The notes under the pieces are model-generated. The model was not told the DNA's origin and did not search any database. It saw nothing but the letters and a program-made list of their open reading frames with translations. The translations under genes were made by a program, and so were the position numbers. Source: an uncultured Flavobacteriales bacterium (GTDB lineage Bacteria > Bacteroidota > Bacteroidia > AKYH767-A > 2013-40CM-41-45). Taken from it: a DNA stretch of 56,668 nt. The stretch lies in contig CAZAON010000436.1 of assembly GCA_964486655.1 (NCBI GenBank), forward strand, positions 1 to 56,668, given 5' to 3'. How positions within the stretch are numbered: the stretch's first letter is position 1; every line of letters starts with the position of its first letter. Positions 1 through 56,668 of the stretch are shown here, piece after piece.

Positions 1-1493
1 AGATAACCTATAATATCGTTTATAGAAACAAAAAGTTGTGAGCCCGATTGAAAAATATCAAACAGGAAAATAACAAACATAAATGATACAGTTAATAATC
101 CGGCACGGTAAAGCAAACGTCTGTTAAGTTTAAATTCAGGAACTGCAAATACTAAAATCAAAAAAGATATACCCGCTGCAATCAGTATCGACACGCCAAT
201 GTCGACACGCCAAATAGTGATAAATACCAAAGAGCCCAGGAAGTAAAGGTATCTTACCGTAGTTTGCTTTTCATACAGAGATATAAAAGCAATTACTGTG
301 AGTGGAACCAAATTAAAATATGATGGGAGTATAAAATCAAAATAAGGATATGCTATGGCAAACCACAATCCAAGGAATCCGTCACCCGTCATTTTATAAA
401 TCATAAAATAAACGAGCACCACTACGATAACCTGTACCAAAAACCGGTAGACAAAATACCCCATTGGGTCTTGTCCGTTCAAAAACGAATACAATACTCC
501 GGGCGCAAAATCCGCCAATGTATGAGCGTTAAAGGAATCAAGAAAAGGAACCTTTCCAAATTGAAACCATTGTTGTAAAGGAAGAATGTTGTTGGCGCTT
601 TCGAAAATATCAACGTCGGCTTTAACGATCGGTGCATAATAGGCCACGCACAACATTCCCCCGAGTAACCACGGAATCCAGGAATTGAAAAAAATCTCGA
701 TCTGTGACTGGCCGGAATGTTGTCCTTTGAATTTTCGAAAATAGTACAGCGCGGTGAGAATGATTAATAATAAGCCTGACAGATATAGTGGTAATGGTGA
801 AATAAAAACACCACGCTGATTCAGTATTAAGGACACTTCTGTCGCGGCAAAAGATAAAAGCGGAATAAATACAAACGGGAAAGTTGACTTAAAAATCCTG
901 TAATTTAAACTCAATACATTGGTTGAATAAAGATATAATCCTCCCCCAACGAATAACAGTATTGATGGTAACGAAAAAAAACTTTTCAGATTTGCCAGTC
1001 GGGATAATTGCCATTGCAGGAAGAAAACACATACGGCGAGAATTACTGACCAGAGGAATGCTATGGTATAGTTCTTCTCCGTTCGTTGACGTACCCGGTG
1101 AAAAACGCTGCCAACACTAACGATTCCGGCGCAGGCCAGAATTGCATGTATGGAAGGGCGAATATCGGCTCCGAATAAACGGAAAAGCAGAAGTGTGAAT
1201 CCGGCCAAAGAAATTCCATTCAGAAGTTTCAATTCCTCTTCGGGAATAAATTTCTCGACGATAAGAGTTAATTTGGTTAAAGCAATGAGCAGAAATAAGA
1301 GGAAAAATACCGCCTTGTAAAACATAGACACCCTTGCCCCGATGTCGATACCATCGGCCGTAGCAATAGATATTGGCCTGTTCTGAAAACTGTCGAGAAC
1401 GAATTCGTTTAAACCGAATGTTTTGAATAAAATATAAAACGAGAAAAAGACCGGGATGAAAATCAGATTGCGATACGGGATATTTCCGGTCAT
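1..1493 (-). CDS. polytopic integral membrane protein, function unknown (C-terminus outside window)
   Basis: Absent from the ORF track because there is no stop in the window. My own minus-strand translation from ATG 1493-1491 (MTGNIPYRNLIFIPVFFSFYILFKTFGLNEFVLDSFQNRP...) stays open codon by codon to position 1 (>=497 codons). The sequence is dominated by hydrophobic helices. Plus-strand ORF 923..1120 is antisense to it. Confidence 0.7.
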   Translation of the reverse strand, partial: MTGNIPYRNLIFIPVFFSFYILFKTFGLNEFVLDSFQNRPISIATADGIDIGARVSMFYKAVFFLLFLLIALTKLTLIVEKFIPEEELKLLNGISLAGFTLLLFRLFGADIRPSIHAILACAGIVSVGSVFHRVRQRTEKNYTIAFLWSVILAVCVFFLQWQLSRLANLKSFFSLPSILLFVGGGLYLYSTNVLSLNYRIFKSTFPFVFIPLLSFAATEVSLILNQRGVFISPLPLYLSGLLLIILTALYYFRKFKGQHSGQSQIEIFFNSWIPWLLGGMLCVAYYAPIVKADVDIFESANNILPLQQWFQFGKVPFLDSFNAHTLADFAPGVLYSFLNGQDPMGYFVYRFLVQVIVVVLVYFMIYKMTGDGFLGLWFAIAYPYFDFILPSYFNLVPLTVIAFISLYEKQTTVRYLYFLGSLVFITIWRVDIGVSILIAAGISFLILVFAVPEFKLNRRLLYRAGLLTVSFMFVIFLFDIFQSGSQLFVSINDIIGY

Positions 1494-1776
1494 ATTAGTC
1501 TTTAGTCTAAAGTCTTTAGTCTTGAGAATGATATGACTAAAGCTTTTGAAATGATTAATTGTTGGCTAAATTCAGCTTTTATGATCAGATATTCAAGGAC
1601 GCACTTAAATTAGTCTTAAGTAATCAGACCCCTTTAACTCCCTTTGGTTTTTAAGGTGATTAAAGTGTTTTAAGCGGGCATAATTGTAAAAAATTCGGTT
1701 TCAGAGCCACATTTCTTTGGTTCCGGTACCCTAAAATGGGTAAGCAAGACTCAAGACTAAATCCTACATTTGTACC

Positions 1777-2736
1777 ATGCAGAAAACCATATTAGTCATT
1801 GGCGCCAAGGGTCAGATAGGCTCAGAGCTGGTCGAAGAATTAAGGCGAATTAACGGCGATCAAAATGTGATTGCTACTGATATTAAGATGCCTGACGACG
1901 AATTACTACACAGGGGTCCGTTTTACCAGTTAGATGTACTGGATTTCCCACGTGTAATGGAAATTGTCAGGAAACATAAAGTAAAAGAGATATATCTTCT
2001 GGCTGCCTTGCTTTCGGCAACAGCCGAACAAAAAATGAAATCGGCCTGGAGACTTAATATGGATAGTCTTCTCGGCATCTTAGAAATCTGCCGTGACGAA
2101 AAAATCAAACTATTCTGGCCTAGTTCAATAGCGGTTTTTGGAGATACAACACCCAGAATCAATACGCCTCAGTTTACCGTTATGGAACCTTCAACGGTGT
2201 ACGGAATTTCGAAACAGGCCGGCGAAAGATGGTGTGAATATTACTTTAAGAAATTCGGCGTTGATGTGAGATCGCTGCGTTATCCCGGACTAATCGGTTA
2301 CAAAACGGAACCGGGCGGCGGGACTACCGATTATGCAGTTCATATTTTTCATGAAGCGCTTCGTAAAGGAAGTTATGAATGTTTCTTAAAGAACGATGCC
2401 ATGCTTCCCATGATGTATATGCCTGATGCATTAAGGGCAACGCTGACTCTGATGGATGCCGATCCGGAAAAGGTAAAAATTCGTTCAAGCTATAATGTAG
2501 CTGCAATGAGCTTCAATCCCGAACAGCTTGCAAACGAAATCAAAAAGCATATACCCGGATTTGTAATAACATACAATCCGGACGTCAGACAACAATATGC
2601 CCAGTCATGGCCGCAAAGCATAGACGATTCACATGCCCGGAAAGACTGGAACTGGAAGCCCGAATTTGACCTTTCGGGAATGACAGAAGAAATGTTGCAG
2701 CATATTCAACATTCTCTCAACCTTTCAATAAAATAA
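1777..2736 (+). CDS. NAD-dependent epimerase/dehydratase-fold SDR, L-threonine 3-dehydrogenase-like
   Basis: 319-aa ORF with Rossmann motif VIGAKGQIGSEL and SDR catalytic YGISK (YxxxK). Overall it resembles the extended-SDR type threonine dehydrogenases. Assigned from memory, not searched. Confidence 0.6.
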   Translation: MQKTILVIGAKGQIGSELVEELRRINGDQNVIATDIKMPDDELLHRGPFYQLDVLDFPRVMEIVRKHKVKEIYLLAALLSATAEQKMKSAWRLNMDSLLGILEICRDEKIKLFWPSSIAVFGDTTPRINTPQFTVMEPSTVYGISKQAGERWCEYYFKKFGVDVRSLRYPGLIGYKTEPGGGTTDYAVHIFHEALRKGSYECFLKNDAMLPMMYMPDALRATLTLMDADPEKVKIRSSYNVAAMSFNPEQLANEIKKHIPGFVITYNPDVRQQYAQSWPQSIDDSHARKDWNWKPEFDLSGMTEEMLQHIQHSLNLSIK

Positions 2737-2754
2737 ACGTAGTAATTTCATTGA

Positions 2755-2795
2755 AAAAGAATCAGGCCCGAAATGGTTACGATTCTTTTATGTTA
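2755..2795 (+). terminator. weak stem-loop after tdh-like gene
   Basis: aaaagaatc (2755-2763) pairs with gattctttt (2781-2789) across a 17-nt loop, followed by a T-rich tail. Confidence 0.35.
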
Positions 2796-2810
2796 AAAGA
2801 TCCAACGTAA

Positions 2811-4283
2811 ATGCAACCCCTTCATCTCTATAATTCACTTACCCGCAAGAAAGATTTATTCGTGCCGCTTGTTGAAGGCTATGCGGGCATGTATCAATGC
2901 GGTCCGACCGTTTATGGCCCACCGCATCTTGGCCACTCAAGACCTGCAATCGTATTTGATATCCTTTACCGCTACCTCATGCACATCGGATACAGAGTTC
3001 GATTCGTAAGAAACATCACCGATGTTGGTCATCTCGAAAACGATGCAGATGAAGGCGAAGATAAAATCGCAAAGAAGGCGCGTATTGAAAAATTAGAGCC
3101 GATGGAGATTGCCCAGTTGTACACGAATCTCTATCATGAGGCAATCAGCAAACTGAATACATTATCACCAAGTATTGAACCACATGCAACCGGTCACATC
3201 ATCGAGCAAATAGCGATGATTGAAAAAATTATTGAGCATGGTTTCGCTTATGTCGTGAATGGTTCGGTTTATTTTGACGTATTAAAATACAATGCCTCTC
3301 ACAACTACGGCAAACTGAGCGGAAGGGTGATTGACGAACTGATCGCCGGAGCGGGCAATGAAAGACGGGAACTTGAAGGTCAGGACGAGAAGCGCAATCC
3401 GGTTGACTTCGCGCTGTGGAAAAAAGCGGCACCTGAACATATCATGCACTGGCCTTCGTCATGGAGTGATGGTTTCCCGGGTTGGCATATAGAATGCTCG
3501 GCAATGAGCGGAAAATATCTGGGTGAAACCTTTGATATACATGTAGGCGGAATGGACTTACTTTTCCCTCACCATGAATGTGAAATTGCACAGAGTGTGG
3601 CTGCGACTGGAAAAGATCCTGTTCGTTACTGGTTGCATAATAACATGATTACCATCAACGGACAGAAGATGGGTAAGTCTCTTGGCAACTTTATTAACCT
3701 GGAAGAGCTTTACAACGGAACTCATAAGCTGCTCGAACAGGCATACAGTCCGATGACGATTCGCTTTTTCGTATTGCAGGCTCATTACAGAAGTCCGCTC
3801 GATTTCAGCAACGAAGGACTTAAAGCGGCGGAGAAAGGTTTGAAAAAATTAATGAATGCAAACGAATTGCTTGATAAGCTCGAAGCATCATCTGTTTCTA
3901 CCAGCGATATACCTGCATTAAAGCAGTCCTGCTATGATGCAATGAATGATGACTTGAATTCGGCCATTGTAATCGCACATTTGTTTGAAGGAGTCAGAAT
4001 AATTAATTCTGTCAAAGCAGGCACAGAAACTATTTCTGCACCTGATCTTGAATTGCTGCGAAAATTCTTCAGGGATTTTACGCAGGATATTTTAGGGTTT
4101 AAGAGTGAAGAATCGGACAGCGGAGATGATGTTGGGAATCTTATGTCATTAATACTTGACATTAGAAATAATGCAAAACAGAAAAAAGATTTCTCGACGT
4201 CGGATCAGATCAGGGATACTCTGAGTAATTATGGTTTCCAGATTAAGGACGGGAAAGATGGTACAAGCTGGACGAAGAATTAA
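2811..4283 (+). CDS. cysS: cysteine--tRNA ligase
   Basis: 490 aa with the class I HIGH motif (PPHLGHSR), the KMSKS motif (QKMGKSLGN), and the CGPTVY, HIECS and HHECE segments typical of CysRS. Confidence 0.93.
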
Positions 4284-4298
4284 AGGTGATTTTATAAA

Positions 4299-4439
4299 AT
4301 AATCTCTCGCAAGGGCGCAAAGACAAATTGTATTCTGTAAAATACTTTGTGTGGGAAAATAAATCTCTCGCAATGGCGCAAGGGCGCAAAGATGATAGGG
4401 TGCAAAGACAAATTGTATTCTGTAAATTACTTTGTGTGG
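4299..4439. repeat. two direct copies of a ~55-bp intergenic element (second copy has a 26-nt internal expansion)
   Basis: Copy 1 (4299-4354) is ataatctctcgcaagggcgcaaagacaaattgtattctgtaaaatactttgtgtgg. Copy 2 (4359-4439) is ataaatctctcgcaatggcgcaagggcgcaaagatgatagggtgcaaagacaaattgtattctgtaaattactttgtgtgg. The 37-bp 3' core differs at 1 position. Confidence 0.85.
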
Positions 4440-4464
4440 TAAAAAAATCCATCAATCAACCAAA

Positions 4465-5442
4465 ATGAAAAAATACTTTTCAATAACATTCCTATTCATT
4501 ACTGTCATTCTGTTTTCATGTGGCGAAAAGAAACCGCAAAAACAATCACAACCTGAAGTTAAGCGTCCTGTTCTACCCGAATTCAATGCAGACTCGGCCT
4601 ATGCATATGTAAAAGCACAATGCGATTTCGGTCCGCGTGTACCGAATACACCTGCACATGTCGCATGCGGCGATTATCTGATCGGCAAGATGAAAGAATG
4701 GTCAGACACCGTTTACGTACAAAGCGGAATAGTAAATGCATATGACGGAACAAAATTAAAATTCAGAAATATCATCGCTTCATTCAATCCGTCAAACAAA
4801 AGACGAATTCTACTCTTCGCACATTGGGATACGCGTCCCTGGGCCGATCAGGATAAAGTGAATCCGGAACAACCGCCGTTGGGAGCCGATGATGGTGCAA
4901 GCGGAGTAGGTATACTCATGGAAATTGCCCGTCAATTACAAAAGTCTAAACCAGGCATTGGAATTGACATTGCTTTTTTTGATGCGGAAGACTACGGAAT
5001 GAAGGGTGGAGGTCAGGGCTCGGAAGATTCATACGCGCTGGGAACTCAGTACTGGGCAAAGAACCTGCATGTTCCTGGATATTCGGCTGATTATGGAATA
5101 TTACTTGACATGGTAGGTGGTCGTAACGCCCAATTCAGAAAAGAAGGTTTGTCAAGATCAGAAGCGGGTTTCGTCGTTGACAAAGTATGGCAGTATGCAA
5201 GTCAGCTGGGATATAGCGGATATTTTTTATTCGAAGATGGCGGCTGGGTAACAGATGATCACGTCTATGTGAACCGGATGAATATACCTTCAATAGATAT
5301 AATCAATTCAGATCTGGGAACAAGAAGTGGATTTATTCCTCACTGGCATACGCACGATGATGATATGGATGTTATCGATCGTAATACTTTGAGGGCAGTG
5401 GGACAAACACTGTTGGCTGTGGTATTTTGGGAAAACGTTTAA
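4465..5442 (+). CDS. M28-family lipoprotein, glutaminyl-peptide cyclotransferase-like
   Basis: The track ORF starts at 4432. ATG 4465 gives the lipoprotein signal MKKYFSITFLFITVILFSC. HWDTRPWAD, DDGASGVG, FFDAEDYG and HTHDD match M28/glutaminyl-cyclase metal-site motifs. Confidence 0.65.
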   Translation: MKKYFSITFLFITVILFSCGEKKPQKQSQPEVKRPVLPEFNADSAYAYVKAQCDFGPRVPNTPAHVACGDYLIGKMKEWSDTVYVQSGIVNAYDGTKLKFRNIIASFNPSNKRRILLFAHWDTRPWADQDKVNPEQPPLGADDGASGVGILMEIARQLQKSKPGIGIDIAFFDAEDYGMKGGGQGSEDSYALGTQYWAKNLHVPGYSADYGILLDMVGGRNAQFRKEGLSRSEAGFVVDKVWQYASQLGYSGYFLFEDGGWVTDDHVYVNRMNIPSIDIINSDLGTRSGFIPHWHTHDDDMDVIDRNTLRAVGQTLLAVVFWENV

Positions 5443-5445
5443 TTC

Positions 5446-5538
5446 AATTACGAATTACGGATTACGAATTACGAATACTTGTCGTGAGCCTGTCGAACCT
5501 TTAACTATTCGTAATTCGTAATTTGTCATTCGTAATTC
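5446..5538. terminator. long hairpin built from TTACGAA-type repeats between convergent genes (probable bidirectional terminator)
   Basis: The perfect 17-bp stem attacgaattacgaata (5461-5477) pairs with tattcgtaattcgtaat (5506-5522) across a 28-nt loop. Both arms extend as degenerate attacga repeats. The right arm overlaps the stop of the minus-strand gene at 5526. Confidence 0.7.
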
Positions 5539-7295
5539 TTTTCCCATCTTTCCATCTTCCTCTCAAACACATCCATCGGCAAACAACCGTCTTTAAGAAC
5601 TTCGTCATGAAAAGATTTGATTGAAAATTTGTCTCCGAGTTTTTCCTGCGCACGTTTACGGATTTCTAAAATTTTCAACTGTCCGATTTTGTAGGCAAGA
5701 GCCTGTCCCGGAATAGCCATGTAACGCTCGATCTCTCCGGTTACTTCACTTTCACTTTCGGCTTCATTATCTGTTGAAAATTTAATTGCTTGTTCACGCG
5801 TCCAGCCCTTCAAATGCATGCCTACATCAACCACAAGTCGAATGGCGCGATGCATCTCTTCGCTGAGACTTCCGAAGTACTGATAAGGATCTTTGTATAG
5901 TCCGAGTTCCTTTCCCAACGACTCCGTATACAATGCCCATCCTTCACCATAAGCGCCATACCATCCAAAGCGTCTGAATTTCGGAAGCGAATCATTTTCC
6001 TGCTGAATGGAAATCTGATAGTGGTGGCCCGGAATGGCCTCATGCAAAAACAGATCTTCCATGCTGACAGTATTAAATTTTGTGGCGTCGATAACGGGAA
6101 CATAAAAAATTCCCGGACGGGAACCATCGGGTGCAGCCTGGTTATATTCGGCGCTGGCAGATGCCTCGCGGAATTCTTCCGTCTGACGAATTTCGAATTT
6201 TGATTTAGGAACAAGGTTAAACAACTCTTTTAACTGCGGCTGCATACGTGCTTCAATGGCCTTATACCCGTTGATGACGTCACTGTCATTCTTATAAGGC
6301 ATGAATTGTTTATCAGTGTGAATGAAATGAAAGAACTCCTTCAGGTCACCTTTAAAATTTGTTTCACGCATCACTCTTTCCATTTCAGAACGGATTCTCG
6401 CAACTTCCTTCTGACCTGTTTCAAAAATCTGATCAGGCGTCATGTCTGTTGTTGTCCATACTTTGACAAGGTGATTATAGTATTCTTTGCCGTATGGTAT
6501 TTCGGAAATGCCGGCTGACTCTCTGCAATGAGGAATGTATTCGTCTTTTATAAAGTCATACAGTTTTTGATATGCCGGTACGATTTCGTTTGTAATAGCT
6601 GCAGAATATCGCTCGGTGAAATCCTTTTTCTCCTCATCGGTAAAGCTTGCCGGAAAATTTTTGAGCGGACCATAGAACACACTTTCTTTCGGATCAGAAA
6701 CGATAATTCCTTTTAACTGGGGCAACACTCTTTCCATCAATATGGCAGGCATCACAATTCCTTCTTTAATTCCCTGTTTCATGTTCGCGATCACAGCATC
6801 GTTGTAGATGACATAATCACTTATCCTCTTTAGAAAATCGTTATAGTCCTTTACGGTTTTGAACGGCTGATTACCGCTGCCCGAACCAAGCATTGGAAAT
6901 GTAATGTGCATGCTCCAGAACTGGTTTACGGGCAGGAGATGATCCTTAAACTTCAATCCTTCCAGCTGTATTTCCATTTCACGCTTGAAAACATCATAGC
7001 TGATCCGCTCTTGCTCACTGATCAGTTTAACATCTACCGCGGAAATCTCATCAAGATATTTCTGATAAAACTTCTTCAGTTTTTCGCGATAGGCATCCGT
7101 AATATCTGCCGGTAAACGATCATTATACCGGGGGTCGGCAATCGTTGTTGCTTCGAGAGGGAAATACTGAAGACGCTCCTCGTAATAAGCGTCCACAATT
7201 GAATTAACATTCTTCATCGAACTTTCTTCTGACTTTTTTGTGTTACAGGAAAAAATTAAAAGTACGGAGAATGCAAGTAGTATATTCTTCATCAA
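5526..7295 (-). CDS. DUF885-family lipoprotein (metallopeptidase-like)
   Basis: 589 aa with lipoprotein signal MMKNILLAFSVLLIFSC. The HEAIPGHHYQ motif and the length are typical of DUF885. Confidence 0.75.
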   Translation of the reverse strand: MMKNILLAFSVLLIFSCNTKKSEESSMKNVNSIVDAYYEERLQYFPLEATTIADPRYNDRLPADITDAYREKLKKFYQKYLDEISAVDVKLISEQERISYDVFKREMEIQLEGLKFKDHLLPVNQFWSMHITFPMLGSGSGNQPFKTVKDYNDFLKRISDYVIYNDAVIANMKQGIKEGIVMPAILMERVLPQLKGIIVSDPKESVFYGPLKNFPASFTDEEKKDFTERYSAAITNEIVPAYQKLYDFIKDEYIPHCRESAGISEIPYGKEYYNHLVKVWTTTDMTPDQIFETGQKEVARIRSEMERVMRETNFKGDLKEFFHFIHTDKQFMPYKNDSDVINGYKAIEARMQPQLKELFNLVPKSKFEIRQTEEFREASASAEYNQAAPDGSRPGIFYVPVIDATKFNTVSMEDLFLHEAIPGHHYQISIQQENDSLPKFRRFGWYGAYGEGWALYTESLGKELGLYKDPYQYFGSLSEEMHRAIRLVVDVGMHLKGWTREQAIKFSTDNEAESESEVTGEIERYMAIPGQALAYKIGQLKILEIRKRAQEKLGDKFSIKSFHDEVLKDGCLPMDVFERKMERWEKNYE

Positions 7296-7365
7296 TAGCT
7301 GTTTTGTACAATGTTAAAAGGTAATTTGAACAATGAAAAGAACTTTAAAAACTTTAGGAAAGATT

Positions 7366-7400
7366 TAACAAAAAAGCCGGAAGAACTGAATCTTCCGGCT
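7366..7400 (-). terminator. rho-independent terminator of the NIDO/PKD gene
   Basis: agccggaaga (7375-7384) pairs with tcttccggct (7391-7400). On the minus strand the stem is followed by TTTTTTG. Confidence 0.75.
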
Positions 7401-7424
7401 TTCGGATAATTTTAATCCTATATA

Positions 7425-10400
7425 TCAATAAACGACGGAAACATCGCCTACATAGGTATGCTCAAGGCCATGAAGGTCTTTCAGCACGATACGATAAACA
7501 TAGGTGTCAGTTTGAATCGGACCGGAAGAAAGTTTGCCATCCCATGGATGATCATAATTGTTTGTCTTGAAAACCAATTCACCCCAGCGGTTATAAATAT
7601 TCATCGAATAAGATTCAATTGCTACTCCATAACCACGGAAATAGTCATTTACACCATCGCCGTTCGGACTAAATGCGCTTGGGATATAGAAAGAGAAATT
7701 TTCTTCCACTTCAACAGTTCCTCTTACGGTGTCAACACAGCCATTCGGTGAAATAACCATTAGCGTAACCTGGTAAACACCAACCTTGCCATAAGTATGG
7801 TTCGGACTCCAGTCAGTCGAGAAGAGCGATGAGTCGCCAAAATCCCACTGATAGGTTAAAACATTTGTAGAGTTGTTTTGGAACTGAATAATTGGAGCAA
7901 GAATATTTGCAACAGGCGGACTAGGAACAAAGTTCGCATTCGCGTCTGCAAATACTGTAATCAGATTAGGGTAAATGGTGTCTAAAGTACACCCATGATT
8001 TGTGACTGCAGTGAGTCCAACAGTGTAAACGCCGGCCGTGTTATAGGTATACAAAGGATCTGTAACTCCATCGGTGCCACCATCTCCGAAGCTCCAGTGA
8101 TATGAATTACCATTACCAGGAGTGAGATTGCTAAATGGAACGGAAAGTGGTCGGCAGCCGTCTAATACCAGTGGTTCGAAATCAGGAGCAGGCATTTCAT
8201 AAATGGTAACGCTGTCGACAAATGGCTGTGCCGGACAACCGCTGTAATCAGCCGTAAGCTGTACCGGATATGTTCCTACGGCGGAATAAACGACATTCAC
8301 ATTTTGCGTATTAGCTGACAGAATATTTGATGGGCCGCTAAACTGCCAGTTGTAATTTATTCCTGTACTAAGATTTGTAAATGCATTAATGTTGAAATTA
8401 TTGTTATCAATACACTGTCCCGGAACTTTTGGAAATCCGACAACAGGAACCGGATGAACCTGAACAGTTACTGTATCTGAATTTACGCAACCATTAGCAT
8501 CGGTAACAGTTAAGTAATAATCCTGAATTGCCTCGGAGTTTGATAAATTCTGAATTGTGGCAGTCGGATCGCTAACTCCCGGATTCGACAAGTCTTGTGA
8601 AGGTGACCAGTGATATTGAAAACCAGGAGTTGTTATATCGCCAAGTTGAACAGTTACACCCGAACAGACAATCTGATTTGAACCGGCATAAACAACCGGC
8701 AACGGATTAACGGTAGCAAACAAATCGGTCTGAGGAGAAACACAGCCATTCTCAGTAACGGTAAGAGATATCATGTAACTTCCCTGTGTGCTCCATGATA
8801 AAGAGTATGGGCCCTGACCGCTTCCTGATAAAACACTTGCTGACCCGAACGTCCAGTTGTAAGTTGCGTTCGCCGCAGCTGAACCGTTATATGAAATTCC
8901 AACAGGCTGATCAATACAGGCGTCATTGTTTACGGCAAATAAAGATGTTGGTATCGGATTAACTAAAACATCGACAAGTGATGTAGCCGAACAGCTGTTT
9001 TCGGTAACCGAAAGTTGAACCTGATATTGTCCCGGTGAAACCCACTGTAAATCATATGGACCGGAACCTGAACCTGATAAAACAGAAGCGCTTCCGAAAT
9101 TCCAATTAAAGGCCGCTCCTGCACCTGCAACACCGGTAAAATTGACACTTCCTGTTTCACCGACACATAATGCCGGTACTGCGGTAATGCTGACAACAGG
9201 AATATCAGTAATTGCAACAGGTAATCCGGATTGAACTGAAGTACATCCGTTTTCAGTAACAGTTAAAGTGATGTTGAAATTTCCGCCCGCGTTCCAGCTT
9301 ACTGAATAAGGTCCCTGGCCTGATCCTGAATTAACAGCTGCGCCATTAAAGTCCCAGTTATAAGTTGCGCCGGCACCGGCTGTACCGGTGAAATTAACGA
9401 CAAGAGAATCATTCGCGCATGCTGCGGGAGGAACTGTAAACGTTGAAGTCGGAATAGGATTTACAACAACAGCAATTGATGTTGTATCACTGCAACCGTT
9501 TTCATCAACGATTAAAGTTATCTGGTCGTTTACAACTGAGTTGTATTGCAATTGATACGGACCGCTTCCTGAGCCTGATACAACAGTAGCGGAACCGAAA
9601 GTCCAGGTATAATTTGCCATAGCGCCTGCAGTACCGTTGAAGCTGACATTTGAATTATCTCCCACACACAATGGCGCAACAGGGGTAATGGATGCGGCCG
9701 GTATCGGATAAACCGTTACAGGTACAACAACTGCAGAAGAACAAGTAGGTTCGGTAACATCGAGAGAAACATTGTATGTTCCGGCAGAAGGCCAGCTAAC
9801 AGAATATGGTCCCGGACCGGATCCGGATAAAATTGTTCCTCCGTTAAAATCCCATGTGAAGACTGCGCCCGGTCCGGCTACACTGGTAAACGTAATTGTT
9901 GACGGATCACCATCACAAGGATTTGTAACAGTAAAAGTGGCAGGTGTACAGGTCGTAACAATAATTTGCTCTGTATATGTTGTGGTACAACCGTTAGGAT
10001 ATGTGACAGAAAGAACGGCATTAAATGTTCCCGCATTCGCATAATTGTGCAGCGCGTTTGTAGAAACAGAAGGCGCGGAACCATCACCGAAATCCCATGT
10101 ATAGATGGCACCTGCTACGACAGGCGAAGTATTGGTAAATGTGACAACTGTATTTGCCTGAATCGGCGACAAAGGCGAGTAGGTATAACTCGGCAATGGT
10201 GCCGGCATGATTTCGACGACAAAAATATTCGAAGTTGCCGCCGCAGGTGTACCGTTATCCGTCGCGGTCACTGCAAGAGTATGATAACCTAAATTGGAAG
10301 CCGAGCCGATGATCTGAAGAACGAGCGTTGCCGTATTGCCGGGCGTATTTGAAACAACGGAAACACCGGTAAATCCGGGCGAGAACCATGTAATGGTAGT

Positions 10401-11417
10401 ATTTTCTCCCTGCTCAGGTGCGAGATAATTCATCGTGAGAAGGTTTGTATCGTTCTCGCATAAATGAATTGTATCACATACGTTTAGTGAATTTAATACC
10501 GGTGGAATGTTGGCACTGCTGACACAAGCATTCAATACGAATGACTGCCCGTCGAGCCAGTCAACTCCGTCATTGCTTCCGTATGGTCCGTCATATACAG
10601 ATCCTGCAGCATCAAATAATCCGAATTGAATATAGTCAATACCATTACCCTGATTTACCCCAACTGTTGCAGGAACGCCTCCGAAACCTCCCGATCCCTG
10701 TGAGGCATCGCCGGTAGTCCATTGCATGTCTTTATAGCAAAATGCAACGTTTTGGCCGATGTTAATGATTGGGTCGGTTCCATCGGTCAGGATTAACTGA
10801 AATGTATTCAGTAAGTCATCGTGGGTACCAAAGTAGCCTACGTTCTCCCACTGAATAATCATGTATTTAGGAGCAATTTTGTAATAAACAATTCCGCTCA
10901 GGGGTCCGCGTGTGTCCACATCGGCCCAGAAAGGAGCGATCATCGTGTATGAAGTGTCGGGGAATGAAAGCGCGGTAAAGGTGGAATAGGCGCCACCGAT
11001 GGACACGTTTCCGTTGTTGTTGATGTAAATTGAGTCAACCGTCTGCCCGTAAAAGCAAAAATGGAAAGGCAGCGGAATTGCAACCGTAGACCAGTCATCA
11101 TTGCGATAATCGGGCGGTAAACCCGGTCCGCCGCTGCCACCTGAACCATCAAACTGCGCCACCTGCCAGGTTGCATCCCGGGGAATCCAGCATGCACATG
11201 CGGTAGTAATTAATGGGGTGTTAGGGGCAACCGGAGGCTGCATCTGTAAAGGGGTTGCGTTCCGGTTGGTATAATGTTCCATACCGGTAAGCTGTCCCTG
11301 CTTCTTCATTTTATTTACGTTGTTCGTTCCGACAACGCTTATATCCTGCGCGAACACAGTGATACAGAAGAGTGATAGAAATAATAAAAGAATTTTACGG
11401 AGGTAATTTTCACGCAT
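7425..11417 (-). CDS. large surface protein: NIDO-like domain, multiple PKD-like repeats, T9SS type B (gliding-motility) C-terminal domain
   Basis: The track ORF runs to 11702, but the first 95 codons have no signal peptide and overlap the divergent gene. ATG 11417 gives MRENYLRKILLLFLSLFCITVFAQ. IAPFWADVDTRG is at nt 10914-10937. There are ten or more repeats with WDFGDG or WTFGSA motifs. The C-terminus is FSPNGDGVNDYF...TYVYRI. Confidence 0.85.
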   Translation of the reverse strand: MRENYLRKILLLFLSLFCITVFAQDISVVGTNNVNKMKKQGQLTGMEHYTNRNATPLQMQPPVAPNTPLITTACACWIPRDATWQVAQFDGSGGSGGPGLPPDYRNDDWSTVAIPLPFHFCFYGQTVDSIYINNNGNVSIGGAYSTFTALSFPDTSYTMIAPFWADVDTRGPLSGIVYYKIAPKYMIIQWENVGYFGTHDDLLNTFQLILTDGTDPIINIGQNVAFCYKDMQWTTGDASQGSGGFGGVPATVGVNQGNGIDYIQFGLFDAAGSVYDGPYGSNDGVDWLDGQSFVLNACVSSANIPPVLNSLNVCDTIHLCENDTNLLTMNYLAPEQGENTTITWFSPGFTGVSVVSNTPGNTATLVLQIIGSASNLGYHTLAVTATDNGTPAAATSNIFVVEIMPAPLPSYTYSPLSPIQANTVVTFTNTSPVVAGAIYTWDFGDGSAPSVSTNALHNYANAGTFNAVLSVTYPNGCTTTYTEQIIVTTCTPATFTVTNPCDGDPSTITFTSVAGPGAVFTWDFNGGTILSGSGPGPYSVSWPSAGTYNVSLDVTEPTCSSAVVVPVTVYPIPAASITPVAPLCVGDNSNVSFNGTAGAMANYTWTFGSATVVSGSGSGPYQLQYNSVVNDQITLIVDENGCSDTTSIAVVVNPIPTSTFTVPPAACANDSLVVNFTGTAGAGATYNWDFNGAAVNSGSGQGPYSVSWNAGGNFNITLTVTENGCTSVQSGLPVAITDIPVVSITAVPALCVGETGSVNFTGVAGAGAAFNWNFGSASVLSGSGSGPYDLQWVSPGQYQVQLSVTENSCSATSLVDVLVNPIPTSLFAVNNDACIDQPVGISYNGSAAANATYNWTFGSASVLSGSGQGPYSLSWSTQGSYMISLTVTENGCVSPQTDLFATVNPLPVVYAGSNQIVCSGVTVQLGDITTPGFQYHWSPSQDLSNPGVSDPTATIQNLSNSEAIQDYYLTVTDANGCVNSDTVTVQVHPVPVVGFPKVPGQCIDNNNFNINAFTNLSTGINYNWQFSGPSNILSANTQNVNVVYSAVGTYPVQLTADYSGCPAQPFVDSVTIYEMPAPDFEPLVLDGCRPLSVPFSNLTPGNGNSYHWSFGDGGTDGVTDPLYTYNTAGVYTVGLTAVTNHGCTLDTIYPNLITVFADANANFVPSPPVANILAPIIQFQNNSTNVLTYQWDFGDSSLFSTDWSPNHTYGKVGVYQVTLMVISPNGCVDTVRGTVEVEENFSFYIPSAFSPNGDGVNDYFRGYGVAIESYSMNIYNRWGELVFKTNNYDHPWDGKLSSGPIQTDTYVYRIVLKDLHGLEHTYVGDVSVVY

Positions 11418-11656
11418 GAAACTGAATGTTTTTGGTGAACTGATTAGAGGGATAGAGAGATTAACTACCAAAAATAGCAAAAACCACATACTAATGAAAT
11501 CTTTTTTGGCCAGTAGGGAATAATTTATCCTGGCCTGATATAGTTCAAGTCCGAAAAGGAGATGGAATAAGGGGTTTCCCTCCTGCCACGATGACATTCG
11601 GCCAATATTTGCCAAAAAACTACCTTGGCGGCATGAACCCATTTTACAGGGGAGGA

Positions 11657-13204
11657 ATGAATTTAACCGTTCTGAAGATTCCATTCTTCCTTCTTCTTGC
11701 ATTCCTTTTGTTCCCGTTGTTTACTCTGACCTACATTGTTTCTCACGACGGACCTTCGCACGTCTACAATGCGGATCTGATTCGTCAGCTTCTGAAGGGC
11801 GTATCTCCTGCTTCAGACTTTTTGATTTTAAAAACCTTTCCGGAACCTAACTGGATGGGGCATTTTGTTTTGCTGTTGTTTAAAACGATATTTTCATCGG
11901 CCGTTTCAGATAAATTATTTCTCGCAGGATACATCATTTTATTCCCGATGTTTTTCCTAAGGCTAATAACCCGTATCAACCGTGAATCTGCCGCTCTTGC
12001 ATTTCTATCAATTCCGTTTGTCTATAGCATCTTCTTTTACCTGGGTGTATATAATTTTCTGGCCGGAATTACCATTTTAATGCTTGCAATTTCATCTGTC
12101 ATTCCGCGAATAAGAGAAGGAGGCAATCCTCTTTTCATTCGCATTTTCATCTACAGCGTACTGCTGTATTTTTCACATCTGCTTGCGTTAGGGGTGTTTA
12201 TGATTGTCGTTGCAACAGCATTATTATTTTCATTCCTGGAAACTCCTTCCGACCGGAAGAAAGAATTTATCAATCACTTCGCCGGAGTGGCTCTGGCATT
12301 TTTACCGGTGCTGATTTTTACGGTAATATTTTTCGCGAACAAGATCAGCGTGCCCGGCAAAGCGTCTCCGGTGACATTTGAAGAGATGGTTGACTTCCTG
12401 TATCACATCCGGTTTTTGATGACGCTTACCTATGACCCCGAACTTATTTATGCGCAGGTAGTTTTTGGATTGTTCGTCATGCTGCTGATACTCATGATAA
12501 TTATTTCATTCACCGCAAAAGACAATCGTAATCTTCCGTTTTATAAAAAGTATCCTTTCTGGCTGACATGCACTTTGCTGATGCTGCTATGCTATTTTGT
12601 AATTCCCGACGAAGCTGCTTCGGGCGGTGTCGTGAAATTCAGATTTTTACTTTTGTTTTATTTATTTCTCGCCGTTTTTTTATCCGTTGTGGATTATCCC
12701 CGCATTGTAAACTTTTTAATTGTCATTGCAATTGCAACCTGTGTAATTCTTAAAATGAATTACATGTATCCGCTCATGAAACTTTTAAATGAAGATGCCG
12801 TCGGAATGAATGAAGTACAAAAGCATATGGAAGCAAACTCCATTGTGCTTCCGCTGAATTATGGAGGAAACTGGCTGCATCATAATTTATCAAATTACAT
12901 AGGCACTCAGAAAAATATTTTAGTGCTCGATAATTACGAAGCAAATACTCCGCACTTTCCGGTTGAATGGAAAAAAGATAAAAGTCCGATCAGTATTTTA
13001 GGCGAGTTTACCGGTGATCTTCCCCTGTGCGCCGACATTAAAAAGTTTGAAAAAACAACCGGTCATAACATTGACTATGTGATGTTATGGTATCACAGGG
13101 AACTAACAGATAGTTGTTCGGCCGGAATAATAAATCATCTGAAAAATAATTATTCAGAAGTTTATAAAGATGGGGAAAGGGTTCGGCTGTATAAGAGAAA
13201 TTAA
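11657..13204 (+). CDS. polytopic membrane protein with C-terminal soluble domain, function unknown
   Basis: The track ORF starts at 11591. ATG 11657 (MNLTVLKIPFFLLLAFLLFPLF) begins directly with a hydrophobic helix. There are ten or more hydrophobic segments. Confidence 0.7.
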   Translation: MNLTVLKIPFFLLLAFLLFPLFTLTYIVSHDGPSHVYNADLIRQLLKGVSPASDFLILKTFPEPNWMGHFVLLLFKTIFSSAVSDKLFLAGYIILFPMFFLRLITRINRESAALAFLSIPFVYSIFFYLGVYNFLAGITILMLAISSVIPRIREGGNPLFIRIFIYSVLLYFSHLLALGVFMIVVATALLFSFLETPSDRKKEFINHFAGVALAFLPVLIFTVIFFANKISVPGKASPVTFEEMVDFLYHIRFLMTLTYDPELIYAQVVFGLFVMLLILMIIISFTAKDNRNLPFYKKYPFWLTCTLLMLLCYFVIPDEAASGGVVKFRFLLLFYLFLAVFLSVVDYPRIVNFLIVIAIATCVILKMNYMYPLMKLLNEDAVGMNEVQKHMEANSIVLPLNYGGNWLHHNLSNYIGTQKNILVLDNYEANTPHFPVEWKKDKSPISILGEFTGDLPLCADIKKFEKTTGHNIDYVMLWYHRELTDSCSAGIINHLKNNYSEVYKDGERVRLYKRN

Positions 13205-13286
13205 TATGCGAAGCTGCGGTACGCTTAGTTCAACCTAGCGAAAACTCTAATACAAATCATTAAAATTCTTCTATCAAATTTTTCTG

Positions 13287-15314
13287 TTATTCAACAAACA
13301 ATTCAAGAATTTCACACTTAATATCATTTTTAGGAAACGGAATCATGTCCTGTACAAATGGTGATAGAGGCCACCATTTTGAATCGTGAAACTCCTGGGA
13401 AAAAACAACGACCATTTGATTATCCGGAATCGAAGAAACTGAATTATCCATATATCCAACTTCAATCATTTTGTCAAGATCGCTTCCGATTCTCCAGACA
13501 ATTCTTTCGGGTTGCCAGTCAATTTCATAATAGAATGGTCTGTTAAATATTTCGTCATGATCAATTTCATGTTTGATAGTCAGAGCCTGATACCAGTCAT
13601 CCCACCTGTGAAGGACATAGCTCTTATCAAAAAACTTAAACTCAGTTGCGCCTATACTGAAGTTCTTCGGATCCCTGCATGCCATATCCCAATTTGTACA
13701 GGTTACGATAATATTATGATTCGACTTTGCATCGTCAACAGGGACTTTGCTTTTATCCTTATACGATGTGGCAGGCCAGTATTTGGATGTCTTTAGTATT
13801 TCAAAATCTATTTCCGAATAATATGTTGTCTTTAGTCTGCGACTGTCAGGACCCGCATCTCCCTTATGAATATATCCGAGACTATCACAAATTGTCCTGT
13901 TGTTCCAGTCACTCGCTTCCTGAAACTTCAGCCAGTAGGCACAGGTTAATCCGTTCCACACATTTTCTGTATTGATAATATTGGGAAATTTAATTTTTGC
14001 GATGAATTTACCATATGTAAAACCTACTCTCGAACTTATTCCGACATTTTCTTTAATAAAATCATTTTTATACCCCGGAGTTTTCATTTGAAGTAAATTA
14101 TTTTGTTTGTCGGAATTAACTGTTTTGCCTGGAGACCTGGTTATTTTCACGTAATCACTAATCAACTTTTCTTTCTCTGACTTTTTTGCATTATTCAAAT
14201 AATCTGCCTGGCTGTAATTTTCTCCTGTAACATCATATATCAAGGGAACATTATTCATCTTATAGTTCATATTGACATTATGAAAAAATTGTTCGAACTG
14301 CGCTTTTTTAAATAAACCTATTCTATTGTTACAATTTTCCGAAAAATATGAAGTGTCAAATTTAGTTGAATTATATTTATTATTGTCAATAAATATTCCT
14401 GAGCCCGGTTCAAAAACAGTTTTTGTCTTTAATACTTTGACCGATTTAATAACCGCTATATCATTACCCGGACCCAAATCCTTATTATATAACAAATCAA
14501 AGTAAGGGTTAATAAATTTTCCATTCTGTTCTTTACTGATGTGTTTCAAATGGGGCGACAACTTTTCCATTTGATCAACAGGTGCAACAACTAATAAAAA
14601 ACTATAATTACCCATTCGAGGATTTCGCTTCCAACGATTATTAAAGTTCCCTTTCTGAGTATTTTCATTAATGATCCAAAGAGCGTCTCTGCGCAATTGA
14701 TCGTCTACACTTATTTTATTCGCTTTCGCTTTTTCAAGAATACTCTTAAACCATTCCGGGTTATTCCTGATATCACCCATCCCCTTTTGAATTAATTCCT
14801 CCGTTAATTGAAAAAGCGCTGTCTCAGCTCCGAAATATTTAGATTCATTACGGGGGTTCCCAACTATTCTGAAAGAATCAGTGATCAGGTGTGCTTTAGT
14901 ATCATTTGAAATAACAGATGTCACATGAAAACTATCTTCTGCATTTTCCCAGCTCCCATAAAAGTTGTTGCCCGATTGTTCATTATAAATTACAGAATCA
15001 TTGCTTTTAAAGAACTCATTAAATTTATAAGATTCGTTTTGATAAAATATTTTGTATGCGAATTTCTGTGATGAATCTTTGAGATTGGTTATACTAAAGC
15101 TGATCTTAAAATATCCTCCGGGAGTTTGTTGTATTGATGGCAAAGTCACTCCGTTCAATATGGCATCTGTCAAATCAGAATTAAGCAAAAGTGTATCATT
15201 GGTGGTTTTAAAATTTGAAATCGGATCAAAATCCGTTACTTCAAAATTCGCTTTCGGTTTGAAACAGGAACAAAGAAAGCCTGATATAAATATTACGAAA
15301 AATAATTTTTTCAT
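13287..15314 (-). CDS. lipoprotein with C-terminal GH16/concanavalin-like domain
   Basis: Signal peptide MKKLFFVIFISGFLCSC. The C-terminal third contains LTCAYWL, the SEIDFEILK (ExDxE) motif and IDWQPERIVWRIG, as in glycoside hydrolase family 16. The N-terminal ~430 aa are unassigned. Confidence 0.5.
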   Translation of the reverse strand: MKKLFFVIFISGFLCSCFKPKANFEVTDFDPISNFKTTNDTLLLNSDLTDAILNGVTLPSIQQTPGGYFKISFSITNLKDSSQKFAYKIFYQNESYKFNEFFKSNDSVIYNEQSGNNFYGSWENAEDSFHVTSVISNDTKAHLITDSFRIVGNPRNESKYFGAETALFQLTEELIQKGMGDIRNNPEWFKSILEKAKANKISVDDQLRRDALWIINENTQKGNFNNRWKRNPRMGNYSFLLVVAPVDQMEKLSPHLKHISKEQNGKFINPYFDLLYNKDLGPGNDIAVIKSVKVLKTKTVFEPGSGIFIDNNKYNSTKFDTSYFSENCNNRIGLFKKAQFEQFFHNVNMNYKMNNVPLIYDVTGENYSQADYLNNAKKSEKEKLISDYVKITRSPGKTVNSDKQNNLLQMKTPGYKNDFIKENVGISSRVGFTYGKFIAKIKFPNIINTENVWNGLTCAYWLKFQEASDWNNRTICDSLGYIHKGDAGPDSRRLKTTYYSEIDFEILKTSKYWPATSYKDKSKVPVDDAKSNHNIIVTCTNWDMACRDPKNFSIGATEFKFFDKSYVLHRWDDWYQALTIKHEIDHDEIFNRPFYYEIDWQPERIVWRIGSDLDKMIEVGYMDNSVSSIPDNQMVVVFSQEFHDSKWWPLSPFVQDMIPFPKNDIKCEILELFVE

Positions 15315-15351
15315 TGTTGTGGAATGTGAAAGGTTTAAATTATGAAATATA

Positions 15352-16470
15352 TTATTTAATAATCACGTTATTTAATGAGGAAAGCACATCCTCCTCAATC
15401 CTCGCTCCCAATCCCGCTTCCTCGGGAATTACAATTTTTCCACTTTCGCCGTATTTAATTCCGCCTGCCACCGGATCTTCAACAAACATAAGCGGAGTGT
15501 CAAAATCGAAAAACAAAAAACGTTTGCTGCTTAATGCGACGTGTGCCATTGCCGTAAACCCCAGCCGGGATTCTAAAAATCCGCCCGCCTGCATATTTAT
15601 TCCTTCCTTCTCCGCCACTTCAACAATCTTTCGCGCTTTATAAATACCCGAAGATTTTCCGAGTTTGACGTTAAACAGATCGCAGGCATTTATATTCACC
15701 AGTCTTTGCGCATCACGCTCATCGAAACATGATTCATCGGCCATGATCGGAATATTCGACTGTGATCTTATTTCGGGAAGTGATAAAAAATTGTGACGTG
15801 ACACGGGCTCTTCGCAATGCTCTATGTTAAACTGTTCGAATTTGTGTAAAAGACTTATTGCCGTTTCTTTACTCCACCCCTGATTTGCATCGATGCGAAC
15901 CGGAATTGTATTTCCGATTTTTTCACGAATGGATTTCATCCGAATAAAATCCTCCTCCTCTGTTCCGCCCAATTTTACTTTCACAACAATGAAACCATTC
16001 CTTACAATCTTCTCCGCATCATTTGCCATTCTTCCCGCCTCACCTATGCTTACCGTATAGTCGGTAAACATTTCCTTATCATTTTCTCCGCCTAAAAATT
16101 TGTACAAAGGCATGTTGCTGTTTTGTGCGGCAATATCATAAAGCGCGATGTCAAATGCACTCTTGATGGATGTATTCGCATATACCAGTGAATCCATGAT
16201 GCGCATACAATTTGAAAAATCTGTCGCCTCACAACCGACCAGTTTTTCGGCTATCAGTCTGCCGATAGCCATTGCCGTTTCGCCGCTTTCGCCGTGTATG
16301 GTCAGGAACGGACTCGCTTCGCCGAATCCAATGAGTCCGCCCGAGGTGCGGATTCTGACAATTACATTATCCGCAAATTCAAGCTTGCCCAGTGAAATAA
16401 TAAAAGGATCCTTTAAACGGACAGGACAACGATACAGTCCTATTTCTTTTATTATCGTGTCAGGCTGCAT
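15352..16470 (-). CDS. dipeptide epimerase (enolase superfamily, L-Ala-D/L-Glu epimerase-like)
   Basis: 372 aa. The spaced motifs VKVKLG, RIDANQGW, HCEEP and MADES match the mandelate racemase/muconate lactonizing enzyme fold. Confidence 0.8.
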   Translation of the reverse strand: MQPDTIIKEIGLYRCPVRLKDPFIISLGKLEFADNVIVRIRTSGGLIGFGEASPFLTIHGESGETAMAIGRLIAEKLVGCEATDFSNCMRIMDSLVYANTSIKSAFDIALYDIAAQNSNMPLYKFLGGENDKEMFTDYTVSIGEAGRMANDAEKIVRNGFIVVKVKLGGTEEEDFIRMKSIREKIGNTIPVRIDANQGWSKETAISLLHKFEQFNIEHCEEPVSRHNFLSLPEIRSQSNIPIMADESCFDERDAQRLVNINACDLFNVKLGKSSGIYKARKIVEVAEKEGINMQAGGFLESRLGFTAMAHVALSSKRFLFFDFDTPLMFVEDPVAGGIKYGESGKIVIPEEAGLGARIEEDVLSSLNNVIIK

Positions 16471-16486
16471 AATGATTTGTCAAAGA

Positions 16487-18106
16487 CTATTGCAAAATTA
16501 TTTTCCTGCTTTGCACACTTTCGTTCTGGAAAATCTTTAAAATATATAATCCGCGATCGAATGAACTCACGTCGATCTGATTAGTAATACCCTGGTTGAT
16601 TATTTTTCCGGTCATATCCGTAAAAATCCATCGTTGGTTATTTTCATTTTCGAATGAAAGATTAATTCGATCCCGGGCGGGATTAGGAAACAATTTGAAA
16701 GAGCTTTCATTTTCTACAATCGAATTGAAAATATTATCGTTCACAAAAATAGGCACGGAGACATTTACATTTCCGGTCGAATTTGTGTTAAACGTAAGAA
16801 ATGCGCGGATAGAATCTGTCGATGCCGTATTACAGGTAATTTTAATATTCAATCCTTCTCCCGGAGCCAATGTCGTATCGGGAGCACCTGTCGCAAAAGC
16901 AAGTACCGACGGTTGCGACAAACTGAAATTTGTAAAACTCACAGGTGTATTTCCATTATTTACAACAACAAAATTATACGTAACGGGAGTGCTGACCGGG
17001 ATCGTTCCGTAAATGATAGTATCCTCCGGAACATCTATCGAACTGACAATTGGAGCAATCGAGTTTGATGTTATTGAATGAATGCGTTCGAGAAAAACCG
17101 GGTAGTCAATGAATGGATTCCGGTTATGCTGAACGGCATATATATCATTGTTCCTGGTTTGATCTATTGCTGTTGGCGGAAAATTCTGATACCAGGTACG
17201 CAAAATTGATTCCTGTGAGGTAACGAAGTTGTTATAGTTCTGATATCGCAACACAAAATAAAACAACGCTCGTGCAACGATTCCTTTTTGCTGGTCACGC
17301 GGCTCGAAAGTAAAGCCGTCTGACTTTGATCCTCCGACATTCCACGACGGATTAGTCACGACGCCGAAGGGATTATCCCCACGCTGGCCATTGGCATTAT
17401 CATCTGTCGGGAAAAGATGGTGTAAATCGGATCTCATGGGCTCCGAACTGCTAAACAACGATTGAGGGAGTGTATGTTCTGTGTTAAATGAATAATTTGT
17501 CTGGCAATCTGTTCTGTCTGTATATCCAATTGCTTCCCGACCGGTATAGACACATTCAAGAGTGTTTTGTGCCGCGCCCTGCCCGTTTGTTTTTTTATTG
17601 TCTATATCCATGAACATTTCATCGCGTGCGATGTTGTAGCCAAGAGATACATAACCGTTTCCTGTTATCACACCCAAAATTGTTTTGAGATTTTCTTCGG
17701 AAAGATTTTCGGAAAGACTGTAATATGTGTTTGAATATTTTCCCTGTCCAACCAGATCAACTGTAATATCGCCTTGCAAACCATCATTCTCAATAACCAT
17801 TTGTGAATTATGGAAAATATTATGGCGTGGTGAAAACCTGATCCAGATTGAAGCAGAACTTCCGTTATTAATAACAAATGATCCCGCACCGGTACTGAAT
17901 GCGGGAACACCGTATGTTTCATAAAATCTGATATTCGTAACTGTAACATTACGACCTGTATTATTGGTAATGGTTAGCTGCATGCTATCAGGAGCATTTT
18001 CATACACATTACCAAAAGAAAGCTGAAGCTGATTAACGGTTAATTGCGCGAATGCATTTGATACAAAAAATGCAAACAATACAATTATGAAATTTTTATT
18101 ATTCAT
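16487..18106 (-). CDS. secreted endonuclease I family nuclease with T9SS type A C-terminal domain
   Basis: ATG 18106 gives [37 protein letters not shown] and [10 protein letters not shown] match Endonuclease_1 motifs. The C-terminus is [15 protein letters not shown]...GLYILKIF. It overlaps the cyclophilin stop by 8 nt. Confidence 0.8.
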
Positions 18107-18539
18107 TTTCCAATATCTCAACCTTCGTTATTTCATCTCCCGCCCGAATGGCATCAATAACATCTAATCCTTCTACAACTTTACCGAAGCAGGTATGATT
18201 ACGATCGAGGTGTGCCGTGTTTTGACGGCTGTGACAAATGAAAAACTGAGAACCTCCGGTGTCACGTCCGGCATGGGCCATAGACAATACGCCTCTGTCA
18301 TGAAATTGATTGCCGCCTGTAAGTTCACACTTGATTTTATAACCCGGACCACCCGCTCCTGTACCATCGGGGCATCCACCCTGAATTACGAAACCGGGAA
18401 TGACACGATGAAACGTTAATCCGTCATAAAAACCCTTTTTGGCCAGATCTAAAAAATTCTTTACTGTGTTTGGAGCGTCCTTGTCATAGAACTCTACCTT
18501 CATATCACCTTTTTCTGTGTGAATAATTGCTTTTGACAT
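18099..18539 (-). CDS. peptidylprolyl isomerase, cyclophilin type
   Basis: 146 aa with [19 protein letters not shown] and GSQFFI motifs. Confidence 0.9.
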
Positions 18540-18574
18540 TGAATAATAAATTAGTCCGCAAAGGTAACGATAAG

Positions 18575-18624
18575 AAAATAAAAAAGAGAAGGGGTAGAGA
18601 CACCATTCATAGCGTCTCTACCCC
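18575..18624 (-). terminator. rho-independent terminator after DUF1579 gene
   Basis: ggggtagagac (18591-18601) pairs with gtctctacccc (18614-18624). There are T-runs on both strands (TTCTCTTTTTTATTTT on minus). Confidence 0.8.
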
Positions 18625-18644
18625 TACCCTTTTTTTTTAGTTTA

Positions 18645-19283
18645 TTATTTTCTTGTCATTTTAATGGCCATCGTTTTCATTTCCTTGCCATTTCTGGTTT
18701 CGTACATTTCAAGTACTCTTGAATTCTCATCATTAATGGTAAACACCTGGCGGGCCGGAATCTCTTTTCCTGAAACCGGATCAACAGATTTTCCAATGTA
18801 GGTAATCGAGTTCTTTTTTGAATCATAAGTACCTTTCATATACATGATTCCTGTACTCATGTTGTCAAACCATGTGCTTTCGAACATTTTAGTAACGTTG
18901 TTATACCCGATTATGGATCTGCCTTCAAACGGCATTCCCATCATAGTTCCTCTGTGAAAGCTTTCCATATACCTTCCCTCGAAAACAGACTTGTTTGTAA
19001 AAGTCGCTTCCGCAGTTGTAGGAGGCTGACCGGGTGCCATCCAGAATGTTAAATCTTCCTGCCACTCGCCTTCGTCAGCCATTAGCATTTTATGCATTTC
19101 ACCCGGAGTCATATAGGCCATCCAGGCTTTTTCGGCTGCTTCAGGAGAAGGTGCTTCAACTTTGGCAGGTGCTGCGCTTGCCTTTGCAGGTGCAGGCTTT
19201 GTTGTTGTCTTTTTTTCTTGCGCGATTGCGGCAACGGAAACACATACAAGTGATCCGATAATTAAGGTGTGCTTTATTTTCAT
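18645..19283 (-). CDS. DUF1579-family secreted protein
   Basis: The track ORF extends to 19373 through the G-rich tract. ATG 19283 gives MKIKHTLIIGSLVCVSVAAIAQ. PGEMHKML...EGEWQ is typical of DUF1579. Confidence 0.7.
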   Translation of the reverse strand: MKIKHTLIIGSLVCVSVAAIAQEKKTTTKPAPAKASAAPAKVEAPSPEAAEKAWMAYMTPGEMHKMLMADEGEWQEDLTFWMAPGQPPTTAEATFTNKSVFEGRYMESFHRGTMMGMPFEGRSIIGYNNVTKMFESTWFDNMSTGIMYMKGTYDSKKNSITYIGKSVDPVSGKEIPARQVFTINDENSRVLEMYETRNGKEMKTMAIKMTRK

Positions 19284-19336
19284 TTGGTTTGAATTTGGGG
19301 GGACGAAGATAGGAAATCGTTGGGAACATGGAAGCA

Positions 19337-19355
19337 GGGGGGGGTGGGGGTGGGG
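19337..19355 (+). repeat. G8-T-G5-T-G4 homopolymeric G tract
   Basis: ggggggggtgggggtgggg read directly. It lies 54-72 nt upstream of the minus-strand DUF1579 start. A further G6 run is at 19297-19302. Confidence 0.9.
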
Positions 19356-19384
19356 TTCTGACAATTCCAACATTCCAGTATTCC

Positions 19385-19436
19385 GGGTTTCGGGTTACGG
19401 GTTTCGGGTTTTGGGTTTCGGGTTTCGGGTTACGGG
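19385..19436 (+). repeat. (GGGTTNC)x7 + GGG tandem array (8 G3 tracts, 4-nt spacers)
   Basis: Units are gggtttc gggttac gggtttc gggtttt gggtttc gggtttc gggttac ggg. Confidence 0.95.
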
Positions 19437-19456
19437 TCGATGACGATGTAGGCAAC

Positions 19457-19524
19457 CTGGAATATGGAATATGGAATATGGAATACTGGAATATTGGAAT
19501 CTGGAATGGTGAATGCGGAATGCC
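19457..19524 (+). repeat. degenerate 7-8-bp tandem array with GGAAT core
   Basis: ctggaatatggaatatggaatatggaatactggaatattggaatctggaatggtgaatgcggaatgcc. An inverted 21-nt copy lies at 19364-19384. Confidence 0.95.
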
Positions 19525-19554
19525 AGGATTCAGCGACCCCTGATGCGCTGCACC

Positions 19555-20568
19555 CTACCTCGGCGACTGCATAAACTCCGCCCAGGACTTCTTTTTATAA
19601 ATGTCATCGCCGTAAAAATGACTGATATCTTTCAGGAAAGAAGGAGAAATGTAAGAAGGTATTACGTCAATTGTTTCCAGGTTTTCATCCAGTACAATAA
19701 GAGAAGGAAATGAAATTGAATTACGCCCCATTTGTATGGCCAGCTGATGAAAAGGCAATTGGGGTGATCTCGCATTAAAAAATTTCTGTCCCTTGAATAG
19801 AATGGTATCGGTCATCTCCGGATTGAAATCCACTACATTAAATTTTTCAGAAATGTATTTTACAACAGATGAATCTATGAAAGAAGTCTTCATAACCTTA
19901 CAAGACGCACACCAGTCAGCCGAAATTCTCACAAGTGATTTTTTCCCGTTTGGCATTTCGAATGCACTCTTTGGAGTCATCCATTTTATTTTCTTTTCCT
20001 TTTCGCTTAATGTTGAATCGAAAAATGTTTTTTCAAATTGGGCATTGAAATCATCGTAGGAACAGTTTCTGCCTGCATTTTCAAGTACAAAAATTAATAT
20101 CGGTTCAATCTTCTTCTGGTCAAGATAACCGTTTGCAATCATGTTTACACGGAATTCATTTTTTGTCGAATCATATCCGTTCAGAAACAAGGTTGTCGGG
20201 TACATAAGTTTCCCGCCTAAAAGTTTTATTGCAAGAGGATGCGTAGTGCGGGGCTCGGGTGATGTCGGTAAATACTTCTGACCCAGAAATTCTACAGTAT
20301 CCTTTCCTTCGGCATTAAATTTTACCGGATAAAAATTTGTGTTGATGTATTTTGCAAGTTCCTGATTCGCATACGTAGTTTTCATCATCGTCTTGCACCA
20401 GCCGCACCAGTCGGTATAAAAATCAACGATTATTGGTTTGTTGAATTTCTTTACTTTCTCCATTGCCTCTTTCAGAGACATCCATTGCACATAACTGCCT
20501 TCATAATCGGGCGTTTGAGCGGAAATGCTTGTTGAATAAATCAGAAATAGAAAAAGAAGTTTTTTCAT
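19555..20568 (-). CDS. secreted protein with two thioredoxin-like domains
   Basis: ATG 20568 gives MKKLLFLFLIYSTSISAQ. It has two CxxC motifs in a thioredoxin context (DWCGWCK and DWCASCK). Confidence 0.75.
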   Translation of the reverse strand: MKKLLFLFLIYSTSISAQTPDYEGSYVQWMSLKEAMEKVKKFNKPIIVDFYTDWCGWCKTMMKTTYANQELAKYINTNFYPVKFNAEGKDTVEFLGQKYLPTSPEPRTTHPLAIKLLGGKLMYPTTLFLNGYDSTKNEFRVNMIANGYLDQKKIEPILIFVLENAGRNCSYDDFNAQFEKTFFDSTLSEKEKKIKWMTPKSAFEMPNGKKSLVRISADWCASCKVMKTSFIDSSVVKYISEKFNVVDFNPEMTDTILFKGQKFFNARSPQLPFHQLAIQMGRNSISFPSLIVLDENLETIDVIPSYISPSFLKDISHFYGDDIYKKKSWAEFMQSPR

Positions 20569-20600
20569 GGTGTAAATATAAGTCAAAGGAGGAATTAATT

Positions 20601-20687
20601 AGGAGGAAGGAGGAAGGATTAAGGATTAAGGACGAAGGATTTAGGACGAAGGATTTAGGATTAAGGATTAAGGATTAAGGACAAAGG
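20601..20687 (+). repeat. 12 tandem 7-mers AGGAnnA (purine-rich)
   Basis: Units are aggagga x2, aggatta x2, aggacga, aggattt, aggacga, aggattt, aggatta x3, aggacaa, then agg. Confidence 0.95.
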
Positions 20688-20709
20688 CAATTTCTCAAAA
20701 CTCGTAATA

Positions 20710-20765
20710 TTGGAATTCTGGAGTACTGGAATGTTGGAATGTCGGAATGCTGGAACGCTGGAACA
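20710..20765 (+). repeat. 7 tandem 8-mers NTGGAATN
   Basis: Units are ttggaatt ctggagta ctggaatg ttggaatg tcggaatg ctggaacg ctggaaca. It shares the 19-mer ctggaatgttggaatgtcg with the array at 34254. Confidence 0.95.
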
Positions 20766-21112
20766 CTACCCACCGAAGAAAAGATTGAAGGAAAAGGATC
20801 CGCATGGAGTTTTTACCCGGCCGGATCAACTTTTCCCGATTTATATTTTTTATGCTTTCTGTTTGTTCCGTGTTATGTCATGCAATATATAATTCGGGAA
20901 AGGGAAGTAAAATGTGATTGGTGAATGTTGGGTTTAGGAGTGTGAGTGTGACCCTTGAGAATGGCATTCTCTTAAACCGGCGGCTACCCTCCTCCCCGCT
21001 AACTATTATCTACCGACGGTTTCATGATATCTGCACTAAATATGTGAAAAACCCTCATCTTTCCAAACAAAATGAATCGTACTTTTATACCCCCTTATTA
21101 TAAAACCAAAGA

Positions 21113-24100
21113 ATGTCCAAAAATTACATCATCACCTTCATTATTACCGCTTTTTTTGCAACCGTTAATGCAGCCAATCGCCCCGTCGCAGAAGAGGTTC
21201 AGCGAATGCATCAATTGAATGTTTCATTCTATCCTTACGATGTTTTTTCAAATGTAAAATCGATCGACGATCCGTTTAAAAATGAATTGTCGAAGGGAAC
21301 GCAGGCAGAAATTATTCCGGGAAAACTCAGAGCTCTTGTAAGCAGCGGCCCTGAAGCCATTTCAATCAGCATACCGTTTGAAGGCACAACAATTACCGTT
21401 GATCTCGTTCGTTCAAAAATCTTTACTGATGATTTTACGGTTGTTACAGGTGAAAATAAAGTTTATCCATATACACCGGGAGTTTATTACAGGGGGATCA
21501 TCAGAAACAATCCGAATTCAATTTCCGCATTCAGTTTTTTCAATGGAGAATTGTACGGTACGATTTCCGACAATGCCCATGGAAACATTGTTATCGGAAA
21601 ACTAAAAACACCGGGAAACAATTCGCAGTATGTGATTTATTCAGACAAAGACATTCTTCTTCCTTTTCCTGATTTCTGCAATACAACTGAAAAAGAACCT
21701 GCCGCGTTAACAGCTGAAAAAGGTCTTCGCACACAAGCCTTATCAACGAATAAATGTGCAAGAATTTATTATGAAGTTGACAATCGTTTATATGATGATA
21801 ATGGCAGCGATGTTGTTGTTACGACAAACTGGATAACAGCGGTACACAATAATATTCAGACTCTTTTCGCCAATGATAACATAAGCGTGGCAATGAGCCA
21901 GGTTTATATCTGGACTACGAATGATCCTTATAACGGAGCAAACTCCTCCGACCAGTTAAACACTTTCAAATCGACCCGACTTACGTTTAATGGCGACGCG
22001 GCTCAGCTTGTCGCGAAAGACAACAATTACGGAGGTCTTGCATGGGCCGACGCTTTATGTTCTTCATTCCATTACTCCTATGCCGATGTGAATTTCAATT
22101 TTCAAACCGTCCCGTCTTATTCATGGACCATTGAAGCAATGACCCATGAGATCGGTCACACACTCGGATCCTATCATACGCATAATTGCGGGTGGCCGAT
22201 TGGAGCACTGGATGATTGCTATACCACAGAAGGTGGCTGTCCGCCCGGACCAACTCCCGTGAACGGCGGAACAATCATGAGTTATTGTCACCTCAGTTCG
22301 ACAGGCATTAATTTCAACAACGGATTTGGACCGTATCCGCGTGATACGATTATCTACCTCGTAGATCATGCCGCTTGTCTTGGCACATCATGCACCGCCT
22401 GTCCGGTTCCCGCACATGATGGTTGCGCTTCTCCGGCGACACTGAGTGTTTCATCCAATTGCGTTTATACCCCGGGAAACCTGTGCGGCTCCACAGAAAC
22501 GATGGCTCCATTTAACTGCAATGGTTTTACGGCAGCAAACGGATACGACGTCTGGTATAAATTCACTCCGCTGCAAACTTCCGTCAACATAAATTGTATT
22601 TCAGGTCTGGCTACAGATGCGGTGATTGGTATTTATTCGGGAACCTGCGGGAATCTTACTCTTATGGATTGTTCCGATGCAACAGGCTCAGGCGGAACAG
22701 AGACGATCAACGCCACTGTAACAGCCGGAACCACATATTTTATTCGGGTGTATGACCACAACAGCAATACCACCGGAACTGATTTTGCCATTTGCGTTTC
22801 ACAAAATTGCGTCGGCAATACTAACAATGGCTGTGCTTCGGCAACATCACTTTCAATCGGAAGCACATGTTCGTATACAAACGGTGACTTATGCGCCGCA
22901 ACGCAATCATTAAATCCGTCGAATTGTTCAGGCGCACAGGCACAGGATGCACTTGACCTGTGGTATTCAATTACTCCGACACAAAATGTTGTTCAAATCA
23001 CAGGATCATCGGGAACGAATACTGATTTAATTGTTGGTCTTTACGGCGGCGCTTGCGGTAATCTTAATTTAATCAGGTGTATTGATACTACCGGCGCGGG
23101 AGGTACTGAACAATTTACAGTTACACTTACACCGGGAACAACCTATTATATTCGGGTTTACGACTGGGCAGGAAATCAATTCGGCACCGATTTTAGAATA
23201 TGCGCGAAATACATTTGTTCAACACCGCTTTCGCCTACGTCCGCTTCTGCTTCAGTAAATCCGTTATGCAATGGTGATTCAACAACACTTCATCTGGTTG
23301 GTACACTTTCACAATTTGCAACCTGGGAATGGTACCAGGGAGCTTGCGGCGGAACACATATCGGATCAGGTACTTCGGTGAATGTTACACCATCAGCAAC
23401 AACTACCTATTATGTGAGAGCTGAAAACGGCACATGTATTTCATCATGCAAAAGTGTAACGGTTACTGTGAATACGCCTCCAACCGCACCTGTTTCCGCT
23501 GTTGCAAATCCGGATACAATTTGTCCGGGCAGCAATTCATCATTGACCGTTACCGGAACACTTTCAGGCGGAGCAGGATGGTATTGGTATGCCGACTCAT
23601 GCGCCGGAACCGCGACAGGTACCGGTTCAACAATAGTTGTTAATCCCGCATCACCAACAACTTATTTTGTGCGAGCGCAAAACGGGGCTTGCTTTTCAAG
23701 TTGCATTTCAACTTCATTAATTTTGTCTGCTGCTCCTTCAGCACCGGTTTCAATTACTTTATCCAATGACTCTGTTTGCCTTGGTGACAGTGTAACGCTG
23801 AATGTAAACGGAACCCTTTCATCAGGCGCACTTTGGTATTGGTATACTGATTCATGCGGTGGTACCGCTTTCGGACAAGGCCCGGCATTAGATTTACTTC
23901 CCACAACTTCTGATACATATTATGTCAGAGCGGAAAATGCAAACTGTAACTCTTCCTGTATAAATACAACTGTAACCGTCAATCCGCTTCCACTTTCTCC
24001 CGTTGTGATCGTGAACAGTGACAGTCTTTCCGTACCTGCTGAAGCAGGCTATCAATGGTATTACAGCAGCACGGGAACTTTATTTAATCCGTTTGCAACA

Positions 24101-24466
24101 ACGCAGCAAATTAAAGCGACACTTGATGGTTATTACTTTGTTTCTATAACTGATTCAAACGGTTGTTCTGCCAATTCAGACACGGTATATTATAATGAAA
24201 CCGGATTGAATGAAAATTTATCATCAAACAAGATTTTTGTTTTCCCTAATCCGGCAAACAACCAGCTGAATGTTATTATTCATGATAATCAGAATACACT
24301 TTATACGATTAAACTATACGATGCAACCGGGAAGATGATCCATTTTGAAACTGTAGCTGCCGGTGTTCTTAAAAACATTCCTTTAAGCGGATTTGCAGCC
24401 GGAATATATGAGTTGGTTGTTTATTCGACTGACAGGGTTTTCACCCGAAAAATTATTAAAGAATAA
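21113..24466 (+). CDS. reprolysin-like (M12B-type metzincin) zinc metalloprotease with repeated Cys-rich modules and T9SS type A CTD
   Basis: 1117 aa with HEIGHTLGSYH (HExxHxxGxxH) and a downstream IMSY Met-turn. It has two ~120-aa modules (C..YDVWYKFTP..IGIYSG.CGNL..YFIRVYD) and four ~75-aa modules (C.GDS..L...GTLS....W.WY...CGGT..YYVRAEN). The C-terminus is VFPNPANNQLNV. Confidence 0.85.
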   Translation: MSKNYIITFIITAFFATVNAANRPVAEEVQRMHQLNVSFYPYDVFSNVKSIDDPFKNELSKGTQAEIIPGKLRALVSSGPEAISISIPFEGTTITVDLVRSKIFTDDFTVVTGENKVYPYTPGVYYRGIIRNNPNSISAFSFFNGELYGTISDNAHGNIVIGKLKTPGNNSQYVIYSDKDILLPFPDFCNTTEKEPAALTAEKGLRTQALSTNKCARIYYEVDNRLYDDNGSDVVVTTNWITAVHNNIQTLFANDNISVAMSQVYIWTTNDPYNGANSSDQLNTFKSTRLTFNGDAAQLVAKDNNYGGLAWADALCSSFHYSYADVNFNFQTVPSYSWTIEAMTHEIGHTLGSYHTHNCGWPIGALDDCYTTEGGCPPGPTPVNGGTIMSYCHLSSTGINFNNGFGPYPRDTIIYLVDHAACLGTSCTACPVPAHDGCASPATLSVSSNCVYTPGNLCGSTETMAPFNCNGFTAANGYDVWYKFTPLQTSVNINCISGLATDAVIGIYSGTCGNLTLMDCSDATGSGGTETINATVTAGTTYFIRVYDHNSNTTGTDFAICVSQNCVGNTNNGCASATSLSIGSTCSYTNGDLCAATQSLNPSNCSGAQAQDALDLWYSITPTQNVVQITGSSGTNTDLIVGLYGGACGNLNLIRCIDTTGAGGTEQFTVTLTPGTTYYIRVYDWAGNQFGTDFRICAKYICSTPLSPTSASASVNPLCNGDSTTLHLVGTLSQFATWEWYQGACGGTHIGSGTSVNVTPSATTTYYVRAENGTCISSCKSVTVTVNTPPTAPVSAVANPDTICPGSNSSLTVTGTLSGGAGWYWYADSCAGTATGTGSTIVVNPASPTTYFVRAQNGACFSSCISTSLILSAAPSAPVSITLSNDSVCLGDSVTLNVNGTLSSGALWYWYTDSCGGTAFGQGPALDLLPTTSDTYYVRAENANCNSSCINTTVTVNPLPLSPVVIVNSDSLSVPAEAGYQWYYSSTGTLFNPFATTQQIKATLDGYYFVSITDSNGCSANSDTVYYNETGLNENLSSNKIFVFPNPANNQLNVIIHDNQNTLYTIKLYDATGKMIHFETVAAGVLKNIPLSGFAAGIYELVVYSTDRVFTRKIIKE

Positions 24467-24477
24467 TAGTTTGCGTT

Positions 24478-24525
24478 CTAAAAAACAGGATTTCATTGAA
24501 AAAATTCTGTTTTTTAGCGCTTTTT
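24478..24525 (+). terminator. rho-independent terminator after metalloprotease gene
   Basis: ctaaaaaacagga pairs with ttctgttttttag, followed by cgctttttgagtttttt. Confidence 0.7.
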
Positions 24526-24709
24526 GAGTTTTTTCAATTTTAGTTTTAACGGGATTTTTTCATGACAGCCTCCCCTTTTCGTACTTTTTAAATTCACTTT
24601 CCCGCATATCCTGACCAGCAAAGAAAATTAGGATTTTCCCCGAAATCCGCTACCTTGCATGCCCTGTAGCCCTCTCTCTGTCAATCATATACTTCACGTA
24701 AATCCAGTT

Positions 24710-26782
24710 ATGAAAAAACTATTACTCGTAATTATAGCTGTTGTGTCTTATTCATTCGCGAATGCGCAATGCACAACAACTAATGCAACAAGTTGTCAAT
24801 GCAGAGATTCTGCACAGACTGATTGTGATTTGTTGCCGGATATTCAGCTCGGTCATCCTCCATTTTATCAATACAATACTCAGTACGGAATTATCGAGTA
24901 TTCGCAAACGGGAAACGGTGTTGACAATGGTCGTTTGAAAGTAACGGTATCCACGCCTAATCCGGGAATGGGACCTTTAGAAATTCATGCTACGAATATT
25001 TTCGTCTGTGGTACTGATACATTTGTCGGTACAGCGCCTGCTATTTGTCCCGACGGAGTGACGTATCCGAGAATTGTAATCAATCAGAGGATCTATCATA
25101 AGAACGGGTCAACGATGACATACTGGGATCGCTTTGCGGGAACGATGACATATCACCCGACTCACGGTCACATGCATGTTGACAACTGGGGAAATTATAC
25201 TTTACGTACACGCGATACAACTGAAGCCAATCCGCTTAACTGGCCGTTAATCGGAGCAGGTTCAAAACTTGCATTCTGTGTAATGGATTATGGAACATGT
25301 CAGGGCTGGCCCGACCATTGTATGGATACTTCCGGAACAATTGCATTGAACTCGAACAGTGATTTTCCGAATTACGGACTTGGCGGAGGTAACTATGGCT
25401 GCTCTCCGGTAATGCAGGGAATTTCTTCAGGCTATATGGATGTTTACTGGACATCGCTTGACGGAATGTGGATCGATCTTCCGAAAGGACTTTGCAATGG
25501 CGACTATTGGATAGTATGTGAAGTGGATCCGAATAACTTTTTCCTCGAAGAAGATGAGACGAATAACGTTTATGCAGCACCATTCACAATTACAAAACAA
25601 CTCGACTCTTTAAACTCCGAGCCGTTGTTGATTAACATTGAAAACTCCCTCACCGATGTTTGCCCGGGCGAATCTGTTACTCTTACTGTTGCAAGTCCAA
25701 TGGTAGATAATACTTATGTGTGGAGCAATGGCGCCACCACTAAATCAATCTCTGTTTCTACTCCCGGCAATTACAGTGTACAGGTAAACAGTCAGTGTGG
25801 CAGTGCCGCTTCATTGCCGGTAACCATCAATACGACAAGTCCGCCTTCTTCTCCTGTCGGTGAAAACGATACGATTCCTGCAGCAGGGACTGCAGTATTG
25901 AATGCGACTTCTCCATTTACGGTTAACTGGTATGCACAGCCTGTCGGAGATACAATTCTTGCAACAGGAAATTTATTTAACACTCCTGTTATTAACTCTA
26001 CTACCACATTCTATGCTGAAGCAGTTGAAACACATCCGGGAGCATCATTCAGCACAGGCTTGGCTGACAGTATTGTGGGCGGTATTGGCGGATATTATAA
26101 TGGTGATCAGTCAATGATCTTCGATTGTTATAACACATTCATATTACACTCTGTTGTAATTTACTCACCGATTGCACAAAACATTGTTGTTGAACTCCGC
26201 AAATCAAGCACATTGCTTCAGGCTGTAACAGTTCCTGTTGTTGCGGGACAGAATACGGCTGTGATTGACATGCTGATACAACCGGGCAACGATTATTACC
26301 TCACTCGCGGAGGAACAGCTGAGCTATACAGAAACAATCCTGCGAATATTAATGTTGGATTTCCATTCGACATCGCGAATTTCTGCAGTATAAAAACAAC
26401 TACTGCCGGAGATGAGTATTACTATTTCTTCTACGACTGGAAAATTAAGTTGCCTGATCACAACTGCGTAAGTCCCCGTGTACCTGTTGAGGCCGTTGTA
26501 TTAAATCCGACATCCGCTTCAGATGTGGAATTCCTAAAATCAATATCAGTTTATCCGAATCCCGCGAAGAATGCATTAACAGTATCATTCAAGAGCACTG
26601 ACAATGATTGTGAAATTCAGTTAATCAATTCACTCGGACAAATTTCAATGAGAAAGAAAATTGCAGCCGGAAGTGTAACAGTAAAAGAGACAATGGATAT
26701 TTCACAACTTTCGAGAGGTGTTTATAATGTTCACATTCTTTCATCAGGGAAAAACTATTATCATAAAGTAGTTATTAACTAA
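24710..26782 (+). CDS. lysyl-oxidase-like (LOX catalytic domain) protein with T9SS type A CTD
   Basis: ATG 24710 gives MKKLLLVIIAVVSYSFANAQ. YHPTHGHMHVDNW aligns by eye with human LOX WHSCHQHYHSMD. GSKLAFCVMDYGTC aligns with GHKASFCLEDTSCD. GISSGYMDVYWTSLDGMWIDL...DYWIVCEVDPNNFFLEEDETNNV aligns with [21 protein letters not shown]...[23 protein letters not shown]. The C-terminus is SVYPNPAKNALTVSF. Confidence 0.75.
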   Translation: MKKLLLVIIAVVSYSFANAQCTTTNATSCQCRDSAQTDCDLLPDIQLGHPPFYQYNTQYGIIEYSQTGNGVDNGRLKVTVSTPNPGMGPLEIHATNIFVCGTDTFVGTAPAICPDGVTYPRIVINQRIYHKNGSTMTYWDRFAGTMTYHPTHGHMHVDNWGNYTLRTRDTTEANPLNWPLIGAGSKLAFCVMDYGTCQGWPDHCMDTSGTIALNSNSDFPNYGLGGGNYGCSPVMQGISSGYMDVYWTSLDGMWIDLPKGLCNGDYWIVCEVDPNNFFLEEDETNNVYAAPFTITKQLDSLNSEPLLINIENSLTDVCPGESVTLTVASPMVDNTYVWSNGATTKSISVSTPGNYSVQVNSQCGSAASLPVTINTTSPPSSPVGENDTIPAAGTAVLNATSPFTVNWYAQPVGDTILATGNLFNTPVINSTTTFYAEAVETHPGASFSTGLADSIVGGIGGYYNGDQSMIFDCYNTFILHSVVIYSPIAQNIVVELRKSSTLLQAVTVPVVAGQNTAVIDMLIQPGNDYYLTRGGTAELYRNNPANINVGFPFDIANFCSIKTTTAGDEYYYFFYDWKIKLPDHNCVSPRVPVEAVVLNPTSASDVEFLKSISVYPNPAKNALTVSFKSTDNDCEIQLINSLGQISMRKKIAAGSVTVKETMDISQLSRGVYNVHILSSGKNYYHKVVIN

Positions 26783-26800
26783 TAAGAAAAACTAAAATGA

Positions 26801-26846
26801 AACCTCTGAAAATCGCTTCACAAAAAGATTTTCAGAGGTTTTTTAT
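26801..26846 (+). terminator. rho-independent terminator after LOX-like gene
   Basis: aacctctgaaaatc (26801-26814) pairs with gattttcagaggtt (26827-26840), followed by TTTTTAT. Confidence 0.8.
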
Positions 26847-26874
26847 TTTTAAAAGAAATACGAATTCGTAGTAA

Positions 26875-28095
26875 ATGAAAACACTGACCCTCTTCATCGC
26901 ATTAATCATATTGCCGCTTCTTGTATCTGCCCAGGCATTTGTAAACTATGACAGGTTCAATTCGCCTTTGCCCGACAACCAGGTCCGTTACATTGCGATT
27001 GACAGTTTAAATAGAAAATGGTTTTGTACTGAATTTGGTCTGGCCGTTTTTAACGATACGAATTGGACAATTTATAACACAACTAATTCCGGCATCAGCG
27101 ATAATTCGATTAAACATCTTGTGTTTGACTCTGACGGTGTTGCGTGGATATCCACTCAGTCGGGAGGTATTTGCACATTCGACGGAACAACATGGCAAAA
27201 TTATATTCCGGCAAACTCCGGACTTGCATCAGACTTTGTAAGGAAAATTACCATTGATTCGTTGGGCAACAAATGGATATGTACCAACAATGGCTTAAAT
27301 TATTTTGACGGAACAACATGGACGGTTTATAACATAACCAATTCAAACATTCCGGTGAATCATGTTTCGAATGTTGAAATTGTAAATGACACATCGCGTT
27401 GGGTAGGGACGATTAATGGCGGATTATTGTGGATGGTGAATGACACATTTACCATTTACAATGTACCAACCAATACATTTCCTGATAATTCCATGTTTGA
27501 TTTAAAGAGGGATGTGAATGGATTTTTATGGGTGGCCTGTCCCGCAGGCGGATTAGTGCGCGGATTGGGTTCGACATTTTATAGTTTCAATACGAGCACT
27601 TCGGGTATTCCAAGCAATTCATTCAATGCTTTGTTGATTGATTCGCTTCAGAATATTTATGTCGGTTCATTTGACCACGGCCTTGTAAAAAAGACGGGAA
27701 GTTTTTTCACCTGGTGGGATACGCAAAACAGTCCGATGCCCGATGATCTTGTTTTCTCCGTTGCACAGGAGAAGAACGGCATCATATGGATGGGAACAAA
27801 TGCGCATGGAGTTGTTCGCTTTGATGAAAACAACTGGGTGGGAATTGCTTCTGAAAATGAATCCGAGCAAGTCGGTTTATTTCCGAACCCTTTTCAGAAT
27901 TATTTACATGTCAATTCAGGTTTAGAGATCAAAAAGATCACGGTCATTGATCACACAGGCAGAAAACAATTTGAGAAAGTAATGAATTCAGATGCGGTGA
28001 TTGATGCAAGCCGGATTTCTGCAGGTATTTATTTCATTTCGATCGAAACAAATACGGGTGTTTACATTCAGAAGATGATTAAAACAGCGGAATAA
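26875..28095 (+). CDS. beta-propeller protein with two-component-regulator propeller (Reg_prop)-type repeats and T9SS type A CTD
   Basis: Signal peptide MKTLTLFIALIILPLLVSAQ. It has repeated D..G..W.GT..GL..FDGT.W..Y units. The C-terminus is GLFPNPFQNYLHV...GIYFISIE. Confidence 0.75.
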   Translation: MKTLTLFIALIILPLLVSAQAFVNYDRFNSPLPDNQVRYIAIDSLNRKWFCTEFGLAVFNDTNWTIYNTTNSGISDNSIKHLVFDSDGVAWISTQSGGICTFDGTTWQNYIPANSGLASDFVRKITIDSLGNKWICTNNGLNYFDGTTWTVYNITNSNIPVNHVSNVEIVNDTSRWVGTINGGLLWMVNDTFTIYNVPTNTFPDNSMFDLKRDVNGFLWVACPAGGLVRGLGSTFYSFNTSTSGIPSNSFNALLIDSLQNIYVGSFDHGLVKKTGSFFTWWDTQNSPMPDDLVFSVAQEKNGIIWMGTNAHGVVRFDENNWVGIASENESEQVGLFPNPFQNYLHVNSGLEIKKITVIDHTGRKQFEKVMNSDAVIDASRISAGIYFISIETNTGVYIQKMIKTAE

Positions 28096-28100
28096 ATTAA

Positions 28101-28298
28101 GGGAACCTCTAATAACCTATCGTTCGCTTAATACGCAGAGATTTTTCTTCCAGACGAGGCGCGACGAAGGATGATACTGAGGCTAAGTATCAAACTGAGG
28201 AGCAACGAAGTATGGAAGAAAAAGATCAAGTTGTAAAATATTATTTCTTTTCAAATTCAACATAAATATTAAGCAACGAGAGGTTATTAGAGGTTCCG
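28101..28298. repeat. 198-bp element with ~33-bp terminal inverted repeats, flanked by TTAA on both sides (MITE-like, or an extended bidirectional terminator)
   Basis: The left arm gggaacctctaataacctatcgttcgcttaata (28101-28133) pairs with the right arm tattaagcaacgagaggttattagaggttccg (28267-28298), with 31 of 33 positions complementary. TTAA is at 28097-28100 and 28299-28302. An inner pair is tttttcttcca / tggaagaaaaa. Confidence 0.8.
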
Positions 28299-29231
28299 TT
28301 AAGCAATGATCTTTTTACCCGGATCGTATTCAACAGTTGCTCCCTGAATTTTAAAGCCGGCAATATCCTTCAGGCTGACGATATTTCCTTTTACGTTCTC
28401 GATTGGAATCAAATAAACCGATTCGGGAGCTGATGGTTTTCCGCCAATACCAACGGCGACAAAGACTTCTTTATCACGATCGAATTTTACGGTTTCTTTT
28501 CCCAGTAGAAGTTTATCGCCTTCGGCTTTCTCAAAAAAGCGGCAGGAAATACCGAAACGGCTTCGTTCTCCGCCTGCATTTTTGAATTCAAATACCAGAC
28601 CCGGAGAGTAAGTGCTTAATTTGAATTTTTTCTTGCTAAAATTCCTCCATTCGACAAGATGATATTTACCCGGATCAAGACGGTCGGTCATGTATCTTTC
28701 GAACTGATAGCCTATCCTTTGAGGAGTAAAAAGCCGCATAAATTGCAATTCGACCTTGTTCAGCCAGCGAGGAACTTTTTTAGTCCTTCTTATATATATG
28801 TATAGGGCGGCGGCTCCTGTAATTATAAGTCCGAGCAAAATTAAAAGCACCCGTTCAATCGAAAAGAATCTGACTAAAGGCGGTGGAGGCACATAAACTT
28901 CCTTTAAACTAAAAGGATATTTCTTTTGCATTCCTTCGCCGATCCATATTCCCTGTATATCGTATTTATTAAGCTGACCGATAAATTCATCGATCATATT
29001 TCCTTTCAGATCAAAACCATGAAACCTGATACTTTTTCCGGTTACATATCCGCGGATACTGATCGGGTCATCAAATGAATCATAGTAATAGGTACCGTTT
29101 AGGTTTCCGCTTTTACTGACCAGGGTGAGGGTAATAGGATATGGCCCTATATTTCCGTGATATTTTTTGCGGAAAGTTTGAGAAAACAGAAAATAAGGTA
29201 GTAACAGGAACAATAAAATCGAATACTTCAT
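28299..29231 (-). CDS. single-pass membrane protein, function unknown
   Basis: ATG 29231 gives MKYSILLFLLLPYFLFSQ. It has a ~115-aa exported domain, a PPPP linker, a TM helix (VLLILLGLIITGAAALYIYI) and a ~150-aa cytoplasmic domain (GYQFERYMTDRL...LVFEFK...ISCRF). Confidence 0.7.
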   Translation of the reverse strand: MKYSILLFLLLPYFLFSQTFRKKYHGNIGPYPITLTLVSKSGNLNGTYYYDSFDDPISIRGYVTGKSIRFHGFDLKGNMIDEFIGQLNKYDIQGIWIGEGMQKKYPFSLKEVYVPPPPLVRFFSIERVLLILLGLIITGAAALYIYIRRTKKVPRWLNKVELQFMRLFTPQRIGYQFERYMTDRLDPGKYHLVEWRNFSKKKFKLSTYSPGLVFEFKNAGGERSRFGISCRFFEKAEGDKLLLGKETVKFDRDKEVFVAVGIGGKPSAPESVYLIPIENVKGNIVSLKDIAGFKIQGATVEYDPGKKIIA

Positions 29232-29554
29232 CAGCCTGTTTGATCTTTTCACTATTCTAACTTAAAACTTCTTTACAAATACTTAACACTTCTTACAGTT
29301 TTTTTATCAATTAGTTTCTGTTTATAAAGCCAAATACCATAAAATTTTGATAATATTTTTTGGCTCACTTTGAAACCTTTTCCAATTAAATCATTCCATT
29401 TCGTGTTTACAATCTTTTCTCAAAAATTTTTGCGTTACGGAGAACAGCAAATCTTACTTTTTTGAAATTTCTCAATTCGCAGTTTTAAATAACTCTTTAG
29501 TCGCTGCTACCGTTTCGAACGATAATAAATCAAAAACATTATTAAAGAACCCAA

Positions 29555-30916
29555 ATGAAAAAATTGTACTCAGTAGTTATCATTTCATTTTTAAGCCTCT
29601 CGGCAATCGCTCAGATTTCGAATAATTCGTTCGAAAGCTGGAATTCAACTTCATTTGATGAGCCAACAGGCTGGCAGAGTGGCAACAAGGAATCTTTTAA
29701 CACAGGTTTGACGCCTGTTACAAAGGTAACCGGAGCAAACGGATATGCTGTTCGTATGCAAACAATGGTATCAATTGCCGGTGATACAGCCCAGGCTTTT
29801 ATAGCGAATGGAGATCCAATGGGAGGAGAAGGCGGAATTCCGATCAACGGACAGCCAACGGCTATTACAGGAAGTTACAGGTATAATATTCCGAATAATG
29901 ATACAGCCCTGATCCTGTTAGTATTTAAACAAAACGGCGTTGTTTTCAATTCTTCAATATTTAAAATAAAAGGTACGGGTAGTCAGAACACATTCACAAC
30001 ATTCAACTTCCCGATCTCTCTGAACATGACTCCGGATTCTGTAATCTTTGCTGCTACGTCGAGTAACTTACTGGACAATGTTGGCATCGAAAACGGAAGC
30101 TTCCTTGAAATTGATGGTATTTCATTTTCGGGAATCAACTCACCGATTGATAATAATGAATTTGAAAACTGGACAACAAATTCTCATGACCTGATTATTG
30201 GCTGGGAAACATATGGTGACGGCGTTACGAAAACGACAGACGCTCACGATGGAAATTCGGCCATCAGCCTTCAAACAATTGATTATGGAAATGGAAATTT
30301 AGGAGCTTCAGGAATTACCAACGGACATAGCACACAAAACGGTGCAGTAGGCGGTATCCCTTACAATCAAACGGTTGATACATTAATCGGCTGGTACAAA
30401 TATTCAGGTCCGTGCACGGATACGAGTTACTTTGGTGTTTCATTATCTGCAAACGCGGTTCCAATTGGCGGTTCAGGTGTTTATTTAACAACCGCTACTC
30501 AATACACATACGTCGAAATTCCGATTTACAGTCAGTCAACGCCTGACACATTACGAATTGATGCGTCCTCTTCAAGATGGCCATATGATTTCGCTTGTGA
30601 CGGAAGTACGCTAATCATCGATCAGTTGGCTCTGAAATCGGAACTAGTTGCAAGCTTGGCTAAAATTGAAAACAAAAAATCACCGTTTGCATATCCGAAT
30701 CCGGCAATCAATTTCATTCATATCAACGGAGGAAAACCTCTTAATGAAGAAACGACAATTGAATTCTTTGATTTATCAGGCCGCCTTGTGGCAAAAGAAA
30801 TTATAAAAGAAAACAGCGACGATGCGATAAATATTTCTACTCTAATAAACGGACGCTACTATTATCGTCTCACAAGCTCGCATGGGGATTCCATGAACAG
30901 CTTCATAAAACAATAA
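29555..30916 (+). CDS. T9SS type A cargo protein, function unknown (two NxFExW-type modules)
   Basis: Signal peptide MKKLYSVVIISFLSLSAIAQ. The modules begin ISNNSFESWNS..PTGWQSGN and IDNNEFENWTT..IIGWETYG. The C-terminus is FAYPNPAINFIHI. Confidence 0.75.
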   Translation: MKKLYSVVIISFLSLSAIAQISNNSFESWNSTSFDEPTGWQSGNKESFNTGLTPVTKVTGANGYAVRMQTMVSIAGDTAQAFIANGDPMGGEGGIPINGQPTAITGSYRYNIPNNDTALILLVFKQNGVVFNSSIFKIKGTGSQNTFTTFNFPISLNMTPDSVIFAATSSNLLDNVGIENGSFLEIDGISFSGINSPIDNNEFENWTTNSHDLIIGWETYGDGVTKTTDAHDGNSAISLQTIDYGNGNLGASGITNGHSTQNGAVGGIPYNQTVDTLIGWYKYSGPCTDTSYFGVSLSANAVPIGGSGVYLTTATQYTYVEIPIYSQSTPDTLRIDASSSRWPYDFACDGSTLIIDQLALKSELVASLAKIENKKSPFAYPNPAINFIHINGGKPLNEETTIEFFDLSGRLVAKEIIKENSDDAINISTLINGRYYYRLTSSHGDSMNSFIKQ

Positions 30917-30941
30917 ATAGAGAAATAAGGCATCAGCAAGA

Positions 30942-30976
30942 AGCGTAAGGGAGTAAAATCCTTTGCGCTTTTTTTG
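30942..30976 (+). terminator. rho-independent terminator
   Basis: agcgtaaggga pairs with tcctttgcgct (with G-U and mismatch positions), followed by TTTTTTTG. Confidence 0.6.
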
Positions 30977-31003
30977 TCACTATCCCTCAGTGGCAACGAG
31001 TTG

Positions 31004-31031
31004 TGGTTTCGGGTTACGGGTTTCGGGTTCG
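31004..31031 (+). repeat. short GGGTTNC-type array (second locus)
   Basis: Units are tggtttc gggttac gggtttc gggttcg, the same unit as at 19385-19436. Confidence 0.85.
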
Positions 31032-31235
31032 TTCGGCGATTTCTATGCGCGACTTGATAAATTCACATCAAAGCGACAAATCCTGTTCGCGCTACTTCAT
31101 CCAATACCGGGTTCGCAATCTTCATTATCATCAATTGCAAATGGATACTTGCAAATTTTACCTAAATTTTTTTCCGAACTTTCATGGAAAAAAACATATA
31201 ATCCCAAACCTTTTTACTTTATTAAAATTCACGAA

Positions 31236-32693
31236 TTAAAGTTTCACAAACGACTGTCTCATAATTGCAAATTCCCCTTCAACTAAAATATAGTACACGC
31301 CACCCGGCAATCGTGAAACATCAACTGATATCTCACTGCCGCTTTGATTTATCTTCTTATGAATAAATAACTGACCCATAGAATTGTAAATTTTTAATGC
31401 ACCGGAATGATTTGCGATTTTTGAGAGATCAATTTTTAAAATTTCTGTACATGGATTAGGAAAAACTTTTAGCTCATAATTTTCAATTTCGTTTATGCCA
31501 TTAATTGTATCGCATTGGCTGAATGGGACGGGGCCGAGATTGAAATTGGGAAGATTGGGGAATGCCATATTATTGTAACAATACAATTGAATGGTATGTT
31601 GTTGCAAATCACAAAGCATTCCCAAACTATCAGGGGAATTGATAACTGACCATTGGTCATTGGTGCTACCAGGAGAAATATAAATTTTCTTATCAGGGGC
31701 AAGTTTTATTCGTTGAAAGTCATAGGGAATTCCTGAAACAACCAAACCATCATAGGTGCCAACAATCGCTCTTGAAGCCCATATATTAGAACTTAACAAA
31801 TCAAACTGATAACAGTATTGACTATTTGTCGCGTATAGAAAACGATTATTGAATGAAAAAGCGACTCCTCCTCCCGGACCAATCGAATCATAAAAATTTT
31901 CATTAAAAATCATATTAAATCCTCCTGTACAGCGATCAAAATCAAATAATGAAATAGCCTCATTCCAGCTTATTAATGCATAATGATTTCCATCGTTAGA
32001 AAAACAGGCTTGGGCATAATAACTATCCAGACCAATTGGACCGGAAAAATTTATTACTGTTGGGCCTACTACTGTGTCAGAAGTAATTAACCACTCTAAC
32101 AAGTCATTGCTGTAGCTTTTTTTTGATATAAGCCACCAATCTCTTCCATTTGCGTGTTTAACTGCCTGAAGTTTCCCATGCAATAATGAATCGGGCGATG
32201 AATAAAAAATCTGGCCCTTAGAAACTACAACTCCTCTGCCGCTATCAGCATTTAAATTAATTGTGGTGCAATAAATATTATTAACTATAGGTATAAGAGT
32301 ATCATTGTCAATAGTCTCATGTAATAGATAATAAATTGAATCATTCCCGGGTTTATTAATTATAATAATTCCTTGAGAGCTGGGGGAGCTAAACGGATAC
32401 TCTGAAATTGCAAAATGAGTTGTGTTTAAAGTATCCCCACCTGGCATTAAAGATGCATCTGGTCGATAAACAGTTGCACCATTCGAGAATAGCATCAAAT
32501 TTGAATCTATATCACATAAGCATACATTACATCCAGTATATCCTTCAATTGAATCAGAGCTCGCAGTAATTATCATATTTCCTCCTCTAAAATCAATGAA
32601 CGTGCAAGCTCCAACATGCCATTGCATATCGTATTGACAAAAAGCGATTTTATTAAATAAAATCACAAATAAAAATATCAATTTAATTTTCAT
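31236..32693 (-). CDS. T9SS type A cargo protein, function unknown
   Basis: 485 aa with signal peptide MKIKLIFLFVILFNKIAFCQ. The C-terminus is KVFPNPCTEILKIDL...GVYYILVE. Confidence 0.75.
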   Translation of the reverse strand: MKIKLIFLFVILFNKIAFCQYDMQWHVGACTFIDFRGGNMIITASSDSIEGYTGCNVCLCDIDSNLMLFSNGATVYRPDASLMPGGDTLNTTHFAISEYPFSSPSSQGIIIINKPGNDSIYYLLHETIDNDTLIPIVNNIYCTTINLNADSGRGVVVSKGQIFYSSPDSLLHGKLQAVKHANGRDWWLISKKSYSNDLLEWLITSDTVVGPTVINFSGPIGLDSYYAQACFSNDGNHYALISWNEAISLFDFDRCTGGFNMIFNENFYDSIGPGGGVAFSFNNRFLYATNSQYCYQFDLLSSNIWASRAIVGTYDGLVVSGIPYDFQRIKLAPDKKIYISPGSTNDQWSVINSPDSLGMLCDLQQHTIQLYCYNNMAFPNLPNFNLGPVPFSQCDTINGINEIENYELKVFPNPCTEILKIDLSKIANHSGALKIYNSMGQLFIHKKINQSGSEISVDVSRLPGGVYYILVEGEFAIMRQSFVKL

Positions 32694-32751
32694 AGAAATT
32701 GAAGATTAAATAAGGAGTTGGATAATTATTCAAATCCAACTCCTTCTTTAA

Positions 32752-32991
32752 TTATTTGGTTATTGCAATTTTACCGCGTCTTTCCCATATTAAATTTTTA
32801 TAGTAGTAATAAATTATTGTGGATTCTACCTCTGAAATGTCTACTGATACTGCCTTTGTTACATTTGATAAATCTAATTTACGAATTACTTTCCCATAAA
32901 CATCATAAATTATTAATTCACCTGCTAAATCCGAATTCACCTCAAAGTTCACTATTAAGTTTCTCCGTTCGGCGATTTCTATACACGACGT
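32752..32991 (-). pseudogene. orphan T9SS type A C-terminal-domain fragment (5'-truncated cargo gene)
   Basis: The frame is open only from the in-frame TGA at 32992-32994. It encodes ...IEIAERRNLIVNFEVNSDLAGELIIYDVYGKVIRKLDLSNVTKAVSVDISEV..., which is a CTD-like tail with no upstream body, signal peptide or PNP motif. Confidence 0.5.
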
Positions 32992-33039
32992 TCAAATTTT
33001 AATCTTTCAAAGTCCACTCTTTATTAGCTATTACCATAA

Positions 33040-33251
33040 AATAAGGTAATAAGGTTGAGGCCGTGGGTAATTGACTTTTTCTATGAAGGTTATGAAGGTT
33101 AAAAAATAAAATTAAGGTTTGCGATTATACCGGTTTCTTTTTCTGACAATCAACAAATCAGCAAATTCACTATTTAAAACCTTCATTTTATTTTTTTAAC
33201 CTTCATAGAAAAAAACGCATGATTATTTTGCCCCAACCTTATTACCTTATT
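33040..33251. repeat. 212-bp long imperfect inverted repeat (arms ~76-80 bp)
   Basis: aataaggtaataaggttgagg...tttttctatgaaggt(tatgaaggt)taaaaaataaaattaaggttt is mirrored by aaaaccttcattttatttttttaaccttcatagaaaaa...ccccaaccttattaccttatt. The central loop is ~55 nt. Confidence 0.85.
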
Positions 33252-33444
33252 CCGTAAGCCATATCTCCCTGGGGTTGTAATTAGCATCCGCGACCTCTCA
33301 CATTTACATTGAAACAACCCCTTTTGTTCGTGCCCCGCATTCTTCAATCTTCAATATTCACCCCCCCTCACTTTCCCTAATATATGCGGTTGGAATTCCC
33401 TGATACCCGTCCGTACTTGCATAAGATTTCTAAAAAAACATCTT

Positions 33445-34245
33445 ATGAAAAACACATCCTCATATTCGGAGTTCCTGAAACAGGAAAACGAACTGACAAA
33501 ATTAAAAATCCAGGCCGAGTTTGGCTTCCAGATTGCCGGCGAAAGCAATCTCAATCCGGCCATCGAAAATATCTGGCTGAAACAGATATTGGACTATGAA
33601 CGTGCCATGGTCAGCAGTACAAAAATCACCATTCATGAAAAAATCGGTAAGCCGGTATTTAAAAAATTCGCCGAACTGAAAGAAGGCGAACTGGAACAGG
33701 AGTTGCTTTCTATAATTGAAATACTGAATAAAAAGAATATCGTGATTGATTCAGTTGCCGGCGCCGGCGATGAAGAGATGTATAAATTCATTACCGAAGA
33801 GTTGATTATCCAGGAGGTGGATAGTAACTCTCCTCCGAATATGCTCACTTGCTTTATCTATGAAGAATTTCATCCGAATCATGAATATGATATTCGCAAC
33901 AGGGGACAAGAGTTCATGAACGGACTGGAAAGAAATGATACTGACTTCTCATTCTTTATTTCGGCAGAAAGCCATGATGAAATTCACGATATCCATTTTC
34001 AGCAATTGAAAAGAAGATTGCGTTTATTTAAAGAAGCATTCGACGAAGTAAAAGTTACTACATATAAAGTGACTTCCATTGTAATAAATGATGAAAACGC
34101 AGAAATAAATTTTCAATATAACCTCTCAGTACTCCCCGCAGAAAGTAAAACACGCCATACAATCAGCGGAGAAGGATTATTCAAACTAAAATATTCCTTC
34201 GAATGGTGGTCAATCTTTGATATTACGATGAAAGGTGTAGTGTAA
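33445..34245 (+). CDS. cytoplasmic hypothetical protein
   Basis: 266-aa ORF with no signal peptide. I recognised no motif. The C-terminal ~110 aa has an alternating beta-strand pattern that might be NTF2-like (weak). Confidence 0.6.
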   Translation: MKNTSSYSEFLKQENELTKLKIQAEFGFQIAGESNLNPAIENIWLKQILDYERAMVSSTKITIHEKIGKPVFKKFAELKEGELEQELLSIIEILNKKNIVIDSVAGAGDEEMYKFITEELIIQEVDSNSPPNMLTCFIYEEFHPNHEYDIRNRGQEFMNGLERNDTDFSFFISAESHDEIHDIHFQQLKRRLRLFKEAFDEVKVTTYKVTSIVINDENAEINFQYNLSVLPAESKTRHTISGEGLFKLKYSFEWWSIFDITMKGVV

Positions 34246-34253
34246 CAATGAAC

Positions 34254-34317
34254 CTGGAATATTGGAATCCTGGAATAATGGAATCCTGGAATGTTGGAAT
34301 GTCGCAATGTCGCAATC
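34254..34317 (+). repeat. 8 tandem 8-mers NTGGAATN / TCGCAATN
   Basis: Units are ctggaata ttggaatc ctggaata atggaatc ctggaatg ttggaatg tcgcaatg tcgcaatc. It lies between convergent genes. Confidence 0.95.
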
Positions 34318-36928
34318 ACCTAATCAACGTAACACTCCCCACGTACTCAAACACCCTTCCGGTTATATCTTCCAAATTAACCTTATACACATATGTGTCC
34401 GATATCGCGTTTTCACCTTTCCAGGCTTTAAACAAATCGTTCGAAGTAAACACTTCTTCTCCCCAACGATTGAAAATTGACATCTTATATTTTCCGATAC
34501 CAATTCCGATCCCTTTAAAACTATCATTTACTCCGTCTCCATTCGGAGTAAATGCATTCGGAACATTAAAAACAAAATCCAGTCCGATATAAATATAATC
34601 CGAAGTCTTGCTTGAACATCCGTTATTATCCATTACATACAGATCGACTCTGAAATATCCCGTATCGGTATAGACATGATAACCATACCGACTTTGAGAC
34701 TCTTCATTATCACCAAAATCCCATTTCCAGTTTTTTGCATTTGAAGTGTAATCGAGATAATTAATTTTAGAGTCTTCCAAAAATGCGACTTTAGGATTCA
34801 AATTAAACTGAATTTCCGGTAATGCGAAAACAGAAATACTCTGACTAACGGAATTGGAACAATGAGTGCCATTGTCCATGAAGCTGTATGTAATGGTATG
34901 TGTACCCGCTGTCGCGCTTGACGGATCGAATCTGTTATTATGCACTCCGGTTCCTGAATAAATTCCTCCGGCCGGCAAGCCTCCCTCAAGCAAAAACGGA
35001 TCCCCGTCAATACAGATGTCGGATGGCTTGTTAAATGTCAGTTGAGGTAACGCTTTAACCGTTAGCCGGGTAATAATAACACTATCACATCCGAAAATCG
35101 ATTCGATTGTATCGCGGTACATTCCCGCTTCAGTATAAACATGTGAAAGCAGGCGATAACTTTCACCCTGACAGATACTCTGAAAATTATCGGCAACATA
35201 AACAGGCAATACTGTTAATTGTGTTGTAACGACTGAATCACATCCGTGCGATGAAACAAGCGTATCAACATAGGTTCCCTGCAAATTGTAGTGATGAGCA
35301 TTCAAAATATATGATTCACCATTGCAAATCGTAACCGGATTATTTGCATTAAATGACGCCGCATGTGCAAGCGTGGTTTGAATAATAGAATCACATCCGT
35401 TTACAGTTTGCAGCGTATCATAATAAATTCCGGGTATAAAATAAACATGCCCGTTAAAGTTGTATGATTCTCCGTTACAAATCCACTGAGGGTTGTTCCG
35501 AATGTATGAGTTTAAAACCGTCAACTGAGTGATGACTACCGAATCACATCCGAAATTGGTGACTAATGTATCCGAATAATTTCCACTTACCATGTAGTTA
35601 TGTCCATTGAAAGAATACACCTCGCCGTTACAAATAGATTGAACACTAACTGAAACCGGTGAGGGATGTAATGTTTGAATGTTTACGGTATCCCTTGCCT
35701 GGCATCCGACGGAATCGGTAATTGTAATAATATATTGCCCTGCCGTTAAGCCTGAAGCTGTTGAAATTAATTGAGGCGGACTGGTATTCCATTCGTATGA
35801 AATGCTGCCATAACCTCCACTCACACTTGTATATGCATTACCGTCATTTCCACCATCGCAATACACGTCGCTGTGAGAGGTAATTACAACTTCCGGATTG
35901 TTAGAAATAACAGTATCACCCGAAAGCTGACATTGATTCCCCAGCGAATACATTGCTGTGTAATATCCATCACCTAAATTATTTGAAGACACCTGTAATA
36001 TTGAATCGGTCTGTCCCGAAATTGCAATTCCGTTTTTAAACCACTGCCACGCTCCGCCCATAGTATCGGTATGAGAATTCAGTACAACATTGTTCAGGCA
36101 GGGAATTCCCGACTGATCAACATTCAGTTGAGCAAATGCGGAAGTCGTATTTAATACAAGGTTGTCAAAATAAAAATAAGGAGAACATCCCAGGTTATTA
36201 TTATAGGAAGCAGGCAAGGCGCAAGGCGCGCCGAGTATTATGGCGTTCACATTAAATGTCGGAGTAAAGGTTATAGTTAACAATCCCCACTGAGAGGCCG
36301 GAGTGTAAGTTGCCTTGCCCATAATTCTCCATGCAGGTGCTGCAGGACAGGCTGTTCCGGCAAACGGCAGATTCGCGCAACTTGTACTTCCGAAAATTGT
36401 AACGTCAACCGGACCATAAAAAATATTTCCATTGTTACATATTCCACCCTGGCCGTCAACCGGAGTAGAAGCAATACTAAACTGAATAGTATAAGAAGTT
36501 CCGGCTTGCATTGGCTGAAGTAAACAAGAGCCAATATATTCCTGCCAGTTAGGTTGAAATATACATCCTACAATTGCGTCGCCGTCAGGAAAATTATTCA
36601 GTCCGGCTGCAGCAACGGCACCACCAACATATCCGCCCGGACAATGACTCATGTAATCAGTCGTTGCAAAAGAAGCCTGCATCCAACCTGCAGCACAATT
36701 CATCTGACTGTAGGTAAAGGGGCAACAATTACTTTGTTCGAAAGAAGGGTTTGGTATATAAGAATGCAATACAGTAGATCCGTGCAGACCGTTACATCTG
36801 CAATCCGTTGTATCGTTAAGATCTATCAAACCATCATTATCATCATCTATACCATTCGTACAGATTTCCTGAGCATGAATCTGAAAAGAAAATAACAAAA
36901 GAAAGAAGAGAAGATTTACTTTCTTCAT
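34316..36928 (-). CDS. large surface protein with four ~50-aa Cys-containing repeats, PKD-like domain and T9SS type B CTD
   Basis: Signal peptide MKKVNLLFFLLLFSFQIHAQ. It has four copies of ICNGE.Y.FNGH.Y...G.Y.DTL....GCDS...T.LTV. The C-terminus is AFTPNGDGVNDSF...TYVYKV. Confidence 0.85.
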   Translation of the reverse strand: MKKVNLLFFLLLFSFQIHAQEICTNGIDDDNDGLIDLNDTTDCRCNGLHGSTVLHSYIPNPSFEQSNCCPFTYSQMNCAAGWMQASFATTDYMSHCPGGYVGGAVAAAGLNNFPDGDAIVGCIFQPNWQEYIGSCLLQPMQAGTSYTIQFSIASTPVDGQGGICNNGNIFYGPVDVTIFGSTSCANLPFAGTACPAAPAWRIMGKATYTPASQWGLLTITFTPTFNVNAIILGAPCALPASYNNNLGCSPYFYFDNLVLNTTSAFAQLNVDQSGIPCLNNVVLNSHTDTMGGAWQWFKNGIAISGQTDSILQVSSNNLGDGYYTAMYSLGNQCQLSGDTVISNNPEVVITSHSDVYCDGGNDGNAYTSVSGGYGSISYEWNTSPPQLISTASGLTAGQYIITITDSVGCQARDTVNIQTLHPSPVSVSVQSICNGEVYSFNGHNYMVSGNYSDTLVTNFGCDSVVITQLTVLNSYIRNNPQWICNGESYNFNGHVYFIPGIYYDTLQTVNGCDSIIQTTLAHAASFNANNPVTICNGESYILNAHHYNLQGTYVDTLVSSHGCDSVVTTQLTVLPVYVADNFQSICQGESYRLLSHVYTEAGMYRDTIESIFGCDSVIITRLTVKALPQLTFNKPSDICIDGDPFLLEGGLPAGGIYSGTGVHNNRFDPSSATAGTHTITYSFMDNGTHCSNSVSQSISVFALPEIQFNLNPKVAFLEDSKINYLDYTSNAKNWKWDFGDNEESQSRYGYHVYTDTGYFRVDLYVMDNNGCSSKTSDYIYIGLDFVFNVPNAFTPNGDGVNDSFKGIGIGIGKYKMSIFNRWGEEVFTSNDLFKAWKGENAISDTYVYKVNLEDITGRVFEYVGSVTLIR

Positions 36929-37065
36929 TCGTTTTATTTGAGTTTTGATTTTTAAATTATGTTGATGAATTTATTATGGCCCACAGGCGAAAGAAAAATT
37001 ATTTCGTGAATGCGTTTGTTTGAATCCCCGAAAAGGCGGTTCTGCAGCTTGATTCCGGCCGGATT

Positions 37066-37107
37066 TAGATAAAAAGAAAAGGAGCCTGAATGATGATTTC
37101 AGACTCC
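37066..37107 (-). terminator. rho-independent terminator downstream of ECF operon / panE remnant
   Basis: The minus-strand RNA stem GGAGUCUGAA...UUCAGGCUCC (37081-37107) is followed by TTTTCTTTTTAT. Confidence 0.65.
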
Positions 37108-37311
37108 CTTCTCAACAAACAACTTCTTTTACTCCGGGAAACAACAATTTTGCTTGGCCAATATTGGACGAAATAAGGTGAAATGACCCGATTTATTCGT
37201 AAGTAAATTCATGAAGTCATCCTCATTTGAATCAGGAAAATTCGGTCCGAAATGGGTGAATGACGAAAATAACCGGAAATAAATATGCAAAAAATCCGGT
37301 AAAAACTGTAC

Positions 37312-37476
37312 TTAAAATTCGGTTGATGACATTACATGACTACTTCTTAGCAATGCTTCATAAGCCAATTCAAATGCCGGAGTCTTAATATTCATCTGTT
37401 TTCCTGCGCGAACAATAAAACCCGTAATTGTTTCCAATTCTGTTTGAGCGTTTGGTTTTTGAAAATCTCTTTGCAT
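37312..37476 (-). pseudogene. C-terminal remnant of 2-dehydropantoate 2-reductase (ketopantoate reductase)
   Basis: This 54-codon ORF is below the track cutoff. MQRDFQKPNAQTELETITGFIVRAGKQMNIKTPAFELAYEALL matches, by eye, the E. coli PanE C-terminus as I recall it ([43 protein letters not shown]). An in-frame TGA lies 8 codons upstream, and the preceding gene's stop is at 37478. Confidence 0.5.
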
Positions 37477-37477
37477 G

Positions 37478-38500
37478 TTAGAACGGCAGCAACATTGTCA
37501 TTCCATAAACTGCATTTTTATCCTTCAGGAAAATCACATCGAAAGCGAAACTAAACGGGCCAAATCCTTCAGCTATAATACCTGCTTTAAATCTATTTTT
37601 AAGCTGGCTTTCTTCGGAGGATTTCATCCAGCCCCCTGTTAATCCAAACCACTTTGCGCTTCTGTCTGATTTTTCGTATGACATTAAATTAAACATAATC
37701 TTACCTGTATAAGAATAAACAAAATTCAGATTCTCGAAATCCATGGTATTCGAATGAGTAAATGTATATCCCAGAAAACTGAATCCGAAGCGATATGCAG
37801 AAACACCGTATTTATTTGTCAGACTAAGTCGCATGTCGATGCCGACTGCCGGACTCCATTGATTACCAATTAAACCGAATCCGAAAGAAGGAACGATTTC
37901 TATCATATCGCTCCTGAGCCGATTCTTGTTTGTCAATATCCATTCGCTTTCTCTTCTTTCCAGATCAGCCCGATAATTGTTTTTATAAACGTCTTTATCT
38001 CCGGTCAGTGAAATCGCCTTGCCAAGATCGTAAGTGGAAAGCGATTTTAGTTTTTCCGGATCGCTCAGATAAATTTGAATTTCGTACCCGTACTTCAGAT
38101 CATGTATAAAGTAACCATACGGCGGCAACCCCAATGAAAGCGATCTTGATTCTTTTTCAATATTAACTTCCTGTTCCAGATAGTCCTGGCTTTCCGCTTT
38201 AAGACGTCGCTTCCCGTCTGCACTGATAAAATAATGCGTTGTCTTTGCAGATGCCGGATAATCGGGCCGGCTTTGCGCCTTTTGAACATCATTGATCAAC
38301 ATTGTTTTTACAGTATCAATTCTCAGGTAGGATGACATTCCTTCCATATTTTCACCGATGAAAATTATTTTGACGCTGGAATCGGGAACAATGATGATTG
38401 TATCATTGTATTGACTTACAGTTTCATTTTCACCGGCAGTTAATCCTGCTGCAGTCATGGCATAGCAAGCCCATAATGCAATAAGCAATTTTGTTTTCAT
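37478..38500 (-). CDS. secreted / outer-membrane protein, function unknown (last gene of ECF operon)
   Basis: 340 aa with signal peptide MKTKLLIALWACYAMTAAGLTAG. The C-terminal half shows an alternating beta-strand pattern and ends ...MLLPF. Confidence 0.7.
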   Translation of the reverse strand: MKTKLLIALWACYAMTAAGLTAGENETVSQYNDTIIIVPDSSVKIIFIGENMEGMSSYLRIDTVKTMLINDVQKAQSRPDYPASAKTTHYFISADGKRRLKAESQDYLEQEVNIEKESRSLSLGLPPYGYFIHDLKYGYEIQIYLSDPEKLKSLSTYDLGKAISLTGDKDVYKNNYRADLERRESEWILTNKNRLRSDMIEIVPSFGFGLIGNQWSPAVGIDMRLSLTNKYGVSAYRFGFSFLGYTFTHSNTMDFENLNFVYSYTGKIMFNLMSYEKSDRSAKWFGLTGGWMKSSEESQLKNRFKAGIIAEGFGPFSFAFDVIFLKDKNAVYGMTMLLPF

Positions 38501-38515
38501 ACTTGATAATTAGGG

Positions 38516-39199
38516 TTAGAAGTTTTGGTGTAGTCTCAGCGGCTGAGTGCTGACAGATTTTTCAGAAGAGAAATTATCTTTTCTAAAACTAAAATTAATT
38601 TTTACAGTAAACGGATTTTTTTCATTTGCAACAGGACGACTCTGCTGTACAGGATCACTAAAATCAACTTCTACATATCGCCTGTTCTTATTAACCTGTT
38701 GAGGCACGGTCATGGCAACATTATTTGTAACGGATTCCATATCCTGACCGATCGTCTGAGGATTATTAATTTCCGTTTCAGCTGTCTCGGAATTATTATT
38801 ATCTATTTCTCCTCCGACTTTTTCAATCTGTCTTTGCATAGAGTGGCCATGATTCTTCTTTTGCAATGGAACCTGTTGTGCAACCCGGTTCACATCTTCA
38901 ACCTCTTTTTTATCGGCGACTTTAATTTTATCCGAAGGACTTATCTTTTCTGCAGGATTTTGTGTTTCAACGATTACAGTAGTTGGCGCATTTATTTTTA
39001 GTAAAAGAATTCCGGAAATAAACAGCAATAACAAACAAGCCGCAATTCCAATTCTTAATTTATAGTTTACAGCCTTCCCGGAAGTAACTGAGCCATGAAT
39101 AATTGCCCATTTGGAATCGATATTTGGAGAATATCCATCGGGCAAATTATCGAGTGACGACAATTTATCTGCAAACAATTTATCTGCCTGATCTTTCAT
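38516..39199 (-). CDS. anti-sigma factor-like single-pass membrane protein
   Basis: 227 aa. Its start overlaps the sigma factor stop by 20 nt. It has one TM helix (IGIAACLLLLFISGILLL). The assignment rests on position and topology only. Confidence 0.55.
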   Translation of the reverse strand: MKDQADKLFADKLSSLDNLPDGYSPNIDSKWAIIHGSVTSGKAVNYKLRIGIAACLLLLFISGILLLKINAPTTVIVETQNPAEKISPSDKIKVADKKEVEDVNRVAQQVPLQKKNHGHSMQRQIEKVGGEIDNNNSETAETEINNPQTIGQDMESVTNNVAMTVPQQVNKNRRYVEVDFSDPVQQSRPVANEKNPFTVKINFSFRKDNFSSEKSVSTQPLRLHQNF

Positions 39200-39737
39200 T
39201 TAATGTTGAATTTTGTTGAATCATTTTTTTTAACCGGCCTTTTGCTTTTGCCAATTGTGTCCTGCTTGTACTTTCACTTATTCCCAATATTCCGGCGATC
39301 TCTTTATGATCATAGCCTTCCACAACGTTCAGGTTAAATACCGTGCGATAACCAAGAGGAAGAGACAACACCATATTGTTCAATTCTTCGGCATTATAAT
39401 TTATGATTGCTTCCGCCGGCATGGATACATCGGAATATTGTTCTTCAATAGAAAGCAGAAAGCTGTGTTTTTGCCTGATAAACATCAGGGATTCGTTTAC
39501 CATAATCTTACGGGCCCAGATGAACAGGCTTGCTTCGCCTTCGTAATTAAACCTGCCAATATTCTGAAACACTTTCATAAATCCTTTCATCATGCAGTCT
39601 TCCGCATCGGCATGCTGACCTGTATATCTTAAACAGATCCGGAACATTGGAGCATATAACTGTTCGAATAAATGCTTCTGTGATTTTGCATTACCCCTTC
39701 GGCATTCATCGATGAAATCCTCAGTAAAGTGCTTCAT
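39180..39737 (-). CDS. RNA polymerase ECF-type sigma-70 factor
   Basis: 185 aa with region 2 (LFEQLYAPMFRICLRY...DAEDCMMKGFMKVF) and region 4 HTH (PLGYRTVFNLNVVEGYDHKEIAGILGISESTSRTQLAKAK). Confidence 0.85.
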   Translation of the reverse strand: MKHFTEDFIDECRRGNAKSQKHLFEQLYAPMFRICLRYTGQHADAEDCMMKGFMKVFQNIGRFNYEGEASLFIWARKIMVNESLMFIRQKHSFLLSIEEQYSDVSMPAEAIINYNAEELNNMVLSLPLGYRTVFNLNVVEGYDHKEIAGILGISESTSRTQLAKAKGRLKKMIQQNSTLNERSGR

Positions 39738-39887
39738 TAATGTAATAATGCAAAAAGTTAGTGAAACGTTGCCTGCAGGGAAAGAAATAAATTAAGAATT
39801 ACGGATTTTGAATAGCAAAAAAATGCCCTATTTGCCTGATTTTCAGTTTATGGACAGGGGCAATTAGTATTTAGGATATCAAATAGG

Positions 39888-40580
39888 TTACTTATGCAAT
39901 ATCAAAGAAATCGCCAATGTCAAATAAACTGCATTGAAATTGAGACTATTGCTGCTGCCTTTTGCAACCAATGTTCCGTCATCATCTTTCATCTCATCAG
40001 AAGTGCTATTCCATCCTAAATTTCCAAAACCGGCTCTTAACAACCATTGCTTGTTGAAATCGTAGGCAAAACCTCCATTTACATTTGCAAGAATAGTGCT
40101 TGATTTCAGATCACGGCTATCAGTATTCTCGCTTACTGTAGTACTGCTGTAAAAACTCATTGTTCCGATTCCATACTCATAACCTGCTTCAAAACTGAGG
40201 AACCAATATAAACCATCCTTAATTAAATAATATTTTCGTAGTGATAAAATTGCCCCAAAATAATTTGTATTGGATTCATTTTCTTCATACTGCGCCAATT
40301 GATCATTATTAGTTTTATAGTCCGAACTTTTGCTTCGGAAGGTTGGTCCAAATCCTAACATTAAATTTTCCTTGATAAAAATATCGTAAGACGGATAAAA
40401 AGAAATAAAATAAAATTTCCGACTATACTCAGAATTTCCGTAAGTAGAATATTGTTCATCTGAATTGGAATCATATTGGCCATTCATGCTCAATTCCAAC
40501 ATCTTTGTTCCTTTTGGAAATTGTGCAATGCAAATATTAGCAAACGTAATAAAAACGATAAGGCAATAAGTATTTTTCAT
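39888..40580 (-). CDS. outer-membrane beta-barrel protein (porin-family/OmpW-like size)
   Basis: 230 aa with signal peptide MKNTYCLIVFITFANICIAQ. It has alternating aromatic/small-residue strands such as GFGPTF and RAGFGNLGW. Confidence 0.6.
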   Translation of the reverse strand: MKNTYCLIVFITFANICIAQFPKGTKMLELSMNGQYDSNSDEQYSTYGNSEYSRKFYFISFYPSYDIFIKENLMLGFGPTFRSKSSDYKTNNDQLAQYEENESNTNYFGAILSLRKYYLIKDGLYWFLSFEAGYEYGIGTMSFYSSTTVSENTDSRDLKSSTILANVNGGFAYDFNKQWLLRAGFGNLGWNSTSDEMKDDDGTLVAKGSSNSLNFNAVYLTLAISLILHK

Positions 40581-40707
40581 ATAGTTTATTTTTAGAATTT
40601 GATTAAATGAGAACGGTAACGTAATTCATATAAAACTAATGAAAGGTAAATTTATTTTACTCATTCACAATGTTATTTTAAATAAAATAGTCTATTTTCA
40701 CATTGTC

Positions 40708-41901
40708 ATGAAAAACATTTTTTTTCATTTACTGATAGTCGCTCTCTTCTCCTGTAACAATGAGCCGAATGACCCTTCGAAAAAATTCGATTTCTTCGAA
40801 CAAAAGGATGTATTAGTAAAGGCTCCGGGCAAAAAAGAAATGATTTTAAGATCGGAGCGGCCCTATAATCTTGAAACACCTCAAAAATATTTTCTATTCG
40901 ATTATACTCCGAATGATGTATTCTTCGTCAGATGGCATCACTCTCAATTGCCGGGTGAAATAAATCCGGATACCTTCAGGTTGCGTATTCATGGTCATGT
41001 TAAAAATCCACTTTCACTTTCTTTAAGCGATCTTAAAACAAAATTCCGACCCGTAACTATTCCGGCTTTAGCCATATGTGCGGGAAATTCCCGCCAGCAG
41101 TTTGATCCGCGTGTAGCCGGAGTACAATGGAAAAACGGCGCGATGGGAAACGCGAAATGGACGGGTGTCCCGCTTCGCGATATACTGGATGCGGCTGGAA
41201 TTAAAGAAGGAACAATAGATATTGCATTTAATGGTATGGATGATCCTCCGCTTCCCGCAACTCCTGATTTTATTAAATCATTGCCGGTGAATCGGGCCAT
41301 GGATGGCGAAGTTTTAGTTGCCTACGAAATGAATGGTGAAAAAATTCCACTGCTGAATGGTTATCCTTTAAAATTAGTCGTCCCCGGCTGGTATGCGACA
41401 TATTGGATCGGAATGTTAAATGAAATCAGAGTGGATAAGGATACATTCGACGGATTCTGGATGAAGAAAGCATATTTTATTGGAAAAGGCCGGATGAATG
41501 GAAATGAAAAACCGGATTCATTAGCTCAGCAAACCGAACCAATAAATCAAATTGCATTGCGGTCCTTATTTGTTAGTCCGCGCAGCGACGAAAAAATTCC
41601 CGTGAATGAAAAAACAGAAATTCAGGGATTGGCTTTCGATGGAGGAAATGGCATTTCGAAAGTTGAATTGTCGTTAGACAGCGGAAAAACATGGTTTGTA
41701 ACCAAACTGGATCCTGAAATTGGAAAATACTCATGGCGAAGATGGAGATATGAATGGCTTCCGGAAAAAACCGGAATGTTTTATGTATATGTAAAAGCGA
41801 CGAGTAATTCGGGAGAAACACAACCGCTTCAACACTGGAACAGGAGTGGTTATGCAAAAAATGAATTGGAAAAACTTGAACTATTTGTATCGGAAAAATG
41901 A
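40708..41901 (+). CDS. molybdopterin-dependent oxidoreductase, sulfite-oxidase family (SorA-like) lipoprotein
   Basis: ATG 40708 gives MKNIFFHLLIVALFSC. ALAICAGNSRQQ matches the Mo-ligand Cys motif CAGNRR. NGYPLKLVVPGWY is present, followed by a C-terminal Ig-like dimerisation domain. Confidence 0.8.
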   Translation: MKNIFFHLLIVALFSCNNEPNDPSKKFDFFEQKDVLVKAPGKKEMILRSERPYNLETPQKYFLFDYTPNDVFFVRWHHSQLPGEINPDTFRLRIHGHVKNPLSLSLSDLKTKFRPVTIPALAICAGNSRQQFDPRVAGVQWKNGAMGNAKWTGVPLRDILDAAGIKEGTIDIAFNGMDDPPLPATPDFIKSLPVNRAMDGEVLVAYEMNGEKIPLLNGYPLKLVVPGWYATYWIGMLNEIRVDKDTFDGFWMKKAYFIGKGRMNGNEKPDSLAQQTEPINQIALRSLFVSPRSDEKIPVNEKTEIQGLAFDGGNGISKVELSLDSGKTWFVTKLDPEIGKYSWRRWRYEWLPEKTGMFYVYVKATSNSGETQPLQHWNRSGYAKNELEKLELFVSEK

Positions 41902-42224
41902 AACACATAATCTATCTCTTTATCATTCTTTTTTCGGTCTCATGCGCTAATGAAGAGAGTAATTTAAAAAATACTGAGTCGGTTGCCGATCTGCCCGATG
42001 CATCTTCCTATCCCGTTCAACTGGATATGTCAAAATACGCGACGGAGTTTATTGCCAACTGTCAGACCTGTCATACGCCGCGATATATTGAAATGCAGCC
42101 AAATTTTCCCAGAAAAACATGGGCTAAAATCGTTGACAAGATGATTCACGTCTATGGGGCTCCGATAGATTCGGTCACAGCAACCCGTATTGTCGATTAT
42201 CTTGTTTGGGTAAAATCGAATTGA
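41898..42224 (+). CDS. c-type cytochrome lipoprotein (SorB-like partner)
   Basis: It has an ATGA start/stop overlap with the Mo enzyme gene. The signal peptide ends FSVSC. It has a single CQTCH haem motif. Confidence 0.8.
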   Translation: MKHIIYLFIILFSVSCANEESNLKNTESVADLPDASSYPVQLDMSKYATEFIANCQTCHTPRYIEMQPNFPRKTWAKIVDKMIHVYGAPIDSVTATRIVDYLVWVKSN

Positions 42225-42330
42225 AAATTTTTTCATTAACTTTATTAAAGTGATTCTCGAAAAGAAGACACTTTAATTTGCTGTGGAATTACTCGTAAAT
42301 AAAATATAATTTAACCTTAAATCTACTGCC

Positions 42331-42873
42331 ATGAAAACCAGCGTCAGGATTATTTCGGTTTTGCTTGTTACATTTTTATTCGCCTGTTCGAATAAAGAAA
42401 CATCGAATAACTCCGAACAACAAAGTTCTCCGTCACCTTCCGATTTAATGAAGGAAGAACCGCCTTACGATGCAACGAAAATTGATCCGAATGCTAAAGT
42501 AACGGAGATCATTCTTCATGCTCAGGGAAATTCAATGACTGAGATGAAATTTGATCTCGCTGAAATTAATGTTCCCGAAGGAAGTACGGTTAAAATTAAA
42601 TTTATTAATGAGGCAACGGATGCTGCTATGATTCACAACTTTCTTCTGATCGAAGAAGGAAGCGCCGACAAAGTAGCTGCGGCCGGAATAACTGCCGGTC
42701 CGGACAAAAATTATATCCCCGATTTAAAAGAAGTGCTTTACGGGACAAAGGTGGTAAATCCAAAAGAAGAAATTGAATTCACCATACCGGCTCCGGCAAA
42801 AGGAACCTATGATTTCATTTGCACATATCCCGGTCATTATAAAATGATGCATGGGAAATTCATTGTTTCATAA
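42331..42873 (+). CDS. cupredoxin (azurin/auracyanin-like blue copper) lipoprotein
   Basis: The signal peptide ends LFACS. AMIHNFLL supplies a His ligand in an azurin-like HN context. CTYPGHYKMMHGKF supplies the Cys-His-Met ligands. Confidence 0.8.
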   Translation: MKTSVRIISVLLVTFLFACSNKETSNNSEQQSSPSPSDLMKEEPPYDATKIDPNAKVTEIILHAQGNSMTEMKFDLAEINVPEGSTVKIKFINEATDAAMIHNFLLIEEGSADKVAAAGITAGPDKNYIPDLKEVLYGTKVVNPKEEIEFTIPAPAKGTYDFICTYPGHYKMMHGKFIVS

Positions 42874-42883
42874 AATAAAATTT

Positions 42884-42942
42884 AAATGAATTGTAAAGAG
42901 GGCAGCATGTCGTCTCTACAATTCATTTAATTTTTATTTTTA
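42884..42942 (+). terminator. rho-independent terminator after cupredoxin gene
   Basis: aaatgaattgta...tacaattcattt forms a 12-bp-plus stem, followed by aatttttattttt. Confidence 0.7.
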
Positions 42943-42963
42943 TACCTTTACAAAAACTATTCT

Positions 42964-43686
42964 ATGCAAAAATTATTAATCCTCGCCTTTACCTTATTTC
43001 TCTTCGCACGAACAACTTCTGCTCAGACCGTCACGGCAATCGTAGAAGACAAAACAAAAAAGATTGAAGTTACAGGCAGTGCGGAAATCGAAGTGGTGCC
43101 CGATGAAGTATATGTTAACTTCATGCTGCAGGAGTATTACGACAAACAAAAAACAAAAATTGACATCGACAAAATTCAGCGCGATTTTCTGGATCGCTGT
43201 ACAAAAGCGGGAATTACGAAAGACCGCATTCAAATACAAAATATGTCGGGCTTCGATCAGAATAACTGGTACTGGCGCAAGAAAAAGAAAGAGCAGCCCG
43301 ATATGCTTGCTTCAACAACCTATACAATTATGTTTAGCTCCGCGGCAGACATTGACAAGTTAGTAAATGCTCTTGATGACAATGCTACAAAGCAAATGTA
43401 TATAAACAGGGTTTCTCACAGTAAAATTGAAGAATACCGGAAAGATATTAAAGTAAAAGCATTGCAGGCTGCAAAAATGAAAGCACAATATTTATGTGAA
43501 AGCATTGGCGAAAAAACAGGAAATGCTATTTACATCCAGGAAATTGAAAATAATTATTATCAGCCCCGCTACGATAAAATGGCAATGTCAAACATGGCCA
43601 TGGATAGTGAATCTGCAAATGAAGGGATCGATTTTCAGAAAATAAAAATTCGCTTCGAGATGAGGGCGACATTTGCGATTCAATAG
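42964..43686 (+). CDS. SIMPL-domain (DUF541) periplasmic protein
   Basis: 240 aa with signal peptide ...ARTTSAQ. KIEVTGSAEIEVVPDEVYVNF matches the SIMPL N-terminal signature. Confidence 0.7.
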   Translation: MQKLLILAFTLFLFARTTSAQTVTAIVEDKTKKIEVTGSAEIEVVPDEVYVNFMLQEYYDKQKTKIDIDKIQRDFLDRCTKAGITKDRIQIQNMSGFDQNNWYWRKKKKEQPDMLASTTYTIMFSSAADIDKLVNALDDNATKQMYINRVSHSKIEEYRKDIKVKALQAAKMKAQYLCESIGEKTGNAIYIQEIENNYYQPRYDKMAMSNMAMDSESANEGIDFQKIKIRFEMRATFAIQ

Positions 43687-43804
43687 TTTGCAAGAAATAA
43701 TTTCATCTGCTTTTGAATAATCGGTTCTGCGATTGCGTTATTGTTTAATCAATAAGAACCAAAATGTATCGCAAACTTTTTTTTCTGTTACTTTTTCGAT
43801 TGCC

Positions 43805-44008
43805 ATGGGTTTCATGGAGTCGGCAATTGTAATTTACCTGCGGGAATTATATTATCCCGACGGTTTCAATTTTCCCCTTAACATAATTCCACCGAGAAAC
43901 GCCGCAGTTGAAATTTTACGCGAGGCAGCCACTCTCATTATGCTGCTTACCATCGGTTTAATTGCGAAAAGAAGAGTCAAAGCTTCAGTTCCCTTATCAG
44001 TTAACTGA
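43805..44008 (+). pseudogene. possible 3'-truncated membrane-protein gene
   Basis: MGFMESAIVIYLRELYYPDGFNFPL...REAATLIMLLTIGLIA reads like the first two helices of a membrane protein. It then stops 12 nt inside the convergent exosortase gene. An out-of-frame ATG at 43764 precedes a T8 run (43777-43784). Confidence 0.3.
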
Positions 44009-45355
44009 AGTTAAACCAATCAATGGCGTTACTGACTTTACCATAAAGATATTTTTCTTCAACAATTCTTCTGTCAACTTAGTAAGTTCTTCTTTCGAAG
44101 CGGCATTCACATTTATCAAACAATACCTTCCCCCCTTCATCGCATCTATTCTCCATTCAAACTGGCTGATGGTTTTCTTATCTCCCTTATCGAACCACCA
44201 GGCCGAATAGATCTTTTCATTTCCTTTTAATATTAACCCCAAATAAATTTCTGTTCCGTTTATTATTTCCGTATGGTATTGCTTGAACGCGTAACCACTA
44301 CCACTCCAGCAGACAAGAGGATTGTGCTCAGCATTATAAAAATTCATTGGCTTAACATAAATAAGACCCTCTTCATTTTTGAAAGTTATAACTCCGCTCT
44401 CTAATCGTTCCTTTGTAAATCCGTCGATCATGCATTGACGGTCCGGAGTTTTGGCCGGAATTGATTTATCGACAAAAACAAATGAGTATAGAAGTAGTCC
44501 AATTAATGGCAGCGGAAGAAAATCAGAACTAAATTTGTGAGGCGCGACTGTTTCTGATTGATTGTATTTCCCGGCCTTCCTGTAAAACAAATATATACTC
44601 ACATAAACAGGCACTATTACATAAAGCAACAGACAAACCAGTCCGGTCACATCGTGCATGATCGTGTCCGGTAATATATTAAACTGTACCAATGCGATTA
44701 TGCGGAATAAATTACAAATGACATTACAAATAAATGTGATTGAAATAATGATAAGACAATTAATCGCCGATAGTTTCTTGCCGGTTCTTCTTTGAAAATG
44801 CGAAACGATAAAAAGCATGATAATAAATGAAATCACAATCATGGAAAGTCCGACGCATGCGGGATCAACTGAAAAATCAGTTCCGTTAAATCGAATGATA
44901 TTGCCGGATGCTGTAACCTCATTTCCCGCAATCGAAAGGACTTTAGCGGAAATCTCACTCAGGAAAAGCCTGATCGGGAATCCGAATGTCATCGCAATAA
45001 ATTTAAATATCGGGGAAATAAAAAACAGGAGCCAGACAAACGTCCAGCTCGTTTTTCCGATTAATGAATCAATGATAAAAAGAACGCTGAATATAAATCC
45101 GAGAAAAAGTATCGATCTGACTCCGGTAAAAATCGATAATGACACCAGAATTACGGCAGGAATCAGATATCTGTTGCTCTTACTTTTCCTGTCAATTATT
45201 ATTATAAAAGGTGACAACAACAATGCTATCAAAACATTTGAGTCTGAAATAAAATAATCAGAGAAAGCAAAAAATGCAAAGACCATGAATGCGGATAAAT
45301 ACAGTCCGGCAATAATTGGCTTCCTCTGATTAAATAATGCAAATACCTGTTGCAT
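43997..45355 (-). CDS. exosortase-family protein with fused EpsI-like C-terminal domain (XrtN-like)
   Basis: ATG 45355 (MQQVFALFNQRKPIIAG) lies 1 nt after the upstream stop. It has ~8 TM segments with the ordered motifs DPACVGLS, NLFRIIAL and HDVTGL (exosortase Cys/Arg/His). The C-terminal soluble domain carries HNPLVCWSGSGY (EpsI-type). Confidence 0.8.
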   Translation of the reverse strand: MQQVFALFNQRKPIIAGLYLSAFMVFAFFAFSDYFISDSNVLIALLLSPFIIIIDRKSKSNRYLIPAVILVSLSIFTGVRSILFLGFIFSVLFIIDSLIGKTSWTFVWLLFFISPIFKFIAMTFGFPIRLFLSEISAKVLSIAGNEVTASGNIIRFNGTDFSVDPACVGLSMIVISFIIMLFIVSHFQRRTGKKLSAINCLIIISITFICNVICNLFRIIALVQFNILPDTIMHDVTGLVCLLLYVIVPVYVSIYLFYRKAGKYNQSETVAPHKFSSDFLPLPLIGLLLYSFVFVDKSIPAKTPDRQCMIDGFTKERLESGVITFKNEEGLIYVKPMNFYNAEHNPLVCWSGSGYAFKQYHTEIINGTEIYLGLILKGNEKIYSAWWFDKGDKKTISQFEWRIDAMKGGRYCLINVNAASKEELTKLTEELLKKNIFMVKSVTPLIGLTSVN

Positions 45356-45356
45356 G

Positions 45357-47864
45357 TTAATTTTTGATTGGATTAAAGTAAATGACAAGAACAATTAACA
45401 ATGCGAAAATGGCGAGAGCAATTTCATGCGGTTCAGGCACTGATCCGGAACCCTTGATGCTTGCATTCTGAAGACTGTTCTTGCTTTGCTCAATTCCGAA
45501 CCTGTCATAATCTGCCTGTGTTTCCAAAACAATCAGGCTTGAAACCGGACTAACGATCCATGCTTTTACAGCTTCATCAATAATACCATTTCCGATTTTC
45601 TCTGGCGTGAAAAAATCTTTGCCGATTTGTTTCATTACATGGTTGTAAGAAAATAACCTCATCAGGTGGTCGCTACCCTTTCCCTTTTGAAGGGTGCTGT
45701 CTTCCCTGATCATTATTGAGGAATGATCAATTACGATTGTACTTTCATTTTCCTGAGACTTTATGAATTCTTTTTTGTTAATTTTTTCGAGTAATTCAGT
45801 CAGGCTTCCGTTGACATAATTAATTGCACGAACTTCTTTGAGCGCTTTTAAATACGGACAAGTTTCCTCGCTCAGATTATAGACTCTGATGTTTCTGTCA
45901 GTTGAAAAATATTCCTTTAGCTTTTTACCGAAAACAGATTTTTCAAGATCGTCCAACTGCGGTGAAATTGAATTACATTTTGTGATTACCAGTACTCCGC
46001 TATTATCCAGTTTATAAAACGGAAATAAACTGAAATTTAAATTCGAGTAATTCTCAAAAAGCTGCATGTTGTTTTGTTCATTCACTGCAACCGGACCGTC
46101 AGACATGACAAATACATTTTTTCCGTTCAACGCTTTTCTGATTTCCTGAAATTCACTTTCAGTCCAGTTGCTGTTTATATCCAGGTAAACAGCTGCAGGG
46201 TCAAAGAACTCGTTTTGCTTAGTATACTCATTCACATAATAATTTCTTCCGTCGAATGAAAATGCTTCTGTTGAGAGTGGTAATGCGTCGAATTCAATTT
46301 CCCAGTAAGGCGAATACGATTCCTGTTTCGACATTCTCATTTCCGATCCTGAAAATCCGGCCGGTATTTTAGAATTTTGAACCGGCTTGTCAAACTGAAC
46401 CTGCGCGGATTCTGTGCAGTGAATTGCGGGAGGGCCTTCGAAATAAATGTTCTCATAGATAAGCCGGTTTCCGATTTTTTGAAGTGGTGATGTTACTCCG
46501 ATTTTAAATCGCCTGTTTTCTTTGGGTGTACAAGGGAAAATTCTGGCCGAGACGGTATTGCCTTCCTGCCAGTGAATAACAGATGGATCTCTGGCCTCTC
46601 TTCCGACAATTGTTTTATAGGCAGTATCGGCTTTGCTTTTCGAAGTTAATATTCCTTTTTCTTCGACACCGTCTATCCAGAGTGAAAGCGATGTTACTAC
46701 GCTTCCTTCGGGAAGATGAAATGTATAAATAGCTTCTTCCTGGCTTCTGAATCTCTCGGGCGAACTGGTATTTTGAATGCTTATGGTCTTTTCTGTATAT
46801 GCCAATCTGTTTTGAGGAAAAATTCTAACGTTGCTGATTACATTTGTCGTTCTGAGATTTTCGCCGCTCCATAATCTTTCCTGCGCCTGATGTCTGACGT
46901 CGTATCTGGATTTTAATATTTTTATTTTTTCGTCGAGAGAAAGATCGGGTTCGGTTGAAAAAAGACAGGCAGTGAGAACTAATGGATCGTGTTGCCTCGC
47001 GTTTTCGAAATTCATTTGTGAAAGATTTGTCTGAAAAGGCTCGAAGTGCTTCGAAGGGATTGTATAAATCAAATCAGTTTTAAGAATCTTTTCAAACATT
47101 ATATCATCATCCATGTGCTGACTTATTCTGATCCAGTTTGGAATTTCAGATTCATTCATTATTGAATTGTTCAACAGGTAATTAATTTCATTTGTCTTAT
47201 GCGTCCATTTTACCACGAAAACAACAAGAATTACGAGCGGAATGGTCATGCCTGCGATTGCAGGGACTAACATTTCCTTATAATTGTGTATCGACCGGTA
47301 CATGAGTACACATATCGTGATCAACATAAACAAGGGAACAAAAACATGCAATGAAATACCAATAATAAAAGAACCGACAAGTCCGATTAGAAAAAATGGC
47401 ATGAGGTATATGGCGAAGTAAGTAATGAGCGGTAAAATAAAGGCAATGCAAAAGCTCATAATTCCTCTAATAAACTTTGGGAACTCGCTGATAAATGGAA
47501 ATGCCAGCAGCATAATACACTGGATGATCAGGAGAACGGAAACCCAGTCGGCCATTTTTTCGAATATGCAGACTTCGCGGTTTAAAGCGAATGCGGAAAT
47601 GGTCATTAAAACACAAAGCGGAATTACATACGTTATTCTTGTCCTGAAGAACGGCCATTTAAATCCGACAAAGCCTTTAATTAAAACCATTGAAAAATAA
47701 AACAGAGTCATACCATAATTGATAAAAAACAATCCGAAGTAATTACTGCTTGTCGCAACGGAATTGTTTCCTGATATGAGATAGACAAAGAGAGATAATA
47801 AAATAAGAATGATTCCGGTTAAGTAAACCGGATCTGTTAAGCGAATTGATTTTTCATTTTCCAT
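45357..47864 (-). CDS. multi-TM VIT-domain protein with PEP-CTERM-like C-terminal sorting signal (putative exosortase substrate)
   Basis: 835 aa. The N-terminal ~230 aa is hydrophobic and polytopic. The VIT-like core reads FHLPEGSVVTSLSLWIDGVEEKG...DPSVIHWQEGNTVSARIFPC. The tail is GSGSVPEPHEIALAIFALLIVLVIYFNPIKN. Confidence 0.8.
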   Translation of the reverse strand: MENEKSIRLTDPVYLTGIILILLSLFVYLISGNNSVATSSNYFGLFFINYGMTLFYFSMVLIKGFVGFKWPFFRTRITYVIPLCVLMTISAFALNREVCIFEKMADWVSVLLIIQCIMLLAFPFISEFPKFIRGIMSFCIAFILPLITYFAIYLMPFFLIGLVGSFIIGISLHVFVPLFMLITICVLMYRSIHNYKEMLVPAIAGMTIPLVILVVFVVKWTHKTNEINYLLNNSIMNESEIPNWIRISQHMDDDIMFEKILKTDLIYTIPSKHFEPFQTNLSQMNFENARQHDPLVLTACLFSTEPDLSLDEKIKILKSRYDVRHQAQERLWSGENLRTTNVISNVRIFPQNRLAYTEKTISIQNTSSPERFRSQEEAIYTFHLPEGSVVTSLSLWIDGVEEKGILTSKSKADTAYKTIVGREARDPSVIHWQEGNTVSARIFPCTPKENRRFKIGVTSPLQKIGNRLIYENIYFEGPPAIHCTESAQVQFDKPVQNSKIPAGFSGSEMRMSKQESYSPYWEIEFDALPLSTEAFSFDGRNYYVNEYTKQNEFFDPAAVYLDINSNWTESEFQEIRKALNGKNVFVMSDGPVAVNEQNNMQLFENYSNLNFSLFPFYKLDNSGVLVITKCNSISPQLDDLEKSVFGKKLKEYFSTDRNIRVYNLSEETCPYLKALKEVRAINYVNGSLTELLEKINKKEFIKSQENESTIVIDHSSIMIREDSTLQKGKGSDHLMRLFSYNHVMKQIGKDFFTPEKIGNGIIDEAVKAWIVSPVSSLIVLETQADYDRFGIEQSKNSLQNASIKGSGSVPEPHEIALAIFALLIVLVIYFNPIKN

Positions 47865-47889
47865 TTTTATGTTTTTTAGAGTTTATATT

Positions 47890-47912
47890 CAAAGTACTTT
47901 GCATTTCAAAGT
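47890..47912 (-). promoter_or_regulatory. operator/promoter-like 23-bp motif upstream of VIT/exosortase operon
   Basis: caaagtactttgcatttcaaagt. It matches the site at 48864-48886 at 19 of 23 positions, including the 11-mer aaagtactttg and the 6-mer caaagt at identical spacing. It lies 25 nt upstream of ATG 47864. Confidence 0.5.
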
Positions 47913-47930
47913 GTATGTGTAAAAAAAATG

Positions 47931-48227
47931 TTACCGCTTTTTAATGAGTTCTTCGAGAGCGTCTAAGTGCTGGACGAATGCCTTTCTTCCTGAAGCGGTA
48001 ACTTTATAAACGGTATTCGGTTTTTTACCCATAAATTTCTTTTCAACTTTCACATAGCCGGCCTTTTCAAGTGCACTGATGTGACTTGCAAGATTACCGT
48101 CGCTGAGATCGAGCATTTCTTTCAGCGTATTGAAATCAATCTGTTCATTTACCATTAAGGTAGACATGATTCCAAGCCTAACGCGGTTTTCGAATGCTTT
48201 ATTGAGTCTGTCAATAAAATCCTTCAT
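47931..48227 (-). CDS. small winged-helix transcriptional regulator (HTH_34/PadR-like size)
   Basis: 98 aa. RLGIMSTLMVNEQIDFNTLKEMLDLSDGNLASHISALEKAGYVKVEKKF...YKVTASGRKAF shows a wHTH pattern. Confidence 0.75.
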   Translation of the reverse strand: MKDFIDRLNKAFENRVRLGIMSTLMVNEQIDFNTLKEMLDLSDGNLASHISALEKAGYVKVEKKFMGKKPNTVYKVTASGRKAFVQHLDALEELIKKR

Positions 48228-48229
48228 GA

Positions 48230-48862
48230 TCAGCTTTCATATTTATAATACATTGAAATCCCGTACACGATATGAAGTACTCCAAAGCCGATAGTCCAGA
48301 AAATAAATCCATAACCCACAAAGAACGAAGCGATAATTCCCAAAATGATTTCACAAATTCCAAGATAGCGGATATCATTATAGGTGTATTTACTTCCGTT
48401 CAATAATGCGATGCCGTAAAATACAAGTGTAGCCGGAGCAACCAACCCGATAATACCATGATAAAGCAGAGCCAGGCAAAAAAGTCCGCCGGCAATAAGC
48501 GGCAACATCAAATTAATCACCAATCGTTTCGCAACCGCATCCCAGATTTTCAATCCGTTCTTACGGGCCTTCCTTGTAGTGAAGTACACACCGGCAGAAA
48601 GCGATAATACCAGGACAATGATTGCAACAAAAATCAACAAGGCAATTTCCGTAAATGGATGCGACACTCCGAGTAAATTATCGGCATACCGCGAATAACT
48701 TCTGAGAGCAGGCGAGTAATAAGCAAAGGCCGCTCCGCATAAGGCAAATATTCCGGCGAATACACCTGACAATCCGCTCAGTGAAATAAACCGCGATGAT
48801 CTTTCCATCATCGTGCGTATTTCAGAAATGTCCTTTAGATATTCCGAGTCTTTAGGTTCCAT
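48230..48862 (-). CDS. membrane protein (5-6 TM), co-transcribed with wHTH regulator
   Basis: The first ATG at 48862 gives MEPKDSEYLKDISEIRTMMERSSRF. The stop is 2 nt before the regulator ATG. Confidence 0.7.
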   Translation of the reverse strand: MEPKDSEYLKDISEIRTMMERSSRFISLSGLSGVFAGIFALCGAAFAYYSPALRSYSRYADNLLGVSHPFTEIALLIFVAIIVLVLSLSAGVYFTTRKARKNGLKIWDAVAKRLVINLMLPLIAGGLFCLALLYHGIIGLVAPATLVFYGIALLNGSKYTYNDIRYLGICEIILGIIASFFVGYGFIFWTIGFGVLHIVYGISMYYKYES

Positions 48863-48863
48863 A

Positions 48864-48886
48864 GAAAGTACTTTGAAGTACAAAGT
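48864..48886 (-). promoter_or_regulatory. second copy of the 23-bp operator/promoter-like motif
   Basis: gaaagtactttgaagtacaaagt lies immediately upstream of ATG 48862. Confidence 0.5.
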
Positions 48887-48960
48887 AAAACTATTATTTA
48901 CTAAATTGCAAATATTTTTTAAGCCCCCCTGAAAATACCGAAAACTGCCAATGTCCTAAA

Positions 48961-50109
48961 ATGAAGAAATTCCTCATAATACTGCTTATAATCTTTATAG
49001 GTTTAAAGATCGCTTCACTCGTTATGAATGAAGCGGAATATAAATATCCCGAGAGGGTTAATCTGGAAAAGAAAATCAATTATCTGGAACGCATAATAAC
49101 AAAGCCGCTCGATTATAAATCGGAACTTTTTCATGTACAGGATCAAAGCGGTGAATGGATGCTGTTTACTCTGAGTTTTTCGGCGTACGGATTAACGAAT
49201 GTTGCTTTGAAAGATTCGACATTCAGACCACGTGCGATAAAAATCATTGCGGAGGCAATCAACAAAGCAATGATGAAGGATGTCTATAAATTCTATTCGG
49301 ATATTGAAGAAGACTCTCTCCATCCCGTTACTTCGAATCGGTCGGTTATATACCTCGGGCATCTGAATATGATGACAGGCTGTTACAGGCTGCTGACAGA
49401 CGATGGCCGATTCAATGCTTTGAATGACAGCATTAGCGAATCTCTTTATACCTGTTTTAATCATTCGAAAACGAAGTGCCTTGAATCGTATTCACGCAGC
49501 ATTTGGATACCTGACAATACGGTGGCGCTTGCATCGCTGAAACTATATGGGGTGAAAAATAAAAAACCAGAATACGAAACGTTGTGCAAATCGTGGGTAA
49601 ATTTTGCGAAAAAAAACTTCATGGATAAAAAAACAAATCTGCTGTGCACATCGATTGATTATGACACGGGAAAAATCACAGAAGAGCCTCGTGGATCGAT
49701 GATTGGGTGGTCTATATTCTTCATCAGCTATTTCGATAAAAATTTTGCGCGGCAATTATATGAAAACTACACACATTATTTTTCCAATGACATACTGATG
49801 TTAAAACTCTTCAGAGAACGTGCAGGCATTTACACGACGGGAGAAGGAGACATTGATTCCGGTCCGCTTTTTCTGGGCTATGGAATACCTGCTACAGCCT
49901 GGGCTTTTGGAAATGCGGTTTTATTCTCGGATCTTAAAACAGCTAAGAAATTGGAGCGCGTAATTAATATAGGTAGTAATGAAATCGAAACAGTAAATGA
50001 GATTCGATATGATATTCGGTTTACGGATGTGAGTATGAGTCCGCTGAATGATGCTTTGCTGTTATACCTGGAGACGGTTTATGTATTTACCCCTGCATCT
50101 TCAGTTTAA
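48961..50109 (+). CDS. N-terminally anchored hypothetical protein
   Basis: 382 aa with an N-terminal TM helix (FLIILLIIFIGLKIASLV). I recognised no motif. Confidence 0.65.
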   Translation: MKKFLIILLIIFIGLKIASLVMNEAEYKYPERVNLEKKINYLERIITKPLDYKSELFHVQDQSGEWMLFTLSFSAYGLTNVALKDSTFRPRAIKIIAEAINKAMMKDVYKFYSDIEEDSLHPVTSNRSVIYLGHLNMMTGCYRLLTDDGRFNALNDSISESLYTCFNHSKTKCLESYSRSIWIPDNTVALASLKLYGVKNKKPEYETLCKSWVNFAKKNFMDKKTNLLCTSIDYDTGKITEEPRGSMIGWSIFFISYFDKNFARQLYENYTHYFSNDILMLKLFRERAGIYTTGEGDIDSGPLFLGYGIPATAWAFGNAVLFSDLKTAKKLERVINIGSNEIETVNEIRYDIRFTDVSMSPLNDALLLYLETVYVFTPASSV

Positions 50110-50118
50110 TTTATACCC

Positions 50119-50170
50119 GCTCCGCCGGATTTGCAATCCGGTGGAACCTCACTGCGGATTTATAATCCGC
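50119..50170 (+). repeat. 52-bp double-hairpin repeat, copy 1 (left flank of HipBA)
   Basis: gctccgccggatttgcaatccggtggaacctcactgcggatttataatccgc. It contains the hairpins ccgccgga/tccggtgg and gcggatt/aatccgc. Confidence 0.9.
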
Positions 50171-50260
50171 CTATTCCACGCCAGATCAACAGCCATCTTT
50201 AGCAATAATCAGTATATAATTGTATGATTTATCATTCATTAAAAGATAATTTTAGCTTAA

Positions 50261-50330
50261 TGCATAATATTTCATACACCTACAAACTATTTTCAATAAT
50301 ATTTCGTTAAATTTGCATGATAATTCATAC
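50261..50330 (+). promoter_or_regulatory. two direct 17-mers upstream of hipB-like gene (candidate operators)
   Basis: tgcataatatttcatac (50261-50277) and tgcatgataattcatac (50314-50330) agree at 15 of 17 positions and start 53 bp apart. The second overlaps the track ORF's ATG at 50317. Confidence 0.35.
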
Positions 50331-50352
50331 GTTAATTTATAATATAGACTTT

Positions 50353-50700
50353 ATGACTGATACATCATACAATAATTGGCGTTCAATGAGTGATAAAGCC
50401 ATTGCAGTACATATTGGATCATTTATCAGGCATCACCGGCTTGAACAGAATAAAACGCAGGCGGCGCTGGCAGATGCTGCAGGCATAAGTCGTTCAACAT
50501 TGAGTTTACTGGAGCATGGTGAAACGGTAACACTTGCGACACTCATCCAGGTGTTGCGAGTGTTGGATCAATTAAACGTGATGGAAGTTTTTACAGTTCA
50601 AAAAACAGTAAGCCCATTAGTGCTTGCAAAAATCGAACAGAATAAAAGACAAAGGGCGAGAGGAAAAAACAAGAATGATTCTGAAAAAAGTGAGTGGTAA
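50353..50700 (+). CDS. hipB: XRE-family HTH antitoxin, HipB-like
   Basis: HTH motif QNKTQAALADAAGISRSTLSLLEHGE. The basic C-terminal tail ends ...SEKSEW, and E. coli HipB as I recall it also ends in ...LEW. The start could be 50317 or 50353. Confidence 0.75.
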   Translation: MTDTSYNNWRSMSDKAIAVHIGSFIRHHRLEQNKTQAALADAAGISRSTLSLLEHGETVTLATLIQVLRVLDQLNVMEVFTVQKTVSPLVLAKIEQNKRQRARGKNKNDSEKSEW

Positions 50701-50702
50701 AA

Positions 50703-52007
50703 ATGAATACGGCATTTGTAAAAATATGGGGAGTATTGGTTGGCGCCGTTGCATGGAATGAAGCAACCGGTTTTGCATCTTTCGAATATGATCCTGAATT
50801 TAAAACTTTGAATTGGGACATCGCGCCGTTGCAGATGTCAGTCAGTTCAGCGAAAAGCCGATTTGAATTTCCTTCGCTGCGAAAAAAAGCGGATCCATTG
50901 ACAGATACGTTTAAAGGTTTGCCCGGACTTTTGGCAGATGTTCTACCCGATCGTTATGGAAATGAATTAATAAATATGTGGCTGGCACAGCAGGGCCGTG
51001 CATCAGACAGCATGAATCCGGTCGAATTGCTTTGCTTCATCGGAACGAGAGGAATGGGTGCATTGGAATTTGAACCCGCTACATTTTCAGAGACCAAAAG
51101 AAATTTCACCGTCGAAATTGACAGTCTGGTCGAGACGGCAAAAAAGATTTTATCAAAAAAAGAAAACTTCGTCACCAATCTTCATAAGGATGAGGAGAAG
51201 GCAATGATGGAACTTTTACGAATAGGAACATCGGCAGGAGGCGCCAGACCGAAAGCGGTAATTGCATACAATGAAAAAACAGGAGAAGTAAAATCGGGTC
51301 AGACGCAATCGCCAAAGGGATTTGAACACTGGCTGATTAAACTGGATGGCGTTAGTGATGTGCAATTGGGAACTTCGAAAGGATATGGAAGAGTGGAGAT
51401 GGCCTATTACAATATGGCGACAGCATGCGGAATTGAAATGATGCCATCGAGGCTATTGGAAGAAAACGGCAGGGCGCACTTTATGACGAAACGTTTTGAT
51501 CGTGAAGAAGGAAATATAAAACATCACATACAAACATTTTGCGCGCTAAAACATTTCGACTACAATGCGGTGACAAGTTATAGTTACGAGCAGCTTTTTC
51601 AAACCATGCGCGAACTTAAATTAACATACCCGCAAGCTGAGCAGATGTTCCGGCGAATGGTATTCAACGTACTTGCAAAAAATTGTGATGATCACACAAA
51701 AAACTTTTCATTCCGCCTTAAAAAAAATGGCACCTGGGAATTAGCGCCGGCCTACGATATATGTCATGCATACCAGCCCGGTCACCAATGGGTTAGTCAG
51801 CATGCGTTAAGCATCAATGGCAAACGAACTGACATTACAAAAGAAGACCTGATCTTAATTGGCAATTCCATCGGGAATAAAAAATCAAAACATATTATCG
51901 AGGAAATTAATGAAGTTGTAAGCCGTTGGAAAGAATTTGCAAATGAAGTGGGTGTTATGAAAGAGTTGAGAGAAATGATTGGTGAAACGATGGTGAAACT
52001 TAAGTGA
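50703..52007 (+). CDS. hipA: HipA-family serine/threonine kinase toxin
   Basis: ATG 50703 lies 2 nt after the hipB stop. The N-terminal coupling domain reads VGAVAWNEATGFASFEYDPEF. SAGGARPKAVI is present. The catalytic loop is NCDDHTKNFSF. Confidence 0.85.
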   Translation: MNTAFVKIWGVLVGAVAWNEATGFASFEYDPEFKTLNWDIAPLQMSVSSAKSRFEFPSLRKKADPLTDTFKGLPGLLADVLPDRYGNELINMWLAQQGRASDSMNPVELLCFIGTRGMGALEFEPATFSETKRNFTVEIDSLVETAKKILSKKENFVTNLHKDEEKAMMELLRIGTSAGGARPKAVIAYNEKTGEVKSGQTQSPKGFEHWLIKLDGVSDVQLGTSKGYGRVEMAYYNMATACGIEMMPSRLLEENGRAHFMTKRFDREEGNIKHHIQTFCALKHFDYNAVTSYSYEQLFQTMRELKLTYPQAEQMFRRMVFNVLAKNCDDHTKNFSFRLKKNGTWELAPAYDICHAYQPGHQWVSQHALSINGKRTDITKEDLILIGNSIGNKKSKHIIEEINEVVSRWKEFANEVGVMKELREMIGETMVKLK

Positions 52008-52050
52008 TGTTAAACAAATTTGATTTGTTAGATCTGCGAAGAATTGCTCT

Positions 52051-52102
52051 GCTCCGCCGGATTTGTAATCCGGCGGAATATCACTGCGGATTTATAATCC
52101 GC
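52051..52102 (+). repeat. 52-bp double-hairpin repeat, copy 2 (right flank of HipBA)
   Basis: gctccgccggatttgtaatccggcggaatatcactgcggatttataatccgc. It is identical to copy 1 at 48 of 52 positions and lies in the same orientation. Confidence 0.9.
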
Positions 52103-52154
52103 TTGCCATAAAATACTTGTATCTGCAACTAAAGAACGAAAAGTCAGATATTAA

Positions 52155-55100
52155 TTATCTCTCAGATTTAACATCCATACCGAGCTGCGCTTTTATTTTT
52201 CGGATTTCAATTAACATGTCTTCATTAGCTTTTGCATTCTCCGATTTCAGTTTTTCGTTTTCCGCTTTGAGTGACTCTATCAGGAGTTGTTGATCCTTGA
52301 TAGCTTCAATTAAAATCGGTGTAAATTTTTCATAGCTCACCGCTTTAAATCCCTGGCTGTCGGTTTTTACTAATTCAGGAAATACAGTTTCAACTTCCTG
52401 AGCAATGACTCCTATCTGTTTATCCTTTTCAAATTTTAAGTCAGGAAACTCTTCGGCTCTAAAATCATAACTTACCCCTCTTAATTTCATCACACTTTGC
52501 AATGCATTACCAATGGATTGAATATTCTTCTTGTAACGAACATCAGAACCCGACCATGCGCCACTGGTGCAAAAAGTAGTACCATAGATAGTACAGGTAA
52601 ATGGTGCTTGTGCAAATGATGTGTTAACTCCACCAATGCTGACACCTCCTCCGCCCGGATTAAGAACCAATTGATAGGGATTTGCAAAATTGTTTACAAC
52701 CCTGTTTTGCAAATAAGACCCACCGAAAGGGAAAGTACCCATATCCAGAGCGATTGTACCTCCTGTTAAACGAAAGCCCACATTACCATCGGTTGAGCCG
52801 CTTGTTGGTATTGTATTGGTGCCCGCACTTGTAAAGAAAGTGGTTAACTTAACAGCAGGTGATGCAGTGCCGATACCTACATTGCCGATATTTGAATTGC
52901 TGATGTCATTTCCTGATGTATTCCATTGCTCAGCTATGGCAGTTGATAGCCCTGTAGCCGGATTAATTGTTACTCCAAAATTTTGTGAGCATAGCAGATT
53001 AATTACCTGCATCGTATTGCTGCCAGCATTAGCTACATAGGCATAATTACCAGAAACGACGACTGATAAAGGGCTATTTCCCGTAGCCACAGAGCTTACC
53101 ACTACAGGCACTGCCTTATTGGTTACATTAATTACCTGCAGGGTGTTGCTGATTTCACTAATCACACAGGCATAATTGCCAGATACGGCTACTGAAGGAG
53201 GGTTACCTCCCGTTGCCACAGAGCCAACCACTGTGGGAACTGCCGGGTTGGTAATGTTTATTATCTGCATGGTATTACTGGTAAAATTAGTCACAAAAGC
53301 ATAAGTGCCAGATATAGCTACTGAACGAGGATTAGCTCCCGTTGCTACTGAGCCAGCTACTGTGGGCGATGCCGGATTGCTAATATTTATTACCTGCATG
53401 GTACTGCTGTTAGTATTGGTTACATAGGCATAATTGCCCGATACGGCTATTGAAAAAGGACCGTTTCCAGTTGCTACCGAGCCTGTCACCGATGGAGATG
53501 CCGGGTTGGAAATGTTAATTACCTTCATGTTATTGTCGCCAAAATTAACCACGTATGCATAATTGCCCGATAAGGCTACAGAATTAGAATGAAATCCTGT
53601 TGACACAGAGCCTGCCACTGTTGGTGATGCCGGGTTGGTAATGTTAATTACCTGCATGGTACTGGTAGTCGTTATATAGGCAAAATTGCCCGATAAGGCT
53701 ACTGACGTAGGATTACTTCCGGTTGCAACTGAGCCTGCCACTACAGGCGCTGCCGGATTGGTAATGTTTATTACCTGCATGGTATTAGCATTAAAATTTA
53801 CCACATAAGCATAATTGCCTGCTACAGCTACTGAATTAGGATTAGTTCCCGTAGCCGCTGAGCCTACTACTGTTGGGCAGGATAAACTTGGAACTATTGC
53901 TGTGCTTAAAACATCAGTTCCGGTTAAAGTACCCCAGCTAGCCAAACCTGCTGCATCACTTTTTAATACTTTACCTGCACCCTGGGTGCCATCGGTTATT
54001 TTAATTGTACCAGCCACATCTAATTTACTGACCGGAGAGGTAGTGCCAATACCAACGTTTCCACCATTATTAAAAATATTACTTGAGTTTACTACCCACA
54101 TTGTGTCATTCCAATATGGGGTATTGCCTGCTGCAGCACCACTTGATAATAAACCCGCAGGTCCTTGTGGACCCGCTACTCCATCATTACCAGGAATACC
54201 CTGTGGACCGGTTAAACCTATTGGACCTTGAGGACCGGTTGCGCCATCATTACCTGGCATACCTTGCGGACCAGTTAATCCAATCGGACCTTGTGGACCG
54301 GTTGCGCCGTCATTTCCCGGAACACCCTGTGGTCCGGTCGCTCCATCATTTCCGGGAATACCCTGCGGACCGGTTAAACCAATCGGACCTTGCGGACCCG
54401 TTGCGCCATCATTACCCGGAACACCCTGTGGACCCGTTGCTCCGGTTAATCCTATGGGACCTTGTGGTCCGGGATCGCCTTGTGGTCCCTGTGGTCCGGT
54501 TGCTCCATCATTTCCGGTTAAACCTATCGGGCCTTGTGGTCCGGGATCACCCTGCGGTCCCTGTGGACCAACCAGACTTGCGGTAGATTGCCAACTTGCT
54601 AAACCGTTTACATCTGATGTTAAAACCTTACCTGTACCTGGTGTACCACCGGTAATTTTAACTTGTCCTGCCACTTCTAATTTAGCAGATGGCACTGTGG
54701 TCCCAATACCAACATTACCTGAATTTGCATTGCTGATATCATTTCCGGAGTTATTCCATTGTAGTGGCAATGCATTGGTTTGTCCGGTTGCAGGATTAAC
54801 CGTTATTGTATAATTAATTGGGCATACTAAAGAGATCGCAATAAGTGTATTGCTACCCTGATTTGTTACATAAGCATAATTATCCGATACCACTACTGTA
54901 TTAGGGTTGTTTCCCGTTGCCATTGAGCCTGCCATTACCGGTGAAACCGGATTGGAGATATTAATTATCTGAATTGTGTTACTTACTAAATTTGTTACAA
55001 ATGCATAATTTCCTGACAGTGATACTGACCGGGGATATGTTCCGGTTGCAATCTGCGTTTGATATACTGGTGCAGCAGGGTTGCTAATGTTGAGAACCAT

Positions 55101-56668
55101 CAGGTTATTAGCAGTAGAATTTGCCACATAGGCATAATTGCCCGAAACGGCTATTGAAATACTACCACCACCGGTTGCCAAAGAGCCTACACCCACCGGG
55201 GATGAAGGGTTAATTAAACTATAGATATATACAGTATTACTGGCTCCGGCATTTACTACATAGGCATAATTGCCTGATATTACTATTGAACTTGGATTCG
55301 TTCCTGTTCCCACCGAATTAGTAATTATTGGTGATGAAGGATTACTGATGTCGATTACTTTCATGGTATTACTAGTGTATGTTACCACGTAAGCATAATT
55401 CCCCGATATGGCAATTGAACTGGGATTGCCACCCGTTGACACAGAGCCTTCTATAATTGGTGATGCAGGATTGGAAATATTGATTACTTGCATGGAACTG
55501 TTACTATGATTTGTCACATAGGCATAATTGCCGGAAACTGCTATTGAAGAAGGAAAATTGCCGGTTGCCACGGAGCCCACCACTGTTGGCGTTGCGGGAT
55601 TAGTAATATTTATTACTTGCATGGTATTACTACTAAAATTTGCTACATAGGCATAATTACCCGATACAGCTAATGATTGAGGATTTGATCCTGTTGCCAC
55701 AGAGCCTGCTAACACCGGACAAGATAATGTTGGCGAAACAGGTGAACTTAAAACATCATTTCCGGTTATACTACTCCAACTTGCCAACCCTGCTGCATCA
55801 CTTTTTAATACTTTACCCGCACCCTGGGTGCCATCGGTTATTTTTATAGAACCAGCTAAATCTAATTTGGCATTAGGGTTTGTCGTGCCAATACCAACGT
55901 TTCCACCATTATTAAAAATATTACTTGAGTTTACTACCCACATTGTGTCATTCCAATAAGGGGTATTGCCTGCTGCAGCACCACTTGATAATAAACCCGC
56001 AGGTCCTTGTGGACCCGCTACACCATCATTACCGGGAATACCCTGCGGACCTGTTAATCCAATTGGCCCCTGAGGACCGGTTGCGCCGTCATTACCTGGA
56101 ACACCCTGTGGTCCGGTTAATCCAATTGGCCCCTGAGGGCCGGTTGCTCCATCATTTCCCGGTATACCTTGTGGGCCTGTTAATCCAATTGGACCCTGAG
56201 GGCCGGTTGCTCCATCATTACCTGGAACACCTTGCGGACCAGTTAATCCAATCGGGCCCTGTGGACCTGCCACACCAGGCACGTTAGCTTTTTCGGCATA
56301 CAATGCATACGGCACACTTAGCATTTGTTGTGTACCCATATCAATGTAACTACTGCCACCTGTGACATCCATCTCCACCTGAATAAATTTTGAACCTCCA
56401 CCCCAGTTAATAGTTGCAAAGGTTCCTATAACAGCGGCTCCCTGTCCGATGTTGACAGTAAACAAACCAAGACTGTTCGTAGTTGCACTTTGCGTTTCCT
56501 TATAGACAACTGTACCGACTGCCGTTGCATCGTGTATGCTGAAACGCAGTGAGATGCTCTGGTTGGAAACAGGGTTGCCACCATTATCACGAGCCACTGC
56601 CTGGTAAGGGATGGCTTGAGGGGCTTGAGCCATTATTATTGTCGAATGAGCAAAGCTCAAAAACAAAA
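52155..56668 (-). CDS. giant surface/fibre protein: N-terminal domain, 2 x (collagen-like GXY tract + linker + LVIVD-type beta-propeller), C-terminal S74 intramolecular-chaperone (tail-fibre) domain; N-terminus outside window
   Basis: The frame is open to the window edge, and ...FLSFAHSTIIMAQ looks like the end of a signal peptide. GXY tracts are at nt 55995-56276 (94 aa) and 54153-54569 (139 aa), built from units like GATGPQGPIGLTGPQGIPGND. There are ~15 blades of the type GSVATG.NP.S.AVSGNYAYV.N..SNTMQVINI.NP..P. The C-terminus (52158-52547) is SDVRYKKNIQ...GVSYDF...IGVIAQEVE..FPELV...VSYEKFTPILIEAIKDQQ followed by a coiled coil. Confidence 0.85.
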   Translation of the reverse strand, partial: LFLSFAHSTIIMAQAPQAIPYQAVARDNGGNPVSNQSISLRFSIHDATAVGTVVYKETQSATTNSLGLFTVNIGQGAAVIGTFATINWGGGSKFIQVEMDVTGGSSYIDMGTQQMLSVPYALYAEKANVPGVAGPQGPIGLTGPQGVPGNDGATGPQGPIGLTGPQGIPGNDGATGPQGPIGLTGPQGVPGNDGATGPQGPIGLTGPQGIPGNDGVAGPQGPAGLLSSGAAAGNTPYWNDTMWVVNSSNIFNNGGNVGIGTTNPNAKLDLAGSIKITDGTQGAGKVLKSDAAGLASWSSITGNDVLSSPVSPTLSCPVLAGSVATGSNPQSLAVSGNYAYVANFSSNTMQVINITNPATPTVVGSVATGNFPSSIAVSGNYAYVTNHSNSSMQVINISNPASPIIEGSVSTGGNPSSIAISGNYAYVVTYTSNTMKVIDISNPSSPIITNSVGTGTNPSSIVISGNYAYVVNAGASNTVYIYSLINPSSPVGVGSLATGGGSISIAVSGNYAYVANSTANNLMVLNISNPAAPVYQTQIATGTYPRSVSLSGNYAFVTNLVSNTIQIINISNPVSPVMAGSMATGNNPNTVVVSDNYAYVTNQGSNTLIAISLVCPINYTITVNPATGQTNALPLQWNNSGNDISNANSGNVGIGTTVPSAKLEVAGQVKITGGTPGTGKVLTSDVNGLASWQSTASLVGPQGPQGDPGPQGPIGLTGNDGATGPQGPQGDPGPQGPIGLTGATGPQGVPGNDGATGPQGPIGLTGPQGIPGNDGATGPQGVPGNDGATGPQGPIGLTGPQGMPGNDGATGPQGPIGLTGPQGIPGNDGVAGPQGPAGLLSSGAAAGNTPYWNDTMWVVNSSNIFNNGGNVGIGTTSPVSKLDVAGTIKITDGTQGAGKVLKSDAAGLASWGTLTGTDVLSTAIVPSLSCPTVVGSAATGTNPNSVAVAGNYAYVVNFNANTMQVINITNPAAPVVAGSVATGSNPTSVALSGNFAYITTTSTMQVINITNPASPTVAGSVSTGFHSNSVALSGNYAYVVNFGDNNMKVINISNPASPSVTGSVATGNGPFSIAVSGNYAYVTNTNSSTMQVINISNPASPTVAGSVATGANPRSVAISGTYAFVTNFTSNTMQIINITNPAVPTVVGSVATGGNPPSVAVSGNYACVISEISNTLQVINVTNKAVPVVVSSVATGNSPLSVVVSGNYAYVANAGSNTMQVINLLCSQNFGVTINPATGLSTAIAEQWNTSGNDISNSNIGNVGIGTASPAVKLTTFFTSAGTNTIPTSGSTDGNVGFRLTGGTIALDMGTFPFGGSYLQNRVVNNFANPYQLVLNPGGGGVSIGGVNTSFAQAPFTCTIYGTTFCTSGAWSGSDVRYKKNIQSIGNALQSVMKLRGVSYDFRAEEFPDLKFEKDKQIGVIAQEVETVFPELVKTDSQGFKAVSYEKFTPILIEAIKDQQLLIESLKAENEKLKSENAKANEDMLIEIRKIKAQLGMDVKSER

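Follow-up and report, generated by a model that had tools for sequence, protein, structure and literature searches.

Two adjacent genes on the reverse strand of the analysed window (the whole 56,668-nt stretch of DNA from an uncultured Flavobacteriales bacterium) almost certainly encode a canonical exosortase N (XrtN) system, in which one enzyme, a predicted intramembrane cysteine protease or transpeptidase, is paired with a single predicted cognate target, as judged from sequence. We propose, with a probability of roughly 0.7, that XrtN processes this one target, a polytopic VIT-domain protein with a VPEP tail, as outlined below. The pair is a database-defined Bacteroidota system that had been catalogued beforehand. 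The initial annotation had given the names "exosortase N" and "XrtN system VIT domain protein", and these are the names returned by NCBIfam, both well above the cutoff; hence the finding is correct, and the family was already known from curated models. Both open reading frames were also found where they had been placed, with 452 amino acids from the ATG for xrtN and 835 amino acids for the VIT protein (Table 1).

Table 1 Features of the XrtN locus (positions in the window).
Feature	Position	Strand	Evidence or remark
xrtN, exosortase N, 452 aa, ~9 TM helices and C-terminal periplasmic domain	43997..45355	-	TIGR04476, TIGR04178, PF09721, AF2
C-terminal soluble domain of XrtN, residues ~306-440	44036..44440	-	covered by XrtN model; possibly EpsI-like
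Catalytic core of XrtN	44639..44866	-	three motifs with C167, R218, H234
H(234)DVTGL, residues 234-239	44639-44656	-	catalytic core
NLFR(218)IIAL, residues 215-222	44690-44713	-	catalytic core
DPAC(167)VGLS, residues 164-171	44843-44866	-	catalytic core
XrtN-system VIT-domain protein, 835 aa, predicted single substrate	45357..47864	-	TIGR04477; upstream of xrtN
Sorting signal, GSGSVPEPHE, hydrophobic helix (815-830), NPIKN	45360..45452	-	C-terminus of VIT protein
Predicted periplasmic ectodomain, residues ~337-800	45465..46856	-	VIT domain, then alpha/beta vWA-like region
VIT domain, residues 351-455	46500-46814	-	PF08487
N-terminal polytopic membrane domain, residues 1-236	47157..47864	-	AF2 helices; Lys and Arg distribution; invariant residues
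HTH_34 winged-helix regulator, 98 aa	47931..48227	-	PF13601, E 1e-31; 66 nt upstream of VIT gene, same strand
Small polytopic membrane protein, 217 aa, probably 210 aa (ATG at 48862)	48230..48883	-	always paired with HTH_34 gene

Identification of XrtN and its catalytic residues

The assignment as an exosortase was borne out by three models. XrtN matched TIGR04476 ("exosortase N", NCBIfam) with 374 bits (cutoff 200), the exosortase/archaeosortase signature model TIGR04178 (NCBIfam) with 26.6 bits (cutoff 23) and PF09721 (Pfam) with an E-value of 6e-17. A longer reading frame with a TTG start at 45394 is also open. The three exosortase motifs DPACVGLS, NLFRIIAL and HDVTGL were located as had been claimed, and Cys167, Arg218 and His234 within them fell on invariant columns in an alignment of 43 XrtN sequences. 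Exosortases and archaeosortases have been described as sharing a Cys/Arg/His triad (Haft 2023 preprint). The AF2 model of XrtN was confident (mean pLDDT 89), and the three residues would be placed at the periplasmic ends of consecutive helices. Furthermore, the distribution of Lys and Arg supports a periplasmic location of the active site and the C-terminal domain. No exosortase structure against which the active-site geometry could be compared was found in the PDB, and a search of the literature found no experimental work on any XrtN. A relative of XrtN is encoded by 393 species genomes, and all 80 loci examined belong to Bacteroidota by record title.

The initial annotation had described the enzyme as EpsI-fused. 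The fused C-terminal domain, predicted to lie in the periplasm after the ninth helix, was confirmed, and the residues H344, P346, C349, W350, G352, G354, W386, W387, W401 and R402 are invariant in it; residues 344-355 read HNPLVCWSGSGY. The EpsI-type label did not hold to the same degree, since neither Pfam nor NCBIfam gave an EpsI match at threshold. Of 30 family members, 6 matched PF11984/DUF3485 below threshold, with a best E of 0.004 and co-linearly every time. The XrtD and XrtO models were likewise matched weakly in their C-terminal parts (E ~0.03), and the fold is weakly DcrB/PsbP-like.

Structure of the VIT-domain protein

The product of the upstream gene matched TIGR04477 ("XrtN system VIT domain-containing protein", NCBIfam) with 928 bits (cutoff 250). 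Its N-terminal domain carries the conserved motifs ISAFALNRE, YxxxYLxPxY and GISLH; it belongs to no Pfam family, showed no similarity to XrtN, and its only homology is with the N-terminal part of MSEP-CTERM proteins. The AF2 model was confident (mean pLDDT 84) and, together with the distribution of Lys and Arg in 48 homologues, indicates a predicted topology with the N-terminus inside, seven TM spans and the ectodomain outside. This is consistent with the earlier claim that cleavage would not release the protein. In the stretch 154-190, AF2 draws two helices and the number of spans is ambiguous; if both were membrane-spanning, the ectodomain would end up in the cytoplasm and the mechanism proposed below would fail.

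In the ectodomain, the VIT domain was detected by PF08487 (Pfam, E 1e-11). No vWA match was obtained for the protein in Pfam, and column composition of the vWA-like region gave D562-x-N564-x-S/N in place of the DxSxS MIDAS motif. In a Foldseek search, the best PDB match was ITIH1 (6fpy; E 2.8e-13, ~593 aligned columns), which agrees in its VIT domain and in the overall ectodomain fold. As modelled, the whole ectodomain thus resembles the mammalian inter-alpha-inhibitor heavy chain, which is an addition of the present analysis. A weak match to bacterial VIT-vWA sortase targets (TIGR03788) was seen in the VIT region. The C-terminus of ITIH and of these sortase targets is processed for covalent attachment (PMC7170535), and processing is also predicted for the VIT protein. 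In contrast, sequence similarity is insignificant beyond the VIT domain, the MIDAS-like position departs from DxSxS as described above, and the processing enzymes are unrelated.

The C-terminal sorting signal

The tail of GSGSVPEPHE, hydrophobic helix and NPIKN had been correctly read from the DNA. Across 48 homologues, G807, P810, E811, P812 and E814 are invariant, and the family consensus is SSGAVPEPHEW followed by a TM helix and a basic tail. In this lineage, Trp815 is replaced by Ile, as in just 2 of the 48 sequences, and the basic cluster at the cytoplasmic end is reduced to one Lys. The generic PEP-CTERM model gave no match at E <= 0.01; accordingly, the tail is an XrtN-specific version of the sorting signal.

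We searched for further tails with an HMM built from 76 XrtN-type tails, run alongside a PEP-plus-helix regular expression. Both methods singled out the VIT reading frame alone from the window's 327 stop-to-stop frames, and in ~1.2 Mb of flanks of 80 related loci the HMM matched VIT proteins alone. These results agree with the initial annotation, in which no other protein of the window had such a tail; its expectation for a dedicated system was exactly one tail in the whole genome. Its statement on type IX secretion also proved right: five other proteins of the window end in a T9SS sorting domain of type A or type B.

Coupling of the two genes and comparison with known systems

The junction reads AAT TAA c ATG: the VIT gene stops at 45357-45359, xrtN starts with the ATG at 45353-45355, and the reported 1-nt spacing is thus confirmed. 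This spacing suggests that enzyme and target would be produced together. Of 80 loci, 77 have the VIT gene directly upstream of xrtN in the same orientation, and in the remaining three a contig end leaves <500 nt of upstream sequence. The pair is therefore syntenic in all 77 informative loci, which come from different species. No check named in the initial annotation spoke against its reading.

The TIGR04476 and TIGR04477 system of 80 other species shares gene order, (near-)overlap, tail motif and phylum with the present pair, which differs as a divergent lineage (XrtN 55% and VIT protein 67% identical to the nearest relative, and the Trp815 replacement). The other dedicated Bacteroidota pair is MSEP-CTERM/exosortase K (TIGR04286 / TIGR04287). 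Residues 15-452 of the VIT protein align to positions 146-573 of the MSEP-CTERM profile (E 2e-14; N-terminal region and VIT domain), and XrtN weakly matches XrtK. However, both matches fall well short of the cutoffs (52.5 vs 150 and 21 vs 55), the signal is VPEP instead of MSEP, and XrtN has the fused C-terminal domain whereas the XrtK model spans just 163 positions.

Haloferax volcanii ArtA belongs to the same superfamily as XrtN (TIGR04178 match), has an active-site Cys and acts on a motif (PGF-CTERM) abutting a C-terminal TM helix. For the formation of a thioester and the attachment of a lipid at the C-terminus, it offers the best experimental model (PMC7157517; Haft 2023 preprint). Unlike the predicted one-to-one XrtN, ArtA serves many substrates, and these are without an N-terminal polytopic anchor. 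The proteobacterial PEP-CTERM system, XrtA/EpsH and EpsI (PF09721 and PF11984/TIGR02914), shares the enzyme core and a PEP signature beside a TM helix with a basic end, and EpsI-fused EpsH proteins also have a periplasmic domain after the core (PMC1569441). XrtA, however, has dozens of targets and lies in EPS loci, whereas the XrtN pair has a single predicted target and no EPS genes nearby; the relationship of the XrtN C-terminal domain to EpsI is sub-threshold.

Proposed processing of the VIT protein

In the proposed mechanism, the VIT protein would be held in the inner membrane by seven N-terminal spans, its N-terminus facing the cytoplasm, and the ~575-residue VIT and vWA-like, heavy-chain-like ectodomain would sit in the periplasm. 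The final C-terminal helix would set VPEP at the outer membrane face, with the short basic end in the cytoplasm. XrtN would then recognise the VPEPHE-helix signal, and attack by Cys167, the putative nucleophile, would form a thioester and free the C-terminal helix. That XrtN cleaves the VPEP tail is quite likely. Either water would resolve the acyl-enzyme or, as archaeosortase A and sortases suggest by analogy, a lipid or envelope glycan would do so through an amine or hydroxyl group; transfer to such an acceptor instead of hydrolysis is proposed only tentatively. As the protein would remain held through its N-terminal domain, a doubly clamped protein would become one whose ectodomain has a C-terminus that is free or attached to another envelope component. 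Dedicated one-to-one systems have been put forward as a concept (Haft 2023 preprint), and the thioester and ethanolamine-lipid model comes from ArtA (PMC7157517).

XrtN might instead be a plain protease that hydrolyses the C-terminal helix without any acceptor and thereby unclamps the ectodomain, which would then hang from the N-terminal membrane domain; such a step could, for instance, activate or mature the protein. The VIT protein retains its conserved polytopic anchor and would not need a new one, genes for glycosyltransferases, EPS or lipid synthesis are not conserved beside the pair in the 80 loci, and one-step transpeptidation is unproven even for ArtA (Haft 2023 preprint). We consider this rather unlikely, because the Cys/Arg/His triad has its parallel in the sortases, and these are transpeptidases (Haft 2023 preprint), lipid or ethanolamine-containing moieties end up on ArtA and rhombosortase substrates (PMC7157517), and the invariant residues of the fused periplasmic domain suggest an extra function such as acceptor binding. 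Another possibility, that the ectodomain is wholly released or relocated because XrtN transfers its C-terminus to an acceptor in the outer membrane or outside the cell and a further cut in the linker (~276-333) takes off the N-terminal membrane domain, is improbable. The linker does hold the low-confidence AF2 segments 276-288 and 327-333 between the membrane and VIT domains, ITIH heavy chains are linked covalently through their C-termini to glycosaminoglycans (PMC7170535), and the cell exterior was the originally proposed destination of PEP-CTERM proteins (PMC1569441); the product would then be a surface or matrix protein, like hyaluronan-bound ITIH. However, neither a protease gene nor a second processing site was evident, the nearby genes encode no route across the outer membrane, and the invariant polar residues of the N-terminal domain suggest a function of its own and not a disposable anchor.

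It is very improbable that the tail stays uncleaved as a docking helix of a stable VIT-XrtN complex, with the real XrtN substrates, if any, elsewhere in the genome. The tight 1:1 gene coupling would also fit a stable heterodimer, and the failure of the generic PEP-CTERM model could be read in the same way. Nevertheless, the family-wide invariance of Cys, Arg and His argues for an active enzyme, the invariant P-E-P-x-E against a helix resembles signals cut by other exosortases and archaeosortases (Haft 2023 preprint), and the sampled flanks hold no other candidate tails.

Upstream regulator module

Only the VIT gene, the HTH_34 gene and the small membrane protein gene recurred in at least 20 of the 80 XrtN loci. 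Of the 67 loci with sufficient upstream sequence, 51 had an HTH_34 homologue upstream of the pair, directly adjacent in 36. The small membrane protein matched no family in Pfam or NCBIfam, and Bacteroidota contain at least 7955 homologues of it. In genomes in which no XrtN pair follows, the module of this gene and the HTH_34 gene precedes DUF4153 or CreD, and a cell-envelope role is suggested by this; the module being far commoner than XrtN, the adjacency may reflect a shared neighbourhood instead of regulation. As a further feature of this lineage, XrtN carries a C-terminal extension of ~12 residues, which overlaps a gene remnant.

The exosortase N gene pair

An ORF check of the window located the exosortase gene and the gene of its VIT-domain partner precisely where the initial annotation had placed them, as well as the motifs ascribed there to the products: DPACVGLS (residues 164-171), NLFRIIAL (215-222), HDVTGL (234-239) and HNPLVCWSGSGY (344-355) in the exosortase, and the sorting tail at the end of the partner. 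On the minus strand the junction of the two genes reads AAT TAA c ATG, the stop of the VIT gene and the start of the exosortase gene lying 1 nt apart. An alternative in-frame TTG at 45394 would make the exosortase 13 residues longer.

Features of the exosortase N locus and of the remaining window; residue ranges refer to the VIT protein
Feature	Position	Strand	Remarks
T9SS-CTD proteins, five large secreted	7425-11702	-	all five with type A (TIGR04183) or type B (TIGR04131) C-terminal sorting domain
	16487-18121	-	
	21113-24466	+	
	24659-26782	+	
	34316-36928	-	
Sulfite-oxidase-like gene and two following genes	40639-42873	+	
91-aa ORF	43733-44008	+	convergent with xrtN, overlaps xrtN 3' end at 43997-44008
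xrtN	43997-45355	-	452 aa counted from ATG
VIT protein gene	45357-47864	-	835 aa
Tail GSGSVPEPHE...NPIKN	45360-45452	-	C-terminal end of VIT protein
HTH_34 winged-helix regulator	47931-48227	-	98 aa; PF13601, E 1e-31
Small polytopic membrane protein	48230-48883	-	217 aa; upstream of VIT gene
382-aa protein	48961-50109	+	
HipB-like/HipA-family genes	50317-52007	+	
ORF of at least 1503 aa	52155-56666	-	
N-terminal helical membrane domain	residues 12-236		AF2
Linker, partly disordered	between membrane domain and VIT domain		AF2
VIT domain, beta-sandwich			AF2
Alpha/beta region, then terminal helix	helix, residues 812-830		AF2

The names given to the two proteins in the initial annotation, exosortase N (XrtN) and XrtN system VIT domain protein, were confirmed by the NCBIfam scan, in which XrtN scored 374 bits against TIGR04476 'exosortase N' (cutoff 200) and the VIT protein scored 928 bits against TIGR04477 'XrtN system VIT domain-containing protein' (cutoff 250), the latter match running end-to-end (residues 15-829, profile 2-817). 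The runner-up subfamily for XrtN was XrtT with 40 bits versus a cutoff of 250, and all other Xrt models were far under their own cutoffs. XrtN also passed the exosortase/archaeosortase signature TIGR04178 (26.6 bits versus 23, residues 161-255) and Pfam PF09721 (62.3 bits versus 25.7), and the VIT protein passed PF08487 (45.5 bits versus 26.5). With MSEP-CTERM TIGR04286, the VIT protein gave 52.5 bits, under the cutoff of 150; judged from sequence, the XrtN/VIT pair is related to the XrtK/MSEP-CTERM pair yet distinct from it.

The closest homologues were 55% (XrtN) and 67% (VIT protein) identical, most of either family being at 32-45%, and the two window proteins are divergent family members. 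In NCBI and JGI records, the homologues carry the names 'exosortase N' and 'XrtN system VIT domain protein'. The pair carries every testable defining feature of the XrtN system, which is already catalogued in curated NCBIfam models and annotation; the window locus is categorically nothing new. In the searchable literature, XrtN, exosortase N, XrtK, MSEP-CTERM and VPEP-CTERM gave only irrelevant text matches and no experiments on XrtN were found. Since no paper there mentions XrtN, the system is known from curated models and annotation only.

Sorting tail and predicted dedicated pairing

The tail of the VIT protein contains a tripartite signal composed of VPEPHE, a 16-residue hydrophobic helix and NPIKN. 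Tails of the family were strikingly uniform, running from SSGAVPEPHEW through a hydrophobic helix to a K/R-rich end, with Gly807, Pro810, Glu811, Pro812 and Glu814 invariant; the basic cluster of the window tail is poorer than the family mean of 2.8 K+R. This tail ends with one Lys, not the usual basic cluster, and its PEPHE is followed by Ile versus the nearly invariant Trp, as observed in 2 of 48 sequences (the window protein and its closest relative). The generic PEP-CTERM model TIGR02595 was not among the families reported for the VIT protein at E <= 0.01, so that the tail is an XrtN-specific flavour of the PEP-CTERM signal.

An HMM built from 76 XrtN-type tails matched the VIT protein at E 7e-9 and matched nothing else among all frames of the window, in agreement with the earlier statement that it holds no second such tail. 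Relatives were surveyed using one genome per species; 393 genomes encode an XrtN relative, and the best 80 loci were examined. By title, these best 80 of 393 were all from Bacteroidota (Pedobacter, Mucilaginibacter, Chitinophaga, Niastella, Dyadobacter, Cytophagales and others). The VIT gene was found directly upstream of xrtN on the same strand in 77 loci, mostly overlapping it or a few nucleotides away, and the other three were cut by contig ends, with less than 500 nt of upstream sequence; the pair is thus syntenic in relatives. When the tail HMM was applied to all ORFs in about 1.2 Mb of flanks of the 80 loci, only VIT proteins and the 3' part of a split VIT gene were matched. The split gene belongs to locus L027 (5403-7900, Mucilaginibacter sp. 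CAU 1740), in which the VIT gene is divided between a 452-aa and a 387-aa ORF and xrtN is intact; this is a frameshift, a sequencing error or a pseudogene.

Predicted structure and orientation of XrtN

Cys, Arg and His form the proposed catalytic triad of the exosortase/archaeosortase superfamily (Haft 2023 preprint). In an alignment of 43 XrtN sequences, Cys167, Arg218 and His234, the residues of this proposed triad, fell on invariant columns. The AF2 model of XrtN (mean pLDDT 89, pTM 0.86) consists of a helical membrane core, with a beta hairpin (147-162) leading into Cys167, followed by a cytoplasmic K/R-rich loop (261-280), a TM helix (281-296) and an alpha/beta domain (about 306-435). According to the model and K+R counts, Cys167, Arg218 and His234 are situated at the periplasmic ends of helices 169-191, 197-224 and 232-260, in that order, Arg218 being close to the outer end of its helix. 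Family K+R counts placed loops 52-63, 192-196 and 261-280 inside, and loop 143-168 with Cys167 and loop 225-231 just before His234 outside; from these counts, the active site and the C-terminal domain are predicted to face the periplasm. Sequence and profile searches of the PDB returned no exosortase structure, and a Foldseek search with the XrtN model matched no more than the C-terminal domain, weakly, to DcrB/PsbP-like folds.

The C-terminal domain is covered by TIGR04476 itself, and H344, P346, C349, W350, G352, G354, W386, W387, W401 and R402 were invariant within it in the 43 sequences. EpsI-homologous regions fused to EpsH are known in other exosortases (PMC1569441). When the window XrtN was searched as a single sequence against Pfam and NCBIfam, its C-terminal domain matched no EpsI model (PF11984/DUF3485, TIGR02914) even at E <= 10. 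PF11984 was matched by 6 of 30 XrtN family members, all sub-threshold (13.7-16.5 bits versus 26.1, best E 0.004), and the six alignments all paired positions 46-110 of the C-terminal domain, a stretch reading HxPxxCWxGSGY...WW, with profile positions 90-160. The long XrtD and XrtO models were also weakly matched by the domain, in their C-terminal parts (E ~0.03). A profile search of 1.84 billion representatives gave 644 matches, of which the best 150 were all XrtN. From these sub-threshold matches, we rate remote homology of the domain to EpsI as likely.

Predicted structure and topology of the VIT protein

The VIT protein was modelled by AF2 with a mean pLDDT of 84. Its top PDB match by Foldseek was inter-alpha-inhibitor heavy chain (ITIH) 1 (6fpy), with E 2.8e-13 over about 593 aligned columns. 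This extent suggests that the entire ectodomain, beyond the VIT domain alone, is ITIH-like. Sequence similarity to ITIH outside the VIT domain was not significant, and the vWA Pfam match was absent in the VIT protein. As read from column composition, the putative MIDAS-equivalent position is D562-x-N564-x-S/N, not DxSxS. This region lies within the fold-level match to ITIH1.

The membrane domain is common to the MSEP-CTERM family only, and a scan of 17 members gave no Pfam relative at E <= 10. S90, N95, W107, Y149, H173 and W220 were invariant in this domain, and R96 was present in at least 90% of sequences. Its relationship to XrtN was ruled out by hhalign (probability 0.5%).

We considered the orientation of the protein using mean K+R values of 48 homologues, which were 2.7 for the N-terminus, 3.4 for loop 65-77, 1.1 for loop 127-133, 2.1 for loop 191-199 and 2.8 for the C-terminal end, the intervening loops being acidic or uncharged. 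These charges alternate cleanly provided that the hydrophobic stretch 154-190 is a single crossing, and the VIT protein is accordingly modelled here as N-in with seven predicted spans, the ectodomain out and the terminal helix running out-to-in. An outside ectodomain with such a terminal helix is the orientation needed by a PEP-type signal. The main uncertainty of this model concerns the stretch 154-190, for which the AF2 secondary structure could also be read as a hairpin; in that case the ectodomain would be cytoplasmic.

Gene neighbourhood

The small polytopic membrane protein and the HTH_34 regulator form a module upstream of the pair, with 66 nt from the end of the HTH_34 gene to the VIT gene. 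Homologues of the module preceded VIT-XrtN in 51 of the 67 loci with enough upstream sequence, and did so directly (about 50 nt) in 36 loci. Besides the module, the sole conserved neighbour of the pair was a downstream 175-aa ORF (21 loci). At least 7955 homologues of the small membrane protein are spread over Bacteroidota. In three unrelated genomes, the module lies ahead of DUF4153, CreD and a ~240-aa membrane protein, and these are not followed by an XrtN pair. CreD separates the module from the VIT gene in Pedobacter XrtN loci, and DUF4153 and the 240-aa protein do so in other XrtN loci. The module was rejected as an XrtN-specific component, since it is far commoner than XrtN and precedes other genes where the pair is absent. 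We infer that the neighbourhood of the XrtN pair is conserved and envelope-related and that the pair may share its regulator, and the module may represent an unrecognised envelope-related regulon, very widespread in Bacteroidota. A scan for sigma-70 promoters and terminators around the operon was uninformative for Bacteroidota.

On the other side of the pair, the 91-aa ORF corresponds to the N-terminal third of the 240-aa membrane-protein family, matching only over its N-terminal ~70 residues, and looks like a truncated remnant. The family recurs in the same neighbourhood in other genomes (loci L001, L048, L050, L081, L083 and L085). The DNA of this ORF also encodes a C-terminal extension of XrtN of about 12 residues, which had low confidence in the AF2 model and is absent from relatives. 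The overlap and the extension suggest a rearrangement scar.

Possible processing of the VIT protein

Exosortases are widespread, and to our knowledge their chemistry has never been directly shown. For ArtA, in which Cys173 is an active-site residue, a thioester intermediate has been proposed that an ethanolamine lipid resolves (PMC7157517). By analogy, Cys167 of XrtN would most likely attack the VPEP region, the terminal helix of the VIT protein would be let go, and the acyl-enzyme would be resolved by water or an envelope nucleophile. A doubly clamped ectodomain would thereby become singly anchored or newly cross-linked; as the N-terminal domain stays on the protein, the outcome would not be secretion, and we agree with the initial annotation that cleavage is expected to alter attachment rather than to release the protein. 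Transfer, hydrolysis and no cleavage are three alternatives that look alike to computation.

In ITIH heavy chains, the C-terminus is the point of attachment to chondroitin sulfate and hyaluronan (PMC7170535), and the parallel to a C-terminal attachment of the VIT protein is suggestive only. A joint reading, to which we give a probability of only about 15%, is that the XrtN target is a bacterial counterpart of ITIH not only in fold but also in function. Once XrtN has cleaved at VPEP, the new C-terminus would be held covalently on an envelope glycan or lipid, cross-linking an inner-membrane-anchored protein to another layer, and the pair would be part of a regulon for envelope integrity under the control of the module, which elsewhere would govern CreD and DUF4153. 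If this reading were true, sortase, XrtK and XrtN, three dedicated but unrelated sorting enzymes, would all prefer VIT-type proteins as cargo, because covalent tethering by the C-terminus would be the ancestral way in which these proteins act.

For determining the cleavage site and the acceptor, and with them exosortase chemistry, no setting is simpler than one enzyme with one large, well-folded substrate, and XrtN systems are found in the culturable soil Bacteroidota Pedobacter, Mucilaginibacter, Chitinophaga and Dyadobacter. New here, at the descriptive level, are the ITIH-like character of the ectodomain as a whole, its predicted anchoring at both ends and the recurrent link to an HTH_34 regulatory module shared with the CreD and DUF4153 envelope genes, which turn 'function unknown' into concrete experiments.

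Other genes in the window

Other exported proteins of the window use T9SS, as the first reading had stated. Among the five proteins with sorting domains, one has PKD-like repeats and another has a DNase I-like region and a choice-of-anchor D domain. No rRNA, tRNA or Rfam elements were found in the window. About 1.4 kb from the XrtN cassette, counted from its upstream boundary at 48883, the gene of a HipB-like HTH antitoxin (127 aa) overlaps that of a HipA-family kinase toxin (437 aa; PF07804 E 1e-53, PF13657), and the two are a type II toxin-antitoxin pair. The divergent 382-aa protein has an N-terminal TM helix and a weak partial match to PF18566 linalool dehydratase/isomerase (E 1.5e-7), and is not conserved beside XrtN in other genomes. 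The TTG listed as the start of the ORF of at least 1503 aa is 2 nt from the contig end; this ORF contains collagen-like Gly-X-Y repeats (Lcl/Scl adhesin models, E ~1e-38) and beta-propeller YVTN repeats. A sulfite-oxidase-like molybdopterin oxidoreductase (PF00174 and PF03404) is followed by a small CxxCH protein and then a lipoprotein-like cupredoxin (PF00127), and these genes may encode a periplasmic electron-transfer trio.
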